Shown here piece by piece: positions 1-64,000 of a stretch of 64,000 nt of DNA. The stretch is from an archaeon (GTDB lineage: Archaea > Nanobdellota > Nanobdellia > Pacearchaeales > DTIR01): NCBI GenBank assembly GCA_043799715.1, contig JAZDNM010000003.1, forward strand, positions 156,903-220,902, given 5' to 3'. The notes under the pieces were generated by a model that did no database searches, was not told the origin of the DNA, and was given only the letters and a program-made list of their open reading frames with translations. The position numbers and the translations under genes were made by a program. Positions within the stretch are counted from its first letter, which is position 1; every line of letters starts with the position of its first letter.

Positions 1-101
1 TCATCAAAGATGTTCATTGCAAAATATCTCCTTGCAATGTCGCTTATATCCGCGAGTTTCCAGAACTCATTCATTTTTCTTAAAAATCTTTTTGTTCCCA
101 T
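1..101 (-). CDS. Partial CDS, N-terminal 33 codons only (continues past window start); possibly a VIT1/CCC1-like membrane protein
   Basis: ATG at 101 on the minus strand, 9 nt after the GGDEF gene stop. Reads MGTKRFLRKMNEFWKLADISDIARRYFAMNIFD and stays open to position 1. Not in the ORF track because it is truncated. Family guess is from the RRYF-x-N-x-FD N-terminus only. Confidence 0.3.
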   Translation of the reverse strand, partial: MGTKRFLRKMNEFWKLADISDIARRYFAMNIFD

Positions 102-110
102 TTTACCCCT

Positions 111-728
111 TTAAACATCCTTGTAGCTCATTGAAATGTTCTTTCCCTGCTTTTTTGCGCACAACAAGGCAAAATCTGCCTTGTTGAACAGCTTGTTTTT
201 TGTATCACCTTTCTCAAAATCAGCCACTCCGCTGCTTGCAGTAATACCCCATTCTGAGAAAGTTGTATCTGACATAATCTCCGCTCTCAGCCTGCGGCTT
301 ATCCTCATTGCAGTTTTCAGGCTGGCGTATGGCAGCAGTATCACAAATTCATCCCCGCCAAATCTTGATGCGATGTCTGATTTTCTTATATTCTCGCCGA
401 CATATTTAGCCACTTTTTTTATCACAATATCCCCGTTGCTGTGCCCTAACTTATCATTCACGCTCTTCAGGTTGTCAATGTCTATTATTATAACAGACAG
501 TTTCTGCCCCCTCTTTGCCTTTTCTATCTCAATTTCAAACACTGCATCAAAAAATCTGCTGTTGTAAAGCCCTGTTTTTGTGTCCTTTATCGCGATTTTA
601 TACAGCGCCATTAAATTCTTGTTTATGTTCTGGAGTATAACCTTTATTTTGCTGTGGCATTTCGGGCCTATTGTTTTCTTTACAATGCTTATGTCCTGCT
701 TCAGCTTCCTGTAAATCTTGTGCTCCAT
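111..728 (-). CDS. Stand-alone GGDEF-domain protein (putative diguanylate cyclase), 205 aa
   Basis: Intact signature SRFGGDEFVILLP. RxxD I-site (RKSD) lies exactly 5 residues upstream. IIIDIDNLKSVND metal/substrate region is present. Only a ~40 aa N-terminal helix, no sensor domain. Confidence 0.85.
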   Translation of the reverse strand: MEHKIYRKLKQDISIVKKTIGPKCHSKIKVILQNINKNLMALYKIAIKDTKTGLYNSRFFDAVFEIEIEKAKRGQKLSVIIIDIDNLKSVNDKLGHSNGDIVIKKVAKYVGENIRKSDIASRFGGDEFVILLPYASLKTAMRISRRLRAEIMSDTTFSEWGITASSGVADFEKGDTKNKLFNKADFALLCAKKQGKNISMSYKDV

Positions 729-767
729 TTTTTAATCCTTAAGGACAAGGAAAAGGGTTTCTTATTT

Positions 768-1481
768 TTAATATGTTTCGTTTCTTATCCCTGCGATTGT
801 GAAATACTGTTTTATTGCATTGAGCAGTTCAGTTATTTGCTCTCCTGAATATTGATGCTTTTTTTCAAATTTTTCTTCAAGGCATTTGTCTTTCCTGAAG
901 CCCTGGATGAAAAATTTCCTGTTTGCCCTGTGTTCCTTGAGATATTCTGCAATCCAGATTAAATCATCCTTGCCTGTAAGCTCAGGCACTGCTGTAATCC
1001 TGAATTCGTAGTCAGGAAAATCCCTTATTGTTTCAATGGATTTTTCAATGTTTTTCAAATCAACTTTTGAGTTTGTTGCCTGACTGTATTTGCTGAAAGG
1101 CGCCTTGAAATCCATTGCAATGTAATCAGCAAGTTTTTTTCTCAGGATAAGTTCAAGCATTTCGGGATTTGTGCCGTTTGTGTCAAGCTTGATTTTGTAT
1201 CCTAGTTTTTTTATCTCTTCAAGAAATTCAGGCAAGTCCTTGTTTAAAGTCGGCTCTCCGCCGGTTATGCATACCCCTTCAAGAAAACCCTTTCTTTCTT
1301 CAAGAAAATCCAGAATTTCCTTTTTGCTGTATGTTCTGATTTCAGCTGCTTTCTCTGCATCAATAAGCTCGGGATTGTGGCAGTAAGGGCAGCGAAAATT
1401 GCATCCAAATAGGAATATAGTGCACGCAACCTTTCCGGGAAAGTCAATAAGCGTCTGTTTCTGCAGCCCTTTTATCAGCAT
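768..1481 (-). CDS. nrdG: Anaerobic ribonucleotide reductase activating protein (radical SAM)
   Basis: CNFRCPYCHN CxxxCxxC motif near the N-terminus and GGEPTL motif. Lies immediately downstream of nrdD on the same strand. Confidence 0.85.
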   Translation of the reverse strand: MLIKGLQKQTLIDFPGKVACTIFLFGCNFRCPYCHNPELIDAEKAAEIRTYSKKEILDFLEERKGFLEGVCITGGEPTLNKDLPEFLEEIKKLGYKIKLDTNGTNPEMLELILRKKLADYIAMDFKAPFSKYSQATNSKVDLKNIEKSIETIRDFPDYEFRITAVPELTGKDDLIWIAEYLKEHRANRKFFIQGFRKDKCLEEKFEKKHQYSGEQITELLNAIKQYFTIAGIRNETY

Positions 1482-1558
1482 GTTTTATCTAAAATAAGAT
1501 TATTTAAAATCCTTTGCAAGGATTAAACCAGTCATTTCCTGCTGTTGTCCGCTTAGAT

Positions 1559-3643
1559 TTATTTTGCCTTGAGAACATTCTCAAACTGGAACATCTTCCT
1601 GTCTTTCCATTCTTCTTTTTTTCCTGCATTCCAGCCCTTGACAGGGCGCAAGTAGCCGACTACCCTGCTGTATATTTCAGTTTCAGCGCCGCATCTTGGG
1701 CATTTTTCAGTCCTGTCATCAAGATAGCCGTGCTCAGGGCATATTGAGAATGTTGGGGTAAGTGTCAAATATGGCAGCCTGAAATTCTCGGTTGCTTTCT
1801 TGACAAGCATCTTTGCCTGCTCGCCTTTTATCCTCTCTCCGAGAAATACATGGAAAACAGTGCCTCCTGTGTAAAGGTTCTGCAGCTCCTCCTGGTGCTT
1901 TAATGCGAAATACAAGTCGTCAGTATAATCTACAGGAAGCATTGTTGAGTTTGTATAATACGGCTCTGCAGTTCCTTGCGTGAGAATATTAGGATAAATC
2001 TCCCTGTCCTTTTTTGCCAGCCTGTATGATGTTCCTTCTGCAGGTGTTGCCTCAAGATTGTAGAGATGCCCTGTTTCCTGCTGGAACTCAGAGAGCTTTC
2101 CCCTCATGAATTCAAGAACCTTAATTGAGAATTTCTTTCCTTCTTCTGAAGCAATGTCTTTTTTCAGGAAATTCATGCATGCCTCATTCATTCCTACAAT
2201 TCCTATTGTTGAGAAATGGTTGTTTACTGTGCCCAAGTATCTTCTTGAATAAGTGAGAAGCCACTGGTTTATGTTCCTCTGCACAAATTTCCTTTTTATC
2301 TCAAGCGAGCGCATTGCAAGATACATATATCTGTCCAATCTTTCAAAGAACTCGTCTTCTGTTTTGCTCAGATACCCTATTCTTGGAAGATTGATTGTCA
2401 CTACACCCACACTGCCTGTTGATTCCCCTGAGCCGAACAATCCGCCTGTTGTGTTCTTTCTTAATTCAGCCAAATCCAGTCTGAGATGGCAGCACATAGC
2501 CCTTACATCGCTTGGGTTGAGCCCTGAATTCACAAAATTCTGGAAATATGGCAAGCCGTATTTTGCAGTCATCTCAAAAAGCAAGTCAGAAATCTCAGAA
2601 TTCCATTTGAAATCCTTTGTTATGTTGTAAGTAGGGATAGGGAAAGTGAAAACTCTGGATTTTGCGTCGCCTTCAGTCATCACTTCAATGAATGCCTTGT
2701 TTATTATGTCTATTTCATCCTGATAATCCCCATATGTTGAATTCTGCAGCTTGCCGCCTAATGTGACTGCCTGCGTCCTTAAGTCCTCTGGCGGAACCAA
2801 ATCAAGAGTTATGTTTGTAAAAGGTGTTTGTCCGCCCCACCTGCTTGCGACATTCATATTGAAAACAAATTCCTGTATTGCCTGCTTTACTTCCTTGTAG
2901 CTTAGCTTGTCTGCTTTTATGTAAGGCGCGAGATATGTGTCAAAACTTGAGAATGCCTGCGCGCCAGCCCATTCATTCTGCAGTGTGCCTATGAAGTTTA
3001 TCATCTGCCCTATTGCGCTCCTGAGATGCTTGGGAGCTGAACATTCAACTTTCCCGGGAACTCCGTTAAACCCCTCATGAAGCAGCTGCCTTAATGACCA
3101 TCCTGCGCAGTATCCTGCAAGGCTCATGCTTAAGTTGTGAAGATGGATATCCCCGTTAATATGCGCATTGGCAATTTCAGTCGGATACATATGGTTTAAT
3201 CCATAATATGCCATTATCGTGCCTGCAGAATGCCACAAAAGCCCTGAAAAATTGTATGAAACATTCGCATTTTCATAAACTCTCCAGTCCTCTTTTGCAA
3301 TGTAATCCCTTACAATTTCCTGAGAGTCCAGAAGCAGTTTCTTTACATCCCTTATCTCTTTGTGTTTTTCCCTGTAGAGTATGTATGCCTTTGCAGTTTT
3401 TGCATGCCCTTCCTCAATCAGTATCTTCTCAACTGTGTCCTGAATATCCTCAACACTGGGAGTTCTTCCTGCGAATTTTTTTTCAAGAAAATCAATAACC
3501 TTGTTGCTAAGCTGCTCTGCAGTCTCCCTGTCCTTTCCCCCGACTGCCTGCGCTGATTTCCAGATTGCTTCTGTAATTTTCTCCTGATTGAAATTATCGA
3601 GCCTTCCGTCCCTTTTCCTTACTTTGATTATAGAATTCCCCAT
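1559..3643 (-). CDS. nrdD: Class III (anaerobic) ribonucleoside-triphosphate reductase
   Basis: N-terminal ATP-cone (VRKRDGRLDNFNQEKI). C-terminal Zn ribbon CPEHG...CPRCG followed by glycyl-radical motif SRVVGYLRP. 694 aa. Confidence 0.9.
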   Translation of the reverse strand: MGNSIIKVRKRDGRLDNFNQEKITEAIWKSAQAVGGKDRETAEQLSNKVIDFLEKKFAGRTPSVEDIQDTVEKILIEEGHAKTAKAYILYREKHKEIRDVKKLLLDSQEIVRDYIAKEDWRVYENANVSYNFSGLLWHSAGTIMAYYGLNHMYPTEIANAHINGDIHLHNLSMSLAGYCAGWSLRQLLHEGFNGVPGKVECSAPKHLRSAIGQMINFIGTLQNEWAGAQAFSSFDTYLAPYIKADKLSYKEVKQAIQEFVFNMNVASRWGGQTPFTNITLDLVPPEDLRTQAVTLGGKLQNSTYGDYQDEIDIINKAFIEVMTEGDAKSRVFTFPIPTYNITKDFKWNSEISDLLFEMTAKYGLPYFQNFVNSGLNPSDVRAMCCHLRLDLAELRKNTTGGLFGSGESTGSVGVVTINLPRIGYLSKTEDEFFERLDRYMYLAMRSLEIKRKFVQRNINQWLLTYSRRYLGTVNNHFSTIGIVGMNEACMNFLKKDIASEEGKKFSIKVLEFMRGKLSEFQQETGHLYNLEATPAEGTSYRLAKKDREIYPNILTQGTAEPYYTNSTMLPVDYTDDLYFALKHQEELQNLYTGGTVFHVFLGERIKGEQAKMLVKKATENFRLPYLTLTPTFSICPEHGYLDDRTEKCPRCGAETEIYSRVVGYLRPVKGWNAGKKEEWKDRKMFQFENVLKAK

Positions 3644-3758
3644 TTTCCCTCTTTTTTACGGATGAATTTTTTTGTTGCAATTACTTTTTAAACATTCCTG
3701 TTGTGCAAATGCATAATCTCATTCCCTTGCCATCACTCTGCAGTTTCTAATTGCCTTG

Positions 3759-6407
3759 TCACTTTTTGATGCTTGCAAGGGTTTTATATGCTTCTCCTAT
3801 GACAAGTATTGAAATTGACGCAGCAGCAATAACAAGAAGCTCTTTTATCGGGATTGCTGTTGTGCTGAATGCCTTTTGCATAGGCGCAAAGAAAATCAAT
3901 GCCAGCTGCAGGGCAAATGTCAGCAATACAGCTCCAACAAGAAGATAGTTCTTGCTTCTTTTATGTGCAGGATGCGTGAATGATGAGAAGTTGAATGCAT
4001 TAAATCCCTCAAGCAAGACAAGCATAGTGAATGCTATTGTCTGCGCTTTTATTGGAGTTCCTATATTTGCCGCGAAGAATGCAAGAGTAAGAATAGTTAT
4101 GTACAGCGCAATGCCGATAAGGACAAGGAAAATCTTAAGATTGAGAATCCCGCCTTTCTCTGGTTTTCTGTGCATTATATTCTTTTCATTCCTGCTTCTG
4201 CTTAGGGTAATCGCGATGATTCCGTCAGACACAAGGTTAACCCATAAAATCTGAAGAGGTAAAAGAGGCAAAACATTTTTCCACTGCATTCTCATGCCTA
4301 TTATCATTGCAAAGAATATTATTAATATCTCGGCGATATTTGTGCTAACCATATAATACGTGAATTTCTTTATGTTGTCATAGATATGCCTGCCTTCCTC
4401 AACAGCCCTGACAATGCTTGCAAAATGGTCGTCAAGAAGGATAATATCAGCAACATCCCTTGTTACATCACTGCCTCTTATGCCCATTGCAATCCCTATA
4501 TCCGCTTTCTTCAGTGCAGGGGCATCATTAACCCCGTCGCCTGTGACAGCAACAATCTCTTTTTTCAGCTTGAGTATTGAGATTATCCTTACTTTGTCAG
4601 CAGGGTCTACTCTCGCGAAGACTGATATCTCATCAATTCTCCTGATGAGCTCGGCATCACTCATCTTTCTCAGTTCCCTGCCTTCAATAGCCTCTCCCCT
4701 CAGCCCAATCTGCCTTGCAACAGCTTTTGCAGTCACAAGCCCGTCGCCTGTTATCATTTTTACTGCGATGCCTGCCTTCTCGCATTTTTCAATAGCTTCC
4801 TTCACCTCTGCTTTTGGCGCATCAAATATTGCTTGGAAACCAACAAAAATCATCCCGTATTCCGCCTCCTGCTCTGTGACATTGCCCTTGTATGGGGGAA
4901 GAAATTTGTATGCAAATGCAATCACTCTAAGAGCTTCTGAAGCAAGAGTTGAATATTCCCTGAGCAAATGCCGCTTTTTTTCCTCGTCAAGGGGAATTAC
5001 TTTTCCGTTGATAATTTCCCTGTTGCATCTCTGAAGGATAATCTCAGGAGAGCCCTTTGAATAATTAATAATTCTCATGTCCTTCCCCTGCCTTGTTATT
5101 GACATCATTTTCCTTTCTGAACTGAAAGCAAATTCTTTCAGCCTGGGCTCTGCCCTTGTAAGATATTCCTTGCTGAAGCCAAATTCTTTTGCTGTCCTGA
5201 GAAGAGCTTTTTCTGTCGCATCGCCTATCAAATATTCTTTTTCAATGCCGCTTTCATGTTTTGAAACTTCCAGTCTGGCATTGCTTGCCATGCATCCTAT
5301 CTTAACCAATAACCTTGCCTCTGCTGTATTTTGCACATACTGGAGAAAATTGCTGTCAACACGCATTGCTTTGTTGTTGCAGAACACCTTGACAACTTTA
5401 AGCTCTTCCTGCGTTATTGTTCCTGTCTTGTCAGAGCAGATTACTGTTACTCTCCCAAGGGTTTCTGCAGCAGGGAGCTTTCTTATCAGCGCTTTCACTT
5501 TAAGCATTCTCTTTACAGCAAACGCAAGGCATAATGTTATCACTGCAGGAAGCCCTTCTGGGATTGCAGCAACAGCGAGGCTTACTGAAGTCAGGAACAT
5601 TTCCATCTTGCCTACTCCTGCAAGAATTCCCAAGCCCATAATAACAAACAGCAGCACTATTGCTGTTATGCCAAGCTGGCTGCTGAATGAATTGAGCTTT
5701 TTCTGCAGGGGAGTAATTTCTGATTTTGGCTGCTGGAGCATCAGTGCTATCCTGCCAAATTCAGATGACATTCCTGTTGAAGTGATAATCGCCTTTGCAT
5801 GCCCTCTTTCGATAGTTGTCCCGAGAAATACAGTGTTAAGCCTGTCCCCTAAAGATATGCTATCTTTTATTGCTCCTGTTGATTTTTCAACAGCCATGCT
5901 CTCCCCAGTAAGTATCGCTTCATTGCTCTGGACATTTTCTGCATAAAATAATCTTGCATCAGCCATTACCTTGTCCCCTTCATTAAGAATGAGTATATCC
6001 CCCGGAACAAGCAGTTCTGAGCTGATTTGCCTTATCCTGCCTTCTCTCATTACTGTTGCTGTAGGGATAAGCATTTTCTTCAGGCTTTGTATTGCCTTTT
6101 CTGCCCTGTACTGCTGCACAAATCCCAAGAATGAATTCAGGACTACAACTACCATGATAAGCGAGAAATCAACCCAATGCCCTATAACTCCTGATACAAT
6201 AGATGCAATAATAAGAAGATAAATAAGAATTGAATTGAACTGGCTGAAAAATATTCTCCATGGATTTATCGCAGCTGTCTCCTTAATCTTGTTAAATCCA
6301 TATTGCCTGAGCCTTAATTCTGCTTCTTCTTCGCTCAGTCCGTTTTCAGCTGTCCTGAGCTTTGCGAAAACATTTTCTGCGCTTAATGTATGCCACAGTT
6401 CTGCCAT
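3759..6407 (-). CDS. P2-type cation (Ca2+-like) transporting P-type ATPase
   Basis: LTGES actuator motif, DKTGTIT phosphorylation site, PEGLP in M4, TGDGVNDAPAL hinge. 882 aa with multiple TM helices. Confidence 0.9.
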   Translation of the reverse strand: MAELWHTLSAENVFAKLRTAENGLSEEEAELRLRQYGFNKIKETAAINPWRIFFSQFNSILIYLLIIASIVSGVIGHWVDFSLIMVVVVLNSFLGFVQQYRAEKAIQSLKKMLIPTATVMREGRIRQISSELLVPGDILILNEGDKVMADARLFYAENVQSNEAILTGESMAVEKSTGAIKDSISLGDRLNTVFLGTTIERGHAKAIITSTGMSSEFGRIALMLQQPKSEITPLQKKLNSFSSQLGITAIVLLFVIMGLGILAGVGKMEMFLTSVSLAVAAIPEGLPAVITLCLAFAVKRMLKVKALIRKLPAAETLGRVTVICSDKTGTITQEELKVVKVFCNNKAMRVDSNFLQYVQNTAEARLLVKIGCMASNARLEVSKHESGIEKEYLIGDATEKALLRTAKEFGFSKEYLTRAEPRLKEFAFSSERKMMSITRQGKDMRIINYSKGSPEIILQRCNREIINGKVIPLDEEKKRHLLREYSTLASEALRVIAFAYKFLPPYKGNVTEQEAEYGMIFVGFQAIFDAPKAEVKEAIEKCEKAGIAVKMITGDGLVTAKAVARQIGLRGEAIEGRELRKMSDAELIRRIDEISVFARVDPADKVRIISILKLKKEIVAVTGDGVNDAPALKKADIGIAMGIRGSDVTRDVADIILLDDHFASIVRAVEEGRHIYDNIKKFTYYMVSTNIAEILIIFFAMIIGMRMQWKNVLPLLPLQILWVNLVSDGIIAITLSRSRNEKNIMHRKPEKGGILNLKIFLVLIGIALYITILTLAFFAANIGTPIKAQTIAFTMLVLLEGFNAFNFSSFTHPAHKRSKNYLLVGAVLLTFALQLALIFFAPMQKAFSTTAIPIKELLVIAAASISILVIGEAYKTLASIKK

Positions 6408-6465
6408 TTTGCTTCTTTTTTCTACGTTAAGGAAAGAAGAAGAGGTATAAAAATATTGCTGAAAT

Positions 6466-6753
6466 TTATTCTTCTTGGGAGATTTCTTCTTTAAAATCTT
6501 CTGTCTTTTTAAGATAACTTACAATTTCCCTGCCTTCTTGTGTTAAGGAATAAATCTTGCCAACTCTTTGCTTGGGAGTCAGGCATTTTACCAAATCTCT
6601 TTTTTCCAAATCTTTCAGCACCTTGCTTATATGGGAAGTGTTGATGTATGTTTTTCTTGCTATTTGGGTTGGTGTTCTTACCAAATCCAAGCTTAACATA
6701 ACTTTTCTCCTGTGCTTGCTTCCTACGACATAGCCGTAATCTTTCCAGTTCAT
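6466..6753 (-). CDS. Small winged-helix transcription regulator
   Basis: 95 aa. HTH-like TPTQIARKTYINTSHISKVLKDLEKRDLV followed by wing GKIYSLTQEG. Confidence 0.6.
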   Translation of the reverse strand: MNWKDYGYVVGSKHRRKVMLSLDLVRTPTQIARKTYINTSHISKVLKDLEKRDLVKCLTPKQRVGKIYSLTQEGREIVSYLKKTEDFKEEISQEE

Positions 6754-6835
6754 GGAAAAAAATCAAACGAAATATTTATATAGAGTTTATTACATTTCTA
6801 TTACATATCATATACAAATCGGTTATACAGAGAAA

Positions 6836-7198
6836 ATGAGGGCAAAGAGGCAAGGAAGAAGCAAAAGAAGGTTCTTTTATGGAATAATCTTAATTGTTCT
6901 TTTAGGGCTTGTCTTGATATTTTCTGCTAAATCACCCCCGCCCTTAAAAAATATGAAGGGAATAAGGGCCAAAAAACCAGATATAGACTGCATCAATCTT
7001 TGGAAGGAGGAGTTTAAAAGATATATTTTAGAAGAAATAAAAAAAGGCAATAAGTATCCATCTGGCGAAGAAATAGCAAAGCATTTTGGAATTTCACATA
7101 TTTGGAATATAGTTAAGGTTTCTGAACTTTATAAAGAATTGAATCTGAAACCCTATTTGGAAAGAGAAAGAAGGATCACATCTGTTCAAGAACCATAA
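6836..7198 (+). CDS. Hypothetical N-terminally membrane-anchored protein
   Basis: ORF track starts at 6752. I prefer the internal Met at 6836 (MRAKRQGRSKRRFFYGIILIVLLGLVLIF), which gives a basic N-terminus plus TM. C-terminal part has an HTH-like stretch (GEEIAKHFGISHIWNIV). The 3' end overlaps htpX convergently by 23 nt. Confidence 0.4.
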   Translation: MRAKRQGRSKRRFFYGIILIVLLGLVLIFSAKSPPPLKNMKGIRAKKPDIDCINLWKEEFKRYILEEIKKGNKYPSGEEIAKHFGISHIWNIVKVSELYKELNLKPYLERERRITSVQEP

Positions 7199-8075
7199 TA
7201 CGCTTGTTTATATCAGGGTGCGTCTGGAACAAGTTTGACAGGCTTTCTTTCATCGGGCTTGAGAAAAATAACGGGGCAACTGCTGCATTGACTTTTATTG
7301 GCTTGTCATCTGAGATTTTTTTCAATGCAGAGATTAATCCTTTTGGATATCTTGTGATTTCAACGCTGCCTGCATCAGCCATGAACTCCCTTTTTCTGCT
7401 TATGGCAAGCTGAACAAGCTTTACTACAATTGGCGCAAGAATTGCAAGAGCAATTCCTATGAGCATAAAGACAGCATTCCCGCCTTTTTTGTCATCCCTG
7501 CTGCTTGCTCCCCCATACCACAAGCTTCTCAGGAAAACTTCTGATATTATTGAAATCATGCCAACCATCACTGCAACAAGAGTTGCAAACCTTACATCAT
7601 AATTCTTTATATGGGTAAGTTCATGAGCCAAAACTCCTTCAAGTTCATGCTTGTCAAGCTTTGCAAGCATTCCTGAAGTCACGCACACAGCGCAGTGTTT
7701 CTCATCTCTTCCTGTCGCGAATGCGTTAATCTGCTGGCTTTCCATTATATACACTTTTGGCATTGGTAAGCCCGAAGCAATTGTCAGTCCTTCAACTGAA
7801 TTGTAAAGCTGCCTGTATTGCCTCTCATCAGCTTTTCTTGCTCCTACAGACATCAATGCAATTTTGTCTGAGTTGTAATATGAGACTGCGAGATATAAAA
7901 CTGAAACTGCTGTCCAGATTATTGCAAAAGAGAAAAAATCAATGCTTGCAAACTGGAATATTATATATCCCAGCATGATAAGAACTGCAAGAACAGCAAA
8001 GACAAGGATGAAGGACTTCAATTTGTTCCTTGAAATCTCGTCTCGAAAATCTATATGCCTTATTTCCTTAGCCAT
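7176..8075 (-). CDS. htpX: HtpX-like M48 zinc metalloprotease (membrane)
   Basis: HELTHIKNYD (HExxH) motif, several TM segments, downstream E in REFMADAGS. 299 aa. Confidence 0.85.
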   Translation of the reverse strand: MAKEIRHIDFRDEISRNKLKSFILVFAVLAVLIMLGYIIFQFASIDFFSFAIIWTAVSVLYLAVSYYNSDKIALMSVGARKADERQYRQLYNSVEGLTIASGLPMPKVYIMESQQINAFATGRDEKHCAVCVTSGMLAKLDKHELEGVLAHELTHIKNYDVRFATLVAVMVGMISIISEVFLRSLWYGGASSRDDKKGGNAVFMLIGIALAILAPIVVKLVQLAISRKREFMADAGSVEITRYPKGLISALKKISDDKPIKVNAAVAPLFFSSPMKESLSNLFQTHPDINKRIMVLEQM

Positions 8076-8079
8076 TTTG

Positions 8080-8427
8080 TTATTTTAAATCCAAGCTTAT
8101 TTTAATTGCCATCTCCACCTTGCTCATTATTTCTGCGCTTAACAAGCTGATTTTCCTTGTAATTCTGCGCTTGTCAATTGTCCTTATCTGATTTAGCAAA
8201 ATAGTGGAATTTTTGTTTAATCCAGAATCTTCCTTTAAAACAACAACATTAGTTGGGAACTCTTTTGTGAATTCTTTTGAAGTCAGCGGGGCAATTATTG
8301 TCAGGGGGCTGTATTTATTCCCCTGGTTATTCTGGATAATCAGGCAGGGCCTGATGCCCCCTTGCTCACTTCCCTTTATAGGCTCTAAGTTAACAAGGAC
8401 TATATCCCCCCTTTTTATCTCTACCAT
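8080..8427 (-). CDS. mazF: MazF/PemK-family toxin (type II TA endoribonuclease)
   Basis: N-terminus RGDIVLVNLEPIKGSEQGGIRPCLIIQN is typical of PemK/MazF. 115 aa. Overlaps the upstream small ORF by 7 nt. Confidence 0.8.
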   Translation of the reverse strand: MVEIKRGDIVLVNLEPIKGSEQGGIRPCLIIQNNQGNKYSPLTIIAPLTSKEFTKEFPTNVVVLKEDSGLNKNSTILLNQIRTIDKRRITRKISLLSAEIMSKVEMAIKISLDLK

Positions 8428-8651
8428 TTCCAGTCAAAATCTTCTTCAACAGCTTCAAACTCTTTATTTATCTTTGAACTCTCTTCAGCCATTTCCTTGT
8501 ATCCCTCAATAAGCAGCTGTTCCTGCCCTCTTTTGCATTTCTCTGCAATTTTCATAAGTCCAAGAATAACCTCCTCATAGCTCTCTTTGTCAATTTTTAG
8601 CCTGTCAAGCTCATCCTTTACATTTTCCCTTATTTGAATTGTTGTTATCAT
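8421..8651 (-). CDS. Cognate antitoxin candidate (76 aa)
   Basis: Small ORF directly upstream of and overlapping mazF. N-terminal TIQIRENVKDELDRLK..ESYEEVI resembles archaeal VapB/RHH-like antitoxins. Acidic C-terminal tail EEDFDWKW. Confidence 0.6.
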   Translation of the reverse strand: MITTIQIRENVKDELDRLKIDKESYEEVILGLMKIAEKCKRGQEQLLIEGYKEMAEESSKINKEFEAVEEDFDWKW

Positions 8652-8715
8652 AATTCTATAGACAAACTATAGTTTATAAATCTTTTGGCTAATAAGAGGC
8701 AGCAAAGAAGCCTGT

Positions 8716-9288
8716 TTATTCAAACTTAACCTTAACAGGCAGCTTCTCTGCTTCAGGAATCTTCAGGTAAGCCAGCTCTTTCCTGTTGAATATTGATGCG
8801 AATATGCTGCCTGGGAAAGTGCTTCTCAAATTATCATATTCAAGAATGGAGTCATTGTAGAACTGCCTTGCATATGCAATCTTGTCCTCTATTGATGAAA
8901 GCTCCTGCTGAAGCTGGATGAAATTCTCATTTGCCTTCAGGTTTGGATAGTTCTCAGCAATTGCAAATACAGACTTTAATGCAGAGGCAAGCCTGTCCCC
9001 TGCTCTGACTTTGCTGCTCAAGTCCTTTGCAGAAACAAGAAGTTTCCTTGCCTCTGTAACAGAATTAATCACTGATTTTTCATGATTCATGTAGCCCTTG
9101 ACTGCCTCGACAAGATTCGGGACAAGGTCTGCCCTTTTCTTCAGCTGGACATCAATCTGCGCAGCGGAATTTTCAGTCCTGTTTTGCAATATTGCGAACC
9201 TATTAAAAAATGATATTACAATAAGCACAAGTGCTGCAAGAACAATAACTAAAATCCAAATCACGCTCATTTTATATAAAGGACGCAA
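8716..9288 (-). CDS. lemA: LemA family protein
   Basis: N-terminal TM followed by NRFAILQNRTENSAAQIDVQLKRRADLVPNLV..ENYPNLKANENF, characteristic of LemA. Confidence 0.85.
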   Translation of the reverse strand: MRPLYKMSVIWILVIVLAALVLIVISFFNRFAILQNRTENSAAQIDVQLKKRADLVPNLVEAVKGYMNHEKSVINSVTEARKLLVSAKDLSSKVRAGDRLASALKSVFAIAENYPNLKANENFIQLQQELSSIEDKIAYARQFYNDSILEYDNLRSTFPGSIFASIFNRKELAYLKIPEAEKLPVKVKFE

Positions 9289-9360
9289 AGGGGTTTTTAA
9301 ATATTGCTGACCTGGGATTTATCTAAACCGCGGGCTTAAAAAAATAAAAAAAGAAAAAGA

Positions 9361-9513
9361 TTATATCTCGAAATCTTCAAGGTCTTCGTCTTCAGTGTCC
9401 TCTTCATCAGAGCTGCTTGAGAACAGCCCTTCCTCATCGCTCTTCTCGCCAATGCGGATTTCCTGGGCTTTTTCTGAAGCCTTGACACCTTCGTTGATAG
9501 GTTTTTTTGGCAT
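9361..9513 (-). CDS. Small acidic protein, 50 aa (below the ORF-track cutoff)
   Basis: ATG at 9513 preceded by GGAGGTAAG (strong SD, 3-nt spacer). Reads MPKKPINEGVKASEKAQEIRIGEKSDEEGLFSSSSDEEDTEDEDLEDFEI, stop at 9361. Replaces the 73-aa track ORF in another frame. Confidence 0.5.
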   Translation of the reverse strand: MPKKPINEGVKASEKAQEIRIGEKSDEEGLFSSSSDEEDTEDEDLEDFEI

Positions 9514-9799
9514 CTTACCTCCTGGGTAATTTTGTTAAATTGACTGCCGATTTGCATTTTATAAATTTTGCGGTAGCGCCTGAAACACCCCGAAATGTTT
9601 AAAAACCCCCCTTGTTTTCACATTTATAAATCAATTAGAGTAAGAAAAGTGATGATTGATATCATTGGATTATCATCATTTATTGCTTAACGGCATTCAC
9701 AATTCATTTCACGAATTCATACTTATTTTGAGTATGCGACTGGGATTTGTGCTGCATCGGCAGTAATTCAGTTGTCTTTTCTTATTCTTAGAGGAAAAA

Positions 9800-11020
9800 A
9801 TGGGAAAAATAAGCCCGGTTTCAATCAAGTATATTATACACGCAAAATTCATAGCCACAGGCACAGTTGAAAAGCCTGACGTAGTCGGGGCTGTTTTCGG
9901 GCAGACAGAGGGGCTTCTTGGGGATGAGTTGGAGTTGAGGGAACTGCAGAAAGAGGGCAAAATAGGCAGGATAGATGTTGAAACTGAGTCTGAAGGGGGA
10001 AAGACAACCGGCAGGATTGAGATTCCTACTGCATTGGACAAGACCGAAACAACACTTATCGCAGCAGCATTAGAGACAATAGAAAGGGTCGGTCCAAGCG
10101 ATGCGAAAATCCAGATAGATGAGATTGAGGATGTAAGGGGCAGCAAAAGGGATTATATAATGGAAAGGGCAAAAGCGCTGCTTGAAACTGTAAAAGGCTC
10201 GCAGACTGAAACAAAAGAGCTGACAGAGTCAGTAAAGGAATCTTCAAGAATTTCAAGGCTTCAGGAATACGGCACAGAGAGGCTTCCGGCAGGGGACTTG
10301 TCTTCAGACGAGATAATTGTTGTTGAAGGCAGGGCTGATGTTGTGAATATGCTCAGGCACGGAATTGATAATGTTATAGGCATGAATGGCACAGTAATGC
10401 CCTCTGCAATAAAAATTCTCGGAAAAGAAAAATCCATCACACTTTTTGTTGACGGGGATAGGGGGGGGCTTCTCATAGCAAGAAACTTAATTGGAAATGC
10501 AAAGATAGATTTTGTTGTGGCTGCGCCTGAAGGCAAGGAAGTTGAAGAGCTTGCAGGCAAGGAGATATTGGCTGCATTGAGAAAGAAAATTTCAGTTGAG
10601 GAATTCATGCAGCAGGTTGAAAGCCATGAAAGAGATTCAAAAGGCAGGGGAAGAAAGCCTCTCAGGAGAGCATCAAGGGGCATAAATATGGAAGAATCTG
10701 ATTCCCCGAAAGAGAAACCTGAAATAAAAAATGCCGCTCCAAGCAATGCGGAAAAAGAAACTTTCAAGGAGAGGCTTGAGGATTTGATAGGAACAAGAGG
10801 AGCCTATATACTTGATTCAAAACTTGCAATATTGAGAAAAATCCCTGTAGGCGAGCTGGGATATTCACTCGGGATACTTGCTGATAAGGCTTATGCCATA
10901 GTTCTTGACGGGACAGCAACCCCCGATATAGTAAAGGCAGCAGAGAGAACAGCATGCAGGCACATAATCGCGAAAAATTTCACTTCTTTCGCAACAAGGC
11001 TTAATCTAATCAGCCTGTGA
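9800..11020 (+). CDS. dnaG: Archaeal DnaG-type primase / exosome-associated TOPRIM protein
   Basis: N-terminus IKYIIHAKFIATGTVEKPDVVGAVFGQTEGLLG is typical of archaeal DnaG. TOPRIM motifs IIVVEGRADV and LFVDGDRGG. Confidence 0.9.
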   Translation: MGKISPVSIKYIIHAKFIATGTVEKPDVVGAVFGQTEGLLGDELELRELQKEGKIGRIDVETESEGGKTTGRIEIPTALDKTETTLIAAALETIERVGPSDAKIQIDEIEDVRGSKRDYIMERAKALLETVKGSQTETKELTESVKESSRISRLQEYGTERLPAGDLSSDEIIVVEGRADVVNMLRHGIDNVIGMNGTVMPSAIKILGKEKSITLFVDGDRGGLLIARNLIGNAKIDFVVAAPEGKEVEELAGKEILAALRKKISVEEFMQQVESHERDSKGRGRKPLRRASRGINMEESDSPKEKPEIKNAAPSNAEKETFKERLEDLIGTRGAYILDSKLAILRKIPVGELGYSLGILADKAYAIVLDGTATPDIVKAAERTACRHIIAKNFTSFATRLNLISL

Positions 11021-11075
11021 TTTTATTGGGATTGATTTTTTAGATTTCTAACAGCCAGGAGGAGACATAACAAAA

Positions 11076-11083
11076 TTTAAATA
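11076..11083 (+). promoter_or_regulatory. TATA-like box within a 19-nt promoter block repeated at 11589-11607
   Basis: ataacaaaatttaaataga at 11067-11085 is identical to 11589-11607. Each copy precedes a gene start (11121, 11627). Confidence 0.5.
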
Positions 11084-11120
11084 GATTTGAGCTCTGTATC
11101 TTCATTCTAAAAGAGGCAAA

Positions 11121-11585
11121 ATGAGTAAAATATCAGACTATTCTAAAAGAAACAAGAATGCTGTGATTCTCGCAGCAATACTGATTTTCCTGCTGATTGC
11201 AGTTTACCTTAACTTTTTTTATTCGAGAAAATGCGCTGATGAATCATGCTTTAATTCAGCGTTATCCCAATGCAAAAAAGCAAGGTTTCTCAACATCCAG
11301 GCAGATTCTTCATGGCTTTATTCAATAAAAGGGCAAAAAGCAGGGAACTGCATTGTTGATGTGAAGAATATTGATGTAAAGATTGCTGAAGCCGAGCTGC
11401 TCAAGGGAAAATCAATGATATGCTCTCTTCCCAAGGGGGTTGTTGTTTCCCCTGAATCTGAGTTAGGAAACTGCCATGGCTTGCTTAAAGAATCTTTGCA
11501 GGACATAATCCTAGAACGGCTGCATACTTACATAGTCCAGAACATAGGGCAGATAGCATCCGAGCTTGAAAAGCCGATTGTTTAA
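11121..11585 (+). CDS. Hypothetical membrane-anchored, Cys-containing extracytoplasmic protein
   Basis: N-terminal TM (AVILAAILIFLLIAVYL). TATA-like box at 11076-11083. No recognisable family. Confidence 0.5.
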   Translation: MSKISDYSKRNKNAVILAAILIFLLIAVYLNFFYSRKCADESCFNSALSQCKKARFLNIQADSSWLYSIKGQKAGNCIVDVKNIDVKIAEAELLKGKSMICSLPKGVVVSPESELGNCHGLLKESLQDIILERLHTYIVQNIGQIASELEKPIV

Positions 11586-11597
11586 TTAATAACAAAA

Positions 11598-11605
11598 TTT
11601 AAATA
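11598..11605 (+). promoter_or_regulatory. TATA-like box (second copy of the 19-nt promoter block)
   Basis: tttaaata 22 nt upstream of ATG 11627, which suggests a leaderless or near-leaderless transcript. Confidence 0.5.
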
Positions 11606-11626
11606 GAAATTTGTTCTTGTTGTCTT

Positions 11627-13681
11627 ATGAGAATGCTTGCTTTAATTTTTGCTCTTGTTTTGGCTTTTCCTTTTGTGAGCGCAGAGATAATTCTCCCGCA
11701 GCTGAATACTACTTATAATCTGAATGACGCCCTGTCTGTTGATGTATCTATAAATGAAAATAACCCTATTTCAGGGGGATTGCTGATTGTCAGCCTTGTG
11801 TGCCCTTCAGGGACAATTCCTTTTTATGCAAACGGCAATATAAATCTGGCAAAAGAGCAGGTTGGCAGGTTTGATGCTGTATGGAACAAAATATCAGGAG
11901 TTTCAGGAAGATGCTATGTCAAAGCAGAATTGGAATCTGAAACCGCAAGAACAGAAGAGTTTGTGATAACAGACAGGATTGATGTTTCTCTTGAATTAAG
12001 CAGCTTGGATGTTAATCCAAGTTCAAGCATGATTGTGAAAGGCGCTGCTGTGAAGGCAAATTCGCTTCCTGCAGAAGGAACTCTTGAGATAAGCGTTAAG
12101 GGGCTTGTGCAAAGCCAGTATGTTGCTGTTGAAAATGGCAGGTTTGCTGTGGAGATAAGCCTGCCGTCAGACACTCCTGCAGGGGATTATGAAATAAGCG
12201 CGGTTGTTTTTGAGAAAAATGAAGATAATGAGATAACAAACAGGGGAACTGCCCAGAAAAAGTTTACTGTTGTCTCTGTGCCTTCAGGGCTCAGCATAAG
12301 CCTTGATTCAGAGAAAATCATTCCAAATAAAACTATTGCAATAAAATCAACACTTTACGACCAGTCCTCTGAAGTTATCTACGAGCCTGTCAGCATAACA
12401 ATAAAAAACAGCGCAGGGGAAACTGTCCTTGCAAAGGATGTCCTGTCAGGCAGCATTGTTGAGTACAAAGTGGGAATGGTTCCTCCTGGAGAATGGAATA
12501 TAAAGGCATCTGCAAAAGAATTCGATTCAGCAAGGGCTTTTGTCATTCTTCCTTATGAAGATGCTGAGATAAGCATTTCCGGAAGCACAATTACAGTGAA
12601 AAATACAGGCAATGTGGACTACAAAAAAGAAATCTCAGCGACGATTACAAGTGAGAATGGAACAATGATGAATGTGACAAGAAATGTTAATATTGATGTT
12701 GGAAAAGAGGCAAAACTGCAGCTGCTCGCGCCCGAGGGTGTTTATAATGTTGAAATTTCAGGCGTAAAATTCAGCAGGATTCCACTGACAGGCGCTGTTT
12801 CAGCTTCCTTGAAACTGGAAAGCCAGCCAGGCATTCTGGCAAAATCCCCTGTTATCTCAGCCATGGTATTTTCCTTGATTGTCGCTATACTGCTTGTCTT
12901 TCAGTTCTTTGCAAGAGGTTCAAGAACTTACAAATCAGACAAAGGAACTGCTCCAGTTGTTCAAGTGCAGAAAATAAGCTCTGCTGTGAAAAATTCTCAG
13001 GAGATGCATAATGCAGAAAGTTTTGAGTCAGCAATAATTCCCCAGATGGCTTCAAATGCAAGAATAGCAGAGCCTTCACTTGTTATCCAAGGGCAGAAAC
13101 AAAATGCATCTATCCTCTATCTTAAGTTAAAGAACCTGCCTGAAATCAGGGAAAAAATTTCAGTCTTGGCAGCAGAATCCCTTGAAAAATTAGCTGAGAG
13201 GGCTTTTGTAAATTCCGCAGGAAGTTTTGGGGGAGCTGTTCACAGAATAAGCAGTTCAGAAATGCTTGCTGTGTTTTCCCCTATGACAAGGCAGTTCAGG
13301 CATGAGAGTTCTGCGGTCAGGGCGGCATTGAAAATAGATTCTGAATTAAAAACAAACAACAAGAAGTACAGAGACAAGGCGGATTATGGCATAGGCATAG
13401 GTTCAGGAGAAATTGCATTAAGCATAAACCGCAAAAAAATTCTCCAGTACACTTCAATAGGAAACACTATCACGCTTGCAAGAAAACTTGCTGAGAGGTC
13501 TTCAAGGGAGATAGTCATGAGCAAGGAAGTTTACAACAGAATTATAAATGAAGTTAGGGCAAGAGCCGCAGGAACGCTGATTCTTGGAAGTGAAGAAATT
13601 GAATGCTACGTCCTTGAAAGTTCAACAGGCAGGGAAGCTTACAGCTCTTATTTGCAAGATGCGCTTAGAAGGATTAAATAG
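11627..13681 (+). CDS. Receptor-like membrane protein: signal peptide, Ig-like extracellular repeats, one TM, cytoplasmic degenerate class III nucleotide-cyclase homology domain
   Basis: Signal MLALIFALVLAFPFVSA. TM SPVISAMVFSLIVAILLVFQFF. C-terminal region aligns by eye to the cyclase homology domain (GIGIGSGEIAL, YTSIGNTITLARKLAE), but both metal-binding Asp positions are replaced (LYLKLKN, ISSSEMLAVF). Confidence 0.65.
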   Translation: MRMLALIFALVLAFPFVSAEIILPQLNTTYNLNDALSVDVSINENNPISGGLLIVSLVCPSGTIPFYANGNINLAKEQVGRFDAVWNKISGVSGRCYVKAELESETARTEEFVITDRIDVSLELSSLDVNPSSSMIVKGAAVKANSLPAEGTLEISVKGLVQSQYVAVENGRFAVEISLPSDTPAGDYEISAVVFEKNEDNEITNRGTAQKKFTVVSVPSGLSISLDSEKIIPNKTIAIKSTLYDQSSEVIYEPVSITIKNSAGETVLAKDVLSGSIVEYKVGMVPPGEWNIKASAKEFDSARAFVILPYEDAEISISGSTITVKNTGNVDYKKEISATITSENGTMMNVTRNVNIDVGKEAKLQLLAPEGVYNVEISGVKFSRIPLTGAVSASLKLESQPGILAKSPVISAMVFSLIVAILLVFQFFARGSRTYKSDKGTAPVVQVQKISSAVKNSQEMHNAESFESAIIPQMASNARIAEPSLVIQGQKQNASILYLKLKNLPEIREKISVLAAESLEKLAERAFVNSAGSFGGAVHRISSSEMLAVFSPMTRQFRHESSAVRAALKIDSELKTNNKKYRDKADYGIGIGSGEIALSINRKKILQYTSIGNTITLARKLAERSSREIVMSKEVYNRIINEVRARAAGTLILGSEEIECYVLESSTGREAYSSYLQDALRRIK

Positions 13682-14602
13682 CTATTTCTTTATGCTCTTC
13701 AGCATTTCAAGAACCATGCATCTTTTGCAGAGTTCAGCTGAACTAGCCTCTTTGCATTTTTTGCATGACATTAACTCAATATCCTTATGCTTTTCTTTTA
13801 GGAGGGGCAGAATTTGCAGGAGCGAATTTACAATGGCATTTTTTATTTCAGGATGATTTTTTTCCATGTTTTCAAGGAAATTTCTTATGCTTGCCCGAAA
13901 AGTGTCTGTTCTTAGTGTGCATGTCTTAAGGGATAGGGGCAGCTTCTGGAATTTTGCATAAAGAATAACCTCCTTGCTGGAGCGGAAGTAGAGCGGCTTA
14001 ATTCTCTGCACTAATTTTTTTCTCTGTTTTATCCCTGAAACAGGCCCGAGCTTTGCAAGCAGGGCAGGATTGCCTTTCATCATGTTAATGATTACTGTCT
14101 CTGCCTCGTCATCAAGGCTGTGCCCTGTTGCTATCTTTGTGATGCCCATCTCCCTTGCCTTTTTGTTGAGCAGCCATCTTTTCAATATGCTGCAGACATA
14201 GCAGTTTGTCAGTTTCAGCGATTTAATTTTTGGCAGGATTGCCTGCAATTCAAACCCATATTCTTTTTTAAAACTAATAATCTTCAACTGGATTTTGCTG
14301 TCTTTGCAGTATTTCTCAAGTTTTTTTAGCAGCTTTTTCCTCTGCCCTGTGCCCTCTTCAACAGCCAATGCAGTTATCTTCTTTCTGGCTTTCTTTGCAA
14401 TCTTGTGCAGTATGTGCAATACAACCATTGAATCCTTGCCGCCTGAACAGGCAACAGCCACTTTATCCCTTGCAGAAAACATCTTGTATCTCCTTATCGT
14501 GCTGAAAACTTTCTTTTCAAAAAATCTGCAAAAGCATTTTTCGCAGAACTTTCTTCTGTTTGTAAGTTCATATACCGGATGAATTTCACATTGTCTGCAC
14601 AT
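13682..14602 (-). CDS. PP-loop tRNA 2-thiolation enzyme, TtuA/NcsA-like
   Basis: N-terminal Zn finger CRQC..CEKC, PP-loop ACSGGKDS, GHSLDDE motif, C-terminal CKKC..CKRC. Confidence 0.75.
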   Translation of the reverse strand: MCRQCEIHPVYELTNRRKFCEKCFCRFFEKKVFSTIRRYKMFSARDKVAVACSGGKDSMVVLHILHKIAKKARKKITALAVEEGTGQRKKLLKKLEKYCKDSKIQLKIISFKKEYGFELQAILPKIKSLKLTNCYVCSILKRWLLNKKAREMGITKIATGHSLDDEAETVIINMMKGNPALLAKLGPVSGIKQRKKLVQRIKPLYFRSSKEVILYAKFQKLPLSLKTCTLRTDTFRASIRNFLENMEKNHPEIKNAIVNSLLQILPLLKEKHKDIELMSCKKCKEASSAELCKRCMVLEMLKSIKK

Positions 14603-14611
14603 TTTGCTTAA

Positions 14612-15631
14612 TCAGGAGTTGTTTGCCCTGAACTGGATTCTAAGGGCTTCTGCCTCCTCTCTCCTCGCTTTTCCTGATTTTATAATTTTCTTTTTTGGCA
14701 TAATGCAGATTGGAACAGTATCCTCATTTGCGTCGCTGTGCATTGCGGTGATTTCCGCGGCTTTCCTGACTGTTTTGCTATCTTGACTGCCGATTAAAAT
14801 GGAGGTTGGCGAGGGGATATCAACTGCTTCAAAAAGCAAATCATTCTTGCCTGCAATCTCCCTGATTTCTTTGTTTTCAATTTCATTCCTTCCGACAACC
14901 AGCTTTGCATTTGATATTCTGTAATGCCTGCCAATCTTGAGCAGTTCAATATCCTTCGAGCTTATTTTATTTTCATTTCTGAATAAGTCTTTTAATCTTG
15001 CCGCAAATTCCTTTTCGCAGAGCATGCAGCCCCCTCCTGGCTGTGGGAATGAAATCCTATATTTTTTTGCAAGTTCCATCTGCTGCTGCCTGTTTCTGCC
15101 CTGAATTGCAAGGAACTTGTCTCTGTTTATTAGTCCAGCTTTCTCAGCGCTTGTTTCAGACAGCAGATTTGCTGAAAGAGGTCTCAGCAGCTTTCCCCCC
15201 AGCCCTGATTCAATCTCAACATAGTCAAGGGCTTTTTTGTGCTGGGACATCGGTCTTTCATTCAGCACTTCGCCTGTTACAATTAGGTCTGCCTTGATTT
15301 TCTTGGCAAGTTTCTTTGCTTCCTTAAGCAAGAATATATGGCAGTCAATGCAAGGATTTATTCCTGAACCATATCCATGTTTTGGATGCCTTATTATTTC
15401 AAGATATTTCCTGAACAATTCCCCTTTTGTGCAGTCGATTACATGCAATTTAATTGTGTTCTCTTCTGAAAAATTAGTAGCATCCTCTGCGCTTCCGTCT
15501 GAACCAAAAGGCAGAATGAAGAAAACAGCTTCAACATCGCATTGCTCCTGCATAATCTTGCACGCCAGTCTTGAGTCCAATCCGCCTGACAGCAGGCAGA
15601 GTGCCTTGATTTTGCTTTTCTGCTTTTTCAT
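14612..15631 (-). CDS. PP-loop ATP pyrophosphatase, ThiI/MnmA-like tRNA sulfurtransferase (specificity unassigned)
   Basis: LLSGGLDSRLA PP-loop, NPCIDCH, GEVLNERPMSQ, GGGCMLC. Track ORF runs to 15691. I prefer the Met at 15631 (MKKQKSKIKALCLLSGG) because the upstream extension overlaps a small ORF. Confidence 0.7.
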   Translation of the reverse strand: MKKQKSKIKALCLLSGGLDSRLACKIMQEQCDVEAVFFILPFGSDGSAEDATNFSEENTIKLHVIDCTKGELFRKYLEIIRHPKHGYGSGINPCIDCHIFLLKEAKKLAKKIKADLIVTGEVLNERPMSQHKKALDYVEIESGLGGKLLRPLSANLLSETSAEKAGLINRDKFLAIQGRNRQQQMELAKKYRISFPQPGGGCMLCEKEFAARLKDLFRNENKISSKDIELLKIGRHYRISNAKLVVGRNEIENKEIREIAGKNDLLFEAVDIPSPTSILIGSQDSKTVRKAAEITAMHSDANEDTVPICIMPKKKIIKSGKARREEAEALRIQFRANNS

Positions 15632-15665
15632 AAGAAAAGACAAGAAAAACACGTTTAAAATCTTT

Positions 15666-15833
15666 TTATTTGCCCTGTATTCTTTTTTCAAGATTTCCCT
15701 GCTTCAGAATTATTTCATATTTATCTCTGTATTTTCTATCCAGAATATACACAAATCTTTTCTGCACATCCTGATAGCTGTCATCATCAGGAAAGGGGCT
15801 GTCTGCTTCCCCTTTTTTGTCATTCCAGCCCAT
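15666..15833 (-). CDS. Possible small ORF, 55 aa
   Basis: ATG at 15833 overlaps the end of the upstream ORF by 14 nt. Reads MGWNDKKGEADSPFPDDDSYQDVQKRFVYILDRKYRDKYEIILKQGNLEKRIQGK. Below the track cutoff and supported only by operon packing. Confidence 0.3.
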   Translation of the reverse strand: MGWNDKKGEADSPFPDDDSYQDVQKRFVYILDRKYRDKYEIILKQGNLEKRIQGK

Positions 15834-16236
15834 TTTCAACTCCGATTATATGCCTTTCAAGATTGCTGTATCTGCCAAGCTGCGGCTCAACTTTCTCCTT
15901 CCAGCATTTTTCATACTCAATAAAAAAAAGATTTTTCAGTTCTCCCTTATAATTCGCAAGCCGAAGGGCAACATCCTGCTCCTTGCTATCCTCCATCCCT
16001 TCAATCATCCTCAGAAGGTAGATAGCTGAATTTGATTTTAGTGTATCCATGACCTCCTTGATTGAATCTTCAAGTTTGCCTCCATTATGCCGAGAGCAGA
16101 ATGTTCCGAATGTAAAATTGCCAATGCCTCCGCCTATCCAGAATGAATTATATCCCATTATCCTGATTGGAATTTTTCCATTTCTTTCCCTGAATGTTTC
16201 ATTGCCAAGCATGGCTTTTGTCATGCCCATTTTCAA
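15820..16236 (-). CDS. Hypothetical protein, 138 aa
   Basis: Start overlaps the stop of the upstream Zn-finger ORF (4-nt overlap). No recognisable motif. Confidence 0.5.
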   Translation of the reverse strand: MKMGMTKAMLGNETFRERNGKIPIRIMGYNSFWIGGGIGNFTFGTFCSRHNGGKLEDSIKEVMDTLKSNSAIYLLRMIEGMEDSKEQDVALRLANYKGELKNLFFIEYEKCWKEKVEPQLGRYSNLERHIIGVENGLE

Positions 16237-16628
16237 TTACCGAAATCCTCCTCAAATTCTTTTGAATATCCTGCATGCTCTGAATCATAGTTGAATGATG
16301 TGAGAAAGCTCTCCACTGCATCTTTCTGAAGATTCAGCTTCATCAGGAAATTGTACATTTCCTCTGTGAAGCAGTAAGGGCATACTGCTGTCTGGTTTTC
16401 CCTGCAGATTGTGCATTCTGTCCCCGAATCTATGAACTTGTTCTTTATTCTGCTAGCATAGGAAACAATTTTCTTTTTGGCCTCGCTGCTGAGATTATTT
16501 GTTTCAATCCACTCTTTTATCTCTCCGGCTAAGCAGACGGGGCATATCGGATTGTGTATACCCTCATTGCATACAATACATAAGTTGTTTGAGTTAGATT
16601 TTATCATTTTAGCGTCAGAAAAAAGCAT
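16233..16628 (-). CDS. Hypothetical double zinc-finger protein
   Basis: Two CxxC...CPxC pairs (CIVC..CPVC and CTIC..CPYC). 131 aa. First gene of a co-directional string ending in the two PP-loop enzymes. Confidence 0.55.
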   Translation of the reverse strand: MLFSDAKMIKSNSNNLCIVCNEGIHNPICPVCLAGEIKEWIETNNLSSEAKKKIVSYASRIKNKFIDSGTECTICRENQTAVCPYCFTEEMYNFLMKLNLQKDAVESFLTSFNYDSEHAGYSKEFEEDFGN

Positions 16629-16879
16629 TCAAGAGCCGGATATTATATGGCTCTTATAATGCTGTGGTTTTAACGCCGCAGAGAATATAGCCGTGTCTAG
16701 ATACAAACATACCTGCAAATGCAGAATTCATCCACACGCTCTTTTTTATATCTGCGGACATCTTGAATAAATTAGGAGCCCGCGGTTTAAATAATTTTCG
16801 TTTGGAGTTTGGATTGGCATATTTAATTTGCTTTGCCTGCTTATGAAAAGTTTAAAAATATTCCCTGCCTGAAGATGGA

Positions 16880-17806
16880 ATGGAGAAAAATTATGATGTC
16901 GTTATTCTCGGTGCAGGTCCTGCGGGGCTCTCTTCAGGGATTTATGCTGCAAGATTTGGACTGAAAACACTTGTGATAAGCAGGGATATAGGAGGCATGA
17001 TGAACATGGCTTCGCTTGTGGAGAATTATCCGGGTTTCAGAGGCAGCGGAATAGAGCTTGCAATGAAGATGTCTGAACAGGCTAAAAATGCAGGCGCAGA
17101 GATGCTTCAAAGGAATATAAGCAACATAACAAAACAGAAAAACTCATTTAAAATCCAGACAGACAAGAACGAAATATTTGATGCAAGAGCCCTTATCATC
17201 ACTCTCGGGACAGAAAAAAGAAAACTGAATATAGACGGAGAAGATAAATTTCTCGGCAGGGGCGTTAGCTATTGCGCTACATGCGATGCTCCGCTTTTCA
17301 AGGGAAAAGTTACAGTTGTTGTCGGAGGGAGAAATTCAGCAGCACATGCTGCATTGCTTCTGGCAAGATACGCAAAGAAAGTATATATTGTTTACAGGCA
17401 GGGCAGGCTTAACTGTGATACATTCCTTTTGGATGAGCTAAACAAGAATAAATCCATTGAAATAGTTTACAATTCACTTCCTGCCAGAATCAAGGGACAA
17501 GACTCTGTAACAGAATTGATTGTCAGCAGCGAAGGCAGCGAAAAATCAATAAGAACAGATGGAATTTTTGTTGAAATAGGCTCTGTGCCTTTGACAAGCC
17601 TGGCAAAGAACCTTGGCTTGAGCCTTGATGAGGCAGGCTATATCCTTGCTGATGATAAGATGAATACCAATGTTACAGGGATTTACGTTGCAGGGGATAT
17701 TGTTGCAGGAAGCCTCAAGCAGATGATAGTTGCTTCAGGGCAGGGAGCAATAGCAGCAAGCTCGGCATATAATTTTTTAAAGGATAATAACAAAAGTGAT
17801 AAATAG
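16880..17806 (+). CDS. trxB: Thioredoxin-reductase-like flavoprotein (low-Mr TrxR fold) with degenerate NADPH-binding motifs
   Basis: FAD motif GAGPAGLSSG and redox CATC. Second dinucleotide motif is GGRNSA instead of GGGNxA. HRRxxxR is replaced by YRQGRLN. Confidence 0.8.
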   Translation: MEKNYDVVILGAGPAGLSSGIYAARFGLKTLVISRDIGGMMNMASLVENYPGFRGSGIELAMKMSEQAKNAGAEMLQRNISNITKQKNSFKIQTDKNEIFDARALIITLGTEKRKLNIDGEDKFLGRGVSYCATCDAPLFKGKVTVVVGGRNSAAHAALLLARYAKKVYIVYRQGRLNCDTFLLDELNKNKSIEIVYNSLPARIKGQDSVTELIVSSEGSEKSIRTDGIFVEIGSVPLTSLAKNLGLSLDEAGYILADDKMNTNVTGIYVAGDIVAGSLKQMIVASGQGAIAASSAYNFLKDNNKSDK

Positions 17807-17809
17807 AAA

Positions 17810-18004
17810 ATGGCTGAAAAATACAAGATTTTAGTTGACAAGAACAAATGCATAGGGTGCGGAAGCTGCGTTGCAGTCTGCGAGGGCAATTTTGAAATGA
17901 AGGACGGAAAGGCAGCTGCAATAAACTCTGCAAGTGATATGCCCTGCAACAAGGAAGCTGCTGAAATATGCCCTGTAAGCGCAATTACTATTAAGAAAGG
18001 GTGA
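17810..18004 (+). CDS. Small ferredoxin (single Fe-S cluster type)
   Basis: CIGCGSCVAVCEG ... CP motif. 64 aa. Starts 4 nt after the trxB-like stop. Confidence 0.75.
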   Translation: MAEKYKILVDKNKCIGCGSCVAVCEGNFEMKDGKAAAINSASDMPCNKEAAEICPVSAITIKKG

Positions 18005-18018
18005 GTATTCTAATTTTC

Positions 18019-18795
18019 TCAGCTTTTGAACGCATTAAAAAAATTATTGAAGAAATTGCTGTTTGGCATTCTTTTGCCGAATATGTGGGCAGAGAGTTTT
18101 TTGTATGACATACTTGCTTCTGATTTTGGTTTGTATATTACCGCAGGCATTCTTGCCGCAGCCGCCTCGGAAATCGCAGAATCTTCAGGAATAACTGAAA
18201 CAATAGGAAGCCCGAGAACCCTTTCTATCTCTCTTTTTGTCACCTCATATTTCTTATGCCTTACCTTGTTGACTATAATCCCTTCAACAGGCACATTCAT
18301 CTTTTTTGCCAGTTCGATTGTTTTTATTGCAGTGCCGATTGTGGGAAAATCAGGAGTCACGATGAGGAACAGGGCATCAGCAGCCTTAAGGCTTATTTTT
18401 GCGTCTTCTCCTACGCCCGGAGCTGAGTCAAGCAGTATCATATCATAATTGTTCAGGGATTTAAGCTTCTTCTTAAGGGAAATAGGATTGACTTTTCTTG
18501 GGTCATCAACAAGAGAAGAAGGAATGACATGCAATCCAGTCTTGTGCTTGTGCACTGAATGGAGAATAGACAAAGGGTCCTTTATAATATTGTAAAGGCT
18601 TATTGGATGGTATGTAAGCCCAAGATTAAGCCCCAAGTTCCCTGAATTGAGGTTTGTATCCAGAATCAAAACACTTTTCTTGAACATGCTTGCAGCAGCA
18701 GCGCCGATATTGATTACAGCAGTTGTTTTGCCAACGCCGCCTTTTGCAGAAACAATTCCCACTACTTTCCTGCCATTGCTTATGAGCCCTTCCAT
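18019..18795 (-). CDS. minD: MinD/ParA-family P-loop ATPase
   Basis: Deviant Walker A SAKGGVGKTT and Walker B ILLDSAPG. 258 aa. Confidence 0.8.
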   Translation of the reverse strand: MEGLISNGRKVVGIVSAKGGVGKTTAVINIGAAAASMFKKSVLILDTNLNSGNLGLNLGLTYHPISLYNIIKDPLSILHSVHKHKTGLHVIPSSLVDDPRKVNPISLKKKLKSLNNYDMILLDSAPGVGEDAKISLKAADALFLIVTPDFPTIGTAIKTIELAKKMNVPVEGIIVNKVRHKKYEVTKREIERVLGLPIVSVIPEDSAISEAAAARMPAVIYKPKSEASMSYKKLSAHIFGKRMPNSNFFNNFFNAFKS

Positions 18796-18898
18796 ATTTT
18801 TACCGCCTTTTTTTCGGATAGATGAGATGTTCGAGGCGGTTTATAAATATTTCCAAAATATTCGAAAGATTTATAAATCAATATGAACAAGATTTCAT

Positions 18899-19201
18899 AT
18901 GAAAAGTTCTGCATATTACCCCTTTTTCAGGAAATTGGCTAATCCGCTAAGGATATCAATAATCACATCTCTCGCTAAAAAAGAAGAAACAGTGAGCCAG
19001 CTGAGCAGGGAGATTGGGGTTGAGCAAAGCAAGTTATCCCATGCTTTGCATGAATTGTCTGGATGCTCTATAGTCAAAGCAAGAAAAGAGGGAAAGAAAA
19101 GAATCTATTCAGTTAGCAGGACAATATTGCCCATTTTGAATTTGATTAATGTGCACAGCCAAAAATGCTGCAAGTACTGCGCTTATGGGGGGAAAAAATG
19201 A
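18899..19201 (+). CDS. ArsR/SmtB-family HTH regulator with C-terminal Cys cluster
   Basis: PLRISIITSLAKKEETVSQLSREIGVEQSKLSHALHEL HTH. C-terminal CCKYC. Stop overlaps the iscS start (ATGA). Confidence 0.7.
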   Translation: MKSSAYYPFFRKLANPLRISIITSLAKKEETVSQLSREIGVEQSKLSHALHELSGCSIVKARKEGKKRIYSVSRTILPILNLINVHSQKCCKYCAYGGKK

Positions 19202-20361
19202 ATCAAACAAATAGGATTTATATGGATAATGCAGCAACAACGCCTGTTGCAAAGGAAGTTGCAGATGCAATGCTGCCATTTTTCTCAGAGCATTTCGGGA
19301 ATGCGTCAAGCATCCACAAGGAAGGGCAGGATGCAAGAAGGGCAATCGAGGATAACAGGAGAAAAATCGCAAAGTTTCTCAATGCAAATGAGGAGGAGAT
19401 AATATTCACAGGCTCTGGCAGCGAGAGCAACAATACAGCAATCAAAGGGCTTGCCTTGTCACAGCTTGGCAGGCAGAAAAAGCATATCATAACAAGCAAA
19501 ATCGAGCATCACGCAGTTCTTGAGCCATGCGAATTTCTCAAGAAGCAGGGCTTTAAGGTTACTTATCTTGATGTTGACAGTTCTGGACTGATTAACTTGA
19601 AAGATTTAGAAAAGGCAATAACACCTTCAACTTTGCTTGTTTCAATAATGCATGCTAATAATGAAATTGGAACAGTACAGGACATTGCTGCAATAGGAAA
19701 AATATGCAAAAACAAGGGGACCTTATTTCATACTGATGCTGTCCAGACATTAGGAAAGATTCCAATTGATGTAAAAAAGATGAATATTGACTTCCTGTCT
19801 GCTTCAGCGCACAAGATTTATGGTCCAAAGGGAGTGGGATTGCTTTATATCAGGAAGGGCATTAAAATTGAACCATTGCTGCACGGTGGAGGGCAGGAGT
19901 TTGGATTAAGAAGCTCAACAGAAAATGTTTCAGGCATAGCTGGCTTTGGGAAAGCAGTTGAATTATGCAGGAAAAACATGAAATCTGATGCAGGCAGGAT
20001 TGGAAAATTAAGGGATATGCTGATGAAAGAAATTCTAAAAATTCCCAATACAAGATTGAATGGGCATGCGAAACAAAGACTCTATAACAACACAAACTTT
20101 TCATTCCACGGAATAGAAGGCGAGTCACTTGTTATGCATCTTGATATGCAGGGCATAGCAGCATCAACTGGCAGCGCATGCTCGACAAAATCATTAAAGC
20201 CAAGCCATGTCCTTACTGCTATTGGCTTGGACCATGTCACTGCTCATGGCTCATTGAGATTAAGCATAGGAAGAAATGCAGCAGAAAAAGATATAATCTA
20301 CACAGTCCAATCTGTCAGGGAGATTGTTGAAAATTTAAGAAAGATAAGTCCTATAAATTGA
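19198..20361 (+). CDS. iscS: Cysteine desulfurase (NifS/IscS class)
   Basis: IYMDNAATTP N-terminus, PLP-Lys motif SASAHKIYGPKG, active-site loop STGSACS. Start moved from 19165 to ATG 19198, which overlaps the arsR stop. Confidence 0.9.
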   Translation: MNQTNRIYMDNAATTPVAKEVADAMLPFFSEHFGNASSIHKEGQDARRAIEDNRRKIAKFLNANEEEIIFTGSGSESNNTAIKGLALSQLGRQKKHIITSKIEHHAVLEPCEFLKKQGFKVTYLDVDSSGLINLKDLEKAITPSTLLVSIMHANNEIGTVQDIAAIGKICKNKGTLFHTDAVQTLGKIPIDVKKMNIDFLSASAHKIYGPKGVGLLYIRKGIKIEPLLHGGGQEFGLRSSTENVSGIAGFGKAVELCRKNMKSDAGRIGKLRDMLMKEILKIPNTRLNGHAKQRLYNNTNFSFHGIEGESLVMHLDMQGIAASTGSACSTKSLKPSHVLTAIGLDHVTAHGSLRLSIGRNAAEKDIIYTVQSVREIVENLRKISPIN

Positions 20362-20377
20362 TTGTCAAGGAGATAAA

Positions 20378-20614
20378 ATGAAAGCAAAATTAGGAACAAA
20401 AAAAGAAAGCGGAAAGATAACAGGCAATATGAGCTTTGCAGAAGTCATGCAAAAATATCCCGAAACAGCAGGGGTATTTATGAAACAGGGGATGTCCTGC
20501 TTTGGCTGCCCGATGGCTATGCAGGAGAGAATAGAGGAGGGTATTGCAGCCCATGGCAAGGATTCCAAAAAGATAATAGAAGAACTCAACAAAGCTGTAC
20601 AAAATAAAAAATGA
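20378..20614 (+). CDS. DUF1858 / hybrid-cluster-protein-associated redox disulfide protein
   Basis: MSFAEVMQKYPETAGVFMKQGMSCFGCPMAMQERIEEG matches the family signature (YPET..F...GM.C.GCP) as I recall it. Confidence 0.75.
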   Translation: MKAKLGTKKESGKITGNMSFAEVMQKYPETAGVFMKQGMSCFGCPMAMQERIEEGIAAHGKDSKKIIEELNKAVQNKK

Positions 20615-21213
20615 AAAATACCAAGAACATGGAAGAGAAGCTTATACAGATAGCAATAAAGCTCGCGAGAAGGGGAGAAGGCGGCTTGTTCATAGTTATT
20701 ACCGGAAAGAAGCCTGAATTCAGGAAGCTTGTAAAGCAGAATATCAAGCCTTTCAATATTCTTGAAGGCAAGAATGACAAATTGATTGAAAGCCTGGCAA
20801 CAATTGACGGGGCAGTTGTTGTAAACAAAGAGGGGAAAATGATTGCGTATGGAACCATGGTAAAGAGCAATATCCCTTTCAGGGGCTTCGGGACAAGGCA
20901 CGCCGCTGCATTAAGCGCTTCAAGGAATGGAAATATTTCAATTCTCAGTTCTGAAGAGGAGAGAAAAGTCAAGGTTTTCAGGAATGGAAGATACATAATG
21001 CAGCTTGATGCGCTTGAAAAAGGAATTGAAAAGAATGTTCCAAGGATAAGCACATTTTTTGAGAGTGTCGGAGCTGGTTTTCTTGGGACTCTGGGAGCAG
21101 CCACCTTGCTGCCTGGATTGGGCATAACAGTGATTCCGGGAGTTATAATATTTGGGAGTTCTTATTATGCAATCAAGTCCCTGATTGACAAATTAGGAGG
21201 CAAGAAAAAATAA
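20611..21213 (+). CDS. DisA_N/DAC-domain protein (putative diadenylate cyclase) with C-terminal membrane segment
   Basis: Aligns by eye to CdaA-type DAC: GGLFIVI, IDGAVVV (DGA motif), GFGTRHAAALSAS (RHR motif present as RHA), LSSEEERKVKVFRNG. C-terminal hydrophobic GAGFLGTLGAATLLPGLGITVIPGVIIFGSSYY. Start overlaps the upstream stop (ATGA). Confidence 0.7.
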   Translation: MKNTKNMEEKLIQIAIKLARRGEGGLFIVITGKKPEFRKLVKQNIKPFNILEGKNDKLIESLATIDGAVVVNKEGKMIAYGTMVKSNIPFRGFGTRHAAALSASRNGNISILSSEEERKVKVFRNGRYIMQLDALEKGIEKNVPRISTFFESVGAGFLGTLGAATLLPGLGITVIPGVIIFGSSYYAIKSLIDKLGGKKK

Positions 21214-21214
21214 G

Positions 21215-22804
21215 ATGACAAAAGAGAACATAAATTACAGCAAGAAGGTAATGCAGATGTTCATGAACCCGAAGAATGTAGGGGAAATAAAAAACGCTGA
21301 TGGCATTGGAAAGGTTGGAAATCCTGTATGCCTATTGCCGCAAGAGAAAATTCATTCCAATCCTGAATTGAAGAGCATTAATACTTTAAACAAAAAAGAT
21401 TTAGTTATGAGTCATCTAGGACACGATAAAATTATAGACATTTTTATTAGGAAATATAATGGGCGTGTAATAGAACTTAAAAATAAACTTGGGAGTATCA
21501 ATTTAACACCAGAGCATCTTGTCTTGGCTATTAAAATCCCCAGAGGTGATAGATTTAAGAGAAATAAAGGAAAAAAAACTCTAACTCCATCTTGGTATCA
21601 TGCTACAGATTTGAAAAAAAATGATATAGTGCTCTATCCTATTTTAAAAGAGGTCAAGGATATTGAATCTATCAAAATAGATATTTCAAGGGCGAAATAT
21701 GATTTTAGGAGTAAAAAAATTCCAAATAAAATTCCTATTAATGCTGATTTTCTGAGATTGGCAGGATATTATTTATCAGAAGGCGGTATATCCCTAAAAC
21801 CATGTAAAACATTTATTAACTTTACATTTAATATTAATGAAAAAGAATTCGTAGAGGATATCAGAAATATTAGCAGAAAAATATTTGATTTGGATATAAA
21901 AGTTAAGGAAATTCCTGAAAGGAAAACAATTCAGGTATTTATTTACAATGCTATTTTAGCAAGATTTTTTTATGATTTGTTTGGAAAAGGAGCAAAAAAT
22001 AAAAAGATTCCTAATTTTATGATATTTTTACCTGTTGAAAAGCAAAAAGAATTGCTTATTGGACTTTGGAGAGGGGATGGATATATCAATGTTAATAGGC
22101 CTGGTGCTAGAGCAGGTTTTGCTACTATTTCTTTTCAGTTGGCTCATCAAGTTAAACTAATATTATTAAGACAAAAAATAATTCCTTCAATATATACTGA
22201 TAAAGAACGGATAAGGGAAGGAGTTAAGCATGAAGAGAGTTACAGAATACATGTTGGACAGAGAGAATCTTTGAGAAAATTATGTTTTTTGTTTGGTTTA
22301 ACCTATATCCCAAAATCATACCCTTCTGTTGATAATTGGTTTGATAACAATTATTTGTATACCCCAATCACACAAATCAAAAATCGAAAGTTTTCTGGTG
22401 AGGTTTATAATTTAGAAATAGAAAAAGCACATTCCTTTACAACTGAAGGATTTTGCCTTCATAATTGCGGGGATTTGATGTTTATATATATAAAAGTTGG
22501 CAAGAAGAAAGGCAAAGAAGTTATTGACGATGTTAAGTTTAAGACATTCGGCTGCGCTGCAGCAATCGCAACTTCATCAATGATAACTGAACTTGCAAAA
22601 GGCAAAACTCTTGAAGAAGCAATGAAAATAACAAGAGGCAATGTTGCGGATTCGCTTGAAGGCCTGCCTCCAATAAAAATGCACTGCTCAAACCTTGCTG
22701 CAGATGCGCTGCATGAGGCAATAATTGATTATTACAAAAAGCAGGGAAGAAAAGATATGCTTGCCAGATATGCTTCACTTAAACCGCATGAGCACGAACA
22801 TTAA
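21215..22804 (+). CDS. iscU: IscU/NifU-type Fe-S scaffold interrupted by an intein (529-aa precursor, predicted 150-aa mature protein)
   Basis: N-extein YSKKVMQMFMNPKNVGEI..GKVGNPV. C-extein CGDLMFIYIKV..FKTFGCAAAIATSS..PIKMHCSNLAADALHEAI. The three cluster Cys and the invariant PxCGD are restored after removing residues 39-417. Confidence 0.9.
   Translation: MTKENINYSKKVMQMFMNPKNVGEIKNADGIGKVGNPVCLLPQEKIHSNPELKSINTLNKKDLVMSHLGHDKIIDIFIRKYNGRVIELKNKLGSINLTPEHLVLAIKIPRGDRFKRNKGKKTLTPSWYHATDLKKNDIVLYPILKEVKDIESIKIDISRAKYDFRSKKIPNKIPINADFLRLAGYYLSEGGISLKPCKTFINFTFNINEKEFVEDIRNISRKIFDLDIKVKEIPERKTIQVFIYNAILARFFYDLFGKGAKNKKIPNFMIFLPVEKQKELLIGLWRGDGYINVNRPGARAGFATISFQLAHQVKLILLRQKIIPSIYTDKERIREGVKHEESYRIHVGQRESLRKLCFLFGLTYIPKSYPSVDNWFDNNYLYTPITQIKNRKFSGEVYNLEIEKAHSFTTEGFCLHNCGDLMFIYIKVGKKKGKEVIDDVKFKTFGCAAAIATSSMITELAKGKTLEEAMKITRGNVADSLEGLPPIKMHCSNLAADALHEAIIDYYKKQGRKDMLARYASLKPHEHEH
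21329..22465 (+). mobile_element. Intein with LAGLIDADG homing-endonuclease domain (379 codons) inside iscU
   Basis: Cys1 (CLLPQEK), block B LTPEH, LAGLIDADG motifs LAGYYLSEGG and LLIGLWRGDGY, block F/G VYNLEIEKAHSF..GFCLHN, followed by +1 Cys of CGD. Confidence 0.85.
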
Positions 22805-22806
22805 AA

Positions 22807-23007
22807 ATGGACAGCCATAGGAGAACTTTGATGAAGAGCATAACATGGAGAGTTATCGCCCTGTTTGTCGCTTACTTTGTGGCTTATGCTTTTACAAGCA
22901 AGCCGCTTGAATCAGGGAGCATTGCAATAACCGTGAATCTGATAAACATGGTGGGCTATTATTTTCATGAAAGAGTCTGGAACAAAATAAATTATGGGAG
23001 GAAATAA
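22807..23007 (+). CDS. DUF2061-like small membrane protein
   Basis: KSITWRVIALFVAYFVAYAFT ... NMVGYYFHERVWNKI. 66 aa. Confidence 0.6.
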   Translation: MDSHRRTLMKSITWRVIALFVAYFVAYAFTSKPLESGSIAITVNLINMVGYYFHERVWNKINYGRK

Positions 23008-23008
23008 A

Positions 23009-23167
23009 ATGGAACTGGAATTGTGCAGCAGCGGATGCTGCCCCAAGGTGAGAACTGCAAAAGACAGCGTTGAGATAGGCGAGACTGGAAATCTCGTGAA
23101 GCTGAAAAAAGCAGAATGGAACACGCTTGTTGATGCTGTGCTCAAGGGTAATTTGGGGAAGATTTAA
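23009..23167 (+). CDS. Small Cys-containing protein, 52 aa (below the ORF-track cutoff)
   Basis: ATG at 23009 preceded by GGGAGG. Reads MELELCSSGCCPKVRTAKDSVEIGETGNLVKLKKAEWNTLVDAVLKGNLGKI. Starts 2 nt after the upstream stop. Confidence 0.45.
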   Translation: MELELCSSGCCPKVRTAKDSVEIGETGNLVKLKKAEWNTLVDAVLKGNLGKI

Positions 23168-23180
23168 ATCAAACTGAAAG

Positions 23181-23675
23181 ATGGAAAACAGGAAAGTTGG
23201 CTACTTGATAATCGGAATGGCTTTTGTAATAGGGGTAGTGGTATTCTTGTTCAATAATGCCCTAAAAACAATTGTGATGGCAACGTGCATTCACGGCACA
23301 ACATGCCCTATGTATGGGGACATCAAGACACAAACAATTATCAGCCTTGTGCTTATAGGGGCAATACTAATCATAGGGCTTGTGCTCATATTCAACAAAG
23401 AAAAGGAGAGGATAATAGTCAAAATCAAAAAGATAAAGAATGAATTCGCAGAAAAATTAAAGGAAGATAAAGAAAAAAATCTCAAATTTCTGAACAGGGA
23501 AGAAAAGGCTGTTTATGGTATCTTGATGAAAGAAGGCAGTATGTTCCAAGCGGATATTGTTGACAAGTCGGGATTCAGCAAGGTTAAGGTAACAAGAATC
23601 CTTGACAGGCTCGAAGGCAAGCAGCTTATCGAGAGAAAAAGAAGGGGAATGAGTAATATTGTGATTTTGAAATAG
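23181..23675 (+). CDS. Membrane-tethered winged-helix regulator (2 TM plus C-terminal wHTH)
   Basis: TM helices at the N-terminus, K/E linker, then EEKAVYGILMKEGSMFQADIVDKSGFSKVKVTRILDRLEGKQLIERKRRG. Confidence 0.65.
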   Translation: MENRKVGYLIIGMAFVIGVVVFLFNNALKTIVMATCIHGTTCPMYGDIKTQTIISLVLIGAILIIGLVLIFNKEKERIIVKIKKIKNEFAEKLKEDKEKNLKFLNREEKAVYGILMKEGSMFQADIVDKSGFSKVKVTRILDRLEGKQLIERKRRGMSNIVILK

Positions 23676-23766
23676 GCATTTTTCTTTACTGAAACCAGTT
23701 CCATACAATCGCTTAATAGCTCTTTTTTTATTAGTTTGCTATGAAAAATATGATAGGAGGTGTAAA

Positions 23767-23964
23767 ATGAATGCATGGATAATTGCGGCGGTTCTTATTG
23801 GGCTGCTTGTTATTGCGGGAGTATCCTTTGCTGGAATCAGTGCAGCACAGGAATCAAAGCAGATAAGCTGCAAGAGCTGCGGAGGCAAGTGCACAGCAGA
23901 AAGAAACTGCGGTTTGGAAAGCTGTGCGGCAACTGCAGGCAAGGGCTGTAATTGCGGAAGATAA
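23767..23964 (+). CDS. Small exported/anchored Cys-rich peptide (65 aa, 7 Cys in the last 31 residues)
   Basis: GGAGGTGTAAAATG SD-start. N-terminal hydrophobic WIIAAVLIGLLVIAGVSFAGISAA. Tail CKSCGGKCTAERNCGLESCAATAGKGCNCGR. Followed by long T-runs. Confidence 0.6.
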   Translation: MNAWIIAAVLIGLLVIAGVSFAGISAAQESKQISCKSCGGKCTAERNCGLESCAATAGKGCNCGR

Positions 23965-23978
23965 TAGTATGCTAACTT

Positions 23979-24000
23979 GTTTTTCTTTTTTTCTTTTTTT
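23979..24000 (+). terminator. T-rich tract (archaeal oligo-T terminator candidate)
   Basis: tgtttttctttttttcttttttt, about 15 nt after the Cys-rich peptide stop. Confidence 0.5.
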
Positions 24001-24044
24001 CTAAAAACAAAGTTTTTTTAAAGCAGCATGCCCCCATTGAATAG

Positions 24045-24977
24045 ATGAGGCTGAAATATATTTTTTTATTCATTGTTCTGGCATTTTTTCTGCTTTTACT
24101 TGCATTCTTTATCAATGGCATTATTCCCCGCACTCAGCCCCCGGGGCTGAAGTTGAACATATCTGAAAATATTTCCCCTGATGTGAACGTATTTGTTCTT
24201 GACCAGTTCAGAAAAGGGATAACTTCCATTGAAACAAATGATGAGTTCTTTCCACAGCAAAAAGGATTAGCTGAAGGAACAGTTTATGGCTTTAGAGTAA
24301 TTGATGAGAAAGGAGAAGTAAGCATGCCGGTGTATGAAACATTCATTGCAAATTCGCCTGATTGGGAAGGATGGGAAACAGGAAAAAGGTATTATCATGG
24401 GCTTAGACCAAGCAATTATATAATTGAACTTTTAGTAATAAAAAATGGCATTGGGACTGTAACCGCAAGGACAAATCTGTCCTCATTCAGCTTATATGCG
24501 CAGCGCGCAGAGCTTGAAAAACTGATTCTTGATAATTGCAGCAGCTTAATGACTGAGCCTCTTGTTGACAGGGATGGCTGGTCCCGTGAAAGCAAAATTG
24601 CTACATGCGTTACAAAGATTGCAGTTGAACAGGGAAACATTGATGTTTGTAATCTATTGTTCAAGCTGTTTAATGCGACTAATACAGATGATTGTATCAG
24701 GGACTATGCAATTACCATGGGAGATACGTCTATATGCGACCTTACTGGCATGCCGAAGTCCAGGGGATTCTGCAAGGCAAAAATAACTCATGACTGGACA
24801 GAATGCAGAAAAATCTCGTGTGATATCTCGTGCGCCATGGAAGCGCTTGAGATACAGCAGGACTTATGCATCCAGTGGTATGCAATTGAGAATAGGAATG
24901 CCAGTCTTTGCAATGAGATAAAAAGCGAGGCGTATAACATGAAAGAAATCTGCCTGAAGATAACAGCAGAAAGTTGA
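24045..24977 (+). CDS. Hypothetical secreted protein with Cys-rich C-terminal repeats
   Basis: Signal/anchor IFLFIVLAFFLLLLAFFI. C-terminal half has repeated spaced Cys (IDVCNLL..DDCIRDYA..TSICDL..GFCKAKI..). Confidence 0.55.
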   Translation: MRLKYIFLFIVLAFFLLLLAFFINGIIPRTQPPGLKLNISENISPDVNVFVLDQFRKGITSIETNDEFFPQQKGLAEGTVYGFRVIDEKGEVSMPVYETFIANSPDWEGWETGKRYYHGLRPSNYIIELLVIKNGIGTVTARTNLSSFSLYAQRAELEKLILDNCSSLMTEPLVDRDGWSRESKIATCVTKIAVEQGNIDVCNLLFKLFNATNTDDCIRDYAITMGDTSICDLTGMPKSRGFCKAKITHDWTECRKISCDISCAMEALEIQQDLCIQWYAIENRNASLCNEIKSEAYNMKEICLKITAES

Positions 24978-25011
24978 AAAAGGAATTTAAAGAAATGGGG
25001 ATTCTTGGGGA

Positions 25012-26037
25012 TTATTTCCAAAAATTAAAGCCTTGCGGCGGGAACCTGTTCTCAACATCTACAGTAATGATATAAATGGGGCTTGATGTGGGGATGATAA
25101 TTTTTGCAGTTGTATGTGAAGGGACAATAATCTTGCTGTCATTTATTTCTGCGCCTTCCAAGGCAAGGCTGTTTAAATCAAGATCCTCCTTGTTCCCGAA
25201 TATTCTCAAGATGTTCATTGGCTTGTCATCGGAATTTGTTTCTTTTAATGTGTAAGTGAAATTATTGCCTGACATTTCAAGTAAAACCTCCTGCTTTGTC
25301 ATACTAGAATCATAAACAAAATAATTTCCGGGCCTTGCATCAATATTTTTCATGAATACGAAAGCAGAAAAGACAAGAACTATCGCAAAGAGGATTGAGA
25401 AGTTTGCCAATGCAGGATGATTCCTGAAAAATGGCGGCTTTGCCCTTGATGCTATGCCCTGCAAAAGCAGATAAGATGTTGAAATCAGCAAAAACATCAA
25501 AGATGGTCCGAATAGAAAAAATCCAATCAGACTCTGGTTTAAAGGCGGGGCGTAAAACAAAATCCCTTTAAATTCCCTAAAAAGACCCCAGCCAAACCCT
25601 GCAGCAAGAACAATAGCCAATATAAAACTAACAATCTCAAAGGATAGATGATGACTTTTTGATGCGATAAGATAAATTGAGACAACAACTGCCAGAATAA
25701 TTATCGGGAGAGTAATCAGATTTAACAGCAGGGGAATAGCGCTCAGGAAAAGTAATACTGCAATAAAAGAGCGGATGATTATATCTGAAATGGCTCTTGG
25801 CTCTATTTTTTTATCATTTGCATTAATAGCCCCGCCTACAAATTCTATGATGGTTTTTATTAATCCTATGATGAAAGTGAGGACACTGGCAAAAAAAATA
25901 ATGGAAGCAGCCGGCTGAACCTGTATCTTATTCATAAGAGCCTTGTTGCCCAGTGTGAAAAAGTCCAGCACGATTATGGAAACAGCTAAGAGCATCAGAT
26001 GATAACCCCTTTTGAATCTCATCCCTGTTAAAAACAA
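25012..26037 (-). CDS. Hypothetical polytopic membrane protein with C-terminal soluble domain
   Basis: About 7 hydrophobic helices across the first ~230 aa. No family motif recognised. Confidence 0.55.
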   Translation of the reverse strand: MFLTGMRFKRGYHLMLLAVSIIVLDFFTLGNKALMNKIQVQPAASIIFFASVLTFIIGLIKTIIEFVGGAINANDKKIEPRAISDIIIRSFIAVLLFLSAIPLLLNLITLPIIILAVVVSIYLIASKSHHLSFEIVSFILAIVLAAGFGWGLFREFKGILFYAPPLNQSLIGFFLFGPSLMFLLISTSYLLLQGIASRAKPPFFRNHPALANFSILFAIVLVFSAFVFMKNIDARPGNYFVYDSSMTKQEVLLEMSGNNFTYTLKETNSDDKPMNILRIFGNKEDLDLNSLALEGAEINDSKIIVPSHTTAKIIIPTSSPIYIITVDVENRFPPQGFNFWK

Positions 26038-26157
26038 GGGGGATATTTAAAAGTTGGGGGCGAGTGCCATCAGGCACGAGCTCTCTTTCATAATTGTCTA
26101 ACGCTGATAAGATTTAAAAATTATGATAATTATGTTAATATCTAAAGAGAGTGAAAA

Positions 26158-27696
26158 ATGGATAAAAATATGATTTCTGAACGGCTTGCGCAGAAGCCAT
26201 GCGCAATTGGCTTGCTTGGCAAGTGCTGCAAGAACTGCCTTATGGGCCCCTGCATACTTCTCAAGCCCAATGACCAGGGAGTTTGCGGGGCAAACATTGA
26301 TGTTGTTGCATCCAGGAATATATTGAGGTTTGTTGCAGGCGGAGCTGCTGCCCATACAGGGCACGCTTATCATATGCTTGAATATCTTGGCAAGGATTAT
26401 CCTGCGAGATATATAGAGAAAAAAGCTCCAAGGTATTTGTATAAATTATGGGAAAAGCTTGGGATTGTGCCTCATGTGCACTTTGAGCATTTCAAGGATA
26501 TTTCTGAAGCGCTTCATGCAAGCACAATGGGTGTTGATGCTGACTACAAACATATAATGGCTATGGCAATGAAACTCGGAATAATTGACGGCTATCTTGG
26601 GATGTATCTTGCCACTGAACTTGAGGACAATGAGTTCGGCTTGCCTTCTGTCAGAAAAGGCACTGTTGATTTGGGAGTTATAAAACAGGACAAGATTAAT
26701 ATTGCTGTTCACGGGCATTTTCCTGCGCTGGCAGAGGCTCTTGCCTCTGAAGTGAAAAAGAAAGAAAATTCTGATGTGAATTTGATTGGAGTTTGCTGCA
26801 CAGGCTCTTCTTTGCTGGCAAGGCACGGAATTCCACTTGCAGGGCATTTCATACTGCAGGAGCAGGTTATTTCTTCTGGATGCATTGAAGTCATGGCTGT
26901 TGATATGCAGTGCATAATGCCGAGCATTGCTGATTTGGCTGAATGCTATCATACAAAAATTGTCACAACAAATGAGATATGCAGGATTCCAAAAGCGCTG
27001 CATCTGCCTGTTTCTGACAAAAAATCAGCAGCTGATGCTGCAAAGAGGATTATCGCTCTGGCAAGAATAAACAGGCACAACAGGAGCAAAAATATCTCAA
27101 TAAGCAGCAGAAAAATAGAAGCTGTTGTCGGATTCTCTGAGAATAATCTGCCTTTGAATGAGTGGGCAAAAATGCTTGCTAATGGAAAGATTAAAGGAAT
27201 TATTGCTGCTATTGGCTGCGAGAACCCAAGAGTAAAAGAAAACTGGGTTGATTTTTACAAGGAGTTAAGCAAGGATTATATTATCCTGACAACAGGATGC
27301 ATATCATTCAGGCTGGCATCAGCTGGATTGCTTGACGGCAAGAGATTTTTCTCTCTTGGAAGCTGTGTTAATAATTCAAGAGTTGCAGAGGTTTTCAGGA
27401 GAGTTGCAGATATTTCTGGAAAGCAGATAACAGAACTGCCTTTCTTGATTTCCTGCCCTATGCCAACAACAGAAAAAGCAATAGCAATCGGCTTTTTCTT
27501 TGCTGCCTTTGGAGTGGATGTTCATTTTGGCTATCCTTTTATGCTGACATTAGATACAAAAATCTCTGATTTTTTAAAAAATCTGCTGAAGAAAGATTTC
27601 AGAAGCAAAATTTTTGTTGAAATGAAGCCTGATTTGCTTCTTGTGAGGATAAAGAAAGAGGGATTGAGCGATAAAATCAAGGCAAGAAAAGGATAA
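26158..27696 (+). CDS. cooS: Compact CooS-like Ni-CO dehydrogenase / prismane-family protein (512 aa)
   Basis: N-terminal D/B-cluster cysteines PCAIGLLGKCCKNCLMGPC...GVCGA. C-cluster ligand contexts are all present: AVHGHFP, GVCCTGSS, DMQCIMPS, IGCENP, TTGCIS, LGSCVNNSR. Confidence 0.75.
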   Translation: MDKNMISERLAQKPCAIGLLGKCCKNCLMGPCILLKPNDQGVCGANIDVVASRNILRFVAGGAAAHTGHAYHMLEYLGKDYPARYIEKKAPRYLYKLWEKLGIVPHVHFEHFKDISEALHASTMGVDADYKHIMAMAMKLGIIDGYLGMYLATELEDNEFGLPSVRKGTVDLGVIKQDKINIAVHGHFPALAEALASEVKKKENSDVNLIGVCCTGSSLLARHGIPLAGHFILQEQVISSGCIEVMAVDMQCIMPSIADLAECYHTKIVTTNEICRIPKALHLPVSDKKSAADAAKRIIALARINRHNRSKNISISSRKIEAVVGFSENNLPLNEWAKMLANGKIKGIIAAIGCENPRVKENWVDFYKELSKDYIILTTGCISFRLASAGLLDGKRFFSLGSCVNNSRVAEVFRRVADISGKQITELPFLISCPMPTTEKAIAIGFFFAAFGVDVHFGYPFMLTLDTKISDFLKNLLKKDFRSKIFVEMKPDLLLVRIKKEGLSDKIKARKG

Positions 27697-27759
27697 GATT
27701 TATAAATAAAATTTTTATAAGGATGGGATAGAGGTTAATTTGGGTAGATACAGATAAAG

Positions 27760-28125
27760 ATGGTGTTTTTTTGCATTCCGTGCCTTGCGCTGATACTTTA
27801 TTTTCTTATACTAGGAATTTTCGTTCCAAGATACAGAACTTATATAAAAGAGGCGTGGAGATGTTTTCTTGACAAGCTAAGAGGCAAGAAATGTTCTGTA
27901 AGCTTTGACAATAGGATGCACAAGGCGTTTATATTGTGGCTTGCAAAACACAACAGAGTGAAACTCGCGAGATTTTTCAGCAAAAAAAGGAATTTTGACA
28001 TTTTTGTTGCTGTAATGCTGGTTGTTGCTACTATTATAACAACATGGCTTGGATGGCTGCTGTACCAATACCTGTTCATAAAATCCCCATGCGAAGGCAG
28101 CACGCAGCCAATCTGCGTTGGTTAG
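27760..28125 (+). CDS. Hypothetical membrane protein with terminal Cys pairs
   Basis: Two TM helices. CIPC near the N-terminus and SPCEGSTQPIC near the C-terminus. Confidence 0.45.
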   Translation: MVFFCIPCLALILYFLILGIFVPRYRTYIKEAWRCFLDKLRGKKCSVSFDNRMHKAFILWLAKHNRVKLARFFSKKRNFDIFVAVMLVVATIITTWLGWLLYQYLFIKSPCEGSTQPICVG

Positions 28126-28172
28126 ATTTAAATATAAGCGAGCTTTAATGAAGAAGGATAAAAGAGGATAAA

Positions 28173-28523
28173 ATGGTGAAAGGCAAAAAAGAGTCATTAA
28201 GTGAAGAGATTAAGGAGATAAGCAGCGCGGATTTTGATCCGTTTATCAAAGAAAACAAGGTTGCTTTTGTTGATTTTTTCGCTGAATGGTGCATGCCTTG
28301 CGTCATGATGGTTCCGGTAGTTGAGGAACTTGCAAGAAGTTTCTCAGGCAAGGTTGCATTCGCAAAAATGAACATTGATGAGAATCATGACACTGCTTCA
28401 GGCCTGAAGGTTATGTCAATTCCCACATTCATGATTTTTAAAAAAGGAGAGCCTGTGCAGAGGTTCACAGGGGCAATGTCAGTTGACATGCTCAAGGAAA
28501 AAATAGAATCCTGTTTAAAATAA
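28173..28523 (+). CDS. trxA: Thioredoxin
   Basis: FFAEWCMPCVMM (WCxPC), cis-Pro context SIPTFMIF. 116 aa. Confidence 0.85.
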   Translation: MVKGKKESLSEEIKEISSADFDPFIKENKVAFVDFFAEWCMPCVMMVPVVEELARSFSGKVAFAKMNIDENHDTASGLKVMSIPTFMIFKKGEPVQRFTGAMSVDMLKEKIESCLK

Positions 28524-28524
28524 A

Positions 28525-29877
28525 ATGGCAGAAATCACAGACAAGGACATAGGGCAGATTATAAGCAATTTAGATGTTAACGAGCTTAAAGAGCAGAGCA
28601 ATGAGCCTGAGGTTGAACCTCTTGCATTTGCACTTGACAGGATTTCCGGCATTGCAAGGCGGCTTGGCGCTTCAAAAAAGCTTGTTGATAAAATCGCAGG
28701 ATATGACAGGACAATTGATTTTGATATTCCTGTAGTGCTTGAGCGAAGGGCTGGGGGAAAAGAGCTTATGAAGATATTCAGCGGATTTTGGATTGAGCAT
28801 AACAGCATTCTCGGGAAATACAAGGGGGACATAAGCTTCATGCCTGGATTAAGCATTGAAAAGGCAAAATTAAGCGCATTGCATTCAACACTGCAGAACG
28901 CAATGCTGGAACTGCCTTTTGGGGGAGCAGCAGGCGGAATAAGCATAAACAAGCGCATCCTCACTTTAAAAGAAATGGAAGGGCTTGCAAAGAACTATAT
29001 AAACAGCCTGTTAAAAATAGATGGTTCAGGCAAAGATATTTTTTCCGCAGGAGCAGGGTGCGAGGAGAGGATGATGTCTTTGATGTATGAGACATACAAA
29101 TCAAAAGTCAAAGGCACTTTGAAATCAGATTTTCTTGGAAAGCAGATGCAGGATGGGGGCATAAGAGCAAGAAGCAATGCAGTGGCGTTAGGCATATTCT
29201 TTATGATTAACGAAGCGCTCAAGGGAATTGAAGTAAGCGGCATTCCCGGATTGCAGAAGCACGACGATATCATAAAAAAATCACAGAAGGAGATGAAAGT
29301 GGCATTAATGGGATTTGGCGATGTTGAGAAAGAGCTTTCAATAATGCTTTCTTCTGCAGGATACAAGATTATAGCAATTTCAGATTCACTTGGAGGAGCT
29401 GCTTCTGCCTCAGGGATGTATGCAGAGGATGCTGCAAGATGGCAAAGAAATCATTCAAGCGTTGCAGGCATGCCAAAAACAGTGAAATTAAGCAGGGAAC
29501 AGATGCTTGAAGTAAGGGCTGATGTGCTTGTTGTTTCTTCCCCTGTGGAAATAAACACAAAAAATATGCATAAAATAAAGGCTTCAGTTGTTGTTGAACT
29601 TCTGCCTGTAATCAGCGCTTCTGCTCTTGCTGAAATTTCAAAATCAAGGGCTGTTGTTCCATACATTCTTTCAAGCTCTGTAAGGGCGTATGCAGACTAT
29701 CTTGAATTCCTGCAGAACAAGGAAGATAAATATTTTGACAGGAAAGAGATAGACAAGAAGCTTGAGGAAAAAACAAGGGAGATTTTCAGGATTGTTGATG
29801 GGATTTCAAGGCAGCATGCAGTTAATCTGCAGGATGCCTGCTATATTCTTGCGCTGCAGAATCTCGCAAAGATTTAA
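28525..29877 (+). CDS. Glu/Leu/Phe/Val-dehydrogenase-fold protein with substituted catalytic residues (probable pseudoenzyme)
   Basis: Aligns by eye to GDH (GFWIEHNSILGKYKGDISF; LPFGGAAGGISI; VALMGFGDVEKE..GYKIIAISDSLGG). Has GGAAGG where GDH has GGGKGG, KGDIS for KGGIR, and GFGDVE for GFGNVG. Confidence 0.65.
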   Translation: MAEITDKDIGQIISNLDVNELKEQSNEPEVEPLAFALDRISGIARRLGASKKLVDKIAGYDRTIDFDIPVVLERRAGGKELMKIFSGFWIEHNSILGKYKGDISFMPGLSIEKAKLSALHSTLQNAMLELPFGGAAGGISINKRILTLKEMEGLAKNYINSLLKIDGSGKDIFSAGAGCEERMMSLMYETYKSKVKGTLKSDFLGKQMQDGGIRARSNAVALGIFFMINEALKGIEVSGIPGLQKHDDIIKKSQKEMKVALMGFGDVEKELSIMLSSAGYKIIAISDSLGGAASASGMYAEDAARWQRNHSSVAGMPKTVKLSREQMLEVRADVLVVSSPVEINTKNMHKIKASVVVELLPVISASALAEISKSRAVVPYILSSSVRAYADYLEFLQNKEDKYFDRKEIDKKLEEKTREIFRIVDGISRQHAVNLQDACYILALQNLAKI

Positions 29878-29885
29878 CGATAGCT

Positions 29886-29893
29886 TTTTATAT
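29886..29893 (+). promoter_or_regulatory. TATA-like box for tRNA-Lys
   Basis: ttttatat centred about 26 nt upstream of the tRNA 5' end. Confidence 0.5.
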
Positions 29894-29915
29894 TCTCAGA
29901 ATTTTACGGGATTAC

Positions 29916-30044
29916 GGACTCGTAGCTCAGCTTGGTAGAGCACCTGACTCTTAGAGCTTTCTCTTTCAAAAGAGAAACTTCGGAAAGAGAAATTAAATTG
30001 CTCGGGATATCAGGGTGTCGCGCGTTCAAATCGCGTCGAGTCCA
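29916..30044 (+). tRNA. tRNA-Lys(CUU) with ~55-nt intron at the canonical 37/38 position
   Basis: Acceptor GGACUCG/CGAGUCC, D arm GCUC..GAGC. Anticodon stem CCUGA/UCAGG with loop CU-CUU-A interrupted 29954-30008. T arm GCGCG-UUCAAAU-CGCGU, discriminator A. No encoded CCA. Splice borders approximate. Confidence 0.85.
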
Positions 30045-30045
30045 C

Positions 30046-30056
30046 TTTTCTTTTTT
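30046..30056 (+). terminator. Oligo-T terminator candidate after tRNA-Lys
   Basis: ttttctttttt immediately after the discriminator base. Confidence 0.5.
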
Positions 30057-30068
30057 ATGCCTGCAGAT

Positions 30069-30515
30069 TTATTTTAATGCGATTATTATCGCGCCGAGAG
30101 TCATCAATGAAACGCCAAGTGTTGTTTTTAATGTGAATTTTTCGCCAAGGAACAGTGTTGCGAGGATAAGCACAAAAACAATGCTCAGCCTGTCTATTGA
30201 AACTACCCTGGAGGCATCGCCGTATGACAGGGCAAAAAAATAGAAAAGCCATGACAATGCGCCTGCAATTCCGCTTAATATGATAAAAGTAAGGGCGCTT
30301 TGATTAGAGAAAATAGAGCTGACTTCTTTCAGTTTTCCCTGTATCAATATAACTGCAACAAGAAATACAGCCATTACAACAGCCCTTATCGCAGTTGCGG
30401 TATTTGTGTCCACTCCCTTTAACCCTATCTTGCCGAAGATAGCAACAAGAGCTGCTGTTGCTGCAGAGAGCAGGGCAAATATCAGCCACGCGTAATTCAT
30501 GCCTGAAGGAGCCAT
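30069..30515 (-). CDS. EamA-domain (DMT superfamily) small transporter
   Basis: 148 aa, 5 hydrophobic helices. GIAGALSWLFYFFALSYGDASRVVSIDRLSIVFVLILATLFLGEKFT is typical of an EamA repeat. Confidence 0.7.
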   Translation of the reverse strand: MAPSGMNYAWLIFALLSAATAALVAIFGKIGLKGVDTNTATAIRAVVMAVFLVAVILIQGKLKEVSSIFSNQSALTFIILSGIAGALSWLFYFFALSYGDASRVVSIDRLSIVFVLILATLFLGEKFTLKTTLGVSLMTLGAIIIALK

Positions 30516-30702
30516 TTTTGATTTATAAATTTTTCATGCGCAATTATAGGGATTTTTGCCTGTTTTTTACTTACTAACCAGTGAAAAAAAGCAAAAAACC
30601 ATGATAAAATGCAGAAAAAACGAAACCTTTATAAATGCAGATTTTTTTGCAATATTTGAAAATTTTAGCTTAATTTTTAATGTTATTCAGGAGTATTCAA
30701 AA

Positions 30703-30912
30703 ATGCACGCCCTCCAGCCAAAACACACGAAATTAAAAGAAAAAGAGGGGGAGGATATCCTTAAGGAATTAAATGTTTCTCGTCAGCAATTGCCAAAAAT
30801 CAAGATTAATGATGCGGCACTGCCTCAGAATTCCCAGATAGGCGACATAATCACAGTGGAAAGGCATCTCGGAAAAGAAAAAAAGGGGTATTACAGGGTT
30901 GTTGTTGAATAA
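30703..30912 (+). CDS. rpoH: RNA polymerase subunit Rpo5 (RpoH)
   Basis: Track ORF starts at 30556. I prefer the Met at 30703, preceded by AGGAG. 69 aa: HALQPKHTKLKEKEGEDILKELNVSRQQLPKIKINDAA..GDIITVER. Position directly upstream of rpoB is the conserved archaeal order. Confidence 0.8.
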   Translation: MHALQPKHTKLKEKEGEDILKELNVSRQQLPKIKINDAALPQNSQIGDIITVERHLGKEKKGYYRVVVE

Positions 30913-30920
30913 TTTCAAAA

Positions 30921-33900
30921 ATGGCAGAACTTCAAAATCAGGGGCATAATGAAATTGACAGGGAGCATTTGCTCGTCAAAAAATATCTTTCGCAGCATTC
31001 TCTTGTTGAGTCAAACATAACTTCTTTCAATAATTTTGTTGAAATACGCATGCAGGAGATTGTTAATGAGATAAGGGAATCCCTGCCTCAGGAGGATATA
31101 GAGATAAAATTAGGGAGGATAAAGCTGAAAGAGCCTTCAATAATAGAAGCTGACGGCTCTGTCAGGAGAATCTCGCCAACAGAGGCAAGGCTCAGAAGCC
31201 TGACATATTCAGCTCCTGTCATGCTTGAGATAACAATCAAGCAGGGTAATCAGACAGAGCAGCAGGATGTTGAGATAGGAAAAATTCCGGTTATAGTAAA
31301 GAGCAAATACTGCAATCTTTCAATAAAAAACAAGGTAGCAAAAAATAAGGACGAGACAGAGGATTACAATGACCCTTTAGACACCGGCGGATATTTCATA
31401 GTCAACGGCAATGAAAGAGTCATGGTAATGATTGAGGACTTGGCCCCGAACCAGTTCTTTATAGAGAAAAACGCAGCAGAAAAAATGATGCTCAGGATTT
31501 TCTCGCAGAGAGGCGCATACAGAATCCCAATCCAGCTAGACGAGGGCTCTGACGGAATAATAAATGTCTCATTCTCCAGGTTCAAGAATATCCCTATTGT
31601 CGTTATGCTCAAGGCTCTTGGGATGCTGAGAGATTCAGATATCTCCAAGTACATAGGAAAAGAGTCTGATGCATTGATTGTCAACCTTTACGAGTTCGCG
31701 AATATACAGAGCTCACAGGATGCAATGATGTTCATAGCTGAAAAAACAGCAATGCAGGGCACAAAAAAAGAAGTTATGGACAGGATAAAAGACAGAATAG
31801 ACCAGTATTTCCTGCCTCATGTAGGCACAAAGCAGGAGAATAGGGCAGGCAAAGCAATTACTCTATGCAAGCTCGCAAGGCAGTTCCTGACTGCAAAGGC
31901 AAATCCTGATTTTATCACAGACAAGGACCATTATGCAAACAAGCGTGTAAGGCTCTCGGGAGATTTATTGGCAGACCTTTTCAGGGTTAATCTATCAGCA
32001 TTGATAAGGGATATACAGCACAACTTGCAAAGAACACTGAGAAGAAAAAAAGCATACTCAATAAAAACACTCGCAAAATCAACATTATTCTCCCACAGGA
32101 TTGAATCTGCAATCGCAACAGGCAGCTGGATAGGCGAAAGAACAGGAGTAACGCAGAACATGGACAAGACAAATTATCTCGCTGTACTTTCACAGCTGCA
32201 GAGAGTCTCAAGCCTGCTCCCAGGAGAACAGGAGAATTTCCTTGCAAGAACACTTCATCCGACGCATTACGGAAGGTTCTGCCCTGTTGAAACACCTGAA
32301 GGAACTGAAATAGGGCTCAGAAAGAACCTTGCACTGCTTGCAAGAATAAGCACCGCAGTCGAACTTGACGAGAAGGAATTCTTAAAATTCATAGAGGGCA
32401 AAGGGCTTCAGAATTATGAAAAGGAGATTCAGGGGGAAAATGTATTTGATGTTTTTTACAACGGGCAGTTTATAGGATTTGTTAAAGAGCCTGAAAAATT
32501 TGTTTCTGCAATGAGAGAATCAAGAAGAACAGGGAAACTGCCTATTGAATTAAGCATACGCCTTGACAATACAAATGCTCTCGTTGTAATATCAACTGAA
32601 ACAGGCAGGGTTCTCAGGCCTCTGATTATCGCAAAGAACAGCGCAAGCATGCTTGCAGAGGAGCACATGGAAATGCTAAGAAACAACACACTCTCATGGA
32701 ACGACCTATTGAGCAATGGTGTTATTGAGTATCTCGACGCATCTGAAGAGGAGAATGCCCTTGTTGCACTGAATGAATCAGAGATTACAGCAGAGCACAC
32801 TCACCTTGAAGCTGACAAGATTGATTTGTTAGGACTGGTTACAAGCCTTGTTCCATTCGGCAATTACAATCAGGCATCAAGGCTTAATCGTGGAAGCAAG
32901 ACGCAAAAACAGGCGCTTGGATTGTACTCAGCAAATTTCTTATGCAAGATTGACACAGATGTTAATCTATTGCACTATCCGCAAAAGCCGATTGTAAGGA
33001 GCTTTATCTATGATACATTAAATATCTATCCGGCAGGACAGAATGTGGTTGTTGCTATCCTCACATATGAGGGATATAACCTTGAAGATGCTATTGTCAT
33101 AAACAAGGGCTCAATTGAAAGAGGCTTGGGAAGAAGCACTTACTTCAGGCCTTACAAAACAACCGAGCTTCATTATACAGGCGGGCTTTCAGATGAAATA
33201 TGCGTGCCAAGCAAAGATACAAGTGGATACAGGACAGAAACAAGCTACAGATTCCTTGAAGACGACGGCATTGCATACCCTGAAGCCAACCTCGACGAGA
33301 ATGAGGTAGTTATAGGCAAGACATCACCTCCAAAATTTCTGAGCGAAGCAGGGGAAATCGCAATAAAAGCAAGAAAAGAATCAAGCATGGCAATCAGGTC
33401 GGAAGAAAAAGGGACAGTTGATGCTGTTTTTGTAACTGCAGATGCAGAAGGCAACAGGATTGTACAAGTCAGGACAAGAAATGAAAGAATTCCTGAAATA
33501 GGCGACAAATTCTCAACTGCGCACGGGCAGAAAGGAGTAATAGGGGCGATAATCCCTGAAGAAGACATGCCCTTCACATCAAAAGGCGTAAGGCCTGACA
33601 TAATATTCAATCCTCACGGCATCCCAAGCAGAATGACCGTTGGTTATCTTCTCGAAATGATGTCAGGCAAGGCAGGAAGCCTGGCAGGCAAGAGCATTGA
33701 CGGAACAATGTTCTCTGGAACAAGCATATCTGAACTTGAGAAAGAGCTACAGAGTTCCGGGTTCAGATATGACGGAAAAGAAACAATGTTCAACGGCATA
33801 ACAGGAGAGATGTACGGAGTCAAAATTTACATAGGCGACATGTACTACTTAAGATTGAAATATATGGTTTCAAACAAGATGCATGCAAGAGCCCTTGGAA

Positions 33901-34232
33901 AAGTTACATTGCTGACAAGGCAGCCGATAGAAGGCAGAAGCAAGGGCGGGGCATTAAGGCTGGGAGAAATGGAGCAGCAGGCGCTTGTTGCGCACGGAGC
34001 ATCATTGCTGCTGAAAGAAAGATATGATTCAGACAAGGTTACTGTCCATGTATGCATAAAATGCGGGATTATGGCAATAAAAGACAACATTCACAATAAG
34101 ATTTACTGCCCTATATGCCAAAATTCTCCTGTTGAGCCTGTGCAGATTTCATACGCATTCAAACTGCTTGTTGATGAGTTGATTTCACTGCACATCCTTC
34201 CAAGATTTGAATTAAAAAACAAGTACGAATAA
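30921..34232 (+). CDS. rpoB: RNA polymerase subunit Rpo2 (RpoB), unsplit
   Basis: 1103 aa. GDKFSTAHGQKGV, LRLGEMEQQAL, C-terminal Zn ribbon CIKCG..CPIC. Confidence 0.95.
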   Translation: MAELQNQGHNEIDREHLLVKKYLSQHSLVESNITSFNNFVEIRMQEIVNEIRESLPQEDIEIKLGRIKLKEPSIIEADGSVRRISPTEARLRSLTYSAPVMLEITIKQGNQTEQQDVEIGKIPVIVKSKYCNLSIKNKVAKNKDETEDYNDPLDTGGYFIVNGNERVMVMIEDLAPNQFFIEKNAAEKMMLRIFSQRGAYRIPIQLDEGSDGIINVSFSRFKNIPIVVMLKALGMLRDSDISKYIGKESDALIVNLYEFANIQSSQDAMMFIAEKTAMQGTKKEVMDRIKDRIDQYFLPHVGTKQENRAGKAITLCKLARQFLTAKANPDFITDKDHYANKRVRLSGDLLADLFRVNLSALIRDIQHNLQRTLRRKKAYSIKTLAKSTLFSHRIESAIATGSWIGERTGVTQNMDKTNYLAVLSQLQRVSSLLPGEQENFLARTLHPTHYGRFCPVETPEGTEIGLRKNLALLARISTAVELDEKEFLKFIEGKGLQNYEKEIQGENVFDVFYNGQFIGFVKEPEKFVSAMRESRRTGKLPIELSIRLDNTNALVVISTETGRVLRPLIIAKNSASMLAEEHMEMLRNNTLSWNDLLSNGVIEYLDASEEENALVALNESEITAEHTHLEADKIDLLGLVTSLVPFGNYNQASRLNRGSKTQKQALGLYSANFLCKIDTDVNLLHYPQKPIVRSFIYDTLNIYPAGQNVVVAILTYEGYNLEDAIVINKGSIERGLGRSTYFRPYKTTELHYTGGLSDEICVPSKDTSGYRTETSYRFLEDDGIAYPEANLDENEVVIGKTSPPKFLSEAGEIAIKARKESSMAIRSEEKGTVDAVFVTADAEGNRIVQVRTRNERIPEIGDKFSTAHGQKGVIGAIIPEEDMPFTSKGVRPDIIFNPHGIPSRMTVGYLLEMMSGKAGSLAGKSIDGTMFSGTSISELEKELQSSGFRYDGKETMFNGITGEMYGVKIYIGDMYYLRLKYMVSNKMHARALGKVTLLTRQPIEGRSKGGALRLGEMEQQALVAHGASLLLKERYDSDKVTVHVCIKCGIMAIKDNIHNKIYCPICQNSPVEPVQISYAFKLLVDELISLHILPRFELKNKYE

Positions 34233-34238
34233 AAACAA

Positions 34239-37200
34239 ATGACAGAAGTAATAAGAAAACAAATTAAGAGCATAGGATTTGGTTTGATAAGTCCTGAAGA
34301 AATAAAGAAAATAGGCGTTGCAAAAATTGTCACGCCTGAACTTTATGACATGGATGGCTATCCTGTAGATGGCGGCTTGATGGATCTGAAGCTCGGTGCA
34401 ATCGACCCGGGAGTCAGATGCAGGACTTGCGGAGGCAGGCTGAAAGAATGCCTCGGGCACTTTGGTTTTATTGAACTGGCAAGGCCTCTTATGCATATAA
34501 AATATATCAGCATAATCGAAAGAGTCTTGAGAAGCACATGCCACTCATGCAGCAGGATTCTCCTTGCCCAAAAAGATATTGAGAAATACTCCGCTTTAAT
34601 AAGGATAAAAAAAGCAAAGGATGTAAAGAAATGCCCATATTGTAATGCAGTGCAGGAAAAAGTAAAACTTGAGAAGCCTACATCCTTCGTTGTCGGCAAG
34701 AAAAGAATATTCCCAACAGAAGTAAGGGCAAAGCTGAACAAGGTTTCTGAGGAAGATTTGAAGCTTCTTGGAATAAACCCAAAAACAGCAAAACCTGAAT
34801 GGGCTGTTTTGACTTTGCTTCTTGTGCCGCCTGTAACATCAAGGCCTTCAATAACCCTTGAAACAGGAGAAAGAAGCGAAGATGACTTGACTCATAAATT
34901 AAGTGATATAGTAAGGGCAAACCAGAGATTATGGGAGAACCTGAATGCAGGAGCGCCTGAAGTTATAATAGAAGACTTATGGGATTTGCTTCAGTATCAC
35001 GCAACAACATTTTTTGACAACTCTGTCCCGCAAATACCCCCTGCAAGGCACAGGAGCGGACAGCCGCTGAAAACAATAACTGAAAGAATAAAAGGAAAAC
35101 AGGGAAGAATAAGGCACAATCTCGCTGGCAAGAGAGTTAATTTCTCTGCAAGAAGTGTTATTTCCCCAGACCCTTCCATCCGATTAAATGAAGTAGGAAT
35201 TCCGCTTGAAACTGCAAAGATAATCACAGTTAATGAAACTGTCAACACAGTAAATATCAACTTATTAAAGAAACTTGTTCTTTCAAAAGAATATCCCGCT
35301 GCAAACTATATTGTAAGGCCTGATGGCAAGAGAAAAAGAATAACTCCTGACTTGCAGGAAGACTTGGCAGACGAGCTTGCTATAGGATATACAGTTGAAA
35401 GGCATTTAAGAGACGGAGATGTTCTCCTGTTCAACAGGCATCCTTCTCTTCATAAAATGAGCCTGATGGCACATTTTGCAAAAATACTTCCAGGCAAAAC
35501 TTTCAGGCTGCATCCTGCTGTAACATTCCCATACAACGCTGATTTTGATGGGGATGAGATGAATATACATTCGCCGCAGACAGAAGAGGCAAGGGCTGAA
35601 GCAAAAATCCTGCTTGAAGTTAACCAGCAGATGATATCCCCAAAGAACAATACAAATGTCCTTGGATGCATTGCAGACGCAATAACAGGTAATTACCTTC
35701 TGACAAACAGAAAGTTTACAAGAGAAGAAGCATGCCAACTCCTCATTGAGGCAGGCGCGGACATTAGTGAATTGAAGCATGCAACAGACGGCAAGGATGT
35801 TTTTTCAGCATTGATTCCGAAGATAGATTTTGCAAGGAGAACGAGAGCTTGCATGGGGCAGGACTGCAAGTACTATGACTCAAAATCCTCAGGAGAAGAA
35901 TGCTACAGGAACTGCAAGAAAGAGAACTGCCCTGATAATTCTTATTTGAAGATAGACAACGGCAAGCTTGTGTCAGGGATAATTGACAGCCACGCTTTTG
36001 GCGTTGAGGACAGCGTAATGCTCAAGATGCTTGATGTTAATGTTGGGAGAAACAAAACAATAGATGTTTTAAGGAAAATTTTCAGCCTTGGAAGTTTGTA
36101 TCTTTCAAGAAACGGATTCACAATATCCCTCGAAGATATCAAAGTAACTGATTCCATAAAAGAAATCACACAAAACACAATAAGGGAAGCTGAACGCAAG
36201 GTCAAGGAGATTATTGATTCTTATTCAAACAAGAGCCTTGAGCCTGTGCCTGGAAAAACACGCGAAGAAACAAGGGAAATCAAGATATTGCAAGTCTTAA
36301 ATGAAGTAAGAAGCAAAGTTGGAAATATTGTAAAGAGGGAAATGCCAAAAAACAACCCAACAAATACAATGATCCTGTCAGGAGCAGGGGGAAACACGGT
36401 TTATGTAACCCAGATGGCATGCTTGGTAGGGCAGCAGGCATTATGGGGCAAGAGAATAAATTTGGGATACAGCAACAGGACACTTTCATTTTTCAAGAAC
36501 AATGACTTGTCCCCTGTGGCAGGCGGATTTATCTATTCATCATTCCTCGAGGGATTAAAGCCCTATGAATTTTTCTTTGGGGCGATGACAGGAAGGGACT
36601 CGCTTATGGACACTGCATTAAGAACACCGCGTTCAGGATATTTATACAGAAGACTTGCCAATGCGCTTCAGGATTTGAAAATAGAATACGACGGGACAGT
36701 AAGGGACGCTTCAGGCAATGTTATACAGTTTGCATACGGCGATGACGGCAAGGACACAAGCAGGCTGCATCTTCCCAACAATAAGATTGCCCCTGCAGAA
36801 GCAATCGGCATAATTACAGCGCAGTCATTCGGAGAGCCATCAACACAGATGACCTTGAATGTTTTCCATTTTGCAGGAATTTCAGAAATGCAGGTTACAC
36901 TGGGTTTGCCGCGTTTAATTGAGATATTTGACGCAAGAAAGAAGCCATCCACTCCAGCCATGGAAATCCATTTGGACTCTGATTTCAACAATGAGGAATC
37001 TGCGAGGCTTACTGCCGAGAAGATAAAGGAAATAATGCTTAAGGACATTGCAGAATCAGTGACTGTAAATTTCACAAGCAAGAGAATAGATGTACTTCTT
37101 GACAAGAAGGCGCTTAAGCAAACACATGCATCAGCAGAAACAATCGTAAGGAGACTAAATGAGAAGAATTTCAAAGTCAAGATTGATGGGGACAGTATAG

Positions 37201-37784
37201 TAATGAAAGCAGAGGAACTTGATTTCAAGGGATTATACAAGCTAAAGGAAAAAATGAAGAACATAATTGTTTCAGGGATTGAAGGAATTAAGCAAGTCCT
37301 GCCTGTAAAGAGAGATGAGAGTTATGCAATCCTGACAGCAGGCTCAAATTTAAGGGAGATATTAGAAGTAAAAGGCGTTAATGCAGGCAAAACCACAACA
37401 AATGACCTTTTTGAAGTTGCTGAAGTCCTTGGCATAGAGGCTGCGAGGCAGTCAATAATAAACGAAACATTGAAAGTTATAGAATTTCAGGGGCTTGATA
37501 TAGATGAGAGGCATGTCAGGCTTGTCGCTGATGCAATGACTTCTTCAGGAGAGATAAAAGGCACAACAAGAATAGGCATAATAAACCAGAAGACCTCAAT
37601 TCTTGCAAGAGCATCTTTTGAAACACCAATAAAGCATTTCGTGAATGCAACATTAAAAAATCAGAGAGATGAGTTAGCCAGTGTTATTGAAAATGTAATT
37701 CTAAACCAGCCTGTGCCTGTAGGCACTGGCTTGCCGGGCTTGCTTGTTAAGATAACAGGCAAGTTAAATAAGGCGCAAGAGTAG
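34239..37784 (+). CDS. rpoA: RNA polymerase subunit Rpo1 encoded as one ORF (A' and A'' portions fused), 1181 aa
   Basis: N-terminal Zn motif CRTCGG..C.GHFG. Catalytic NADFDGDEMN (35535-35564). Bridge helix GAMTGRDSLMDTALRTPRSGYLYRRL. Then, in the same frame, the A''-type trigger loop AQSFGEPSTQMTLNVFHFAG (from about 36831) and the A'' C-terminal region. Confidence 0.9.
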   Translation: MTEVIRKQIKSIGFGLISPEEIKKIGVAKIVTPELYDMDGYPVDGGLMDLKLGAIDPGVRCRTCGGRLKECLGHFGFIELARPLMHIKYISIIERVLRSTCHSCSRILLAQKDIEKYSALIRIKKAKDVKKCPYCNAVQEKVKLEKPTSFVVGKKRIFPTEVRAKLNKVSEEDLKLLGINPKTAKPEWAVLTLLLVPPVTSRPSITLETGERSEDDLTHKLSDIVRANQRLWENLNAGAPEVIIEDLWDLLQYHATTFFDNSVPQIPPARHRSGQPLKTITERIKGKQGRIRHNLAGKRVNFSARSVISPDPSIRLNEVGIPLETAKIITVNETVNTVNINLLKKLVLSKEYPAANYIVRPDGKRKRITPDLQEDLADELAIGYTVERHLRDGDVLLFNRHPSLHKMSLMAHFAKILPGKTFRLHPAVTFPYNADFDGDEMNIHSPQTEEARAEAKILLEVNQQMISPKNNTNVLGCIADAITGNYLLTNRKFTREEACQLLIEAGADISELKHATDGKDVFSALIPKIDFARRTRACMGQDCKYYDSKSSGEECYRNCKKENCPDNSYLKIDNGKLVSGIIDSHAFGVEDSVMLKMLDVNVGRNKTIDVLRKIFSLGSLYLSRNGFTISLEDIKVTDSIKEITQNTIREAERKVKEIIDSYSNKSLEPVPGKTREETREIKILQVLNEVRSKVGNIVKREMPKNNPTNTMILSGAGGNTVYVTQMACLVGQQALWGKRINLGYSNRTLSFFKNNDLSPVAGGFIYSSFLEGLKPYEFFFGAMTGRDSLMDTALRTPRSGYLYRRLANALQDLKIEYDGTVRDASGNVIQFAYGDDGKDTSRLHLPNNKIAPAEAIGIITAQSFGEPSTQMTLNVFHFAGISEMQVTLGLPRLIEIFDARKKPSTPAMEIHLDSDFNNEESARLTAEKIKEIMLKDIAESVTVNFTSKRIDVLLDKKALKQTHASAETIVRRLNEKNFKVKIDGDSIVMKAEELDFKGLYKLKEKMKNIIVSGIEGIKQVLPVKRDESYAILTAGSNLREILEVKGVNAGKTTTNDLFEVAEVLGIEAARQSIINETLKVIEFQGLDIDERHVRLVADAMTSSGEIKGTTRIGIINQKTSILARASFETPIKHFVNATLKNQRDELASVIENVILNQPVPVGTGLPGLLVKITGKLNKAQE

Positions 37785-37792
37785 ACAAGAAG

Positions 37793-38212
37793 ATGACAAG
37801 GACATTAGAGATGCAGTTTATCCAGTATATGAATTTCTTTGAAAGGGCAATAGGACTCAGGGCAAAACACTGCTTTTCTTATAACAGCACGATCTTTTTT
37901 GTGGTTAGTCCTGCTCTTGTTCCAAGAGCGCTTGGAAATGGCGCTGAAAATCTAAAGAGGCTGTCAATTATGCTAAGAAGAAAAATAAGGATTATTGCTG
38001 CCCCGTCATCTGCCAATGATGCAAAGGAGTTCATATCCCGGCTTGTTTACCCCCTTGAAATAAACGGATTTACAATTGAAGGCAAAGAAGGCTGTATTCT
38101 TGCGCCTCGGCAGTCTAGGGCGATGATTATCGGCAGAAATAAAACAAAGCTTGTTGAGCTTGAAGGGGTATTAAAAGAATACTTTGGGATAAAAAAATTA
38201 AGAGTTATCTAA
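37793..38212 (+). CDS. nusA: Archaeal NusA-like KH-domain protein
   Basis: 139 aa. Position immediately after rpoA as in archaeal rpo operons. KH-like GxxG context IIGRNKTKL. Confidence 0.7.
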   Translation: MTRTLEMQFIQYMNFFERAIGLRAKHCFSYNSTIFFVVSPALVPRALGNGAENLKRLSIMLRRKIRIIAAPSSANDAKEFISRLVYPLEINGFTIEGKEGCILAPRQSRAMIIGRNKTKLVELEGVLKEYFGIKKLRVI

Positions 38213-38215
38213 GGT

Positions 38216-39199
38216 TTACTTCCAGCTGACATCAACATCATCTGTTCTTTCATTTGCGTTGATATTCGCCTGCTTTGCTGCTATTTTTATACCTTTCCCA
38301 AACATTTTTATTCCTAAATAGGAAATCATCCCTGCATTGTCAACAAGAAACTCATTTGCCGGACAGAAAAATTTTGCTTTTCTTTCATTGCACATTATTC
38401 TTGCCATTTCCTGAAGCCTTGAATTGCACGCCACTCCCCCTCCTAGAAGCAGCTCGTCTTTCTTCAAGTGCGCAAGAGCCCTTTCAGCAGCTTCTATAAT
38501 CATTGCGAATGCTGTCTCCTGTAATGAATAAGCCAAGTCCTCTAACCTTGTGCCTTTGTCATATTTCTGCTTCAGATTTGTGAGCAAGCCTGAAAATGAA
38601 ACATCCATGCCCTTGATTGAATAAGGCAGTTCAATATATCCCCCCCCTTTTGCAAACTCAGCAATTTTTGGCCCCCCTGGAAAACCAATGCCGCAATGCC
38701 TTGCAAATGTGTCAATAAAATTTCCTATGCCTATGTCGAGAGTTTCTCCAAATACCCTGTATTTGTTTCCTGCAAATGAGATAATCTGCGTATTTGCTCC
38801 TGACGCATAAAGCAGCACAGGATTTTTGCATCCGGTTGTTTCCCCTATTTCAAGATGTGCAATGCAGTGATTTACAGGGACAATGGGTTTGTTTAATTTT
38901 AATGCAAGCTCTTTTGCAAAGCCAAGCCCTTGCAGAAGGCAGGGAGCAAGCCCAGGACCTTTAGAGAATGCTATTGCATCAATGTCCTCAATTTTAATTT
39001 TTGATTTTTCTAATGCTTCATCAAGCAATTTTTCCTTCACAGAAGCATGGTGCTTTGCCGCATCCATAGGGATAATCCCTCCCTTTTCGGTGGTATATGA
39101 ATCCCTGCAGTTCGCAATAACCTTTATCTCTTTTCCTTTTTTTTCTGCAATCCCTATCCCGAATGTGTGAGCAGTGCTCTCTATCCCCAAAATTAGCAT
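38216..39199 (-). CDS. kae1: Kae1 (tRNA t6A threonylcarbamoyltransferase, OSGEP family), stand-alone
   Basis: LGIESTAHTFGIGI N-terminus, metal-binding NHCIAHLEIG, GGVACNSRLQEM. Confidence 0.9.
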   Translation of the reverse strand: MLILGIESTAHTFGIGIAEKKGKEIKVIANCRDSYTTEKGGIIPMDAAKHHASVKEKLLDEALEKSKIKIEDIDAIAFSKGPGLAPCLLQGLGFAKELALKLNKPIVPVNHCIAHLEIGETTGCKNPVLLYASGANTQIISFAGNKYRVFGETLDIGIGNFIDTFARHCGIGFPGGPKIAEFAKGGGYIELPYSIKGMDVSFSGLLTNLKQKYDKGTRLEDLAYSLQETAFAMIIEAAERALAHLKKDELLLGGGVACNSRLQEMARIMCNERKAKFFCPANEFLVDNAGMISYLGIKMFGKGIKIAAKQANINANERTDDVDVSWK

Positions 39200-39291
39200 A
39201 CATTCTACAAGAATAAAATATTTTTAAATATATTGAGTTTTCAATTTCTGGGGGAAAGAACTGCAATATTTATATACCAAATTTATCTTGG

Positions 39292-40242
39292 ATGAATATG
39301 CTCGCGCTGAATTTGATGCTGTTCCTGGCTTCTCTTTTTGTTCTTGTAAAAAGCGCCAAGCATGCTGTGGATTACTCCTCGAAAATTGCGAGAATATTTC
39401 ACATTTCAGAATTTATTGTCAGTTTTTTCATAGTCTCTGTTATCTGTGTTTCCCCTGAAGCAACAGTCTCAATTATTTCTGCAATAAAGGGCATACCTGA
39501 ATTTGGTTTGGGGACATTGCTTGGCTCTAATGTTGCTGACTTATCCTTAGTCTTTGGCATAGTTGCTTTATTTTCTATTAAAGGGATATCTGTGAAAAGC
39601 GGGATACTGAAGAATGACTTGTTTTATCTAGCATTGCTCCTTGTTCCCCTTGTTCTGGGATTCGACGGGCATTTATCAAGAATAGATGGCATTTTGCTTG
39701 TCTTGAGCGGCGCGGTGTTTTTTGTTACTTTATCTATAAAAAATAGAATTCGCAGAAAAAATTTCAAAAAGGCAAAAAGGCAGGGATGCATAAAGAATTT
39801 GTTTCTGCTTGCTGTCAGCTTGACATTTATAATTGCCAGTGCATATTACACAGTAAAATTCGGAGTTGATTTTGCCAATGATGCAAGGATACCCCCTGTT
39901 TTAGTTGCTCTTACAATAGTCGCAGTAGGAACCTGTCTTCCAGAACTTATTTTTTCACTAAAAGCTGTGAGAGCAAAGCACGATGAACTTGCATTAGGGG
40001 ATATTCTAGGAACGGTTATCACAGATGCAACAATCCTTGTGGGAGTAATCGTTTTGATAAGACCTTTTGATTTCAATCCAATGGTAATCTACGTCACAGG
40101 AACAATGATGTTCCTTGCTGGCGCACTTGCTGTGGTATTCATTAAATCAGGAAAAGTTTTAAGCAGAAAAGAGGGGATATATCTGCTGCTGTTCTATGCA
40201 TTCTCCCTGATAGCAGAGTTTGTTGCCAGCCGTATATTGTAA
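39292..40242 (+). CDS. Na+/Ca2+ exchanger family (CaCA) antiporter
   Basis: Two alpha-repeats, GTLLGSNVADLSLVFG and GDILGTVITDATILVG. About 10 TM. Confidence 0.8.
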   Translation: MNMLALNLMLFLASLFVLVKSAKHAVDYSSKIARIFHISEFIVSFFIVSVICVSPEATVSIISAIKGIPEFGLGTLLGSNVADLSLVFGIVALFSIKGISVKSGILKNDLFYLALLLVPLVLGFDGHLSRIDGILLVLSGAVFFVTLSIKNRIRRKNFKKAKRQGCIKNLFLLAVSLTFIIASAYYTVKFGVDFANDARIPPVLVALTIVAVGTCLPELIFSLKAVRAKHDELALGDILGTVITDATILVGVIVLIRPFDFNPMVIYVTGTMMFLAGALAVVFIKSGKVLSRKEGIYLLLFYAFSLIAEFVASRIL

Positions 40243-40245
40243 AAC

Positions 40246-40254
40246 TTTTTAAAT
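40246..40254 (+). promoter_or_regulatory. TATA-like box for SRP RNA
   Basis: tttttaaat centred about 24 nt upstream of the predicted 5' end. Confidence 0.45.
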
Positions 40255-40273
40255 TGGTATTTTGTTGTGTATA

Positions 40274-40534
40274 TGCAGACTAGGCCGGCACGCTAGCCCT
40301 GTGCTATTTGTCCGCGGGCTTTAAACAGGCTGCAAAGGGAGATGTCAGATCTTCTTCATTCAGTCCTGCTGTCAACTGCGACGCCTTGTCCTGCTCGATC
40401 TTGCCGTAACGAACAGTTGAGGTTCGGAAGAAAGCAGACTTAAGCTATGGTTTAGATGCTTGCAGCCAACAAAGCTGAGAAGATAGCAGGGTTAAACTGC
40501 TTGAGGAATTTCAAGCTGCTCCCCCAGTCTGCAC
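40274..40534 (+). ncRNA. ffs: Signal recognition particle RNA (7S RNA)
   Basis: Helix-8 signature GGUUC-GGAA-GAAAGCAGAC (compare bacterial GGUCCGGAAGGAAGCAGCC). Terminal helix UGCAGACU.GG / CCCCAGUCUGCA. GC-rich relative to flanks, with no ORF. Ends approximate. Confidence 0.75.
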
Positions 40535-40592
40535 TTAAATAAGCAAATTTTAAATAGTTCTGCTATTTCTTTCTGTAAGTTAAAAGAGGGAA

Positions 40593-41192
40593 ATGGAAAA
40601 AAGAGCGCAGTTTTATATTATTATAACAGCAATAATAACTGTCGTTGTCACAGGGCTGATAACGATAGTTAATTATGCACTTGTCAAGCCAGAGCCAATA
40701 CAGTTTTATGATTTGTCAAAACAGCTCGAAAGGGAAGTCACAAGAGTTATAGATTATGGAGTTTACACAGAGGGGGATACTGCATCATATATCGAGGATT
40801 TTATCTCCAATTTCCTTGAATACAGCCATGAGAAAGACCCGAATCTTGGATTGATTTATATTTATGGCAACGCAACAGCGCTTGTTGTTGCGAATTACGG
40901 CAAGGACGATGCAGGCATTGTAACTGAATTGAACAAGACAATGCTCTATGGTTCTGAGGCAGAATCAGTAAGCCAGATAAGAATGGATATAGGGGGGCAG
41001 CAGGTTGGGAAAAAAATTATAGAGGAAAGGGGCATTTTCGGGAACATAAAAACAATGCTCGGCCCAAGCAGAATTGTCAGGGTTAACATCTCAAATACTA
41101 TATATGATTTTGATTTGAGGGGGCAGCAGTATTTTTTTGCGATAGTAAAAAGCGAAAAGGAGGGCGAGACATATTACAGCCTGATTAAGTAA
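40593..41192 (+). CDS. Type IV pilin-like protein (class III signal peptide, Gln at +1)
   Basis: MEKRA/QFYIIITAIITVVVTGLITIV. First gene of the pilin cluster. TATA-like box at 40548-40556. Confidence 0.55.
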   Translation: MEKRAQFYIIITAIITVVVTGLITIVNYALVKPEPIQFYDLSKQLEREVTRVIDYGVYTEGDTASYIEDFISNFLEYSHEKDPNLGLIYIYGNATALVVANYGKDDAGIVTELNKTMLYGSEAESVSQIRMDIGGQQVGKKIIEERGIFGNIKTMLGPSRIVRVNISNTIYDFDLRGQQYFFAIVKSEKEGETYYSLIK

Positions 41193-41198
41193 TTAAAA

Positions 41199-41687
41199 AT
41201 GAGAAAGATAACTTCAAAAAAAGGAATAACAGAGTTGATTGCATATGTGCTTCTTATAAGCATGGCAATAGCCCTGAGCATTCTTGTTTATAATTGGCTG
41301 AGGTTTTATGTAGTGCCCAGCGAATCAAAGGCGTGCCCAGGAGGAGTAAGCCTGATATTGCAGGAGTATTCATGCAGTGGAGGTAATATAAATATAACAG
41401 TTCGGAACAAGGGGCTTTTCAATATTGATGGTTACTTAATAAAGATAAACAACAAGGTTGACTCCTCAGGCAAGCCAGAAGGGCTTCCTGTTAATCTCCT
41501 TGCATCCGTGTCATTGCAAAGTTCTTTGAACCCAAGCGATGCGCATTCAGGCAGCTATTCTTATGAGGAACTTTATGGAAGAGTAGCTGAAATAGAGATA
41601 GAGCCATTCAGGAAGCAGGACAACAAAATAATTTATTGTGATGAATCAATAACAAGGCAGGTTGTGCGCTCAGTCGATTGTTTATAG
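41199..41687 (+). CDS. Archaeal type IV pilin-like protein
   Basis: MRKITSKKG/ITELIAYVLLISMAIALSILV. Confidence 0.6.
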   Translation: MRKITSKKGITELIAYVLLISMAIALSILVYNWLRFYVVPSESKACPGGVSLILQEYSCSGGNINITVRNKGLFNIDGYLIKINNKVDSSGKPEGLPVNLLASVSLQSSLNPSDAHSGSYSYEELYGRVAEIEIEPFRKQDNKIIYCDESITRQVVRSVDCL

Positions 41688-41725
41688 CAAGATTTAAAAC
41701 AGAAAAAGATTTTTAACAACAGAAA

Positions 41726-42190
41726 ATGCGAGAGAAAAGAGGAGTTACGCCGATAATAGCAACTGTTCTTCTTATAGGCCTAACTGTTGCGCTGGCAATA
41801 ATTATCTTCGCATGGACAAGGGGTTTTATCACAGAGCAGATTGAAAAATTCGGAAAGTCAGTTGACCAGGCTTGCGAGGAATTAAGCTATGACGCTGAGA
41901 TTGTTCCAGCAGGAGCCAATGTATATGATTTATACCTTTCCAACAGGGGCAATATCCCTATTTATGCTGTGGATATAAAGAAGATAGGTCCTGGAAAATC
42001 TCAGATAGACAGAAGAACAATAACAATAGCCGAGGGGCAGTCAGTAAAGGAAGCTATAACTTTGGAAAGATCAGTTTATGATACTGTTCTTGTTATGCCT
42101 GTTATACTCGGAAATGCCAGGGGAGCAGCCAATAAAAAGGCTTATGCGTGCCCTCAGCAGTATAGCAAGCAGATTAAACTGCCATTATAA
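41726..42190 (+). CDS. Archaeal type IV pilin (DUF1628-type N-terminus)
   Basis: MREKRG/VTPIIATVLLIGLTVALAIIIF. Confidence 0.7.
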   Translation: MREKRGVTPIIATVLLIGLTVALAIIIFAWTRGFITEQIEKFGKSVDQACEELSYDAEIVPAGANVYDLYLSNRGNIPIYAVDIKKIGPGKSQIDRRTITIAEGQSVKEAITLERSVYDTVLVMPVILGNARGAANKKAYACPQQYSKQIKLPL

Positions 42191-42250
42191 AAAGAAAGGT
42201 TTTTAAGTAAGAATGCCAGTCCTATAATAAAGAAAAGGAGGTTACATTAG

Positions 42251-42766
42251 ATGTTCTACAAAAACGAGAGGGCAGTGTCTTCCCTTGTTGCGACAGTTTT
42301 GCTTATTCTGATTACAGTGGCTGCAGTCGGGATTATATGGGGGGCTATCATGCCAATGCTCAACAGTGCTATGGAAATAGGACAAGCATGCCTAAATGCA
42401 AGGCTGACAATAGACACAACATCGGGCTATACCTGCTACAAAACAACAACCAATGAAGTTATGATTATGGTAGGCAGGGGGGCAGAAGAATTTTATCTTG
42501 CAGGAATGAGCCTTATTATAAGCGGCGGCGGACAGTCAAAAACATTCCAATTCAAGCAGGGAGCAGCCATCGGTGGCGTGAAAATGATAGATGGCACAAC
42601 GACAATACAGCTGCCAAGTACAAATGAAGAAAGAACTTATCTGCTCTTCATTGGAACAAACTTAACATCAGTTGAAGAGGCAAAGGTTGCTCCAATAGCA
42701 AGAGTGGGCAAGACAGACAGAGCCTGCGATGTTTCATCAAAAGTGCCTTTAACTATCTGCAGTTAA
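42251..42766 (+). CDS. Archaeal type IV pilin (DUF1628-type N-terminus)
   Basis: MFYKNERA/VSSLVATVLLILITVAAVGII. Confidence 0.65.
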   Translation: MFYKNERAVSSLVATVLLILITVAAVGIIWGAIMPMLNSAMEIGQACLNARLTIDTTSGYTCYKTTTNEVMIMVGRGAEEFYLAGMSLIISGGGQSKTFQFKQGAAIGGVKMIDGTTTIQLPSTNEERTYLLFIGTNLTSVEEAKVAPIARVGKTDRACDVSSKVPLTICS

Positions 42767-42794
42767 TCTTTCATTTTTATTTTTCATTGCTTAA

Positions 42795-43331
42795 TTGAAA
42801 ATGCAAAAGAAAGCCCAAGTATGGATAGAATCAGTTTTGTATACTCTAATAGGGTTAGCTATAATCGGGCTTCTTCTTGCTGTGATGCGCCCAAAAATCA
42901 GCCAGACACAGGACCAGTTTGTTATCCAGCAGACTATCCGTGCACTGAATGAGGTTGACAACAAAATTCTTGAGATAAAACAGGCAACAGGCAACAGGCG
43001 TATAATTGATTTTCAATTATCCAAAGGGGTTCTGACAGTCCTATCTGCCGATGACAGAATAGAATGGAAGCTTGCAGGCAGCACTTACATGTACTCTGAA
43101 CCAGGCTCAACAGCATGGATAAGCAACATAAAAGTCCTGACAGAGAAAGTGGCTGACAAATATGATATAACACTCATTCTGGATTACAAAAATAAGAATG
43201 ACATTCTTGTAGACTCTCAGCAGGTATCGAGGACAATGCAGCCTGCAAAAACACCTTATGTTCTCACTTTGGAAAACATTGGGCAGAATACCCAGAGCAA
43301 GCTGATCAAGATTGACTTCTCAATCCAGTAA
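42795..43331 (+). CDS. Type IV pilin-like protein (Gln at +1, Glu at +5)
   Basis: MKMQKKA/QVWIESVLYTLIGLAIIGLLLAV. Confidence 0.55.
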   Translation: MKMQKKAQVWIESVLYTLIGLAIIGLLLAVMRPKISQTQDQFVIQQTIRALNEVDNKILEIKQATGNRRIIDFQLSKGVLTVLSADDRIEWKLAGSTYMYSEPGSTAWISNIKVLTEKVADKYDITLILDYKNKNDILVDSQQVSRTMQPAKTPYVLTLENIGQNTQSKLIKIDFSIQ

Positions 43332-43380
43332 AAAGACCTTGCCTAATTTCCCAATATCAGTTATTCCTATAAAAACAAGA

Positions 43381-43390
43381 TTTAAAAATT
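43381..43390 (+). promoter_or_regulatory. TATA-like box for tRNA-Ser
   Basis: tttaaaaatt centred about 27 nt upstream of the tRNA 5' end. Confidence 0.5.
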
Positions 43391-43411
43391 GAAAATTCAT
43401 CTGCTTCTTGT

Positions 43412-43592
43412 GCCCGGATGGCCCAATGGCAAGGCGCAAGGTTGCTAAAAGCCTTTCTTAACACAGAGGAAAGTAAAGCTTTCCTATGTCCCGAAAATCT
43501 GAAAAGATTTTCGCGAAGAAAGCTTTGGGAAAGAAACCACAAAAACCTTGTTTCTCGCAAGAGATTTGCAGGTTCGATTCCTGCTCCGGGCG
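43412..43592 (+). tRNA. tRNA-Ser(GCU), class II, with ~97-nt intron at 37/38
   Basis: Acceptor GCCCGGA/UCCGGGC. Anticodon stem CAAGG/CCUUG with loop UU-GCU-A interrupted about 43448-43544. Long variable arm UCUC-GCAA-GAGA. T arm GCAGG-UUCGAUU-CCUGC, discriminator G. Confidence 0.85.
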
Positions 43593-43633
43593 TGCTAGAA
43601 ATATTTATAAATTATGATTTCAGTTAATTTACT

Positions 43634-43915
43634 ATGGTATACAGAAAAGAGGACCAGACACAAAATCTTGCTGATTATGTAAAGAAAAATCTTGGCAAGA
43701 GCAGGGGATACACAATTGAATCTCTGAAATGGGCTCTTGTAAATCAGGGATACACAAGGACTGCAGTTGACAAGGCTATTGAACTTGCTAACAAGCAAAT
43801 TGCTGCTTCCTTGCCTAAATTCCAGCCTGCCAGGGAAAAGCAGATTGAGATTGTTGAGGAGCCTGCTGAAAAGCCTGGTTTCTGGAAGAAACTTCTTGGA
43901 ATTTTCAGAAGATAG
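43634..43915 (+). CDS. Hypothetical protein, 93 aa
   Basis: Clean ORF following a TATA-like box (atttataaatt, about 43604-43614). No family recognised. Confidence 0.45.
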   Translation: MVYRKEDQTQNLADYVKKNLGKSRGYTIESLKWALVNQGYTRTAVDKAIELANKQIAASLPKFQPAREKQIEIVEEPAEKPGFWKKLLGIFRR

Positions 43916-43918
43916 AAA

Positions 43919-44149
43919 TTAATTCTTGCTGAGAATTTTTTCAGCGCGCTTAATCATCTCTTTTTTTAATCCTATGAATACTCCGCCTTCTTTGCCCTGA
44001 ATATAAGTTGATTCTCCTTCCTTGATTATATCATTCAGGCTCTCAAGCTCAATATCAACATGAGTTATTCTTGCATTGCTCTTGCCTTTTTCATGCAGAT
44101 AAACATCTGCTTTTCCAAGCAATTTTTTGCCTTCTCCTGCTCCTGACAT
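43919..44149 (-). CDS. Hypothetical protein, 76 aa
   Basis: ORF with balanced composition, convergent with the previous gene. No family recognised. Confidence 0.4.
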   Translation of the reverse strand: MSGAGEGKKLLGKADVYLHEKGKSNARITHVDIELESLNDIIKEGESTYIQGKEGGVFIGLKKEMIKRAEKILSKN

Positions 44150-44170
44150 TATTGGTTAAAGAAGAATAAT

Positions 44171-44178
44171 TTTAAATA
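44171..44178 (+). promoter_or_regulatory. TATA-like box for tRNA-Pro
   Basis: tttaaata centred about 27 nt upstream of the tRNA 5' end. Confidence 0.5.
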
Positions 44179-44201
44179 AGTTTCTGCCTAATAAAATTCA
44201 T

Positions 44202-44274
44202 GGGGCTGTAGTATAGCCTGGTAGTATCTCGCCTTCGGGAGGCGGTGACCTGCGTTCGAATCGCAGCAGCCCCA
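44202..44274 (+). tRNA. tRNA-Pro(CGG)
   Basis: Acceptor GGGGCUG/CAGCCCC. Anticodon stem UCGCC/GGCGG, loop UU-CGG-GA (G37). T arm CUGCG-UUCGAAU-CGCAG, discriminator A. Confidence 0.9.
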
Positions 44275-44288
44275 TTTTCCTAGTTAAG

Positions 44289-44296
44289 TTTAAATA
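44289..44296 (+). promoter_or_regulatory. TATA-like box for initiator tRNA
   Basis: tttaaata centred about 27 nt upstream of the tRNA 5' end. Confidence 0.5.
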
Positions 44297-44319
44297 TCGT
44301 TCTGAGCTAAAAAAATAAT

Positions 44320-44395
44320 AGCGGGGTGGAGCAGCCTGGTTAGCTCGCGAGGCCCATAACCTCGAGGTCGCATGGTTCAAATCCTGCCCCCGCTA
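44320..44395 (+). tRNA. Initiator tRNA-Met(CAU), archaeal type (A1:U72)
   Basis: AGCGGGG/CCCCGCU acceptor with A1:U72. D arm GAGC..GCUC. Anticodon stem CGAGG/CCUCG, loop CC-CAU-AA. T arm needs a bulged U (GCA-U-GG UUCAAAU CCUGC). Confidence 0.75.
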
Positions 44396-44404
44396 CTTTT
44401 TCAA

Positions 44405-45082
44405 ATGAATAAATTGATTCTCGGAATAGATGATGCAGGACGCGGTCCTGTAATCGGTCCGATGGTTCTTGCAGGGGCAATTATTGACAAGAAGGATGAG
44501 AAGAAGCTCAAATTGCTTGGCGTCAAGGATTCAAAGCAAGTTTCTGCAAGCAAGAGGGAGATTCTTATTGAAGAGATAAAAAAAACTGCAATTGACTGGA
44601 AAGTGGAGATAATAACCCCTGCTGAAATTGACGGCAGGTCGGGAGCAGGACTAAACCTTAATCAGCTTGAGGCTGTGAAGGCTGCGGCTATCGTGAATAA
44701 TCTGAATAACGGCAAGGAGAGCATGGATGTTGTGGTGGACTGCCCTTCAAATAATATCCCAAAATGGCAGGAATACCTTCTGCAGCATATTAATAACAAA
44801 AAAAATCTTGTTTTCAAAATTGAGCACAAGGCAGATATAAATCATGTTGCATGTTCAGCGGCATCAATAATCGCAAAAGTTACTCGGGATTCTGAAATTG
44901 AGAAGATAAAAAAGAATTTAGGCGTGGACTTTGGCTCTGGTTATCCTTCTGACCCTGTAACAATTAAATTCCTGCATGAACATGGCAAGAAATACAGAAA
45001 AGAGGGCATATTCAGGGAGACATGGCAGACGTGGCAGGACGCAAAGGGCAAGAAAGCGCAGAAAAAGATAGACGAGTTCTAA
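44405..45082 (+). CDS. rnhB: Ribonuclease HII
   Basis: LGIDDAGRGPVIGPMVLAG and GVKDSKQV motifs. Start moved from 44372 (inside the tRNA) to the Met at 44405. Confidence 0.9.
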   Translation: MNKLILGIDDAGRGPVIGPMVLAGAIIDKKDEKKLKLLGVKDSKQVSASKREILIEEIKKTAIDWKVEIITPAEIDGRSGAGLNLNQLEAVKAAAIVNNLNNGKESMDVVVDCPSNNIPKWQEYLLQHINNKKNLVFKIEHKADINHVACSAASIIAKVTRDSEIEKIKKNLGVDFGSGYPSDPVTIKFLHEHGKKYRKEGIFRETWQTWQDAKGKKAQKKIDEF

Positions 45083-45310
45083 TTATAACAAGATTAAATT
45101 ATCATAAGGATAATAGGGCTATCTCCTTTTTTTTGCCTGATTTGGAGAGCCTGATTAATTTTTTGACTTTGGATGACTTGCTCTTGTTGCTGGGCTTCCT
45201 GCAGTGTTTCTTGCAGATTTTCTTCATGCTTTTTCTGGTTTTTCTCTTTGGCATGTTGGTATCAGCAATTCCTTTTTGGGAATTGTGGGGGATAATTGTT
45301 TTTGTGGATT

Positions 45311-45539
45311 ACAAGCCGACACACGGACTCGGTGAAAGAGTTCCTCAAACAGCGCTGAATCAATCTTAACCTATCAGCATGTTTTAAAGGTGATCTCCTT
45401 CGTGCCATAAAGAAGCTTAATAGGTGCAGGTTTCGTACAGTGAGTTATAGTCCGAACACTGTATTAATAGCTGAACACCCAGCAGAGGCTGTTATGGACA
45501 CATCCTTTTCAGGGCAACCGAAATGTCCTATCGGCTTGT
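45311..45539 (-). ncRNA. Unassigned structured RNA candidate (~230 nt); strand assignment tentative
   Basis: Sits in a 585-nt gene-free interval. 9-bp terminal helix ACAAGCCGA/UCGGCUUGU. On the minus strand: hairpin GGACAU..CCU-GAAA-AGG..AUGUGUCC with a GNRA loop, 7-bp stem UACAGUG/CACUGUA, 6-bp ACCUAU/AUAGGU, hairpin GGAACUC-UUUCACC-GAGUCC. TATAAATA on the minus strand at 45559-45566. Confidence 0.5.
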
Positions 45540-45558
45540 CTTAAAAATGTATTCAAAA

Positions 45559-45566
45559 TATTTATA
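45559..45566 (-). promoter_or_regulatory. TATA box (minus strand TATAAATA) upstream of the structured RNA candidate
   Basis: Centred about 23-26 nt from the 5' strand of the terminal helix, the same spacing as at the tRNA/SRP genes. The + strand ferredoxin gene has its own box at 45638-45646. Confidence 0.45.
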
Positions 45567-45667
45567 CTTATCCAATCACTCCCCAGTTAATATAATAGGC
45601 ATGACACCCCTTGGCAGTTAATATCTGTTGAGGAAAGCCTTATAAATCCAGGAAAAAACGAATAATT

Positions 45668-45877
45668 ATGGAAATCAAGATAGATTATAAAAAATGCTGC
45701 TGGAAAGACGGGAAATGTACAAGCTGTGGATGCGGAGGCGCCTGTGTAGGATGTGTTGAAGCATGCTCAGTCGGCGCATTATCAAGAAAGAAGGTTCTTG
45801 AAATTGACAGAAAAAAATGCATTCAATGCGGTTCATGCGTAAGTGCGTGCAAGCATGGTGCTTTATCCTTGTGCTGA
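45668..45877 (+). CDS. Small 2x[4Fe-4S]-type ferredoxin-like protein
   Basis: CGGACVGCVEAC and CIQCGSCVSAC motifs plus extra N-terminal Cys (CCWKDGKCTSCGC). 69 aa. Confidence 0.7.
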   Translation: MEIKIDYKKCCWKDGKCTSCGCGGACVGCVEACSVGALSRKKVLEIDRKKCIQCGSCVSACKHGALSLC

Positions 45878-45986
45878 GTTAGAATAAAAGTAAATCTTAG
45901 ACAATTAGTTTTTCTTTGACTTCTGGATTATATCCATGATTGCAAAGGCTATACCAACTCCCATCAGGCTGTAGCCAATCAGCCTG

Positions 45987-46151
45987 TTATCCCCCAAAAA
46001 GGATTCCTGCCAGGACAAGAGCAAAAGCAAGGCCAGCAAGGGCGGAAAGTTTTTTCTCTTTCTTGCTCTTCTTTTTAATAAAAACAAGAAGGGCTAATAT
46101 TATCGCCAATGCAACAACGGCTATTAAGATGTAGAATTGGGTTATGTTCAT
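45987..46151 (-). CDS. Small membrane protein, 54 aa as read; probably continues into ORF 45905-46087 after a frame change at a T5G5 run
   Basis: MNITQFYILIAVVALAIILALLVFIKKKSKKEKKLSALAGLAFALVLAGILFGG-stop. The +1 frame continues DNRLIGYSLMGVGIAFAIMDIIQKSKKN (a third TM). Confidence 0.4.
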   Translation of the reverse strand: MNITQFYILIAVVALAIILALLVFIKKKSKKEKKLSALAGLAFALVLAGILFGG

Positions 46152-46241
46152 ATAAGGAATCATTATTTTGGATTTTATAAAAGCTTAGCTCAGGATTTTC
46201 CCAGGAAAAATGTTTAAAAATCTCTTATGCTGGGATTTATC

Positions 46242-49100
46242 ATGCCATTTGTAAAAAAGCTGGTGATGTCTGGCTTCAAGTCTTTTGCAAAGCCCACAGA
46301 GATTCTGTTTGACAAGACAATGAACACTATTGTCGGCCCGAACGGCTCTGGCAAGAGCAATGTCTCTGATGCAATCTGCTTTGTTCTTGGAAGATTAAGC
46401 ATAAAGTCAATAAGAGCAGAAAAAGCTGCAAACCTGATTTATAATGGGGGAAAAGAGAACAGACCTTCTGATGAAGCCAGAGTTGAAATGATTTTTGACA
46501 ATTCTGACAAGGTTCTTTCAGGCAGCGAGGAAATGAAAATAGCAAGGATTGTAAAAAGGGATGGGCAGAGCATTTACAAAATTGATGGAAAGACAAAAAC
46601 AAGGCAGGAAGTTCTTGACTTGCTTGCGCAGGCAGGCATCGACCCATATGGATTTAATATAATCCTGCAGGGCGAGATATCAAGATTTGTTGAGATGAGA
46701 AACGATGAGAGAAGAGTAATTCTTGAAGACATAGCAGGAATAAGCATATATGAAACAAGAAAGGAAAAATCACTGAAAGAGCTTGAAAGAACAGATGAGA
46801 GACTCAAGGAAGTCAATACTATCCTGAGAGAAAGAACAGCATATTTGAAAAATCTTGAGGAGGACCGACAGCAGGCTCTGAAATTCAAGAAGCTTGAAGA
46901 GACCGTAAAAAGATGCAAGGCATCAATTCTGAGAAAGAAAATTGAGGAAAGAACAAAAGAAAGAAAGGAGGTTGATGAATCAATTTCTAAGGAAGCTGGA
47001 GGCATTGAAAAGACAAAAAGCTATATCTTGAAGCTTGAAGAGGAAATCAAAAAACTAAACAGCAGGATTGAGGAGATTAACGCAAAGATACAAAAATCTT
47101 CAGGAGTTGAGCAGACATCCCTAACTGAGAATATTACAGAACTTAAAGCTGAAATTGCAGGGCTAAGTGTCAGAAAAGAGAATTACCAGAACCAGCTGGA
47201 CTCAATCGCAAGAAGAGAAGAGGAGCTTGAAAAAAGCATCTCTGATTTGCAGAAAGAAACCGATGAGATGAGAAAAAGTAAGGGTAAGTCAGTCAAGCAG
47301 GAAGTTGAGAGTAAGAAAAGAACTCTTGAAGGGCTTGAGGAAAGAAAGGCGAAGTTCTATTCACTGAAATCATCTTTGAATGTAGCAAATGAAAGATATG
47401 AAGACAAGAAAAAAGAGCTGCAGAAAGCAGAGCATGAATATGAATTCACTTTCAGGAAGATAGAAGAAACTGAAGCCCTGCTTAAATTTAAGGATAATCT
47501 TGAAAAATGCAGGGAAAGGCTTTCAGCGCTTAGAAAGGAAATTGAGAATGCAAAGAAAAACCAGCAGGAAGCCGAACTGAAGATTCTGGAATCTGAAAAA
47601 GAAATCGCTGCATGCTCAAGGCAGATTTCTGACACAGAAAATGTCAAAAAACATGTTGCAGAGCTGGATATATGCCCCCTGTGCAAAACAAAAATAACCT
47701 CCGAGCATATTGAAAATATTGATAAAGAGGCAAATGAAAAAATTGCAAAGCTTAAACAGGAAATCGACAAATCAAAAAAGCAGAAAGAGGATTTCTGGGG
47801 CAGAAAAGAGGATTCAATAGCAATTATCAAGGAAACTGGCGCTGAAATTGAAGAAAGAGAGAAGGATATTTTGAGGCTTGAGACACTTGAAGATAAGAAA
47901 TCCATGCTCAGGGATTTTGATGAGGCGAGAAAAAGAATTTCAAATGAGATAAATGAACTGGAAAGCAAAAGAAAACAGACACAAAAGTCAATTGCTGAAT
48001 TAGAGGATATTGAGCAGAAATACGAGCTGCTCAAGCTCGATGTTGACGAGCTGAAAAGGCATGAAGAGGTGGATGTAGGAACTGAAATCTCCTACAAGTT
48101 AAGGGAGATGGAAAGAGTAAAGGTGATAATAAGGCAGATTTCAGCCCAGGCAGGCGAGCTTGAAAAAGAGGTTCTTGAAATTGGCAGGGAGCTTGACAGA
48201 AAGCAGAAAGAGGCAAGGGACAAAGAGAGGCAGGAGCAGGAAATACAGGTAAGATACAAGAGAATGTTTGAAGAGAAGAATAATCTGCAGGATAAAGTAA
48301 GGATGTTTGAAACTGATATGCTAAAGAAGCAGAATGATGCAAGATTTACAGAGGAGAGAACAAACAACTTTAGGATAAAAAAAGCAGAGGTGAATGCGCA
48401 GATTGAAACACTTGAAATGGAATTCAAGGAATTTGGCGATGTTGAAGTGATAAAAGCATCGGTTGAAGAGCTTCAGGCAAGGCTTGAGAGTTCGCAAAGG
48501 TCCCTTGATGTCATCGGCAGCGTCAATCTCAAGGCTCTTGAGGTTTATGACAGCATAAAAAAAGATTATGAGGAAATAGCTCTGAAAGTTGAGCTGCTTG
48601 ACAAGGAGAAGCAGGAGATACTCAAAATTATTGAGGAAATAGACAAGAAAAAGAAGAACAACTTCATGAAAACTCTCAATACAATAAACCAGCTCTTCTC
48701 TGATAATTTCTCAAGGCTGAGCACAAAGGGGCAGGCATGGCTTGAGCTTGAAAATCCATCAGATGTTTTTGCAGGCGGCTTGGATATTGTTGTCCGGATT
48801 GCAAAAGGCAAGTACATGGATATAAACTCGCTTTCAGGAGGGGAGCAGGTTCTCGTTGCGCTGTCGCTTATATTCGCAATACAAGAGCACAAGCCGTACT
48901 GCTTCTATATCTTTGATGAGATTGATGCAGCATTAGACAAGAGAAACTCAGAGAGACTGGCAGGATTGCTCATATCCTATACAAAGAAATCCCAGTGCAT
49001 AGTCATAACCCACAATGATTCAATCATCTCAAATTCAGCAACAATTTATGGTGTCAGCATGCAGGACGGAGTAAGCAAGATTATCAGCCTGAAATTGTGA
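46242..49100 (+). CDS. smc: SMC-type ATPase with a central CPxC zinc-hook-like motif in place of a hinge
   Basis: SMC head: GFKSF, GPNGSGKSNVSDAICFVLG, ILQGEISRFVEM..ERRVILEDIAGI, LSGGEQVLVALSLIFAI, FYIFDEIDAALD, VITHND. Uninterrupted K/E-rich heptad sequence in between, with LDICPLCKTKITSEHI at residue 483 of 957. ORF opens at 46227 and the Met at 46242 is the likely start. Confidence 0.85.
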   Translation: MPFVKKLVMSGFKSFAKPTEILFDKTMNTIVGPNGSGKSNVSDAICFVLGRLSIKSIRAEKAANLIYNGGKENRPSDEARVEMIFDNSDKVLSGSEEMKIARIVKRDGQSIYKIDGKTKTRQEVLDLLAQAGIDPYGFNIILQGEISRFVEMRNDERRVILEDIAGISIYETRKEKSLKELERTDERLKEVNTILRERTAYLKNLEEDRQQALKFKKLEETVKRCKASILRKKIEERTKERKEVDESISKEAGGIEKTKSYILKLEEEIKKLNSRIEEINAKIQKSSGVEQTSLTENITELKAEIAGLSVRKENYQNQLDSIARREEELEKSISDLQKETDEMRKSKGKSVKQEVESKKRTLEGLEERKAKFYSLKSSLNVANERYEDKKKELQKAEHEYEFTFRKIEETEALLKFKDNLEKCRERLSALRKEIENAKKNQQEAELKILESEKEIAACSRQISDTENVKKHVAELDICPLCKTKITSEHIENIDKEANEKIAKLKQEIDKSKKQKEDFWGRKEDSIAIIKETGAEIEEREKDILRLETLEDKKSMLRDFDEARKRISNEINELESKRKQTQKSIAELEDIEQKYELLKLDVDELKRHEEVDVGTEISYKLREMERVKVIIRQISAQAGELEKEVLEIGRELDRKQKEARDKERQEQEIQVRYKRMFEEKNNLQDKVRMFETDMLKKQNDARFTEERTNNFRIKKAEVNAQIETLEMEFKEFGDVEVIKASVEELQARLESSQRSLDVIGSVNLKALEVYDSIKKDYEEIALKVELLDKEKQEILKIIEEIDKKKKNNFMKTLNTINQLFSDNFSRLSTKGQAWLELENPSDVFAGGLDIVVRIAKGKYMDINSLSGGEQVLVALSLIFAIQEHKPYCFYIFDEIDAALDKRNSERLAGLLISYTKKSQCIVITHNDSIISNSATIYGVSMQDGVSKIISLKL

Positions 49101-49109
49101 TTTCAGGAG

Positions 49110-49883
49110 TTATAGAATTCTAAAATCAACACGGATTCTGAACTTGTAAGGAGCAATTTCCCCTGCTTTCTTGACTTGCAGGATTTTGATTTTCTTTTTT
49201 GCCCTGGCTGCTTCTTTTTTTACTGCGCTGATTTTGCTTTCTATTTCATCGTGCTTTGCAAAATCATAGTAATATACAATCGTGCCGCGCTTTGAAACTG
49301 CAAATGCCTCTTTCAGGAACATGTCTTTCAGCTGGGGGCGGGGCATCAGGATGATATCAAATTTGACTTTTAATTTCTTGATTGCTTTTTTTACATCTGC
49401 CTGCACAATCTTCAGATTTTTCAGCTTGTTCAGCTTCACATTTTCTTCTGCATATTTGCAAGCGTTTCTATTAAGTTCTATTGCAATGACTTCTGCCTTG
49501 GGGTTCTGTTTTGCAATCACGATTGCATAAGGGGCAACGCCTGAAAACATAACAAGAACTTTTTTCCTGCCTTTTATTGCAGAGGATATTATCTGCCTCT
49601 CATTGCTTAATCTTGGGGAGAAGTAGCATGTCTCAACATTCAGTTTCATCAAGCAGCCGCTTTCCCTGTGCAATGTTTCTTTTGTGTTGTTTCCGAGAAT
49701 AAAATCAAGCTTTCTTTTTCTCAGCCTGCCTTTTACCCTTCCTGACTTTAGCAGAACTGTAGTTAAGTGCTTGTTTGACGCAAGAATCTTTCTTGCCATG
49801 CCTAATGCCTGCTTTTTTCTCTCATCAGGCAACTGCAGTATAGCAATGCTGCCTATTGCTTCAAAAGGAATATGCCCTTTCAT
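49110..49883 (-). CDS. trm5: Trm5/TYW2 (Met-10+ like) class I tRNA methyltransferase
   Basis: VLVMFSGVAPYAIVIAK SAM motif, AIELNRNACKYAEENVKLNKL, FDIILMPRP. Confidence 0.75.
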   Translation of the reverse strand: MKGHIPFEAIGSIAILQLPDERKKQALGMARKILASNKHLTTVLLKSGRVKGRLRKRKLDFILGNNTKETLHRESGCLMKLNVETCYFSPRLSNERQIISSAIKGRKKVLVMFSGVAPYAIVIAKQNPKAEVIAIELNRNACKYAEENVKLNKLKNLKIVQADVKKAIKKLKVKFDIILMPRPQLKDMFLKEAFAVSKRGTIVYYYDFAKHDEIESKISAVKKEAARAKKKIKILQVKKAGEIAPYKFRIRVDFRIL

Positions 49884-49924
49884 TGCATCAGAAGATTTTT
49901 AAAGTTTAAAAAGCTTTAAGGAAT

Positions 49925-50485
49925 ATGAAAAGGAATCTGGGATTATTGATTCTTGCTTCTGTGATAGCTGTCATGCCCTTCGCAAGCGCATACTGGAATG
50001 GCTTGGGATTTGGTTATGGTTTTAGCCCTTCTGATTTGCTTGACAATGAATGGGCTGTTTTCCTGATTCTCTTTGCAATATTCTACTCAACAATATATGC
50101 ATCATTGGGCAAGGTTTTCAAGGACAACAAGGCTGCCCCTGCAATTATTGCATTGGCGCTTGCATTGCTTGTTACAGCAGGCATTCAGAAGCAATGGACA
50201 TTCCTTGAGCAGCCGATAATGCTCTGGGCGCTGATACTTGCTGTTGTGCTCGTGCTTGTCACATTTTTCAGGGCAATGAATGTAGGTCCTGTAATGTTTA
50301 TAGGGGTTTTCCTGCTTCTTGCTGGATTGTGGGGCAGCATAAAAGACTCAATAGGCTATATGCTTCCTTATGCAATGATAAGTTTCTTTGACTCACTGCA
50401 GGGATTTGCGTGGGCTATAATAATTGCAGGGCTTGTTTTCATAAGCTACGGCTTTGTAAAGACGCACTCTGCGAGGGAGAAATAA
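49925..50485 (+). CDS. Hypothetical polytopic membrane protein
   Basis: 186 aa, about 5 TM helices, signal-like N-terminus. Confidence 0.5.
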   Translation: MKRNLGLLILASVIAVMPFASAYWNGLGFGYGFSPSDLLDNEWAVFLILFAIFYSTIYASLGKVFKDNKAAPAIIALALALLVTAGIQKQWTFLEQPIMLWALILAVVLVLVTFFRAMNVGPVMFIGVFLLLAGLWGSIKDSIGYMLPYAMISFFDSLQGFAWAIIIAGLVFISYGFVKTHSAREK

Positions 50486-50486
50486 A

Positions 50487-50678
50487 ATGAAGATAATAGA
50501 TTCTGTGATAGGGCTTGTTGTATTGTTCATGGGCTTGCTTCCCCTGCTTGGAAAAATTGAGCAGTTTGCATACGTTTCAGGAGTTGTGGGGCAGCCTGGC
50601 TCAAATGTGTATCAGGCAGTGCTCATTGTTCTTGGGGCTCTTGTGCTAGTTTATTCAGCCCAAAAAGAAAAGAAATAA
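50487..50678 (+). CDS. Hypothetical small 2-TM membrane protein
   Basis: 63 aa. Starts 2 nt after the previous stop. Confidence 0.45.
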   Translation: MKIIDSVIGLVVLFMGLLPLLGKIEQFAYVSGVVGQPGSNVYQAVLIVLGALVLVYSAQKEKK

Positions 50679-50679
50679 A

Positions 50680-51714
50680 TTAAAACCACTTCTTCAGGTC
50701 TGACTGCTTTTTTGATTCATCCTGTTTTTTAAGTTTCTCAAGCGCTGAATCAAGCCTTTCCCTTGAGAAATCATGCTCCTCACAGAGAATTTTGTCAAGC
50801 TTATTTTCATCTGGCTTGCCTTCTTTCATACTGTAGCTTCTTGTTACATCAGGATTCTTGAACAGGGAAAAGATTTTCTGCCAGTCAAAGTCAAATGAAA
50901 TGCCCTGATTTTCAATATGCTTGAAAATAGGTTCTGGCTGCTGATATTGCCTGACAATCTGAAGCGCTTTTTTCGGCCCTATTCCTTTTATTCCCCCTGG
51001 ATTGTAATCAGTGCCTACAAGGATTCCAAGTGAAATCAACTGCTCATGGTTTAACTGCAGTGTGTTCAGCACATCATCTAATTCGATGAGTTCTGTCTGC
51101 ACAGGAACAGTTAACCCGCTTGCAAGCCTTCTTTTTCTTGCAAGTGTCAAGTTTTGTATTAATTTAGGGGAGCCGAAAAGCAATGCGTCATAATCCTGTG
51201 ATGCAGCAGCGTAAACTTCCTCGTTTGTCCTGCATATGTATGCCGCCTGGGCTTCGCCCTCTCCTGGCGCCTGAACAACAGGGATGCCCAATGCACTAAG
51301 CAGCATCTTTGATTCTTCAATGATATCTGATGTAAGGTGCGTTGTCTGCCTTGAATATCTAGCCATTGCCTCTGTGTCCATTGCAGTTCTTGCAGCCTCA
51401 TATTTTGCCCTTGCTTCCTCTTTTGCTGCGAGCCTTGCCTCGTTTGTCGCTCCTTTCATTTCAGGCGGCTTTCCATCAAAAACATAAACAAGCCTTAAGC
51501 CCTGTGTCAAAAGATTCACATTTCTGTAAAATAATCCTGACAAATGGGAGGTTATTCTCTTTCTGGAATCCATCAACGGAGTTCCGTCTGGCTGCCTTAT
51601 TGTGCTCAAGAACTGGTAAATTGTGTTGAATGCGTCAACAGCGATTATTTTACCCTTCAGGCTTTCAATAGAAATTTCCTTTCTTGGAATTATCTCGCTT
51701 ATCTGCAAGCCCAT
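50680..51714 (-). CDS. fen: Flap endonuclease 1
   Basis: MGLQISEIIPRKEI..AVDAFNTIYQFLSTIRQPDGTPLMDS N-terminus. GIGPKKA H3TH. C-terminal PIP box QSDLKKWF. Start moved from 51735 to the canonical MGLQI Met. Confidence 0.9.
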   Translation of the reverse strand: MGLQISEIIPRKEISIESLKGKIIAVDAFNTIYQFLSTIRQPDGTPLMDSRKRITSHLSGLFYRNVNLLTQGLRLVYVFDGKPPEMKGATNEARLAAKEEARAKYEAARTAMDTEAMARYSRQTTHLTSDIIEESKMLLSALGIPVVQAPGEGEAQAAYICRTNEEVYAAASQDYDALLFGSPKLIQNLTLARKRRLASGLTVPVQTELIELDDVLNTLQLNHEQLISLGILVGTDYNPGGIKGIGPKKALQIVRQYQQPEPIFKHIENQGISFDFDWQKIFSLFKNPDVTRSYSMKEGKPDENKLDKILCEEHDFSRERLDSALEKLKKQDESKKQSDLKKWF

Positions 51715-51751
51715 AATGTTTAATAGAGAAAACAATATAAAAAGTTAGTGT

Positions 51752-52090
51752 TTATCTGCAAGGACCCCCATCTAATGCCCCAAGATGAAGTTCTAATGGG
51801 GACTTAAACTTTGTAACAAGCCCTTTTTCCTTTGCTTTTAGGGCATCATTATAAAGTCTCTCAAAAACGTGATGTACAACCCTCTCGGGGCATTGAGAAA
51901 CCAGCTCAAATTTTTTACCATAATCCAATCTTGACACTCTTAATTTGTCATAAATAAGAGATATCAACTCTTTCTTCTTTCCCACATTATATCTGTTTGT
52001 CTGCGTAACAAAGTCTGGATTGAAGCAGGGTTTATAGATGGTTTCATTTAGGAGTATTGCATAAAAATCATTCTTTTTTATCTTCATCAT
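51752..52090 (-). CDS. Hypothetical protein (~112 aa) between fen and polB
   Basis: AGGAG SD 6 nt upstream of ATGATG at 52090. No family recognised. Confidence 0.45.
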   Translation of the reverse strand: MMKIKKNDFYAILLNETIYKPCFNPDFVTQTNRYNVGKKKELISLIYDKLRVSRLDYGKKFELVSQCPERVVHHVFERLYNDALKAKEKGLVTKFKSPLELHLGALDGGPCR

Positions 52091-52192
52091 TTTTTCTCCT
52101 ATTTTGTTATTATCACATAGTAACAACTATATTTAAACCTTTCTATTTTTTGCTTGGGATAAATTTTAATATTGCCTGTTCATCCTCCTTGA

Positions 52193-54637
52193 ATGGAATT
52201 CAGGTTTATCGCCCTTGATTATGACTATTTTGATTTTGGAAATGAGAGCTTTGTCAGGATATGGGGCAGGGATGGCAAGGGAAAAAGGGTTTGCGTGATT
52301 GATGACTGCAAGGCATATCTCTGGGCTGTAGTGAAGGAAGATGCAGGAAAGAAGGATATTGCAGATTTGATTGAGAAAATAAAAGGCATAAAATCAGAGG
52401 CAGCTGGAAGAAAAGTTTATGTTAAGGATGTTTCTCTGCATGAAAAGAATTTCCTTGGAAAACCTGTAAAGGCATTGAAAATAACAATAAGCAATCATAA
52501 GGACATGCAGGTTGTTTCTGAAATTGTCCGAGATTTCAAAGAAGTTGAAATGCGGAGGGAGACAGACATAAATGCTGTGACAAGGTACATAATTGACAGG
52601 AAAATCCTTCCTTTGCAATGGCATTCTGTTTCAGGCAGGATTCTTGATGATACTGATTTTGGAGGAATCAGCAATGTTCTTGATGTTGATTTGGCTGTAA
52701 GGGCTGAAAAGATTTCATTGTCTCATGATGCCCAGTTCAAGCCGAAAATAATGTCTTTTGACATTGAGACAGACAGTTTTGAGATTGGCAATGGAAGCAT
52801 ACTGATGATTTCCCTTGTCTCAGGAAATTTAAAGAAAGTGCTGACATGGAAAAAATTTCCTGCAGACAGCTATGTTGAGTTCTGCAGGGATGAGGCAGAA
52901 ATGATTGAGAAATTCTGCGAATACATAAAAAAGGAGAAGCCTGATGTTCTTGCAGGATATTTTTCTGACGGGTTTGACATGCCTTATTTAAGAGCAAGGG
53001 CTGAAAAGCACAAAGTAAAAATGGATATCGGCTTGGATGGCTCGCAGCCTGTTTTTGCAAGAGGTAGGATAACAAGTTCAAGAATAGCTGGCATTGTGCA
53101 CATTGACTTGTTTCGCTTTATTGAAACAGCTTATTCCCAGTATCTGCAGTCAGAAACCCTTGGCTTGAATGAAGTGGCAACAGAACTTCTTGGGGAAGGC
53201 AAAAAGAATTTTGAGCACAAGCATTCATCCCATCTTGACAGCGGGGAATGGAAGCAGTATTTTGAATATAATCTTCAGGACTCACTGATTACATATAATC
53301 TGGCAGAAAAAATATGGCAGGATATTGAGGCATTCAGCAGGATAATACAGGAGCCGTTGTTTGTTGTCACAAGGGACAGAATGTCGCAGCTGGTTGAAAA
53401 TTATATCCTCCATAATCTCGATAAGTTTAATGAAATCGCAGAGAAAAGGCCTTTGCATGATGAGATAGGCGAAAGAAGATTAAGAGAGAAGTATGAAGGC
53501 GCATTTGTTTTCCAGCCTGTTCCTGCGCTTTATGAAAATCTTGCTATCTTTGACTTTACAAGCATGTATGGAAGCATTATTGTCTCGCACAACCTGTCAA
53601 AATCAACTCTTCTTGAAAAGAAAGAGAAAGACTCATTTGAAGCTGACATCGGAAAAAAAGTCTATTTCGGCAAAAAGCAGGGGTTCTTTTCCTTGATGCT
53701 GTCGGATATAATAGCCAAGAGAAAAAAATACAAGCAGGAATACAGGAAAGATTCAAGCGCAATGAATTTTGCGAGGAGCAATGCATACAAGCTTCTTGCA
53801 AATGCAAGCTATGGTTATCAGGGATTTTTTGGGGCGAGATATTACTGTATTGAGGCAGCTGCAGCAACTGCGGCATTGGCAAGAAAATTTCTTAAGGAGG
53901 TTATTGACAAGATTGATAATTCAGGATGCAAAGTTGTTTATGCTGATACCGATGGTATAGCATTCCTGTTGCAGAATAAAAGCAGGAATGAGACACTCAA
54001 TCTGCTTAAAAAACTGAATTCTGAACTGCCGGGCATAATGGAGCTTGAGCTTGAGGATTTTTACAAAAGGGGATTATGGGTTACAAAAAGAACAGGGGAA
54101 TTTGGGGCAAAAAAGAAATATGCCCTGCTTAATGACAAGAACAAGCTTAAAATTAGGGGGTTTGAGACCGTAAGAAGGGACTGGTGCACTCTTGCAAGGG
54201 AAGTGCAGAATGATGTTCTTGAAAGAATTTTGAAAGAAGGAAATGCTGAATCAAGCATCAAGCTTGTAAAAGAGGTTATCGCAAAAATCAGGAAAAGGGC
54301 TGCAGAAAAAGAAAAACTGATGATAAGAACCCAGTTAAAAAAGGAAATTTCCGAGTATGTTTCTGAAGGTCCGCATGTTGCAATAGCAAAAAAAATGGTT
54401 GCACTTGGGATGCCTGTTGACGCTGGAATGCTCATTGAGTATTATATCTCAGAAGGCAATGGAAAAAAACAGCTAATAAGGGAAAGGGCAAGGCTTCCTG
54501 ATGAGAAAGGGGAGTATGACATTGATTATTATCTAGAGCATCAGATTATCCCTGCTGTTGAGAACATATTTGAAGTGTTTGGCACAAAGAAAGAGGATTT
54601 GCTCGGCAAATCCCAGAAAAAGCTGCAAGAGTTTTAG
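52193..54637 (+). CDS. polB: Family B DNA polymerase
   Basis: Exo I FDIET, Exo II YFSDGFDMPYL, motif A DFTSMYGSII, motif B KLLANASYGY, motif C YADTDG. 814 aa. Confidence 0.95.
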   Translation: MEFRFIALDYDYFDFGNESFVRIWGRDGKGKRVCVIDDCKAYLWAVVKEDAGKKDIADLIEKIKGIKSEAAGRKVYVKDVSLHEKNFLGKPVKALKITISNHKDMQVVSEIVRDFKEVEMRRETDINAVTRYIIDRKILPLQWHSVSGRILDDTDFGGISNVLDVDLAVRAEKISLSHDAQFKPKIMSFDIETDSFEIGNGSILMISLVSGNLKKVLTWKKFPADSYVEFCRDEAEMIEKFCEYIKKEKPDVLAGYFSDGFDMPYLRARAEKHKVKMDIGLDGSQPVFARGRITSSRIAGIVHIDLFRFIETAYSQYLQSETLGLNEVATELLGEGKKNFEHKHSSHLDSGEWKQYFEYNLQDSLITYNLAEKIWQDIEAFSRIIQEPLFVVTRDRMSQLVENYILHNLDKFNEIAEKRPLHDEIGERRLREKYEGAFVFQPVPALYENLAIFDFTSMYGSIIVSHNLSKSTLLEKKEKDSFEADIGKKVYFGKKQGFFSLMLSDIIAKRKKYKQEYRKDSSAMNFARSNAYKLLANASYGYQGFFGARYYCIEAAAATAALARKFLKEVIDKIDNSGCKVVYADTDGIAFLLQNKSRNETLNLLKKLNSELPGIMELELEDFYKRGLWVTKRTGEFGAKKKYALLNDKNKLKIRGFETVRRDWCTLAREVQNDVLERILKEGNAESSIKLVKEVIAKIRKRAAEKEKLMIRTQLKKEISEYVSEGPHVAIAKKMVALGMPVDAGMLIEYYISEGNGKKQLIRERARLPDEKGEYDIDYYLEHQIIPAVENIFEVFGTKKEDLLGKSQKKLQEF

Positions 54638-56004
54638 ATTCTCGGCTTTTTGACGCTCTTTATTCTTTTTCTTGCTGTTCTGAAGATGAATCCTACAAGA
54701 AGAATGTCAGCGGTTATGAACATTGACATTGCAAATATGTCAAAGAAGTTGCGTTTTGCATATGAATAAATGCACTCCTTGCAGCTGCCGCCGCAGTCCT
54801 CTCCTGTCTCGTCATAATCTTTTTTGCCATCATAGCAGTACCAGCAGTAACTCGCCTCGCTGAGCCTGTTCAGGCTCAGGTCAATATCCATTCTCGGAGT
54901 CTCGCCAACCATATATTCGCTTATCCTGCTTATGAACTGTCCTGTATCTTCATTGAAAATTTCCACATATTTCGCGTTGCACCAGTCAACGCGCCTGGTT
55001 ATGATAGGCACTGTGCCATTGCATTCCCTTGATTCTAGGCCTACCCCTCCTGTGCAGTACTGCTCATCATAGCAAAGGCGTTCTTGCTTCATCCTGACAG
55101 CATCTATTATCATTCCAGAAATTATAACGCCTGAATCATAATTCATCCTGCAGCCCTGCCAGTCCATGCATGTCCAGTTTGGCTTGCACTTCACATCCTT
55201 TGCTATACATACAGGGTCTACCCAGTCTGTAGGCGGCCTGTATGTATCATATTCACATTCTGGATTGATTTTAGTGCATTCCCTGTGCCTTTTTCCTGAT
55301 AAGCAGTCAGTCCAGTTCCCGCACTGCCACAAGTCAATGCAGCTTTGGTTTACTATGTTAAAATGCCATTCAAGAATTTTTGAATTCCTTGAATCATTGA
55401 TGACTACCTTAATAACATATTTCTCAATTGCCTCTGTGTATTTCTGGTTTTTGAGAAGCTCCCCTCTTATAATCGCGGAGGTTTTGTTATACACAAAGCT
55501 GCTTGTTATCTTGCCGTCTGCACGCTCCTGCTTTGCAACCTTGCCATTTACAAGCCACTCAACCTGAAGCATGTCATTGTCAGGGTCAAATGCAATAACG
55601 CTGAATTCAATCTGCCCTGGCGAGACTACAAACGCCTTTAAGGCAGGGAAACTCATCTCAACAACTGGCTCAAGGTTTGTTATTTTCAAGTTATCCGGCT
55701 CTTTTTCCTCTTTCAGGGACTTGTTCGAATAGAAAGTGATTATCTCATCCCCTATCCATCCCTGAATTGGAGTAACTGTCGCAACTCCCTGAGATATCTT
55801 CACAGTTACGTTTTTGACCTCGCTGTAATAATACTCCTTCATAAGAGGCATATATTTTGTCAAATCAACAGAGAAATTGCTTCCATCCCCTCTTGAATGG
55901 AACTTTATTGTGAGAGTGTCATCTTCAGCAGAGATAAGATTAAGCAATAGCACAACAGCAAGGACAGTGAGAAATACTGCCTGAAGAATACCCCTTTTTT
56001 CCAT
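54634..56004 (-). CDS. Hypothetical Cys-rich surface protein (signal peptide, C-terminal TM anchor)
   Basis: Signal ILQAVFLTVLAVVLLLNLISA. Repeated C..W.C..W..C modules (CIDLWQCGNWTDC, CKPNWTCMDWQGC). CGGSCKEC. C-terminal TM plus basic tail. Confidence 0.6.
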   Translation of the reverse strand: MEKRGILQAVFLTVLAVVLLLNLISAEDDTLTIKFHSRGDGSNFSVDLTKYMPLMKEYYYSEVKNVTVKISQGVATVTPIQGWIGDEIITFYSNKSLKEEKEPDNLKITNLEPVVEMSFPALKAFVVSPGQIEFSVIAFDPDNDMLQVEWLVNGKVAKQERADGKITSSFVYNKTSAIIRGELLKNQKYTEAIEKYVIKVVINDSRNSKILEWHFNIVNQSCIDLWQCGNWTDCLSGKRHRECTKINPECEYDTYRPPTDWVDPVCIAKDVKCKPNWTCMDWQGCRMNYDSGVIISGMIIDAVRMKQERLCYDEQYCTGGVGLESRECNGTVPIITRRVDWCNAKYVEIFNEDTGQFISRISEYMVGETPRMDIDLSLNRLSEASYCWYCYDGKKDYDETGEDCGGSCKECIYSYAKRNFFDIFAMSMFITADILLVGFIFRTARKRIKSVKKPRI

Positions 56005-56087
56005 ATTTAAGCTATATGTTCAGCATTTTTTAATCTTTTGCCTGCTTTCTGCAAAAACTTTTTATACTAACTTCTAGTAGTATAAAT

Positions 56088-57533
56088 ATGAAGGGAAAAT
56101 TAAGATTGAGCATCTTTTTTGCTGCTATGATTTTATTCCAAAGAGGCGGGCTTGCTGCAGGGGAGATTACAATAGGCAGCAAAAGCTATCCTTCAATTAT
56201 CCTTATTCCAATAATCTCAATTATCATATGCTCTGCTATTCTTATAGTCCTGCTTGTTAATATCGCGAGAAGGAAAATTGACACTTCCGGCTTGCGGGGA
56301 ATAGGCAGAAGCTTATTCACGAAAAAGCAGAAGAAAGTGACAAGGCAGGAGAATATCTACTTGAGGGACATCAAAAAATTCAGGAAAGAGCTTGCTGGAA
56401 AATCTGTTGACGAGGCATTCAATCTTCTTTCTGGCATAACCAACAGATTTTTCAAGGAAATCCTAAATTTGAATTATGAGTTTACATATGACGAGCTTGA
56501 AAAGGAATTACTGAAAAGAAACAAGAAAAAAGAGCTTGTTGAGATATGCAGGCAGATGTCTGAGATGAGATACAGCGGAAAGAAAGTGACAAGGCAGGAG
56601 CTTGATGATTTCTCATTAAGAATAGAGCAGATTGTACGCAAAGAGGATTTGAAAAAAGAGGAAACAGAACTGAAAGTCAGCAGGGCTCTTGAAAAAGGCA
56701 AGCCTGATTTTTTCAGCAGGATTATGCAGATGCAGACTGAGAAAAGCAAGAAAAAACATCTCATTGAGCTTATGGGGCAGGAGGAAGAGGCGCTAAAAAA
56801 GGATATGGAGATAGCAAAGAAAATATACCATAACATACTCTCCTCTTATTACAAACTGCCGTCAAAAGACAGGAAAGAAATATACGAGAAACTGACAAAT
56901 TTTTACAAACAAGTCAATAGCATGCTGTTTTCTTCTTTCTACGGGCAGCAGAGCAGGAAACAGGTTGAATCTTTCAAGAGAGAGCTTGAAGAGCTTCATA
57001 AAAAAGCAGAGAAGGTTATTGCAAAAGAAAAGACAGGGATGATAAAAGTTCCTGAGATTAAAAAGCCTCATGCTGAAAGCGTGAAAGAAAGAGCTGCAAG
57101 CAGGGAAGAATTAAAGAAACTTGAGAAGATTGAGAAAGAGGCAAGAGAGAGAATTAAGAGCATATCAGAAAGTGTTGTGGAACAGCATCTTGTTCATCAG
57201 GAAATAAAACCAGAGCCAAAGACAACAATCAGGGAGATAAAATACACTGTTCCTCAGGAGCACATCAGGATTCACGAGCCAATTCGCAGAGAAAGCGAGA
57301 ATGCACCTATCATAAGAAAAGCGCCTGAAATAAAGGTTCATGCCGAGAAAGAGAAGATTGTTGCTGAGAAAAAAGAAGTGAGGCATGAGATTAAGCAGGA
57401 ACACAAGCCCCTTGCTGAACACAAGATTATTGAGAAAAAACAAGTTCAGGAAACAGACGCAAAGAGCAGGAAATTCATGCATATCGCAAAAGAAGAGCAG
57501 GAGATAAGGGATAAATTAGCAAGATTAAGCTAG
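56088..57533 (+). CDS. Hypothetical membrane-anchored K/E-rich coiled-coil protein
   Basis: Signal-like N-terminus, TM IILIPIISIIICSAILIVLLV, then about 400 aa of charged heptad-like sequence. Confidence 0.5.
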   Translation: MKGKLRLSIFFAAMILFQRGGLAAGEITIGSKSYPSIILIPIISIIICSAILIVLLVNIARRKIDTSGLRGIGRSLFTKKQKKVTRQENIYLRDIKKFRKELAGKSVDEAFNLLSGITNRFFKEILNLNYEFTYDELEKELLKRNKKKELVEICRQMSEMRYSGKKVTRQELDDFSLRIEQIVRKEDLKKEETELKVSRALEKGKPDFFSRIMQMQTEKSKKKHLIELMGQEEEALKKDMEIAKKIYHNILSSYYKLPSKDRKEIYEKLTNFYKQVNSMLFSSFYGQQSRKQVESFKRELEELHKKAEKVIAKEKTGMIKVPEIKKPHAESVKERAASREELKKLEKIEKEARERIKSISESVVEQHLVHQEIKPEPKTTIREIKYTVPQEHIRIHEPIRRESENAPIIRKAPEIKVHAEKEKIVAEKKEVRHEIKQEHKPLAEHKIIEKKQVQETDAKSRKFMHIAKEEQEIRDKLARLS

Positions 57534-57560
57534 GAATTTTTGCATTCTGCATTTCAGGAA

Positions 57561-58496
57561 TTAAGGCAGTGTCCTGTATCTTGTGTTAACCAAAAACCAT
57601 TCAGTAAGCAGAAGCGCAAGCGCAATGAAGATAAGAGTTATAGAAGCATTGAAAGATAATCTCACACTTGTATTAGTCATAATCTCCCTGTATGCCTGCA
57701 CAAGCTCATTCTTGTTTTTTGTCTCATGATAAGTCCCGCCTGTGTTGTATGCAAGCGATTTCAATGAATCAGTGTCAAGCTTTGAATAAAGCTTATAATC
57801 GCCCATCTGGAGCTGCCCGCCTTCCTCTGTGCCTAAGCCTATTGTGTGTATTGTGACTGAATTCTTCTTTGCATATTCTATTGTGTCGTCAATTGTCCCT
57901 ATATTCAGCTGCCCGTCTGTCAGCAGTATGATTGTCTTGAGGTTCTTGCCTGAGAGCAGCGCATCAACAGAAGTCACAACAGCGTCAAGTATGTCTGTCC
58001 CACCGATATACTTTATGTTTATCGCGCTTATTGCGCTTTTGATTTTAATCATGTCTGATGTCAGCTCCTGCTCGACAAATGACGAGCCTGAAAATGAAAT
58101 TACCGCAATCTCTGCCCTGCCCTGCAATGAATCAATAAAAATTATTGCGGCATCTTTTGCAACCTCAAGCCTGTTTGGATACACATCCTCAGAAAGCATG
58201 CTGCTTGAAGCGTCTATTGCAAGGGAATAATCAAAAGTGCTTGACTTTCCTGTGTAAAAAATTGTAGTGCCTGCTGCAGCGAGGATAATGCAAGTCACAA
58301 TAACAAGCCTAAGATAAAGCAGAAGAATGTTCTTTGAAAAAATCTCTGTGCCTGAAACTCGCTCAATGGCCTCAAAGTTTGCAAATTTCAACGCCCTTCT
58401 TTTTACATGCTTCAATGTGACAAAATGCAGCAGGATTATAACCAGCAGTGCCCAGAGAAACCAGAGATATGCAGGATTTTTGAACACTATCTCCAT
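57561..58496 (-). CDS. VWA-domain membrane protein (BatA-like)
   Basis: N-terminal TMs, MIDAS context AIDASSSM, ILLTDGQ, C-terminal TM. Confidence 0.8.
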   Translation of the reverse strand: MEIVFKNPAYLWFLWALLVIILLHFVTLKHVKRRALKFANFEAIERVSGTEIFSKNILLLYLRLVIVTCIILAAAGTTIFYTGKSSTFDYSLAIDASSSMLSEDVYPNRLEVAKDAAIIFIDSLQGRAEIAVISFSGSSFVEQELTSDMIKIKSAISAINIKYIGGTDILDAVVTSVDALLSGKNLKTIILLTDGQLNIGTIDDTIEYAKKNSVTIHTIGLGTEEGGQLQMGDYKLYSKLDTDSLKSLAYNTGGTYHETKNKNELVQAYREIMTNTSVRLSFNASITLIFIALALLLTEWFLVNTRYRTLP

Positions 58497-59377
58497 TTTT
58501 TTGCCCTCTTCTTGAAAAACTCAATCAACGGCCCTACAAAAGATTTTTCTGTCGGGATAAGCACAAAATCCGCCTGTGCGCTCATGAACATGTCCTCTGT
58601 CTGCTGAATCTGCGCCTTGGCATATTTTTCATATGAATCCTTGATTAATGCTGGGTCAACAAGCATTGTCTTGCCTGAATAAGGGTCCTCAAGAATTATC
58701 TGCTGCGATAATGAAGGCAGAGTCCTGTCTCTGGGATCGGAAACCATAACGCAGATTGTCTCAAACTTCTGGCTCAGCACTCTCAGGCTTTTTGCCCAGT
58801 TTCTCGGCCCTATAAAATCAGAAAAAATCATTACAAGCGCGACTGAGTCAGGAATTCTTCCAATAAGGGATTTTAATGCTGCATCCAGGTCAAAATTTCC
58901 TGAATAAATTTCAGGATTTGAAAGGGAATTCACAAGAACATGCAGCTGCTTGCTTCCTGCAACAGGATTTTTTTCAGTTATCACCCTGTCATTAAATAGC
59001 GCAAACCCAACCCTGTCCCCTTCTTTTAATATATAATTTGCAAGAGATGCAGCCATTTCAAGAGTGTATTCATTTTTCAATTTTGAAGTTGAGCCAAAAA
59101 CCATGCTGCTGCTCACGTCAATCAGAAAGAATATCTGCAAGTCCCTTTCCTCGACATACTCGCGCATGATTATATCATTTGCCCTCGCGCTTGCTTTCCA
59201 GTCAATCCTGCTTGCGTCATCCATTGGAGTGTAGGAAGTGTACCTGTCAAACTCAAGCCCCTTGCCCCTGAATATGCTCTGGTAATGCCCTATTATCCTT
59301 GTCAGAACCATTTTTTTTATCGCAAGCTCAAACTGGGTTACTGCCTGCGTGACATCAACATTCAAGTATCTTCTCAT
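58487..59377 (-). CDS. DUF58-domain protein
   Basis: RIDWKASARANDIIMREYVEERDLQIFFLIDVSSSM is typical of DUF58. Overlaps the downstream VWA gene by 10 nt. Confidence 0.8.
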   Translation of the reverse strand: MRRYLNVDVTQAVTQFELAIKKMVLTRIIGHYQSIFRGKGLEFDRYTSYTPMDDASRIDWKASARANDIIMREYVEERDLQIFFLIDVSSSMVFGSTSKLKNEYTLEMAASLANYILKEGDRVGFALFNDRVITEKNPVAGSKQLHVLVNSLSNPEIYSGNFDLDAALKSLIGRIPDSVALVMIFSDFIGPRNWAKSLRVLSQKFETICVMVSDPRDRTLPSLSQQIILEDPYSGKTMLVDPALIKDSYEKYAKAQIQQTEDMFMSAQADFVLIPTEKSFVGPLIEFFKKRAKKWR

Positions 59378-59414
59378 TTTTTCTTTTATGCTCCCAAAAA
59401 TTTTTGAACTCGGG

Positions 59415-60395
59415 CTATGGGACAGGCACTTTCGAGAGAATTTCTGTTATTATGTCCTCTGTCTTTATGTTTTCCGCCTGCCCCTCATAATTAAGCAGTA
59501 TCCTGTGCCTGAGGACATCATATGCAACATTCTTCACATGCTGCGGCACGACAAAGCTGTTGTTGTGCATAAGCGCTTCTGCCTTGGCGGCAATAAATAA
59601 TCCGATAGAAGCCCTGGGGGATGCGCCCCATTCAATATACTTGCCGAGATTAAGCCCCTTGGGATTTCTTGTCATATTGACAATCTTCACTATATACTGC
59701 TCTATAGCCTTGCTCATAAAAACTTTTTTTGTAACCCTCTGCATTTCAACAATCTCCTTGGGAGAGGTTTTTGCCTTCAGCTCGAACTCCTCAAATTTTT
59801 TCAAGGTCATGTTGTTCCGGACTATTTTTTCCTCATCCTGAATGCTTGGATAACCCATAAGAAGCTTGAAAAGAAACCTGTCAACCTGCGCTTCAGGAAG
59901 CGTATAAACACCTGCTGTTTCTATGGGATTCTGCGTTGCCATTACAAAGAATGGAAGCGGCAGCGGAAATGTTTCTTTCCCTATTGTAACCTGCTTTTCC
60001 TGCATCGCCTCAAGCAGAGCTGACTGCGTTTTTGGCGGGCTTCTGTTTATTTCATCAGCGAGGATATAATTGGCAAAAATAGGACCCTTTACTATTGTAA
60101 AGCCCTGCTCTCTTGTATATGTTGTTATTCCAAGTATATCTGTAGGCAGCAAATCAACTGTGAACTGGATTCTCTTGAACTCGCAACCGGTAACTTCCCC
60201 CAATGCCCTGACAAGAAGCGTCTTGGCTATGCCTGGAACTCCCTCAATAAGCACATGCCCGTCAGCGAGCAGCGCCCTTAACAGCCCTTCAACAATTTTG
60301 TCCTGCCCGACAACTGCCTGGCTTATCTCCTTTCTTATTCTTGAGAGTATCTCAGAACAGTGCTTTATCTTGTCTTTCAGGCTATCTTGTTGCAT
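59415..60395 (-). CDS. moxR: MoxR-family AAA+ ATPase
   Basis: Walker A GVPGIAKT, Walker B LADEINRSPPKTQSALLEAMQE, ATQNPIE. Confidence 0.9.
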   Translation of the reverse strand: MQQDSLKDKIKHCSEILSRIRKEISQAVVGQDKIVEGLLRALLADGHVLIEGVPGIAKTLLVRALGEVTGCEFKRIQFTVDLLPTDILGITTYTREQGFTIVKGPIFANYILADEINRSPPKTQSALLEAMQEKQVTIGKETFPLPLPFFVMATQNPIETAGVYTLPEAQVDRFLFKLLMGYPSIQDEEKIVRNNMTLKKFEEFELKAKTSPKEIVEMQRVTKKVFMSKAIEQYIVKIVNMTRNPKGLNLGKYIEWGASPRASIGLFIAAKAEALMHNNSFVVPQHVKNVAYDVLRHRILLNYEGQAENIKTEDIITEILSKVPVP

Positions 60396-60478
60396 TTTTC
60401 CCCTTTTGTTTTTATATGCTGCTTGATGAGTTTTGGCTCTTCTTGTTTATAAAAGTTTTTATCTATATCGCAGGGCAG

Positions 60479-63400
60479 TTATCTCCTTTTCATTATCATT
60501 TTTCTCTGTGTGTAATGGTAAATTAAGTAGAGCAGAAGGAAAACAAAAAGCCCTTCAAAAGCAGGCAGGACAAAATCCTGCACTCTGAACTTCTTTTTTA
60601 TCTCAACAGTTTTTCCTTTTGACGCTATGGCATATTTGCACGCCTGCACTGCTGCCTCTGACAGCTGCAATGCCTTGGCATAATTTCCGCTGTCAAGCTC
60701 CTTTTTTGCCTGCTTCAGGACTTCCTGCAGTTCAAGGCATTCAGGGTTGCCAAGCAGAAGCTCCTGCAGGAAAACAATTTTCTCCTGCGCTTTTATCTTT
60801 TCCTTGTATCCCAGCTCAACAAGATTTACAAAGAAACTTGCCGAGTCAGTGTAAGAAGGAGTCCTGGATGTTCCAGTGAGTATAACTTCATAGGTGCCTG
60901 TTGTGTTTGTGTTTGTAACAAGCGTCATTTCAAAAGTTTCCTTCTGCTTGCTTGCAAGCTTGTCAAACTTGCTCCTGCTCAGGGAGGCATTCATTCCGTC
61001 AGGCAGCGAGGATACAGTCAGTGTTATTCCATACAAATCTATTGTGCCGTTGTTGAGCACAGAGATAGGAACTATAATCCTGTCCTTTGCGTACATTGTC
61101 ATTGGCTCAGGCATGACTATCTTGAGAGCAATAGGGGTTTTTCTTGTGTCTCCGCCTCCGCCCCCTCCTCCAGAAGTTGGAACAGGCACTGACGCAGGGG
61201 AATTCACAGTAAGATTGACAATAAACTTGTTTGAGGTAACATTGTATGTTGCATTCTGGAAATCAACTGCGGTGATATTGAAGCATTCAGCTATTGTCGC
61301 TGTTGTGTAGAATATAGCAGAAACAGTATTGCTGTTTAATGTTGTTGTTATTGCTGGGCTGTTCTTCTTTGTTATGCAATCGGACTGCATCACTCCAATT
61401 GAAAGATTTATTGAATGGTTGTATCTTGCATCAGTATGATCCTCATCTGAAAAATACCCCCCTGCAGATACTGCTGTGCCACCTGTGGTGCACATTCCTG
61501 AATCACTGCTTAAATCGCATGTCACAGTAACAGAGCTTGTGTCGCTCATTGTTATGTTGCTTATAGTCCCTGTGAATTTTGGAGGGGAATTTGTATGGTT
61601 TACTGAGACATTCCAGGATACAATGCTGAAATTGTTCGCGGAGTCATAAGCCCATAAAGTGATATTATGGGCTGTTGTGTTTGTGGTTTCTGATAAGAAG
61701 GTTGTATTATATCTCCACCACGGAGAACTGTTGTTGCTTGCGGTTTCTGTCTTGTTTATAGCGCCATCAACTCTCCATGTAACATTCAGGATATCATTGT
61801 TTGGAAGATGCGCATTCTCATCAGAGACAATCGCCTGGAACAGGGCTGTTGAATTTTCCTCCATGTTGTACTGCAGTTCTATTGTTGGCGCAAACCTGTC
61901 TATTGCTGGCGGGACATTGTATTCATAAACAACAATCCTGAAAAGCGTTGAGTTGCTGACATTATTTGCGCTGTTTATTCCTGTGTCATATACAGTAAGA
62001 TTAACCCACCATCCATTTGCCCTAATCTTGTTTCTGCCGACTGTGAAATTAACCTTGCCTGTCCCGTTCTGAACCTTGAACCATGTTTCGTTAGAGACAA
62101 ATGTCAGGTTAAGATTAAAGGTATTGTCATTTCCATCCTCCACATCGGTCACATTTATGTCAATGCACTCAAGGCATGTGTAATTATTTGATGAGTTAAG
62201 CGTCACATTAATAGGCGAGCCGATATATGTGAAATAAGGCGCGTGATTTACCCCACCCACAGTGATAGTAAACTCCTGCGAGTCCATCCTGCCTGTGGAA
62301 TCATTTAGAGTTATGTTGACTGTATGAACCCCAACATCTGTCTTGTTTGGAGTGAATGATATTGCTGCTGTCTTGTTGTCTGTGACTGCAAAATGCAACT
62401 TGCCTGAAGTAAACCAGGGAGTGGTGGAGTTTATGCTCCAGTTGATATTCTCAGAATAAAATCCTGATGCCGAGACATTCATGCTCAAGTCCTCATCATT
62501 TGCATACATTGTCATTGACAGCGCTGAATCTTCTGAAACACTCTGGTTTGCTATAAGATATAATCTCGGAGTTTCATTTGAATTTTTGATGTTAAATGTG
62601 AACATTTTGCTTGAGTTTACTGCCCCTCTTGCATCTGTAAGCGTAATAATCGCGGAATATGTGCCTAATCCGGAATCATTTGCCTTGTCAGATGTTATTG
62701 TAAATGCCCCTGAGCTGGAAATAGCAAAAAGCCCTGTGTTGTCGCTGAAAGTTATTGCGTCTGAGTCATCATCAGTTGCATTTGCATTAAGGTTTAATGT
62801 GAATGTCTGTGCAGGAGTGAATTCATTCATCGTGAACTCTGTTTCAAGAGGAGAATTCCAGTAAGGCACAGTATTCGCAAATATTGATATGTTGAAAACC
62901 CTTGAACTTATTGAATAATTGTTCCTGTCCCAGACAGTTATGTTTACTGTGTAATTTCCAGCATCTGACTGGGAAGGTGTAAACTTGAGATATGCTGAGG
63001 TGGTATTTCCAGAGGTTGCATTCTTTATTATTCTGAAAAGCGTTGTGTTTGTTCCGGGATTGTTTCCGCCTGCAGTCAGTCCTGTTATCTCCCTTGAAAA
63101 GTTCAGGCTCTCGTTATAGCATCCATAGTCACAAACCCTTCCCTGAATGGGAATTCTCAAGTCATCATCGCTTGCATTCATCTCAAGATAGAATTCCGCC
63201 TGCATATAGGACTCAAAAGTGCTGTTTGCCGCAGCAAGAACAACAGAATCATCCACATTGGAAATATTAAAATGTATAACTGTGGAATTCATGCCGCCAT
63301 AAGTGTCATTAATGGTTATGTTTATGTGCCACACGCCGACTACTGAATCATTGGCTGTGAAGTTTATCTGGCTGCTTGAATTGCCGCTTATATTTTCAGT

Positions 63401-64000
63401 AAATCTTTGCAGCGAGTTGTTGAATGTAAACCACGAGAGATTTGTGAAAAAGGTGAGGTTTGACGGCTCGTCAGTGTCATTTGCTGTCACCCAGCATCCG
63501 AAGTTTATGTCCTCTGTTGCATTGCCTGAATATGGGGGAGCAGTCCTGCCGCATATAGAAGTGAACATTGGAATATCATTTGTGTTTGCAACAGAAAAAA
63601 TTACAATCTTTATCCTTGAGGAGTTCGGAGTGCCTGCATCTGTCACATTGAACTCAATTGTGTAATTACCAACATCGTCGTTTGTGGGGGTGAAGTTTAT
63701 TATTCTCGCTGTTTGGTTGTTTCCAAACTGGGTAAGATTAAACAGGTTGCATTTCGCGGAGTTTCTTGTGCTCCAGTTGAGCGTCGTGCAGTTGATGAAA
63801 GTCGCATTAAAATAAAAAGGCGTATTGGTTTCCTCATCACTTGCCTGAAGAGTGAAATTGAAGAATGTGTTTTCTGTTGCACTCATTGTGCTGTTAAGAT
63901 TTAGGAATATAGGAGCATCGTTTACTGCAGTGACTGTGAAGTTCATTTCTGCTTTATCTTCTATTCCCCCGCCATCACTGCATGTAAAAGCTATCTTCTT
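60479..64000 (-). CDS. Giant surface protein, partial (open to window end): cadherin-like/Ig-like repeats, very dense N-x-S/T sequons, poly-Gly linker, C-terminal sorting-signal-like anchor
   Basis: Frame stays open upstream of the Met at 63946 (..KKIAFTCSDGGGIEDKAEMNFTV). Recurrent repeat borders VNDAPIF, NETPRL, VNHAPYF, NSPPKF, NVPPAI. SGGGGGGGD linker. End is LPAFEGLFVFLLLYLIYHYTQRKMIMKRR. Confidence 0.8.
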   Translation of the reverse strand, partial: KKIAFTCSDGGGIEDKAEMNFTVTAVNDAPIFLNLNSTMSATENTFFNFTLQASDEETNTPFYFNATFINCTTLNWSTRNSAKCNLFNLTQFGNNQTARIINFTPTNDDVGNYTIEFNVTDAGTPNSSRIKIVIFSVANTNDIPMFTSICGRTAPPYSGNATEDINFGCWVTANDTDEPSNLTFFTNLSWFTFNNSLQRFTENISGNSSSQINFTANDSVVGVWHINITINDTYGGMNSTVIHFNISNVDDSVVLAAANSTFESYMQAEFYLEMNASDDDLRIPIQGRVCDYGCYNESLNFSREITGLTAGGNNPGTNTTLFRIIKNATSGNTTSAYLKFTPSQSDAGNYTVNITVWDRNNYSISSRVFNISIFANTVPYWNSPLETEFTMNEFTPAQTFTLNLNANATDDDSDAITFSDNTGLFAISSSGAFTITSDKANDSGLGTYSAIITLTDARGAVNSSKMFTFNIKNSNETPRLYLIANQSVSEDSALSMTMYANDEDLSMNVSASGFYSENINWSINSTTPWFTSGKLHFAVTDNKTAAISFTPNKTDVGVHTVNITLNDSTGRMDSQEFTITVGGVNHAPYFTYIGSPINVTLNSSNNYTCLECIDINVTDVEDGNDNTFNLNLTFVSNETWFKVQNGTGKVNFTVGRNKIRANGWWVNLTVYDTGINSANNVSNSTLFRIVVYEYNVPPAIDRFAPTIELQYNMEENSTALFQAIVSDENAHLPNNDILNVTWRVDGAINKTETASNNSSPWWRYNTTFLSETTNTTAHNITLWAYDSANNFSIVSWNVSVNHTNSPPKFTGTISNITMSDTSSVTVTCDLSSDSGMCTTGGTAVSAGGYFSDEDHTDARYNHSINLSIGVMQSDCITKKNSPAITTTLNSNTVSAIFYTTATIAECFNITAVDFQNATYNVTSNKFIVNLTVNSPASVPVPTSGGGGGGGDTRKTPIALKIVMPEPMTMYAKDRIIVPISVLNNGTIDLYGITLTVSSLPDGMNASLSRSKFDKLASKQKETFEMTLVTNTNTTGTYEVILTGTSRTPSYTDSASFFVNLVELGYKEKIKAQEKIVFLQELLLGNPECLELQEVLKQAKKELDSGNYAKALQLSEAAVQACKYAIASKGKTVEIKKKFRVQDFVLPAFEGLFVFLLLYLIYHYTQRKMIMKRR

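Follow-up and report, generated by a model that had tools for sequence, protein, structure and literature searches.

Which kind of ATPase is encoded by an archaeal gene whose head motifs are those of SMC proteins and whose predicted coiled coil carries a Rad50-like CPxC motif at its tip? The superfamily has been divided by dimerisation module, SMC proteins combining a hinge with a kleisin and Rad50 relatives a zinc hook with a nuclease (PMC10586767), and zinc hooks are typical of the repair and defence relatives Rad50, LmuB and ASRP (PMC10586767, PMC9389158). We analyzed such a gene within a stretch of DNA of 64 kb, referred to below as the window, and compared its product with hook-type and hinge-type relatives.

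The smc gene and its ATPase heads

The longest open reading frame at the locus (46227..49100, forward strand) encodes 957 aa from an in-frame ATG at 46227, upstream of 46242. The ATG at 46242 is the second of this frame (M6) and gives a product of 952 aa. Since the same protein is listed by NCBI with 952 aa (P0001, under the name 'chromosome segregation SMC family protein [archaeon]') and all homologues begin with the common N-terminus MP.IKKL, the true start is almost certainly 46242; a TTTAAAAA box can be read in the sequence about 25 nt upstream of it. The earlier note had combined the span 46242-49100 with a length of 957 aa: the reading frame stands, but that length requires the start at 46227. 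The features of the gene are listed in Table 1.

Table 1. Features of the smc gene and of its conserved upstream neighbour; positions are those of the window, residues those of the 952-aa product.
Feature	Residues	Position	Strand	Remark
RNase HII gene		44372..45082	+	conserved upstream neighbour marking the orthologous smc locus
smc gene, SMC ATPase with putative zinc hook in the hinge's place		46242..49100	+	952 aa
N-terminal ATPase head half	1-166	46242..46739	+	PDB Smc heads align to residues 6-252
Walker A, GPNGSGKS		46335-46358	+	N-terminal head half
KSIRA conserved arginine region		46404-46427	+	N-terminal head half
Q-loop, ILQGEI		46662-46679	+	N-terminal head half
Ascending coiled-coil arm	167-474	46740..47663	+	AlphaFold2 helices
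Non-helical break, ascending arm	343-355	47268..47306	+	low confidence, pLDDT below 50
Putative zinc-hook apex, LDICPLCKTKITSEHI	475-490	47664..47711	+
CPLC cysteine pair	C478, C481	47673-47684	+	within LDICPLCKTKITSEHI
Descending coiled-coil arm	487-826	47700..48719	+	AlphaFold2 helices
Break, descending arm	602-615	48045..48086	+	pairs with break 343-355
C-terminal ATPase head half	827-952	48720..49097	+
Signature motif, LSGGEQ		48831-48848	+	C-terminal head half
Walker B and D-loop, FYIFDEIDAALD		48903-48938	+	C-terminal head half
H-loop, VITHND		49002-49019	+	C-terminal head half
C-terminal strands, GVSMQDGVSKIISLKL		49050-49097	+	C-terminal head half

The heads of the smc product are unmistakably of the SMC type and not of the Rad50 type. 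Pfam SMC_N covers residues 8-950 (5e-49), and the top PDB sequence matches are all Smc heads, with Pyrococcus 5xei first (E = 1.8e-104) and Rad50 heads at about 1e-12; the C-terminal head of Pyrococcus Smc (3kta_B) aligns to residues 806-957 (5.3e-39). Among the NCBIfam models, SMC_prok_A and SMC_prok_B score 539.5 and 514.6 bits, respectively, compared with at most 100 bits for the Rad50 models. Smc heads were also matched when the full-length structure model was searched with Foldseek (4i99, TMt 0.89-0.91), and the identity to hinge-bearing archaeal SMCs amounts to 37-42%. The motifs quoted in the earlier note are all present at their places, and its view that both head halves are SMC-like is borne out by these comparisons. 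Neither of the two SMC scores reaches its equivalog cut-off (729.4 bits for TIGR02169 and 567.35 bits for TIGR02168). The best-scoring matched stretch begins in the N-terminal head, takes in the ascending arm and ends at residue ~477. The hinge part of the model finds no match, and a score below the cut-off (539 vs 729 bits) is expected for a protein that has no hinge.

A protein with a zinc hook and without a hinge could also be a member of a known zinc-hook family, Rad50/SbcC or ASRP (ClsN/coalescin, Sph), that has been misread as an SMC. The NCBIfam models of both families do register the protein, the ASRP model NF045487 with 114.9 bits and the best Rad50 model, PRK03918, with 100 bits. However, these scores are far below the respective cut-offs of 300 and 700 bits, and the best ASRP stretch comprises coiled coil only (residues 302-665). 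The match of the heads to SMC models and structures exceeds that to Rad50 by about 90 orders of magnitude, the arms, with ~300 residues per strand, align collinearly with hinge SMC arms, and no Mre11/SbcD was found among the scanned ORFs of the window. Membership in either family was accordingly rejected, and we regard this misreading as effectively refuted.

The apex of the coiled coil

A hinge was found neither in the protein nor in its close relatives. The SMC_hinge model of Pfam (PF06470) does not match the smc product and is absent from the precomputed Pfam lists of its 120 closest homologues (0/120), while a hinge profile constructed locally from related SMCs with a hinge found 100 proteins of the hinge type and had no match among the 152 of the hook type. 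The missing globular hinge noted at first reading thus holds against both Pfam and a lineage-specific profile, and the protein is ~200 aa shorter than a hinge SMC. Alignment to the hinge-type SMC P0161 locates the difference: the N-terminal arm is collinear (3-467 vs 3-466 of P0161), as is the C-terminal arm (466-952 vs 669-1155 of P0161), and between them the ~200 hinge residues are absent.

In the AlphaFold2 model the arms are antiparallel with ~300 residues per strand, as in hinge SMCs. The paired breaks in the two arms may represent an elbow-like discontinuity in this model. Arm lengths are fixed within ~2 residues across the hook-type family: among 128 proteins, the distance from Walker A to CPxC is 447 residues (5-95% range 446-449) and that from CPxC to LSGG is 386 residues (5-95% range 385-389).

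What stands in the place of the hinge is a single CPLC motif at residue 478 of 952 (483 of 957), where a helical hairpin predicted with high confidence turns back. By chance, a protein of this composition would have a CPxC no more than 10 residues from its midpoint about 1e-5 times. In all 152 hook-type relatives, down to ~40% identity, CP[LVTMKFI]C occurs once per protein and at the midpoint, and in 150 of them a His or Tyr follows 8 residues past the second Cys. The CPxC motif is conserved as strongly as the heads: mean column conservation is 0.86 in the hook core, compared with 0.82-0.84 in the heads and 0.52-0.57 in the flanking distal arms. The midpoint position, noted at first reading, and the conservation among orthologues, on which the earlier note had made its proposal depend, are thereby established for this family.

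The likeness of this apex to Rad50 hooks, for which the earlier note had pointed to Pyrococcus, is upheld by several comparisons. Pfam Rad50_zn_hook (PF04423) matches 24 of 24 isolated apex fragments (best E 1.3e-6); the fragment of the window's protein reaches 25.6 bits and so passes the gathering threshold (24.3), while the full-length protein stays below it with 18 bits. AlphaFold2 predicts the hook fragment as helix, 12-residue apex and helix (pLDDT 93.4), and a Foldseek search of the PDB with it returns the zinc hook of Pyrococcus Rad50 (1l8d_A) first, at E = 0.03, which is not significant alone; Rad50 zinc hooks make up four of the eight best matches. A 59-aa apex profile searched against PDB sequences cannot serve as standalone evidence, since 1l8d reached only E = 0.38 with it, amid RING fingers and designed helical bundles. 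In the alignment, the [ILMV]-[TS]-x-x-H that follows CPxC matches CPVCGRELTDEH of P. furiosus Rad50. The nature of the motif, its place in the protein and its conservation lead us to infer that one Zn2+ is shared through the four Cys of two protomers and that dimerisation depends on these Cys.

The CPxC apex might instead be no intermolecular zinc hook at all. It could be a conserved turn in the structure, a site that is intramolecular or redox-active (disulfide), or a place where another protein docks, and the protomers would then dimerise elsewhere, by contacts between the arms or by engagement of the heads alone. Such a role would be compatible with structure predictions that are monomers (both full-length and hook-fragment models), with Foldseek and PDB-profile likenesses that do not reach significance alone, with relatives of ~780-800 aa in the same clade that have neither hook nor hinge, and with the near-invariant His 8 residues past the second Cys, which could in principle be a third ligand. 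It leaves unexplained why exactly two Cys are present, arranged as C-P-x-C where the antiparallel coiled coil turns back, why the residues downstream follow the P. furiosus Rad50 pattern and the Pfam hook model recognises every fragment, and why the apex is as conserved as the ATPase motifs; moreover, a tetrahedral Zn site cannot be completed by two cysteines of one chain. We therefore consider a non-hook apex unlikely and a zinc hook the better description.

Relatives and genomic neighbourhood

In a distance-based (neighbour-joining) tree of the heads only, drawn with no outgroup, 29 hook proteins and 4 hook-less relatives fall into one clade (bootstrap 92/100) whose sister group consists of 24 hinge SMCs, one traced member of which is labelled Woesearchaeota. 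The hook clade shows no divergent long branch. The suggestion that the protein may define a distinct SMC-related family was not sustained: tree, synteny and alignment place the hook proteins as a clade inside canonical archaeal SMC, at the orthologous locus and with the hinge replaced. The zinc-hook SMC form is common to the whole lineage. The NCBI labels of five hook-type loci obtained from a contig scan with query-specific peptides are a mixture of 'Pacearchaeota' and 'Woesearchaeota', so that no clean taxonomic boundary can be claimed for the hook form.

The four hook-less relatives (~780-800 aa), which also have no hinge, lie in or next to the hook clade. Their distal arm between the breaks is gone (about residues 395-585 of the query, hook included), the missing part beginning ~40 residues past break 343-355. 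It may thus be that the hook lineage has no strict need of a dimerising apex.

The gene neighbourhood is that of an archaeal smc locus. In each of the 7 hook loci inspected, the RNase HII gene directly precedes smc; in L004, a hinge locus from a Woesearchaeota MAG, it lies three genes upstream of smc. An Ig-like membrane protein is encoded downstream of smc in 5 hook loci as well as in L004. Because the RNase HII-smc neighbourhood is the same as in the hinge SMC locus, the smc product is read as an SMC orthologue in which a hinge of ~200 aa was probably swapped for a hook with the arms kept. The genes around smc in the window are housekeeping genes (FEN1, PolB, Trm5, Kae1, RNA polymerase).

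The Mre11/SbcD nuclease is encoded beside Rad50/SbcC, in archaea often together with HerA/NurA. In accordance with the earlier note, which had seen no mre11, nurA, herA, scpA or scpB adjacent to the gene, none of these (including SbcD) and no second SMC-like gene was found in the window by a Pfam search of ~50 ORFs, including nearly all non-overlapping ORFs of at least 110 aa, and by local ScpA, ScpB and SMC-head profiles run on every ORF of at least 60 aa. An ORF of SMC-typical length (1181 aa, 34239-37784), considered as a second SMC, encodes RNA polymerase subunit A. Mre11/SbcD and HerA/NurA were likewise not seen in the flanks of L001 and L002. No ScpA/ScpB was found with Pfam and local HMMs in ~110 kb around seven other hook-type genes. 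The local HMMs, built from smc-scpA-scpB operons identified in Thermoplasmata loci, gave nothing better than E = 0.07 on the window and on the other hook-type, Woesearchaeota and Micrarchaeota loci; as ~20 kb per genome was covered, this negative result says little genome-wide.

The absence of ScpA/ScpB from the window and the hook-locus flanks (~20 kb per other genome) would be compatible with a paralogue that has a separate job, such as repair or defence, beside a canonical hinge SMC-ScpAB encoded elsewhere in the genome, and that is not the condensin of the cell. The occurrence of zinc hooks in Rad50, LmuB and ASRP points in the same direction, as do weak matches to PADLOC models of SMC-like defence ATPases (mad3, 169.9 bits; LmuB, 70.7 bits). 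These scores, however, are far below the SMC score and no nuclease or effector gene adjoins smc; with the housekeeping surroundings, a defence-system SMC-like protein such as Lamassu LmuB was rejected. A paralogue is also at odds with the RNase HII-smc-Ig-like protein neighbourhood shared with the hinge SMC of the Woesearchaeota MAG and with a clade that has the hinge SMCs as its sister group, shares 37-42% identity with them and forms no divergent long branch. Such a paralogue appears improbable, slightly more so than a non-hook apex.

Proposed function and comparison with known systems

We conclude, with a probability of roughly 80%, that the gene encodes the condensin-type SMC ATPase of a Pacearchaeota-like archaeon (DPANN), derived from a hinge-bearing Smc by replacement of the hinge with a Rad50-type hook, the arms being kept. 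An ancestral canonical archaeal Smc would have exchanged its ~200-residue hinge for a hook of ~16 residues, both coiled-coil arms being retained at essentially full length. Each protomer would fold back into a long antiparallel coiled coil (~300 residues per strand) with Cys478 and Cys481 at its tip, and two protomers, each contributing two cysteines, would share one Zn2+, giving a constitutive tail-to-tail homodimer, the role of the hinge in other SMCs. The heads, with intact Walker A, Q-loop, signature, Walker B and H-loop, would engage and disengage with ATP, and this cycle would drive entrapment of, and translocation on, chromosomal DNA. The protein would have a condensin-like function and may have a kleisin partner.

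A wider reading, which we put forward tentatively and rate somewhat below even odds, is that throughout the Pacearchaeota-type DPANN lineage the zinc-hook SMC is the only SMC, with no hinge genome-wide and possibly no recognisable ScpAB, and that the apex changed at least twice in an orthologous locus, from hinge to hook and, in the ~780-800-aa forms, to neither. If true, this would be natural proof that the hinge, for which DNA-binding and DNA-gate roles have been proposed, is dispensable for SMC function and that arm geometry is the constrained element. The hook family offers a natural system in which models of hinge DNA binding and of a DNA entry gate can be tested, and its small SMCs, being free of a hinge, lend themselves to structural studies. 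Hook SMCs will be missed or under-annotated by pipelines in which the hinge defines an SMC, through hinge-seeded sets or equivalog cut-offs. As a bona fide SMC orthologue with a Rad50-type module, spread across a diverse archaeal lineage, the protein would cross the division between hinge and hook. We found no description of a natural zinc-hook SMC in the literature searched, which comprised papers readable without a subscription.

With canonical Smc (Smc-ScpAB; Pyrococcus 5XEI and 4I99; TIGR02169) the hook protein shares the sequence and fold of the heads, all motifs for ATP binding and hydrolysis, collinear arms of ~300 residues per strand, and the genomic position and tree placement of an archaeal smc orthologue. 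It differs in having a CPxC apex of ~16 residues instead of a ~200-aa hinge (PF06470), which makes it ~200 aa shorter, in scoring below the TIGR02169 cut-off, and in that no ScpA/ScpB was seen near the gene, canonical Smc acting with both. The Rad50 hook (PF04423; P. furiosus 1L8D and 6ZFF; human 5GOX) likewise presents C-P-x-C at the far end of an antiparallel coiled coil. CPVCGRELTDEH of P. furiosus is matched by the downstream [IL]-T-x-E-H of the hook protein, which in contrast to Rad50 has SMC heads, arms of SMC length and no Mre11 nearby.

ASRPs (coalescin/ClsN, Sph1/2; NF045487) are likewise archaeal SMC-superfamily ATPases in which the coiled coil carries a zinc-hook motif instead of a hinge. 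However, they form their own clade outside SMC in the published tree (Yoshinaga et al. 2022, PMC9389158), whereas the hook protein has canonical SMC heads. The 'hinge-less' SMC variants of marine Actinobacteria, which are bacteria, have no CXXC motif (PMC12153180); they have SMC-type heads and no hinge, as the hook protein does, and resemble the hook-less ~780-800-aa relatives more than the hook-bearing protein.

A further parallel is an engineered one. In B. subtilis, a Smc(Zh) chimera in which the hinge was exchanged for the P. furiosus Rad50 zinc hook allowed the cells to grow normally and the arms to align (Burmann et al. 2017, PMC5344682). Its function depended on correct arm length, and the experiment served to argue that what matters is the length and geometry of the arms, the fold of the hinge being irrelevant (PMC5344682). 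The narrow distribution of arm lengths in the hook family fits this view. The hook SMC would be the natural counterpart of the chimera, with the same architecture, in which a Rad50-type hook links heads and arms of the SMC type; Smc(Zh) is a laboratory construct in a bacterium, whereas the hook SMC, with its predicted function, occurs naturally in DPANN archaea and is old enough for its members to have diverged to ~40% identity.

The smc gene and other genes in the window

The smc gene contains two in-frame ATG codons near its 5' end, the second of which, at 46242, yields a product of 952 aa. The earlier note had combined this second ATG with a length of 957 aa; its start is retained, while the length belongs to the start at 46227. 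Because an identical database protein (P0001, named 'MAG: chromosome segregation SMC family protein [archaeon]' and encoded on a contig of 352,935 nt) has 952 aa and all homologues start with MP.IKKL, 46242 is taken as the probable real start, and residues of the hook-type SMC (SMC heads, CPxC apex, no hinge) are numbered according to the 952-aa form. A TTTAAAAA box was read from the sequence ~25 nt upstream of this start. All motifs quoted in the earlier note were recovered from the ORF, and CPLC is encoded exactly at nt 47673-47684, corresponding to residue 483 of 957 or 478 of 952.

Features of the window, in window positions
Feature	Position	Strand	Size	Remarks
GGDEF diguanylate-cyclase domain protein	111-728	-		5.9e-38
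MazF/PemK-type toxin gene	8080-8427	-		4.5e-33
ORF next after the toxin gene	8421-8651		76 aa	
DisA-type diadenylate-cyclase domain protein	20611-21213	+		1e-11
IscU/NifU-like scaffold protein	21215-22804	+	529 aa	broken by intein
Rfam tRNA match	29916-30044	+	129 nt	missed by ARAGORN
RNA polymerase subunit B	30921-34232	+	1103 aa	single ORF
RNA polymerase subunit A	34239-37784	+	1181 aa	single ORF, Rpb1 domains 1-5
Five consecutive small ORFs	40593-43331	+	199, 162, 154, 171, 178 aa	no Pfam match
Rfam tRNA match	43412-43592	+	181 nt	missed by ARAGORN
RNase HII	44372-45082			
smc ORF	46227-49100	+	957 aa	from first in-frame ATG

The neighbours of smc are housekeeping genes, namely two tRNAs and genes for RNase HII, a small ferredoxin, Trm5/Tyw2, FEN1, PolB, Kae1 and RNA polymerase. 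Subunit A of the polymerase shows no A'/A'' split. Both Rfam tRNA matches are probably intron-containing archaeal tRNAs. Three of the five small ORFs display weak mutual similarity, and the N-terminus of several consists of a short run of basic residues and then a hydrophobic helix (e.g. KRGVTPIIATVLLIGLTVAL), an arrangement reminiscent of the signal sequences of archaeal type IV pilin-like proteins. The intein in the scaffold protein matched LAGLIDADG_3 (2.6e-13) and, with 33.9 bits, fell just under the Intein_splicing threshold of 35.8 bits. The GGDEF and DisA-type genes lie on an otherwise DPANN archaeal contig; in archaea, proteins with GGDEF domains are unusual. The ORF next to the MazF/PemK-type toxin gene could encode its antitoxin.

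SMC heads and a Rad50-like apex

The earlier note had described SMC-like rather than Rad50-like heads, the lack of a visible hinge, and a CPxC apex resembling the Rad50 hook. The database searches and structural models agree with it on each of these points, and the CPxC proved to be kept among homologues. The window protein matched SMC_N (Pfam, 5e-49) over residues 8-950 and scored 539.5 bits with SMC_prok_A and 514.6 bits with SMC_prok_B of NCBIfam, as against 115 bits for ASRP, 100 bits for the best Rad50 model and 33 bits for arcadin-4. In a sequence search of the PDB, the top matches were all Smc heads (Pyrococcus 5xei, 1.8e-104; 5xns, 1e-94; 4i99, 1e-84); SMC2, SMC3, SMC1 and SMC4 of condensin and cohesin ranked next, whereas Rad50 heads reached only ~1e-12. 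The full-length AlphaFold2 model (111-sequence alignment, mean pLDDT 75.5) superposes on Smc heads, with a target-normalised TM of 0.89-0.91 for 4i99. Judged by sequence, the heads of the window protein are those of an SMC. Assignment as a defence SMC-like protein was rejected, with PADLOC scores of 170 bits for mad3 and 71 bits for LmuB, far under the SMC scores.

The hinge domain PF06470 (Pfam), which is listed for a related Woesearchaeota SMC, was not found in the window protein, nor in any of its 120 closest homologues according to precomputed Pfam lists. A local jackhmmer profile seeded with the hinge domain of a related SMC matched 100 hinge-type proteins and none of the 152 hook-type proteins, and no protein in this search carried both modules. 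The AlphaFold2 model instead contains continuous helices at residues 420-474 and 487-585, linked by a 12-residue apex.

A homologue search over 5.8 billion proteins was used to examine the conservation of this apex. Each of the best 120 homologues (48-100% identity, mostly 945-955 aa) contains exactly one CxxC, which is always CP[LVM]C and always at the midpoint; the chance expectation of a CPxC at most 10 residues from the midpoint is ~1e-5. Among the 50%-identity representatives of the exhaustive search, C-P-x-C followed by x3-[ILMV]-[TSD]-x-x-[HY] occurs in every hinge-less full-length match (946-1023 aa) down to ~40% identity. All 152 hook-type sequences carry the motif (CPLC in 136, CPVC in 6, CPTC in 4, CPMC and CPKC in 2 each, CPFC and CPIC in 1 each), and the position 8 residues past the second Cys is occupied by His in 146 and by Tyr in 4 of them. 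With a mean column conservation of 0.86 at residues 475-490, compared with 0.82-0.84 in the heads and 0.52-0.57 in the flanking distal arms, the apex forms an island of constraint.

The Pfam model Rad50_zn_hook gave a sub-threshold score of 18 bits with the whole window protein, 25.6 bits (threshold 24.3) with its isolated 59-aa apex, and matches to 24 of 24 diverse apex fragments of the family (best E = 1.3e-6). HMMER alignment with the P. furiosus Rad50 hook placed CPLCKTKITSEH opposite CPVCGRELTDEH, at an E value of 0.38 that is not significant alone. An AlphaFold2 model of residues 393-566 (pLDDT 93.4) consists of helix, apex and helix, and its first Foldseek match in the PDB was 1l8d_A, the Rad50 coiled-coil Zn hook, with 5gox_A, 7zqy_B and 1l8d_B also among the top eight; all matches had E >= 0.03, as expected for a helical hairpin. 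Sequence and predicted fold together identify the apex as a putative Rad50-type hook.

Relationship to hinge-type SMCs and variation of the apex

The nearest hinge-bearing SMCs have 1100-1190 aa and share 37-42% identity with the window protein. Both arms align collinearly with those of the hinge-type P0161 (1155 aa; 3-467 to 3-466 and 466-952 to 669-1155), the apex taking the place of ~200 hinge residues. In a distance-based neighbour-joining tree without outgroup (121 proteins, 327 head-only columns), one clade (bootstrap 92/100) unites the 29 representatives of the hook type with four short relatives that lack the hook, and its sister comprises 24 hinge SMCs, including P0145, whose cluster bears the name 'chromosome segregation protein SMC [Candidatus Woesearchaeota archaeon]'; the head phylogeny sets the hook proteins beside hinge SMCs. 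Most named hook proteins carry the label Pacearchaeota, which NCBI taxonomy places within the DPANN kingdom Nanobdellati, or Nanoarchaeota. Because the label Woesearchaeota also occurs among GTDB-set loci that carry hook genes, no clean taxonomic boundary is claimed.

In each of the seven hook loci examined, the gene immediately preceding smc encodes RNase HII, and in L004, a Woesearchaeota locus with a hinge-type smc, RNase HII is found three genes upstream. L004 and five hook loci also encode a ~400-aa Ig-like membrane protein downstream of smc. Across the loci compared (window, L001, L002, L004, L006, L008-L010, L034 and L035), RNase HII was directly upstream of smc in every hook-type or hook-less locus checked, and a functional link between the two genes is possible. 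Taken together, sequence comparisons indicate that the window protein is an SMC orthologue with its hinge swapped out.

The four hook-less relatives represent 50%-identity clusters of 779-804 aa (P0138, 801 aa; P0139, 804 aa; P0141, 779 aa; P0144, 781 aa) with Pacearchaeota labels from several independent assemblies (loci L033-L035). Their heads are of the SMC type, but both hinge and CxxC are absent, as is the distal arm with the hook, corresponding to query residues ~395-585. They fall in or beside the hook clade, and the gene for P0144 follows RNase HII directly, as the hook gene does; the apex module thus appears to be evolutionarily labile in this SMC orthologue. This supports the idea of a dispensable hinge, but cautions that the hook, too, may be non-essential.

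Other length variants were also observed. In six hook-type homologues, an intein of ~520-540 aa (LAGLIDADG plus intein-splicing domains) interrupts Walker A, inserted right after GPNGSGKS in P0029, P0081, P0107, P0111 and P0117 and after GPNGSGK in P0058. P0126, with a putative intein likewise after GPNGSGKS, and P0131 (about 1480 aa) have the same extra N-terminal length as these six domain-scanned carriers, and the long homologues span 1476-1496 aa. Hinge-type relatives of ~1700 aa seem to bear inserts too. Natural hinge-bearing SMCs with far shorter arms occur among the 150 best representatives in discrete length classes of 810-838 aa (e.g. P0225, P0229, P0231, P0246 and P0256) and 943-963 aa (e.g. 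P0147, P0166 and P0214).

Predicted mechanism and comparison with known systems

The tip of the antiparallel coiled coil supplies two cysteines per chain, too few for a tetrahedral site to be completed within a single chain. As in Rad50, one Zn2+ would be held between two chains and would link them constitutively at the tips of their arms; the intact heads of this homodimer would then drive an ATP cycle of DNA entrapment and translocation. No ScpA, ScpB, second hinge-type SMC or Rad50/Mre11 gene was found in the 64-kb window, nor within ~10 kb of other hook genes where contigs reach that far. ScpAB is likewise not next to the hinge smc of Woesearchaeota or Micrarchaeota, and its adjacency is therefore not expected in this region of the tree.

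In 128 hook proteins, Walker A and CPxC are separated by 447 residues (5th-95th percentile 446-449) and CPxC and LSGG by 386 residues (385-389), at an arm sequence conservation of only about 50-70%; arm length is thus fixed in the hook proteins. Such constancy agrees with the conclusion, drawn from experiments, that SMC proteins depend for their function on tuned arm length and geometry and not on how the dimerisation domain is folded (PMC5344682). In the same study, Smc(Zh), a B. subtilis Smc engineered to carry the P. furiosus Rad50 zinc hook in exchange for its hinge, showed that a protein of this design is able to sustain chromosome segregation and to align its arms normally (PMC5344682).

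On sequence and modelling grounds, we rate the window protein as a canonical SMC with a Rad50-type module for predicted dimerisation that is common to a whole lineage. Databases already hold such proteins as 'chromosome segregation SMC family protein' or 'AAA family ATPase'; a hook-bearing SMC is not mentioned in surveys of archaeal SMC diversity (PMC8665677), and full-text literature searches yielded no description of one. Zinc hooks have been described for Rad50/SbcC and many LmuB proteins (PMC10586767) and for the ASRP family, including ClsN and Sph (PMC9389158). However, ASRP forms a clade apart from SMC in its authors' tree (PMC9389158), whereas the heads of the window protein group with SMC. 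The 'hinge-less' SMC group of marine Actinobacteria is without CXXC (PMC12153180), in contrast to the window protein with its CPLC.
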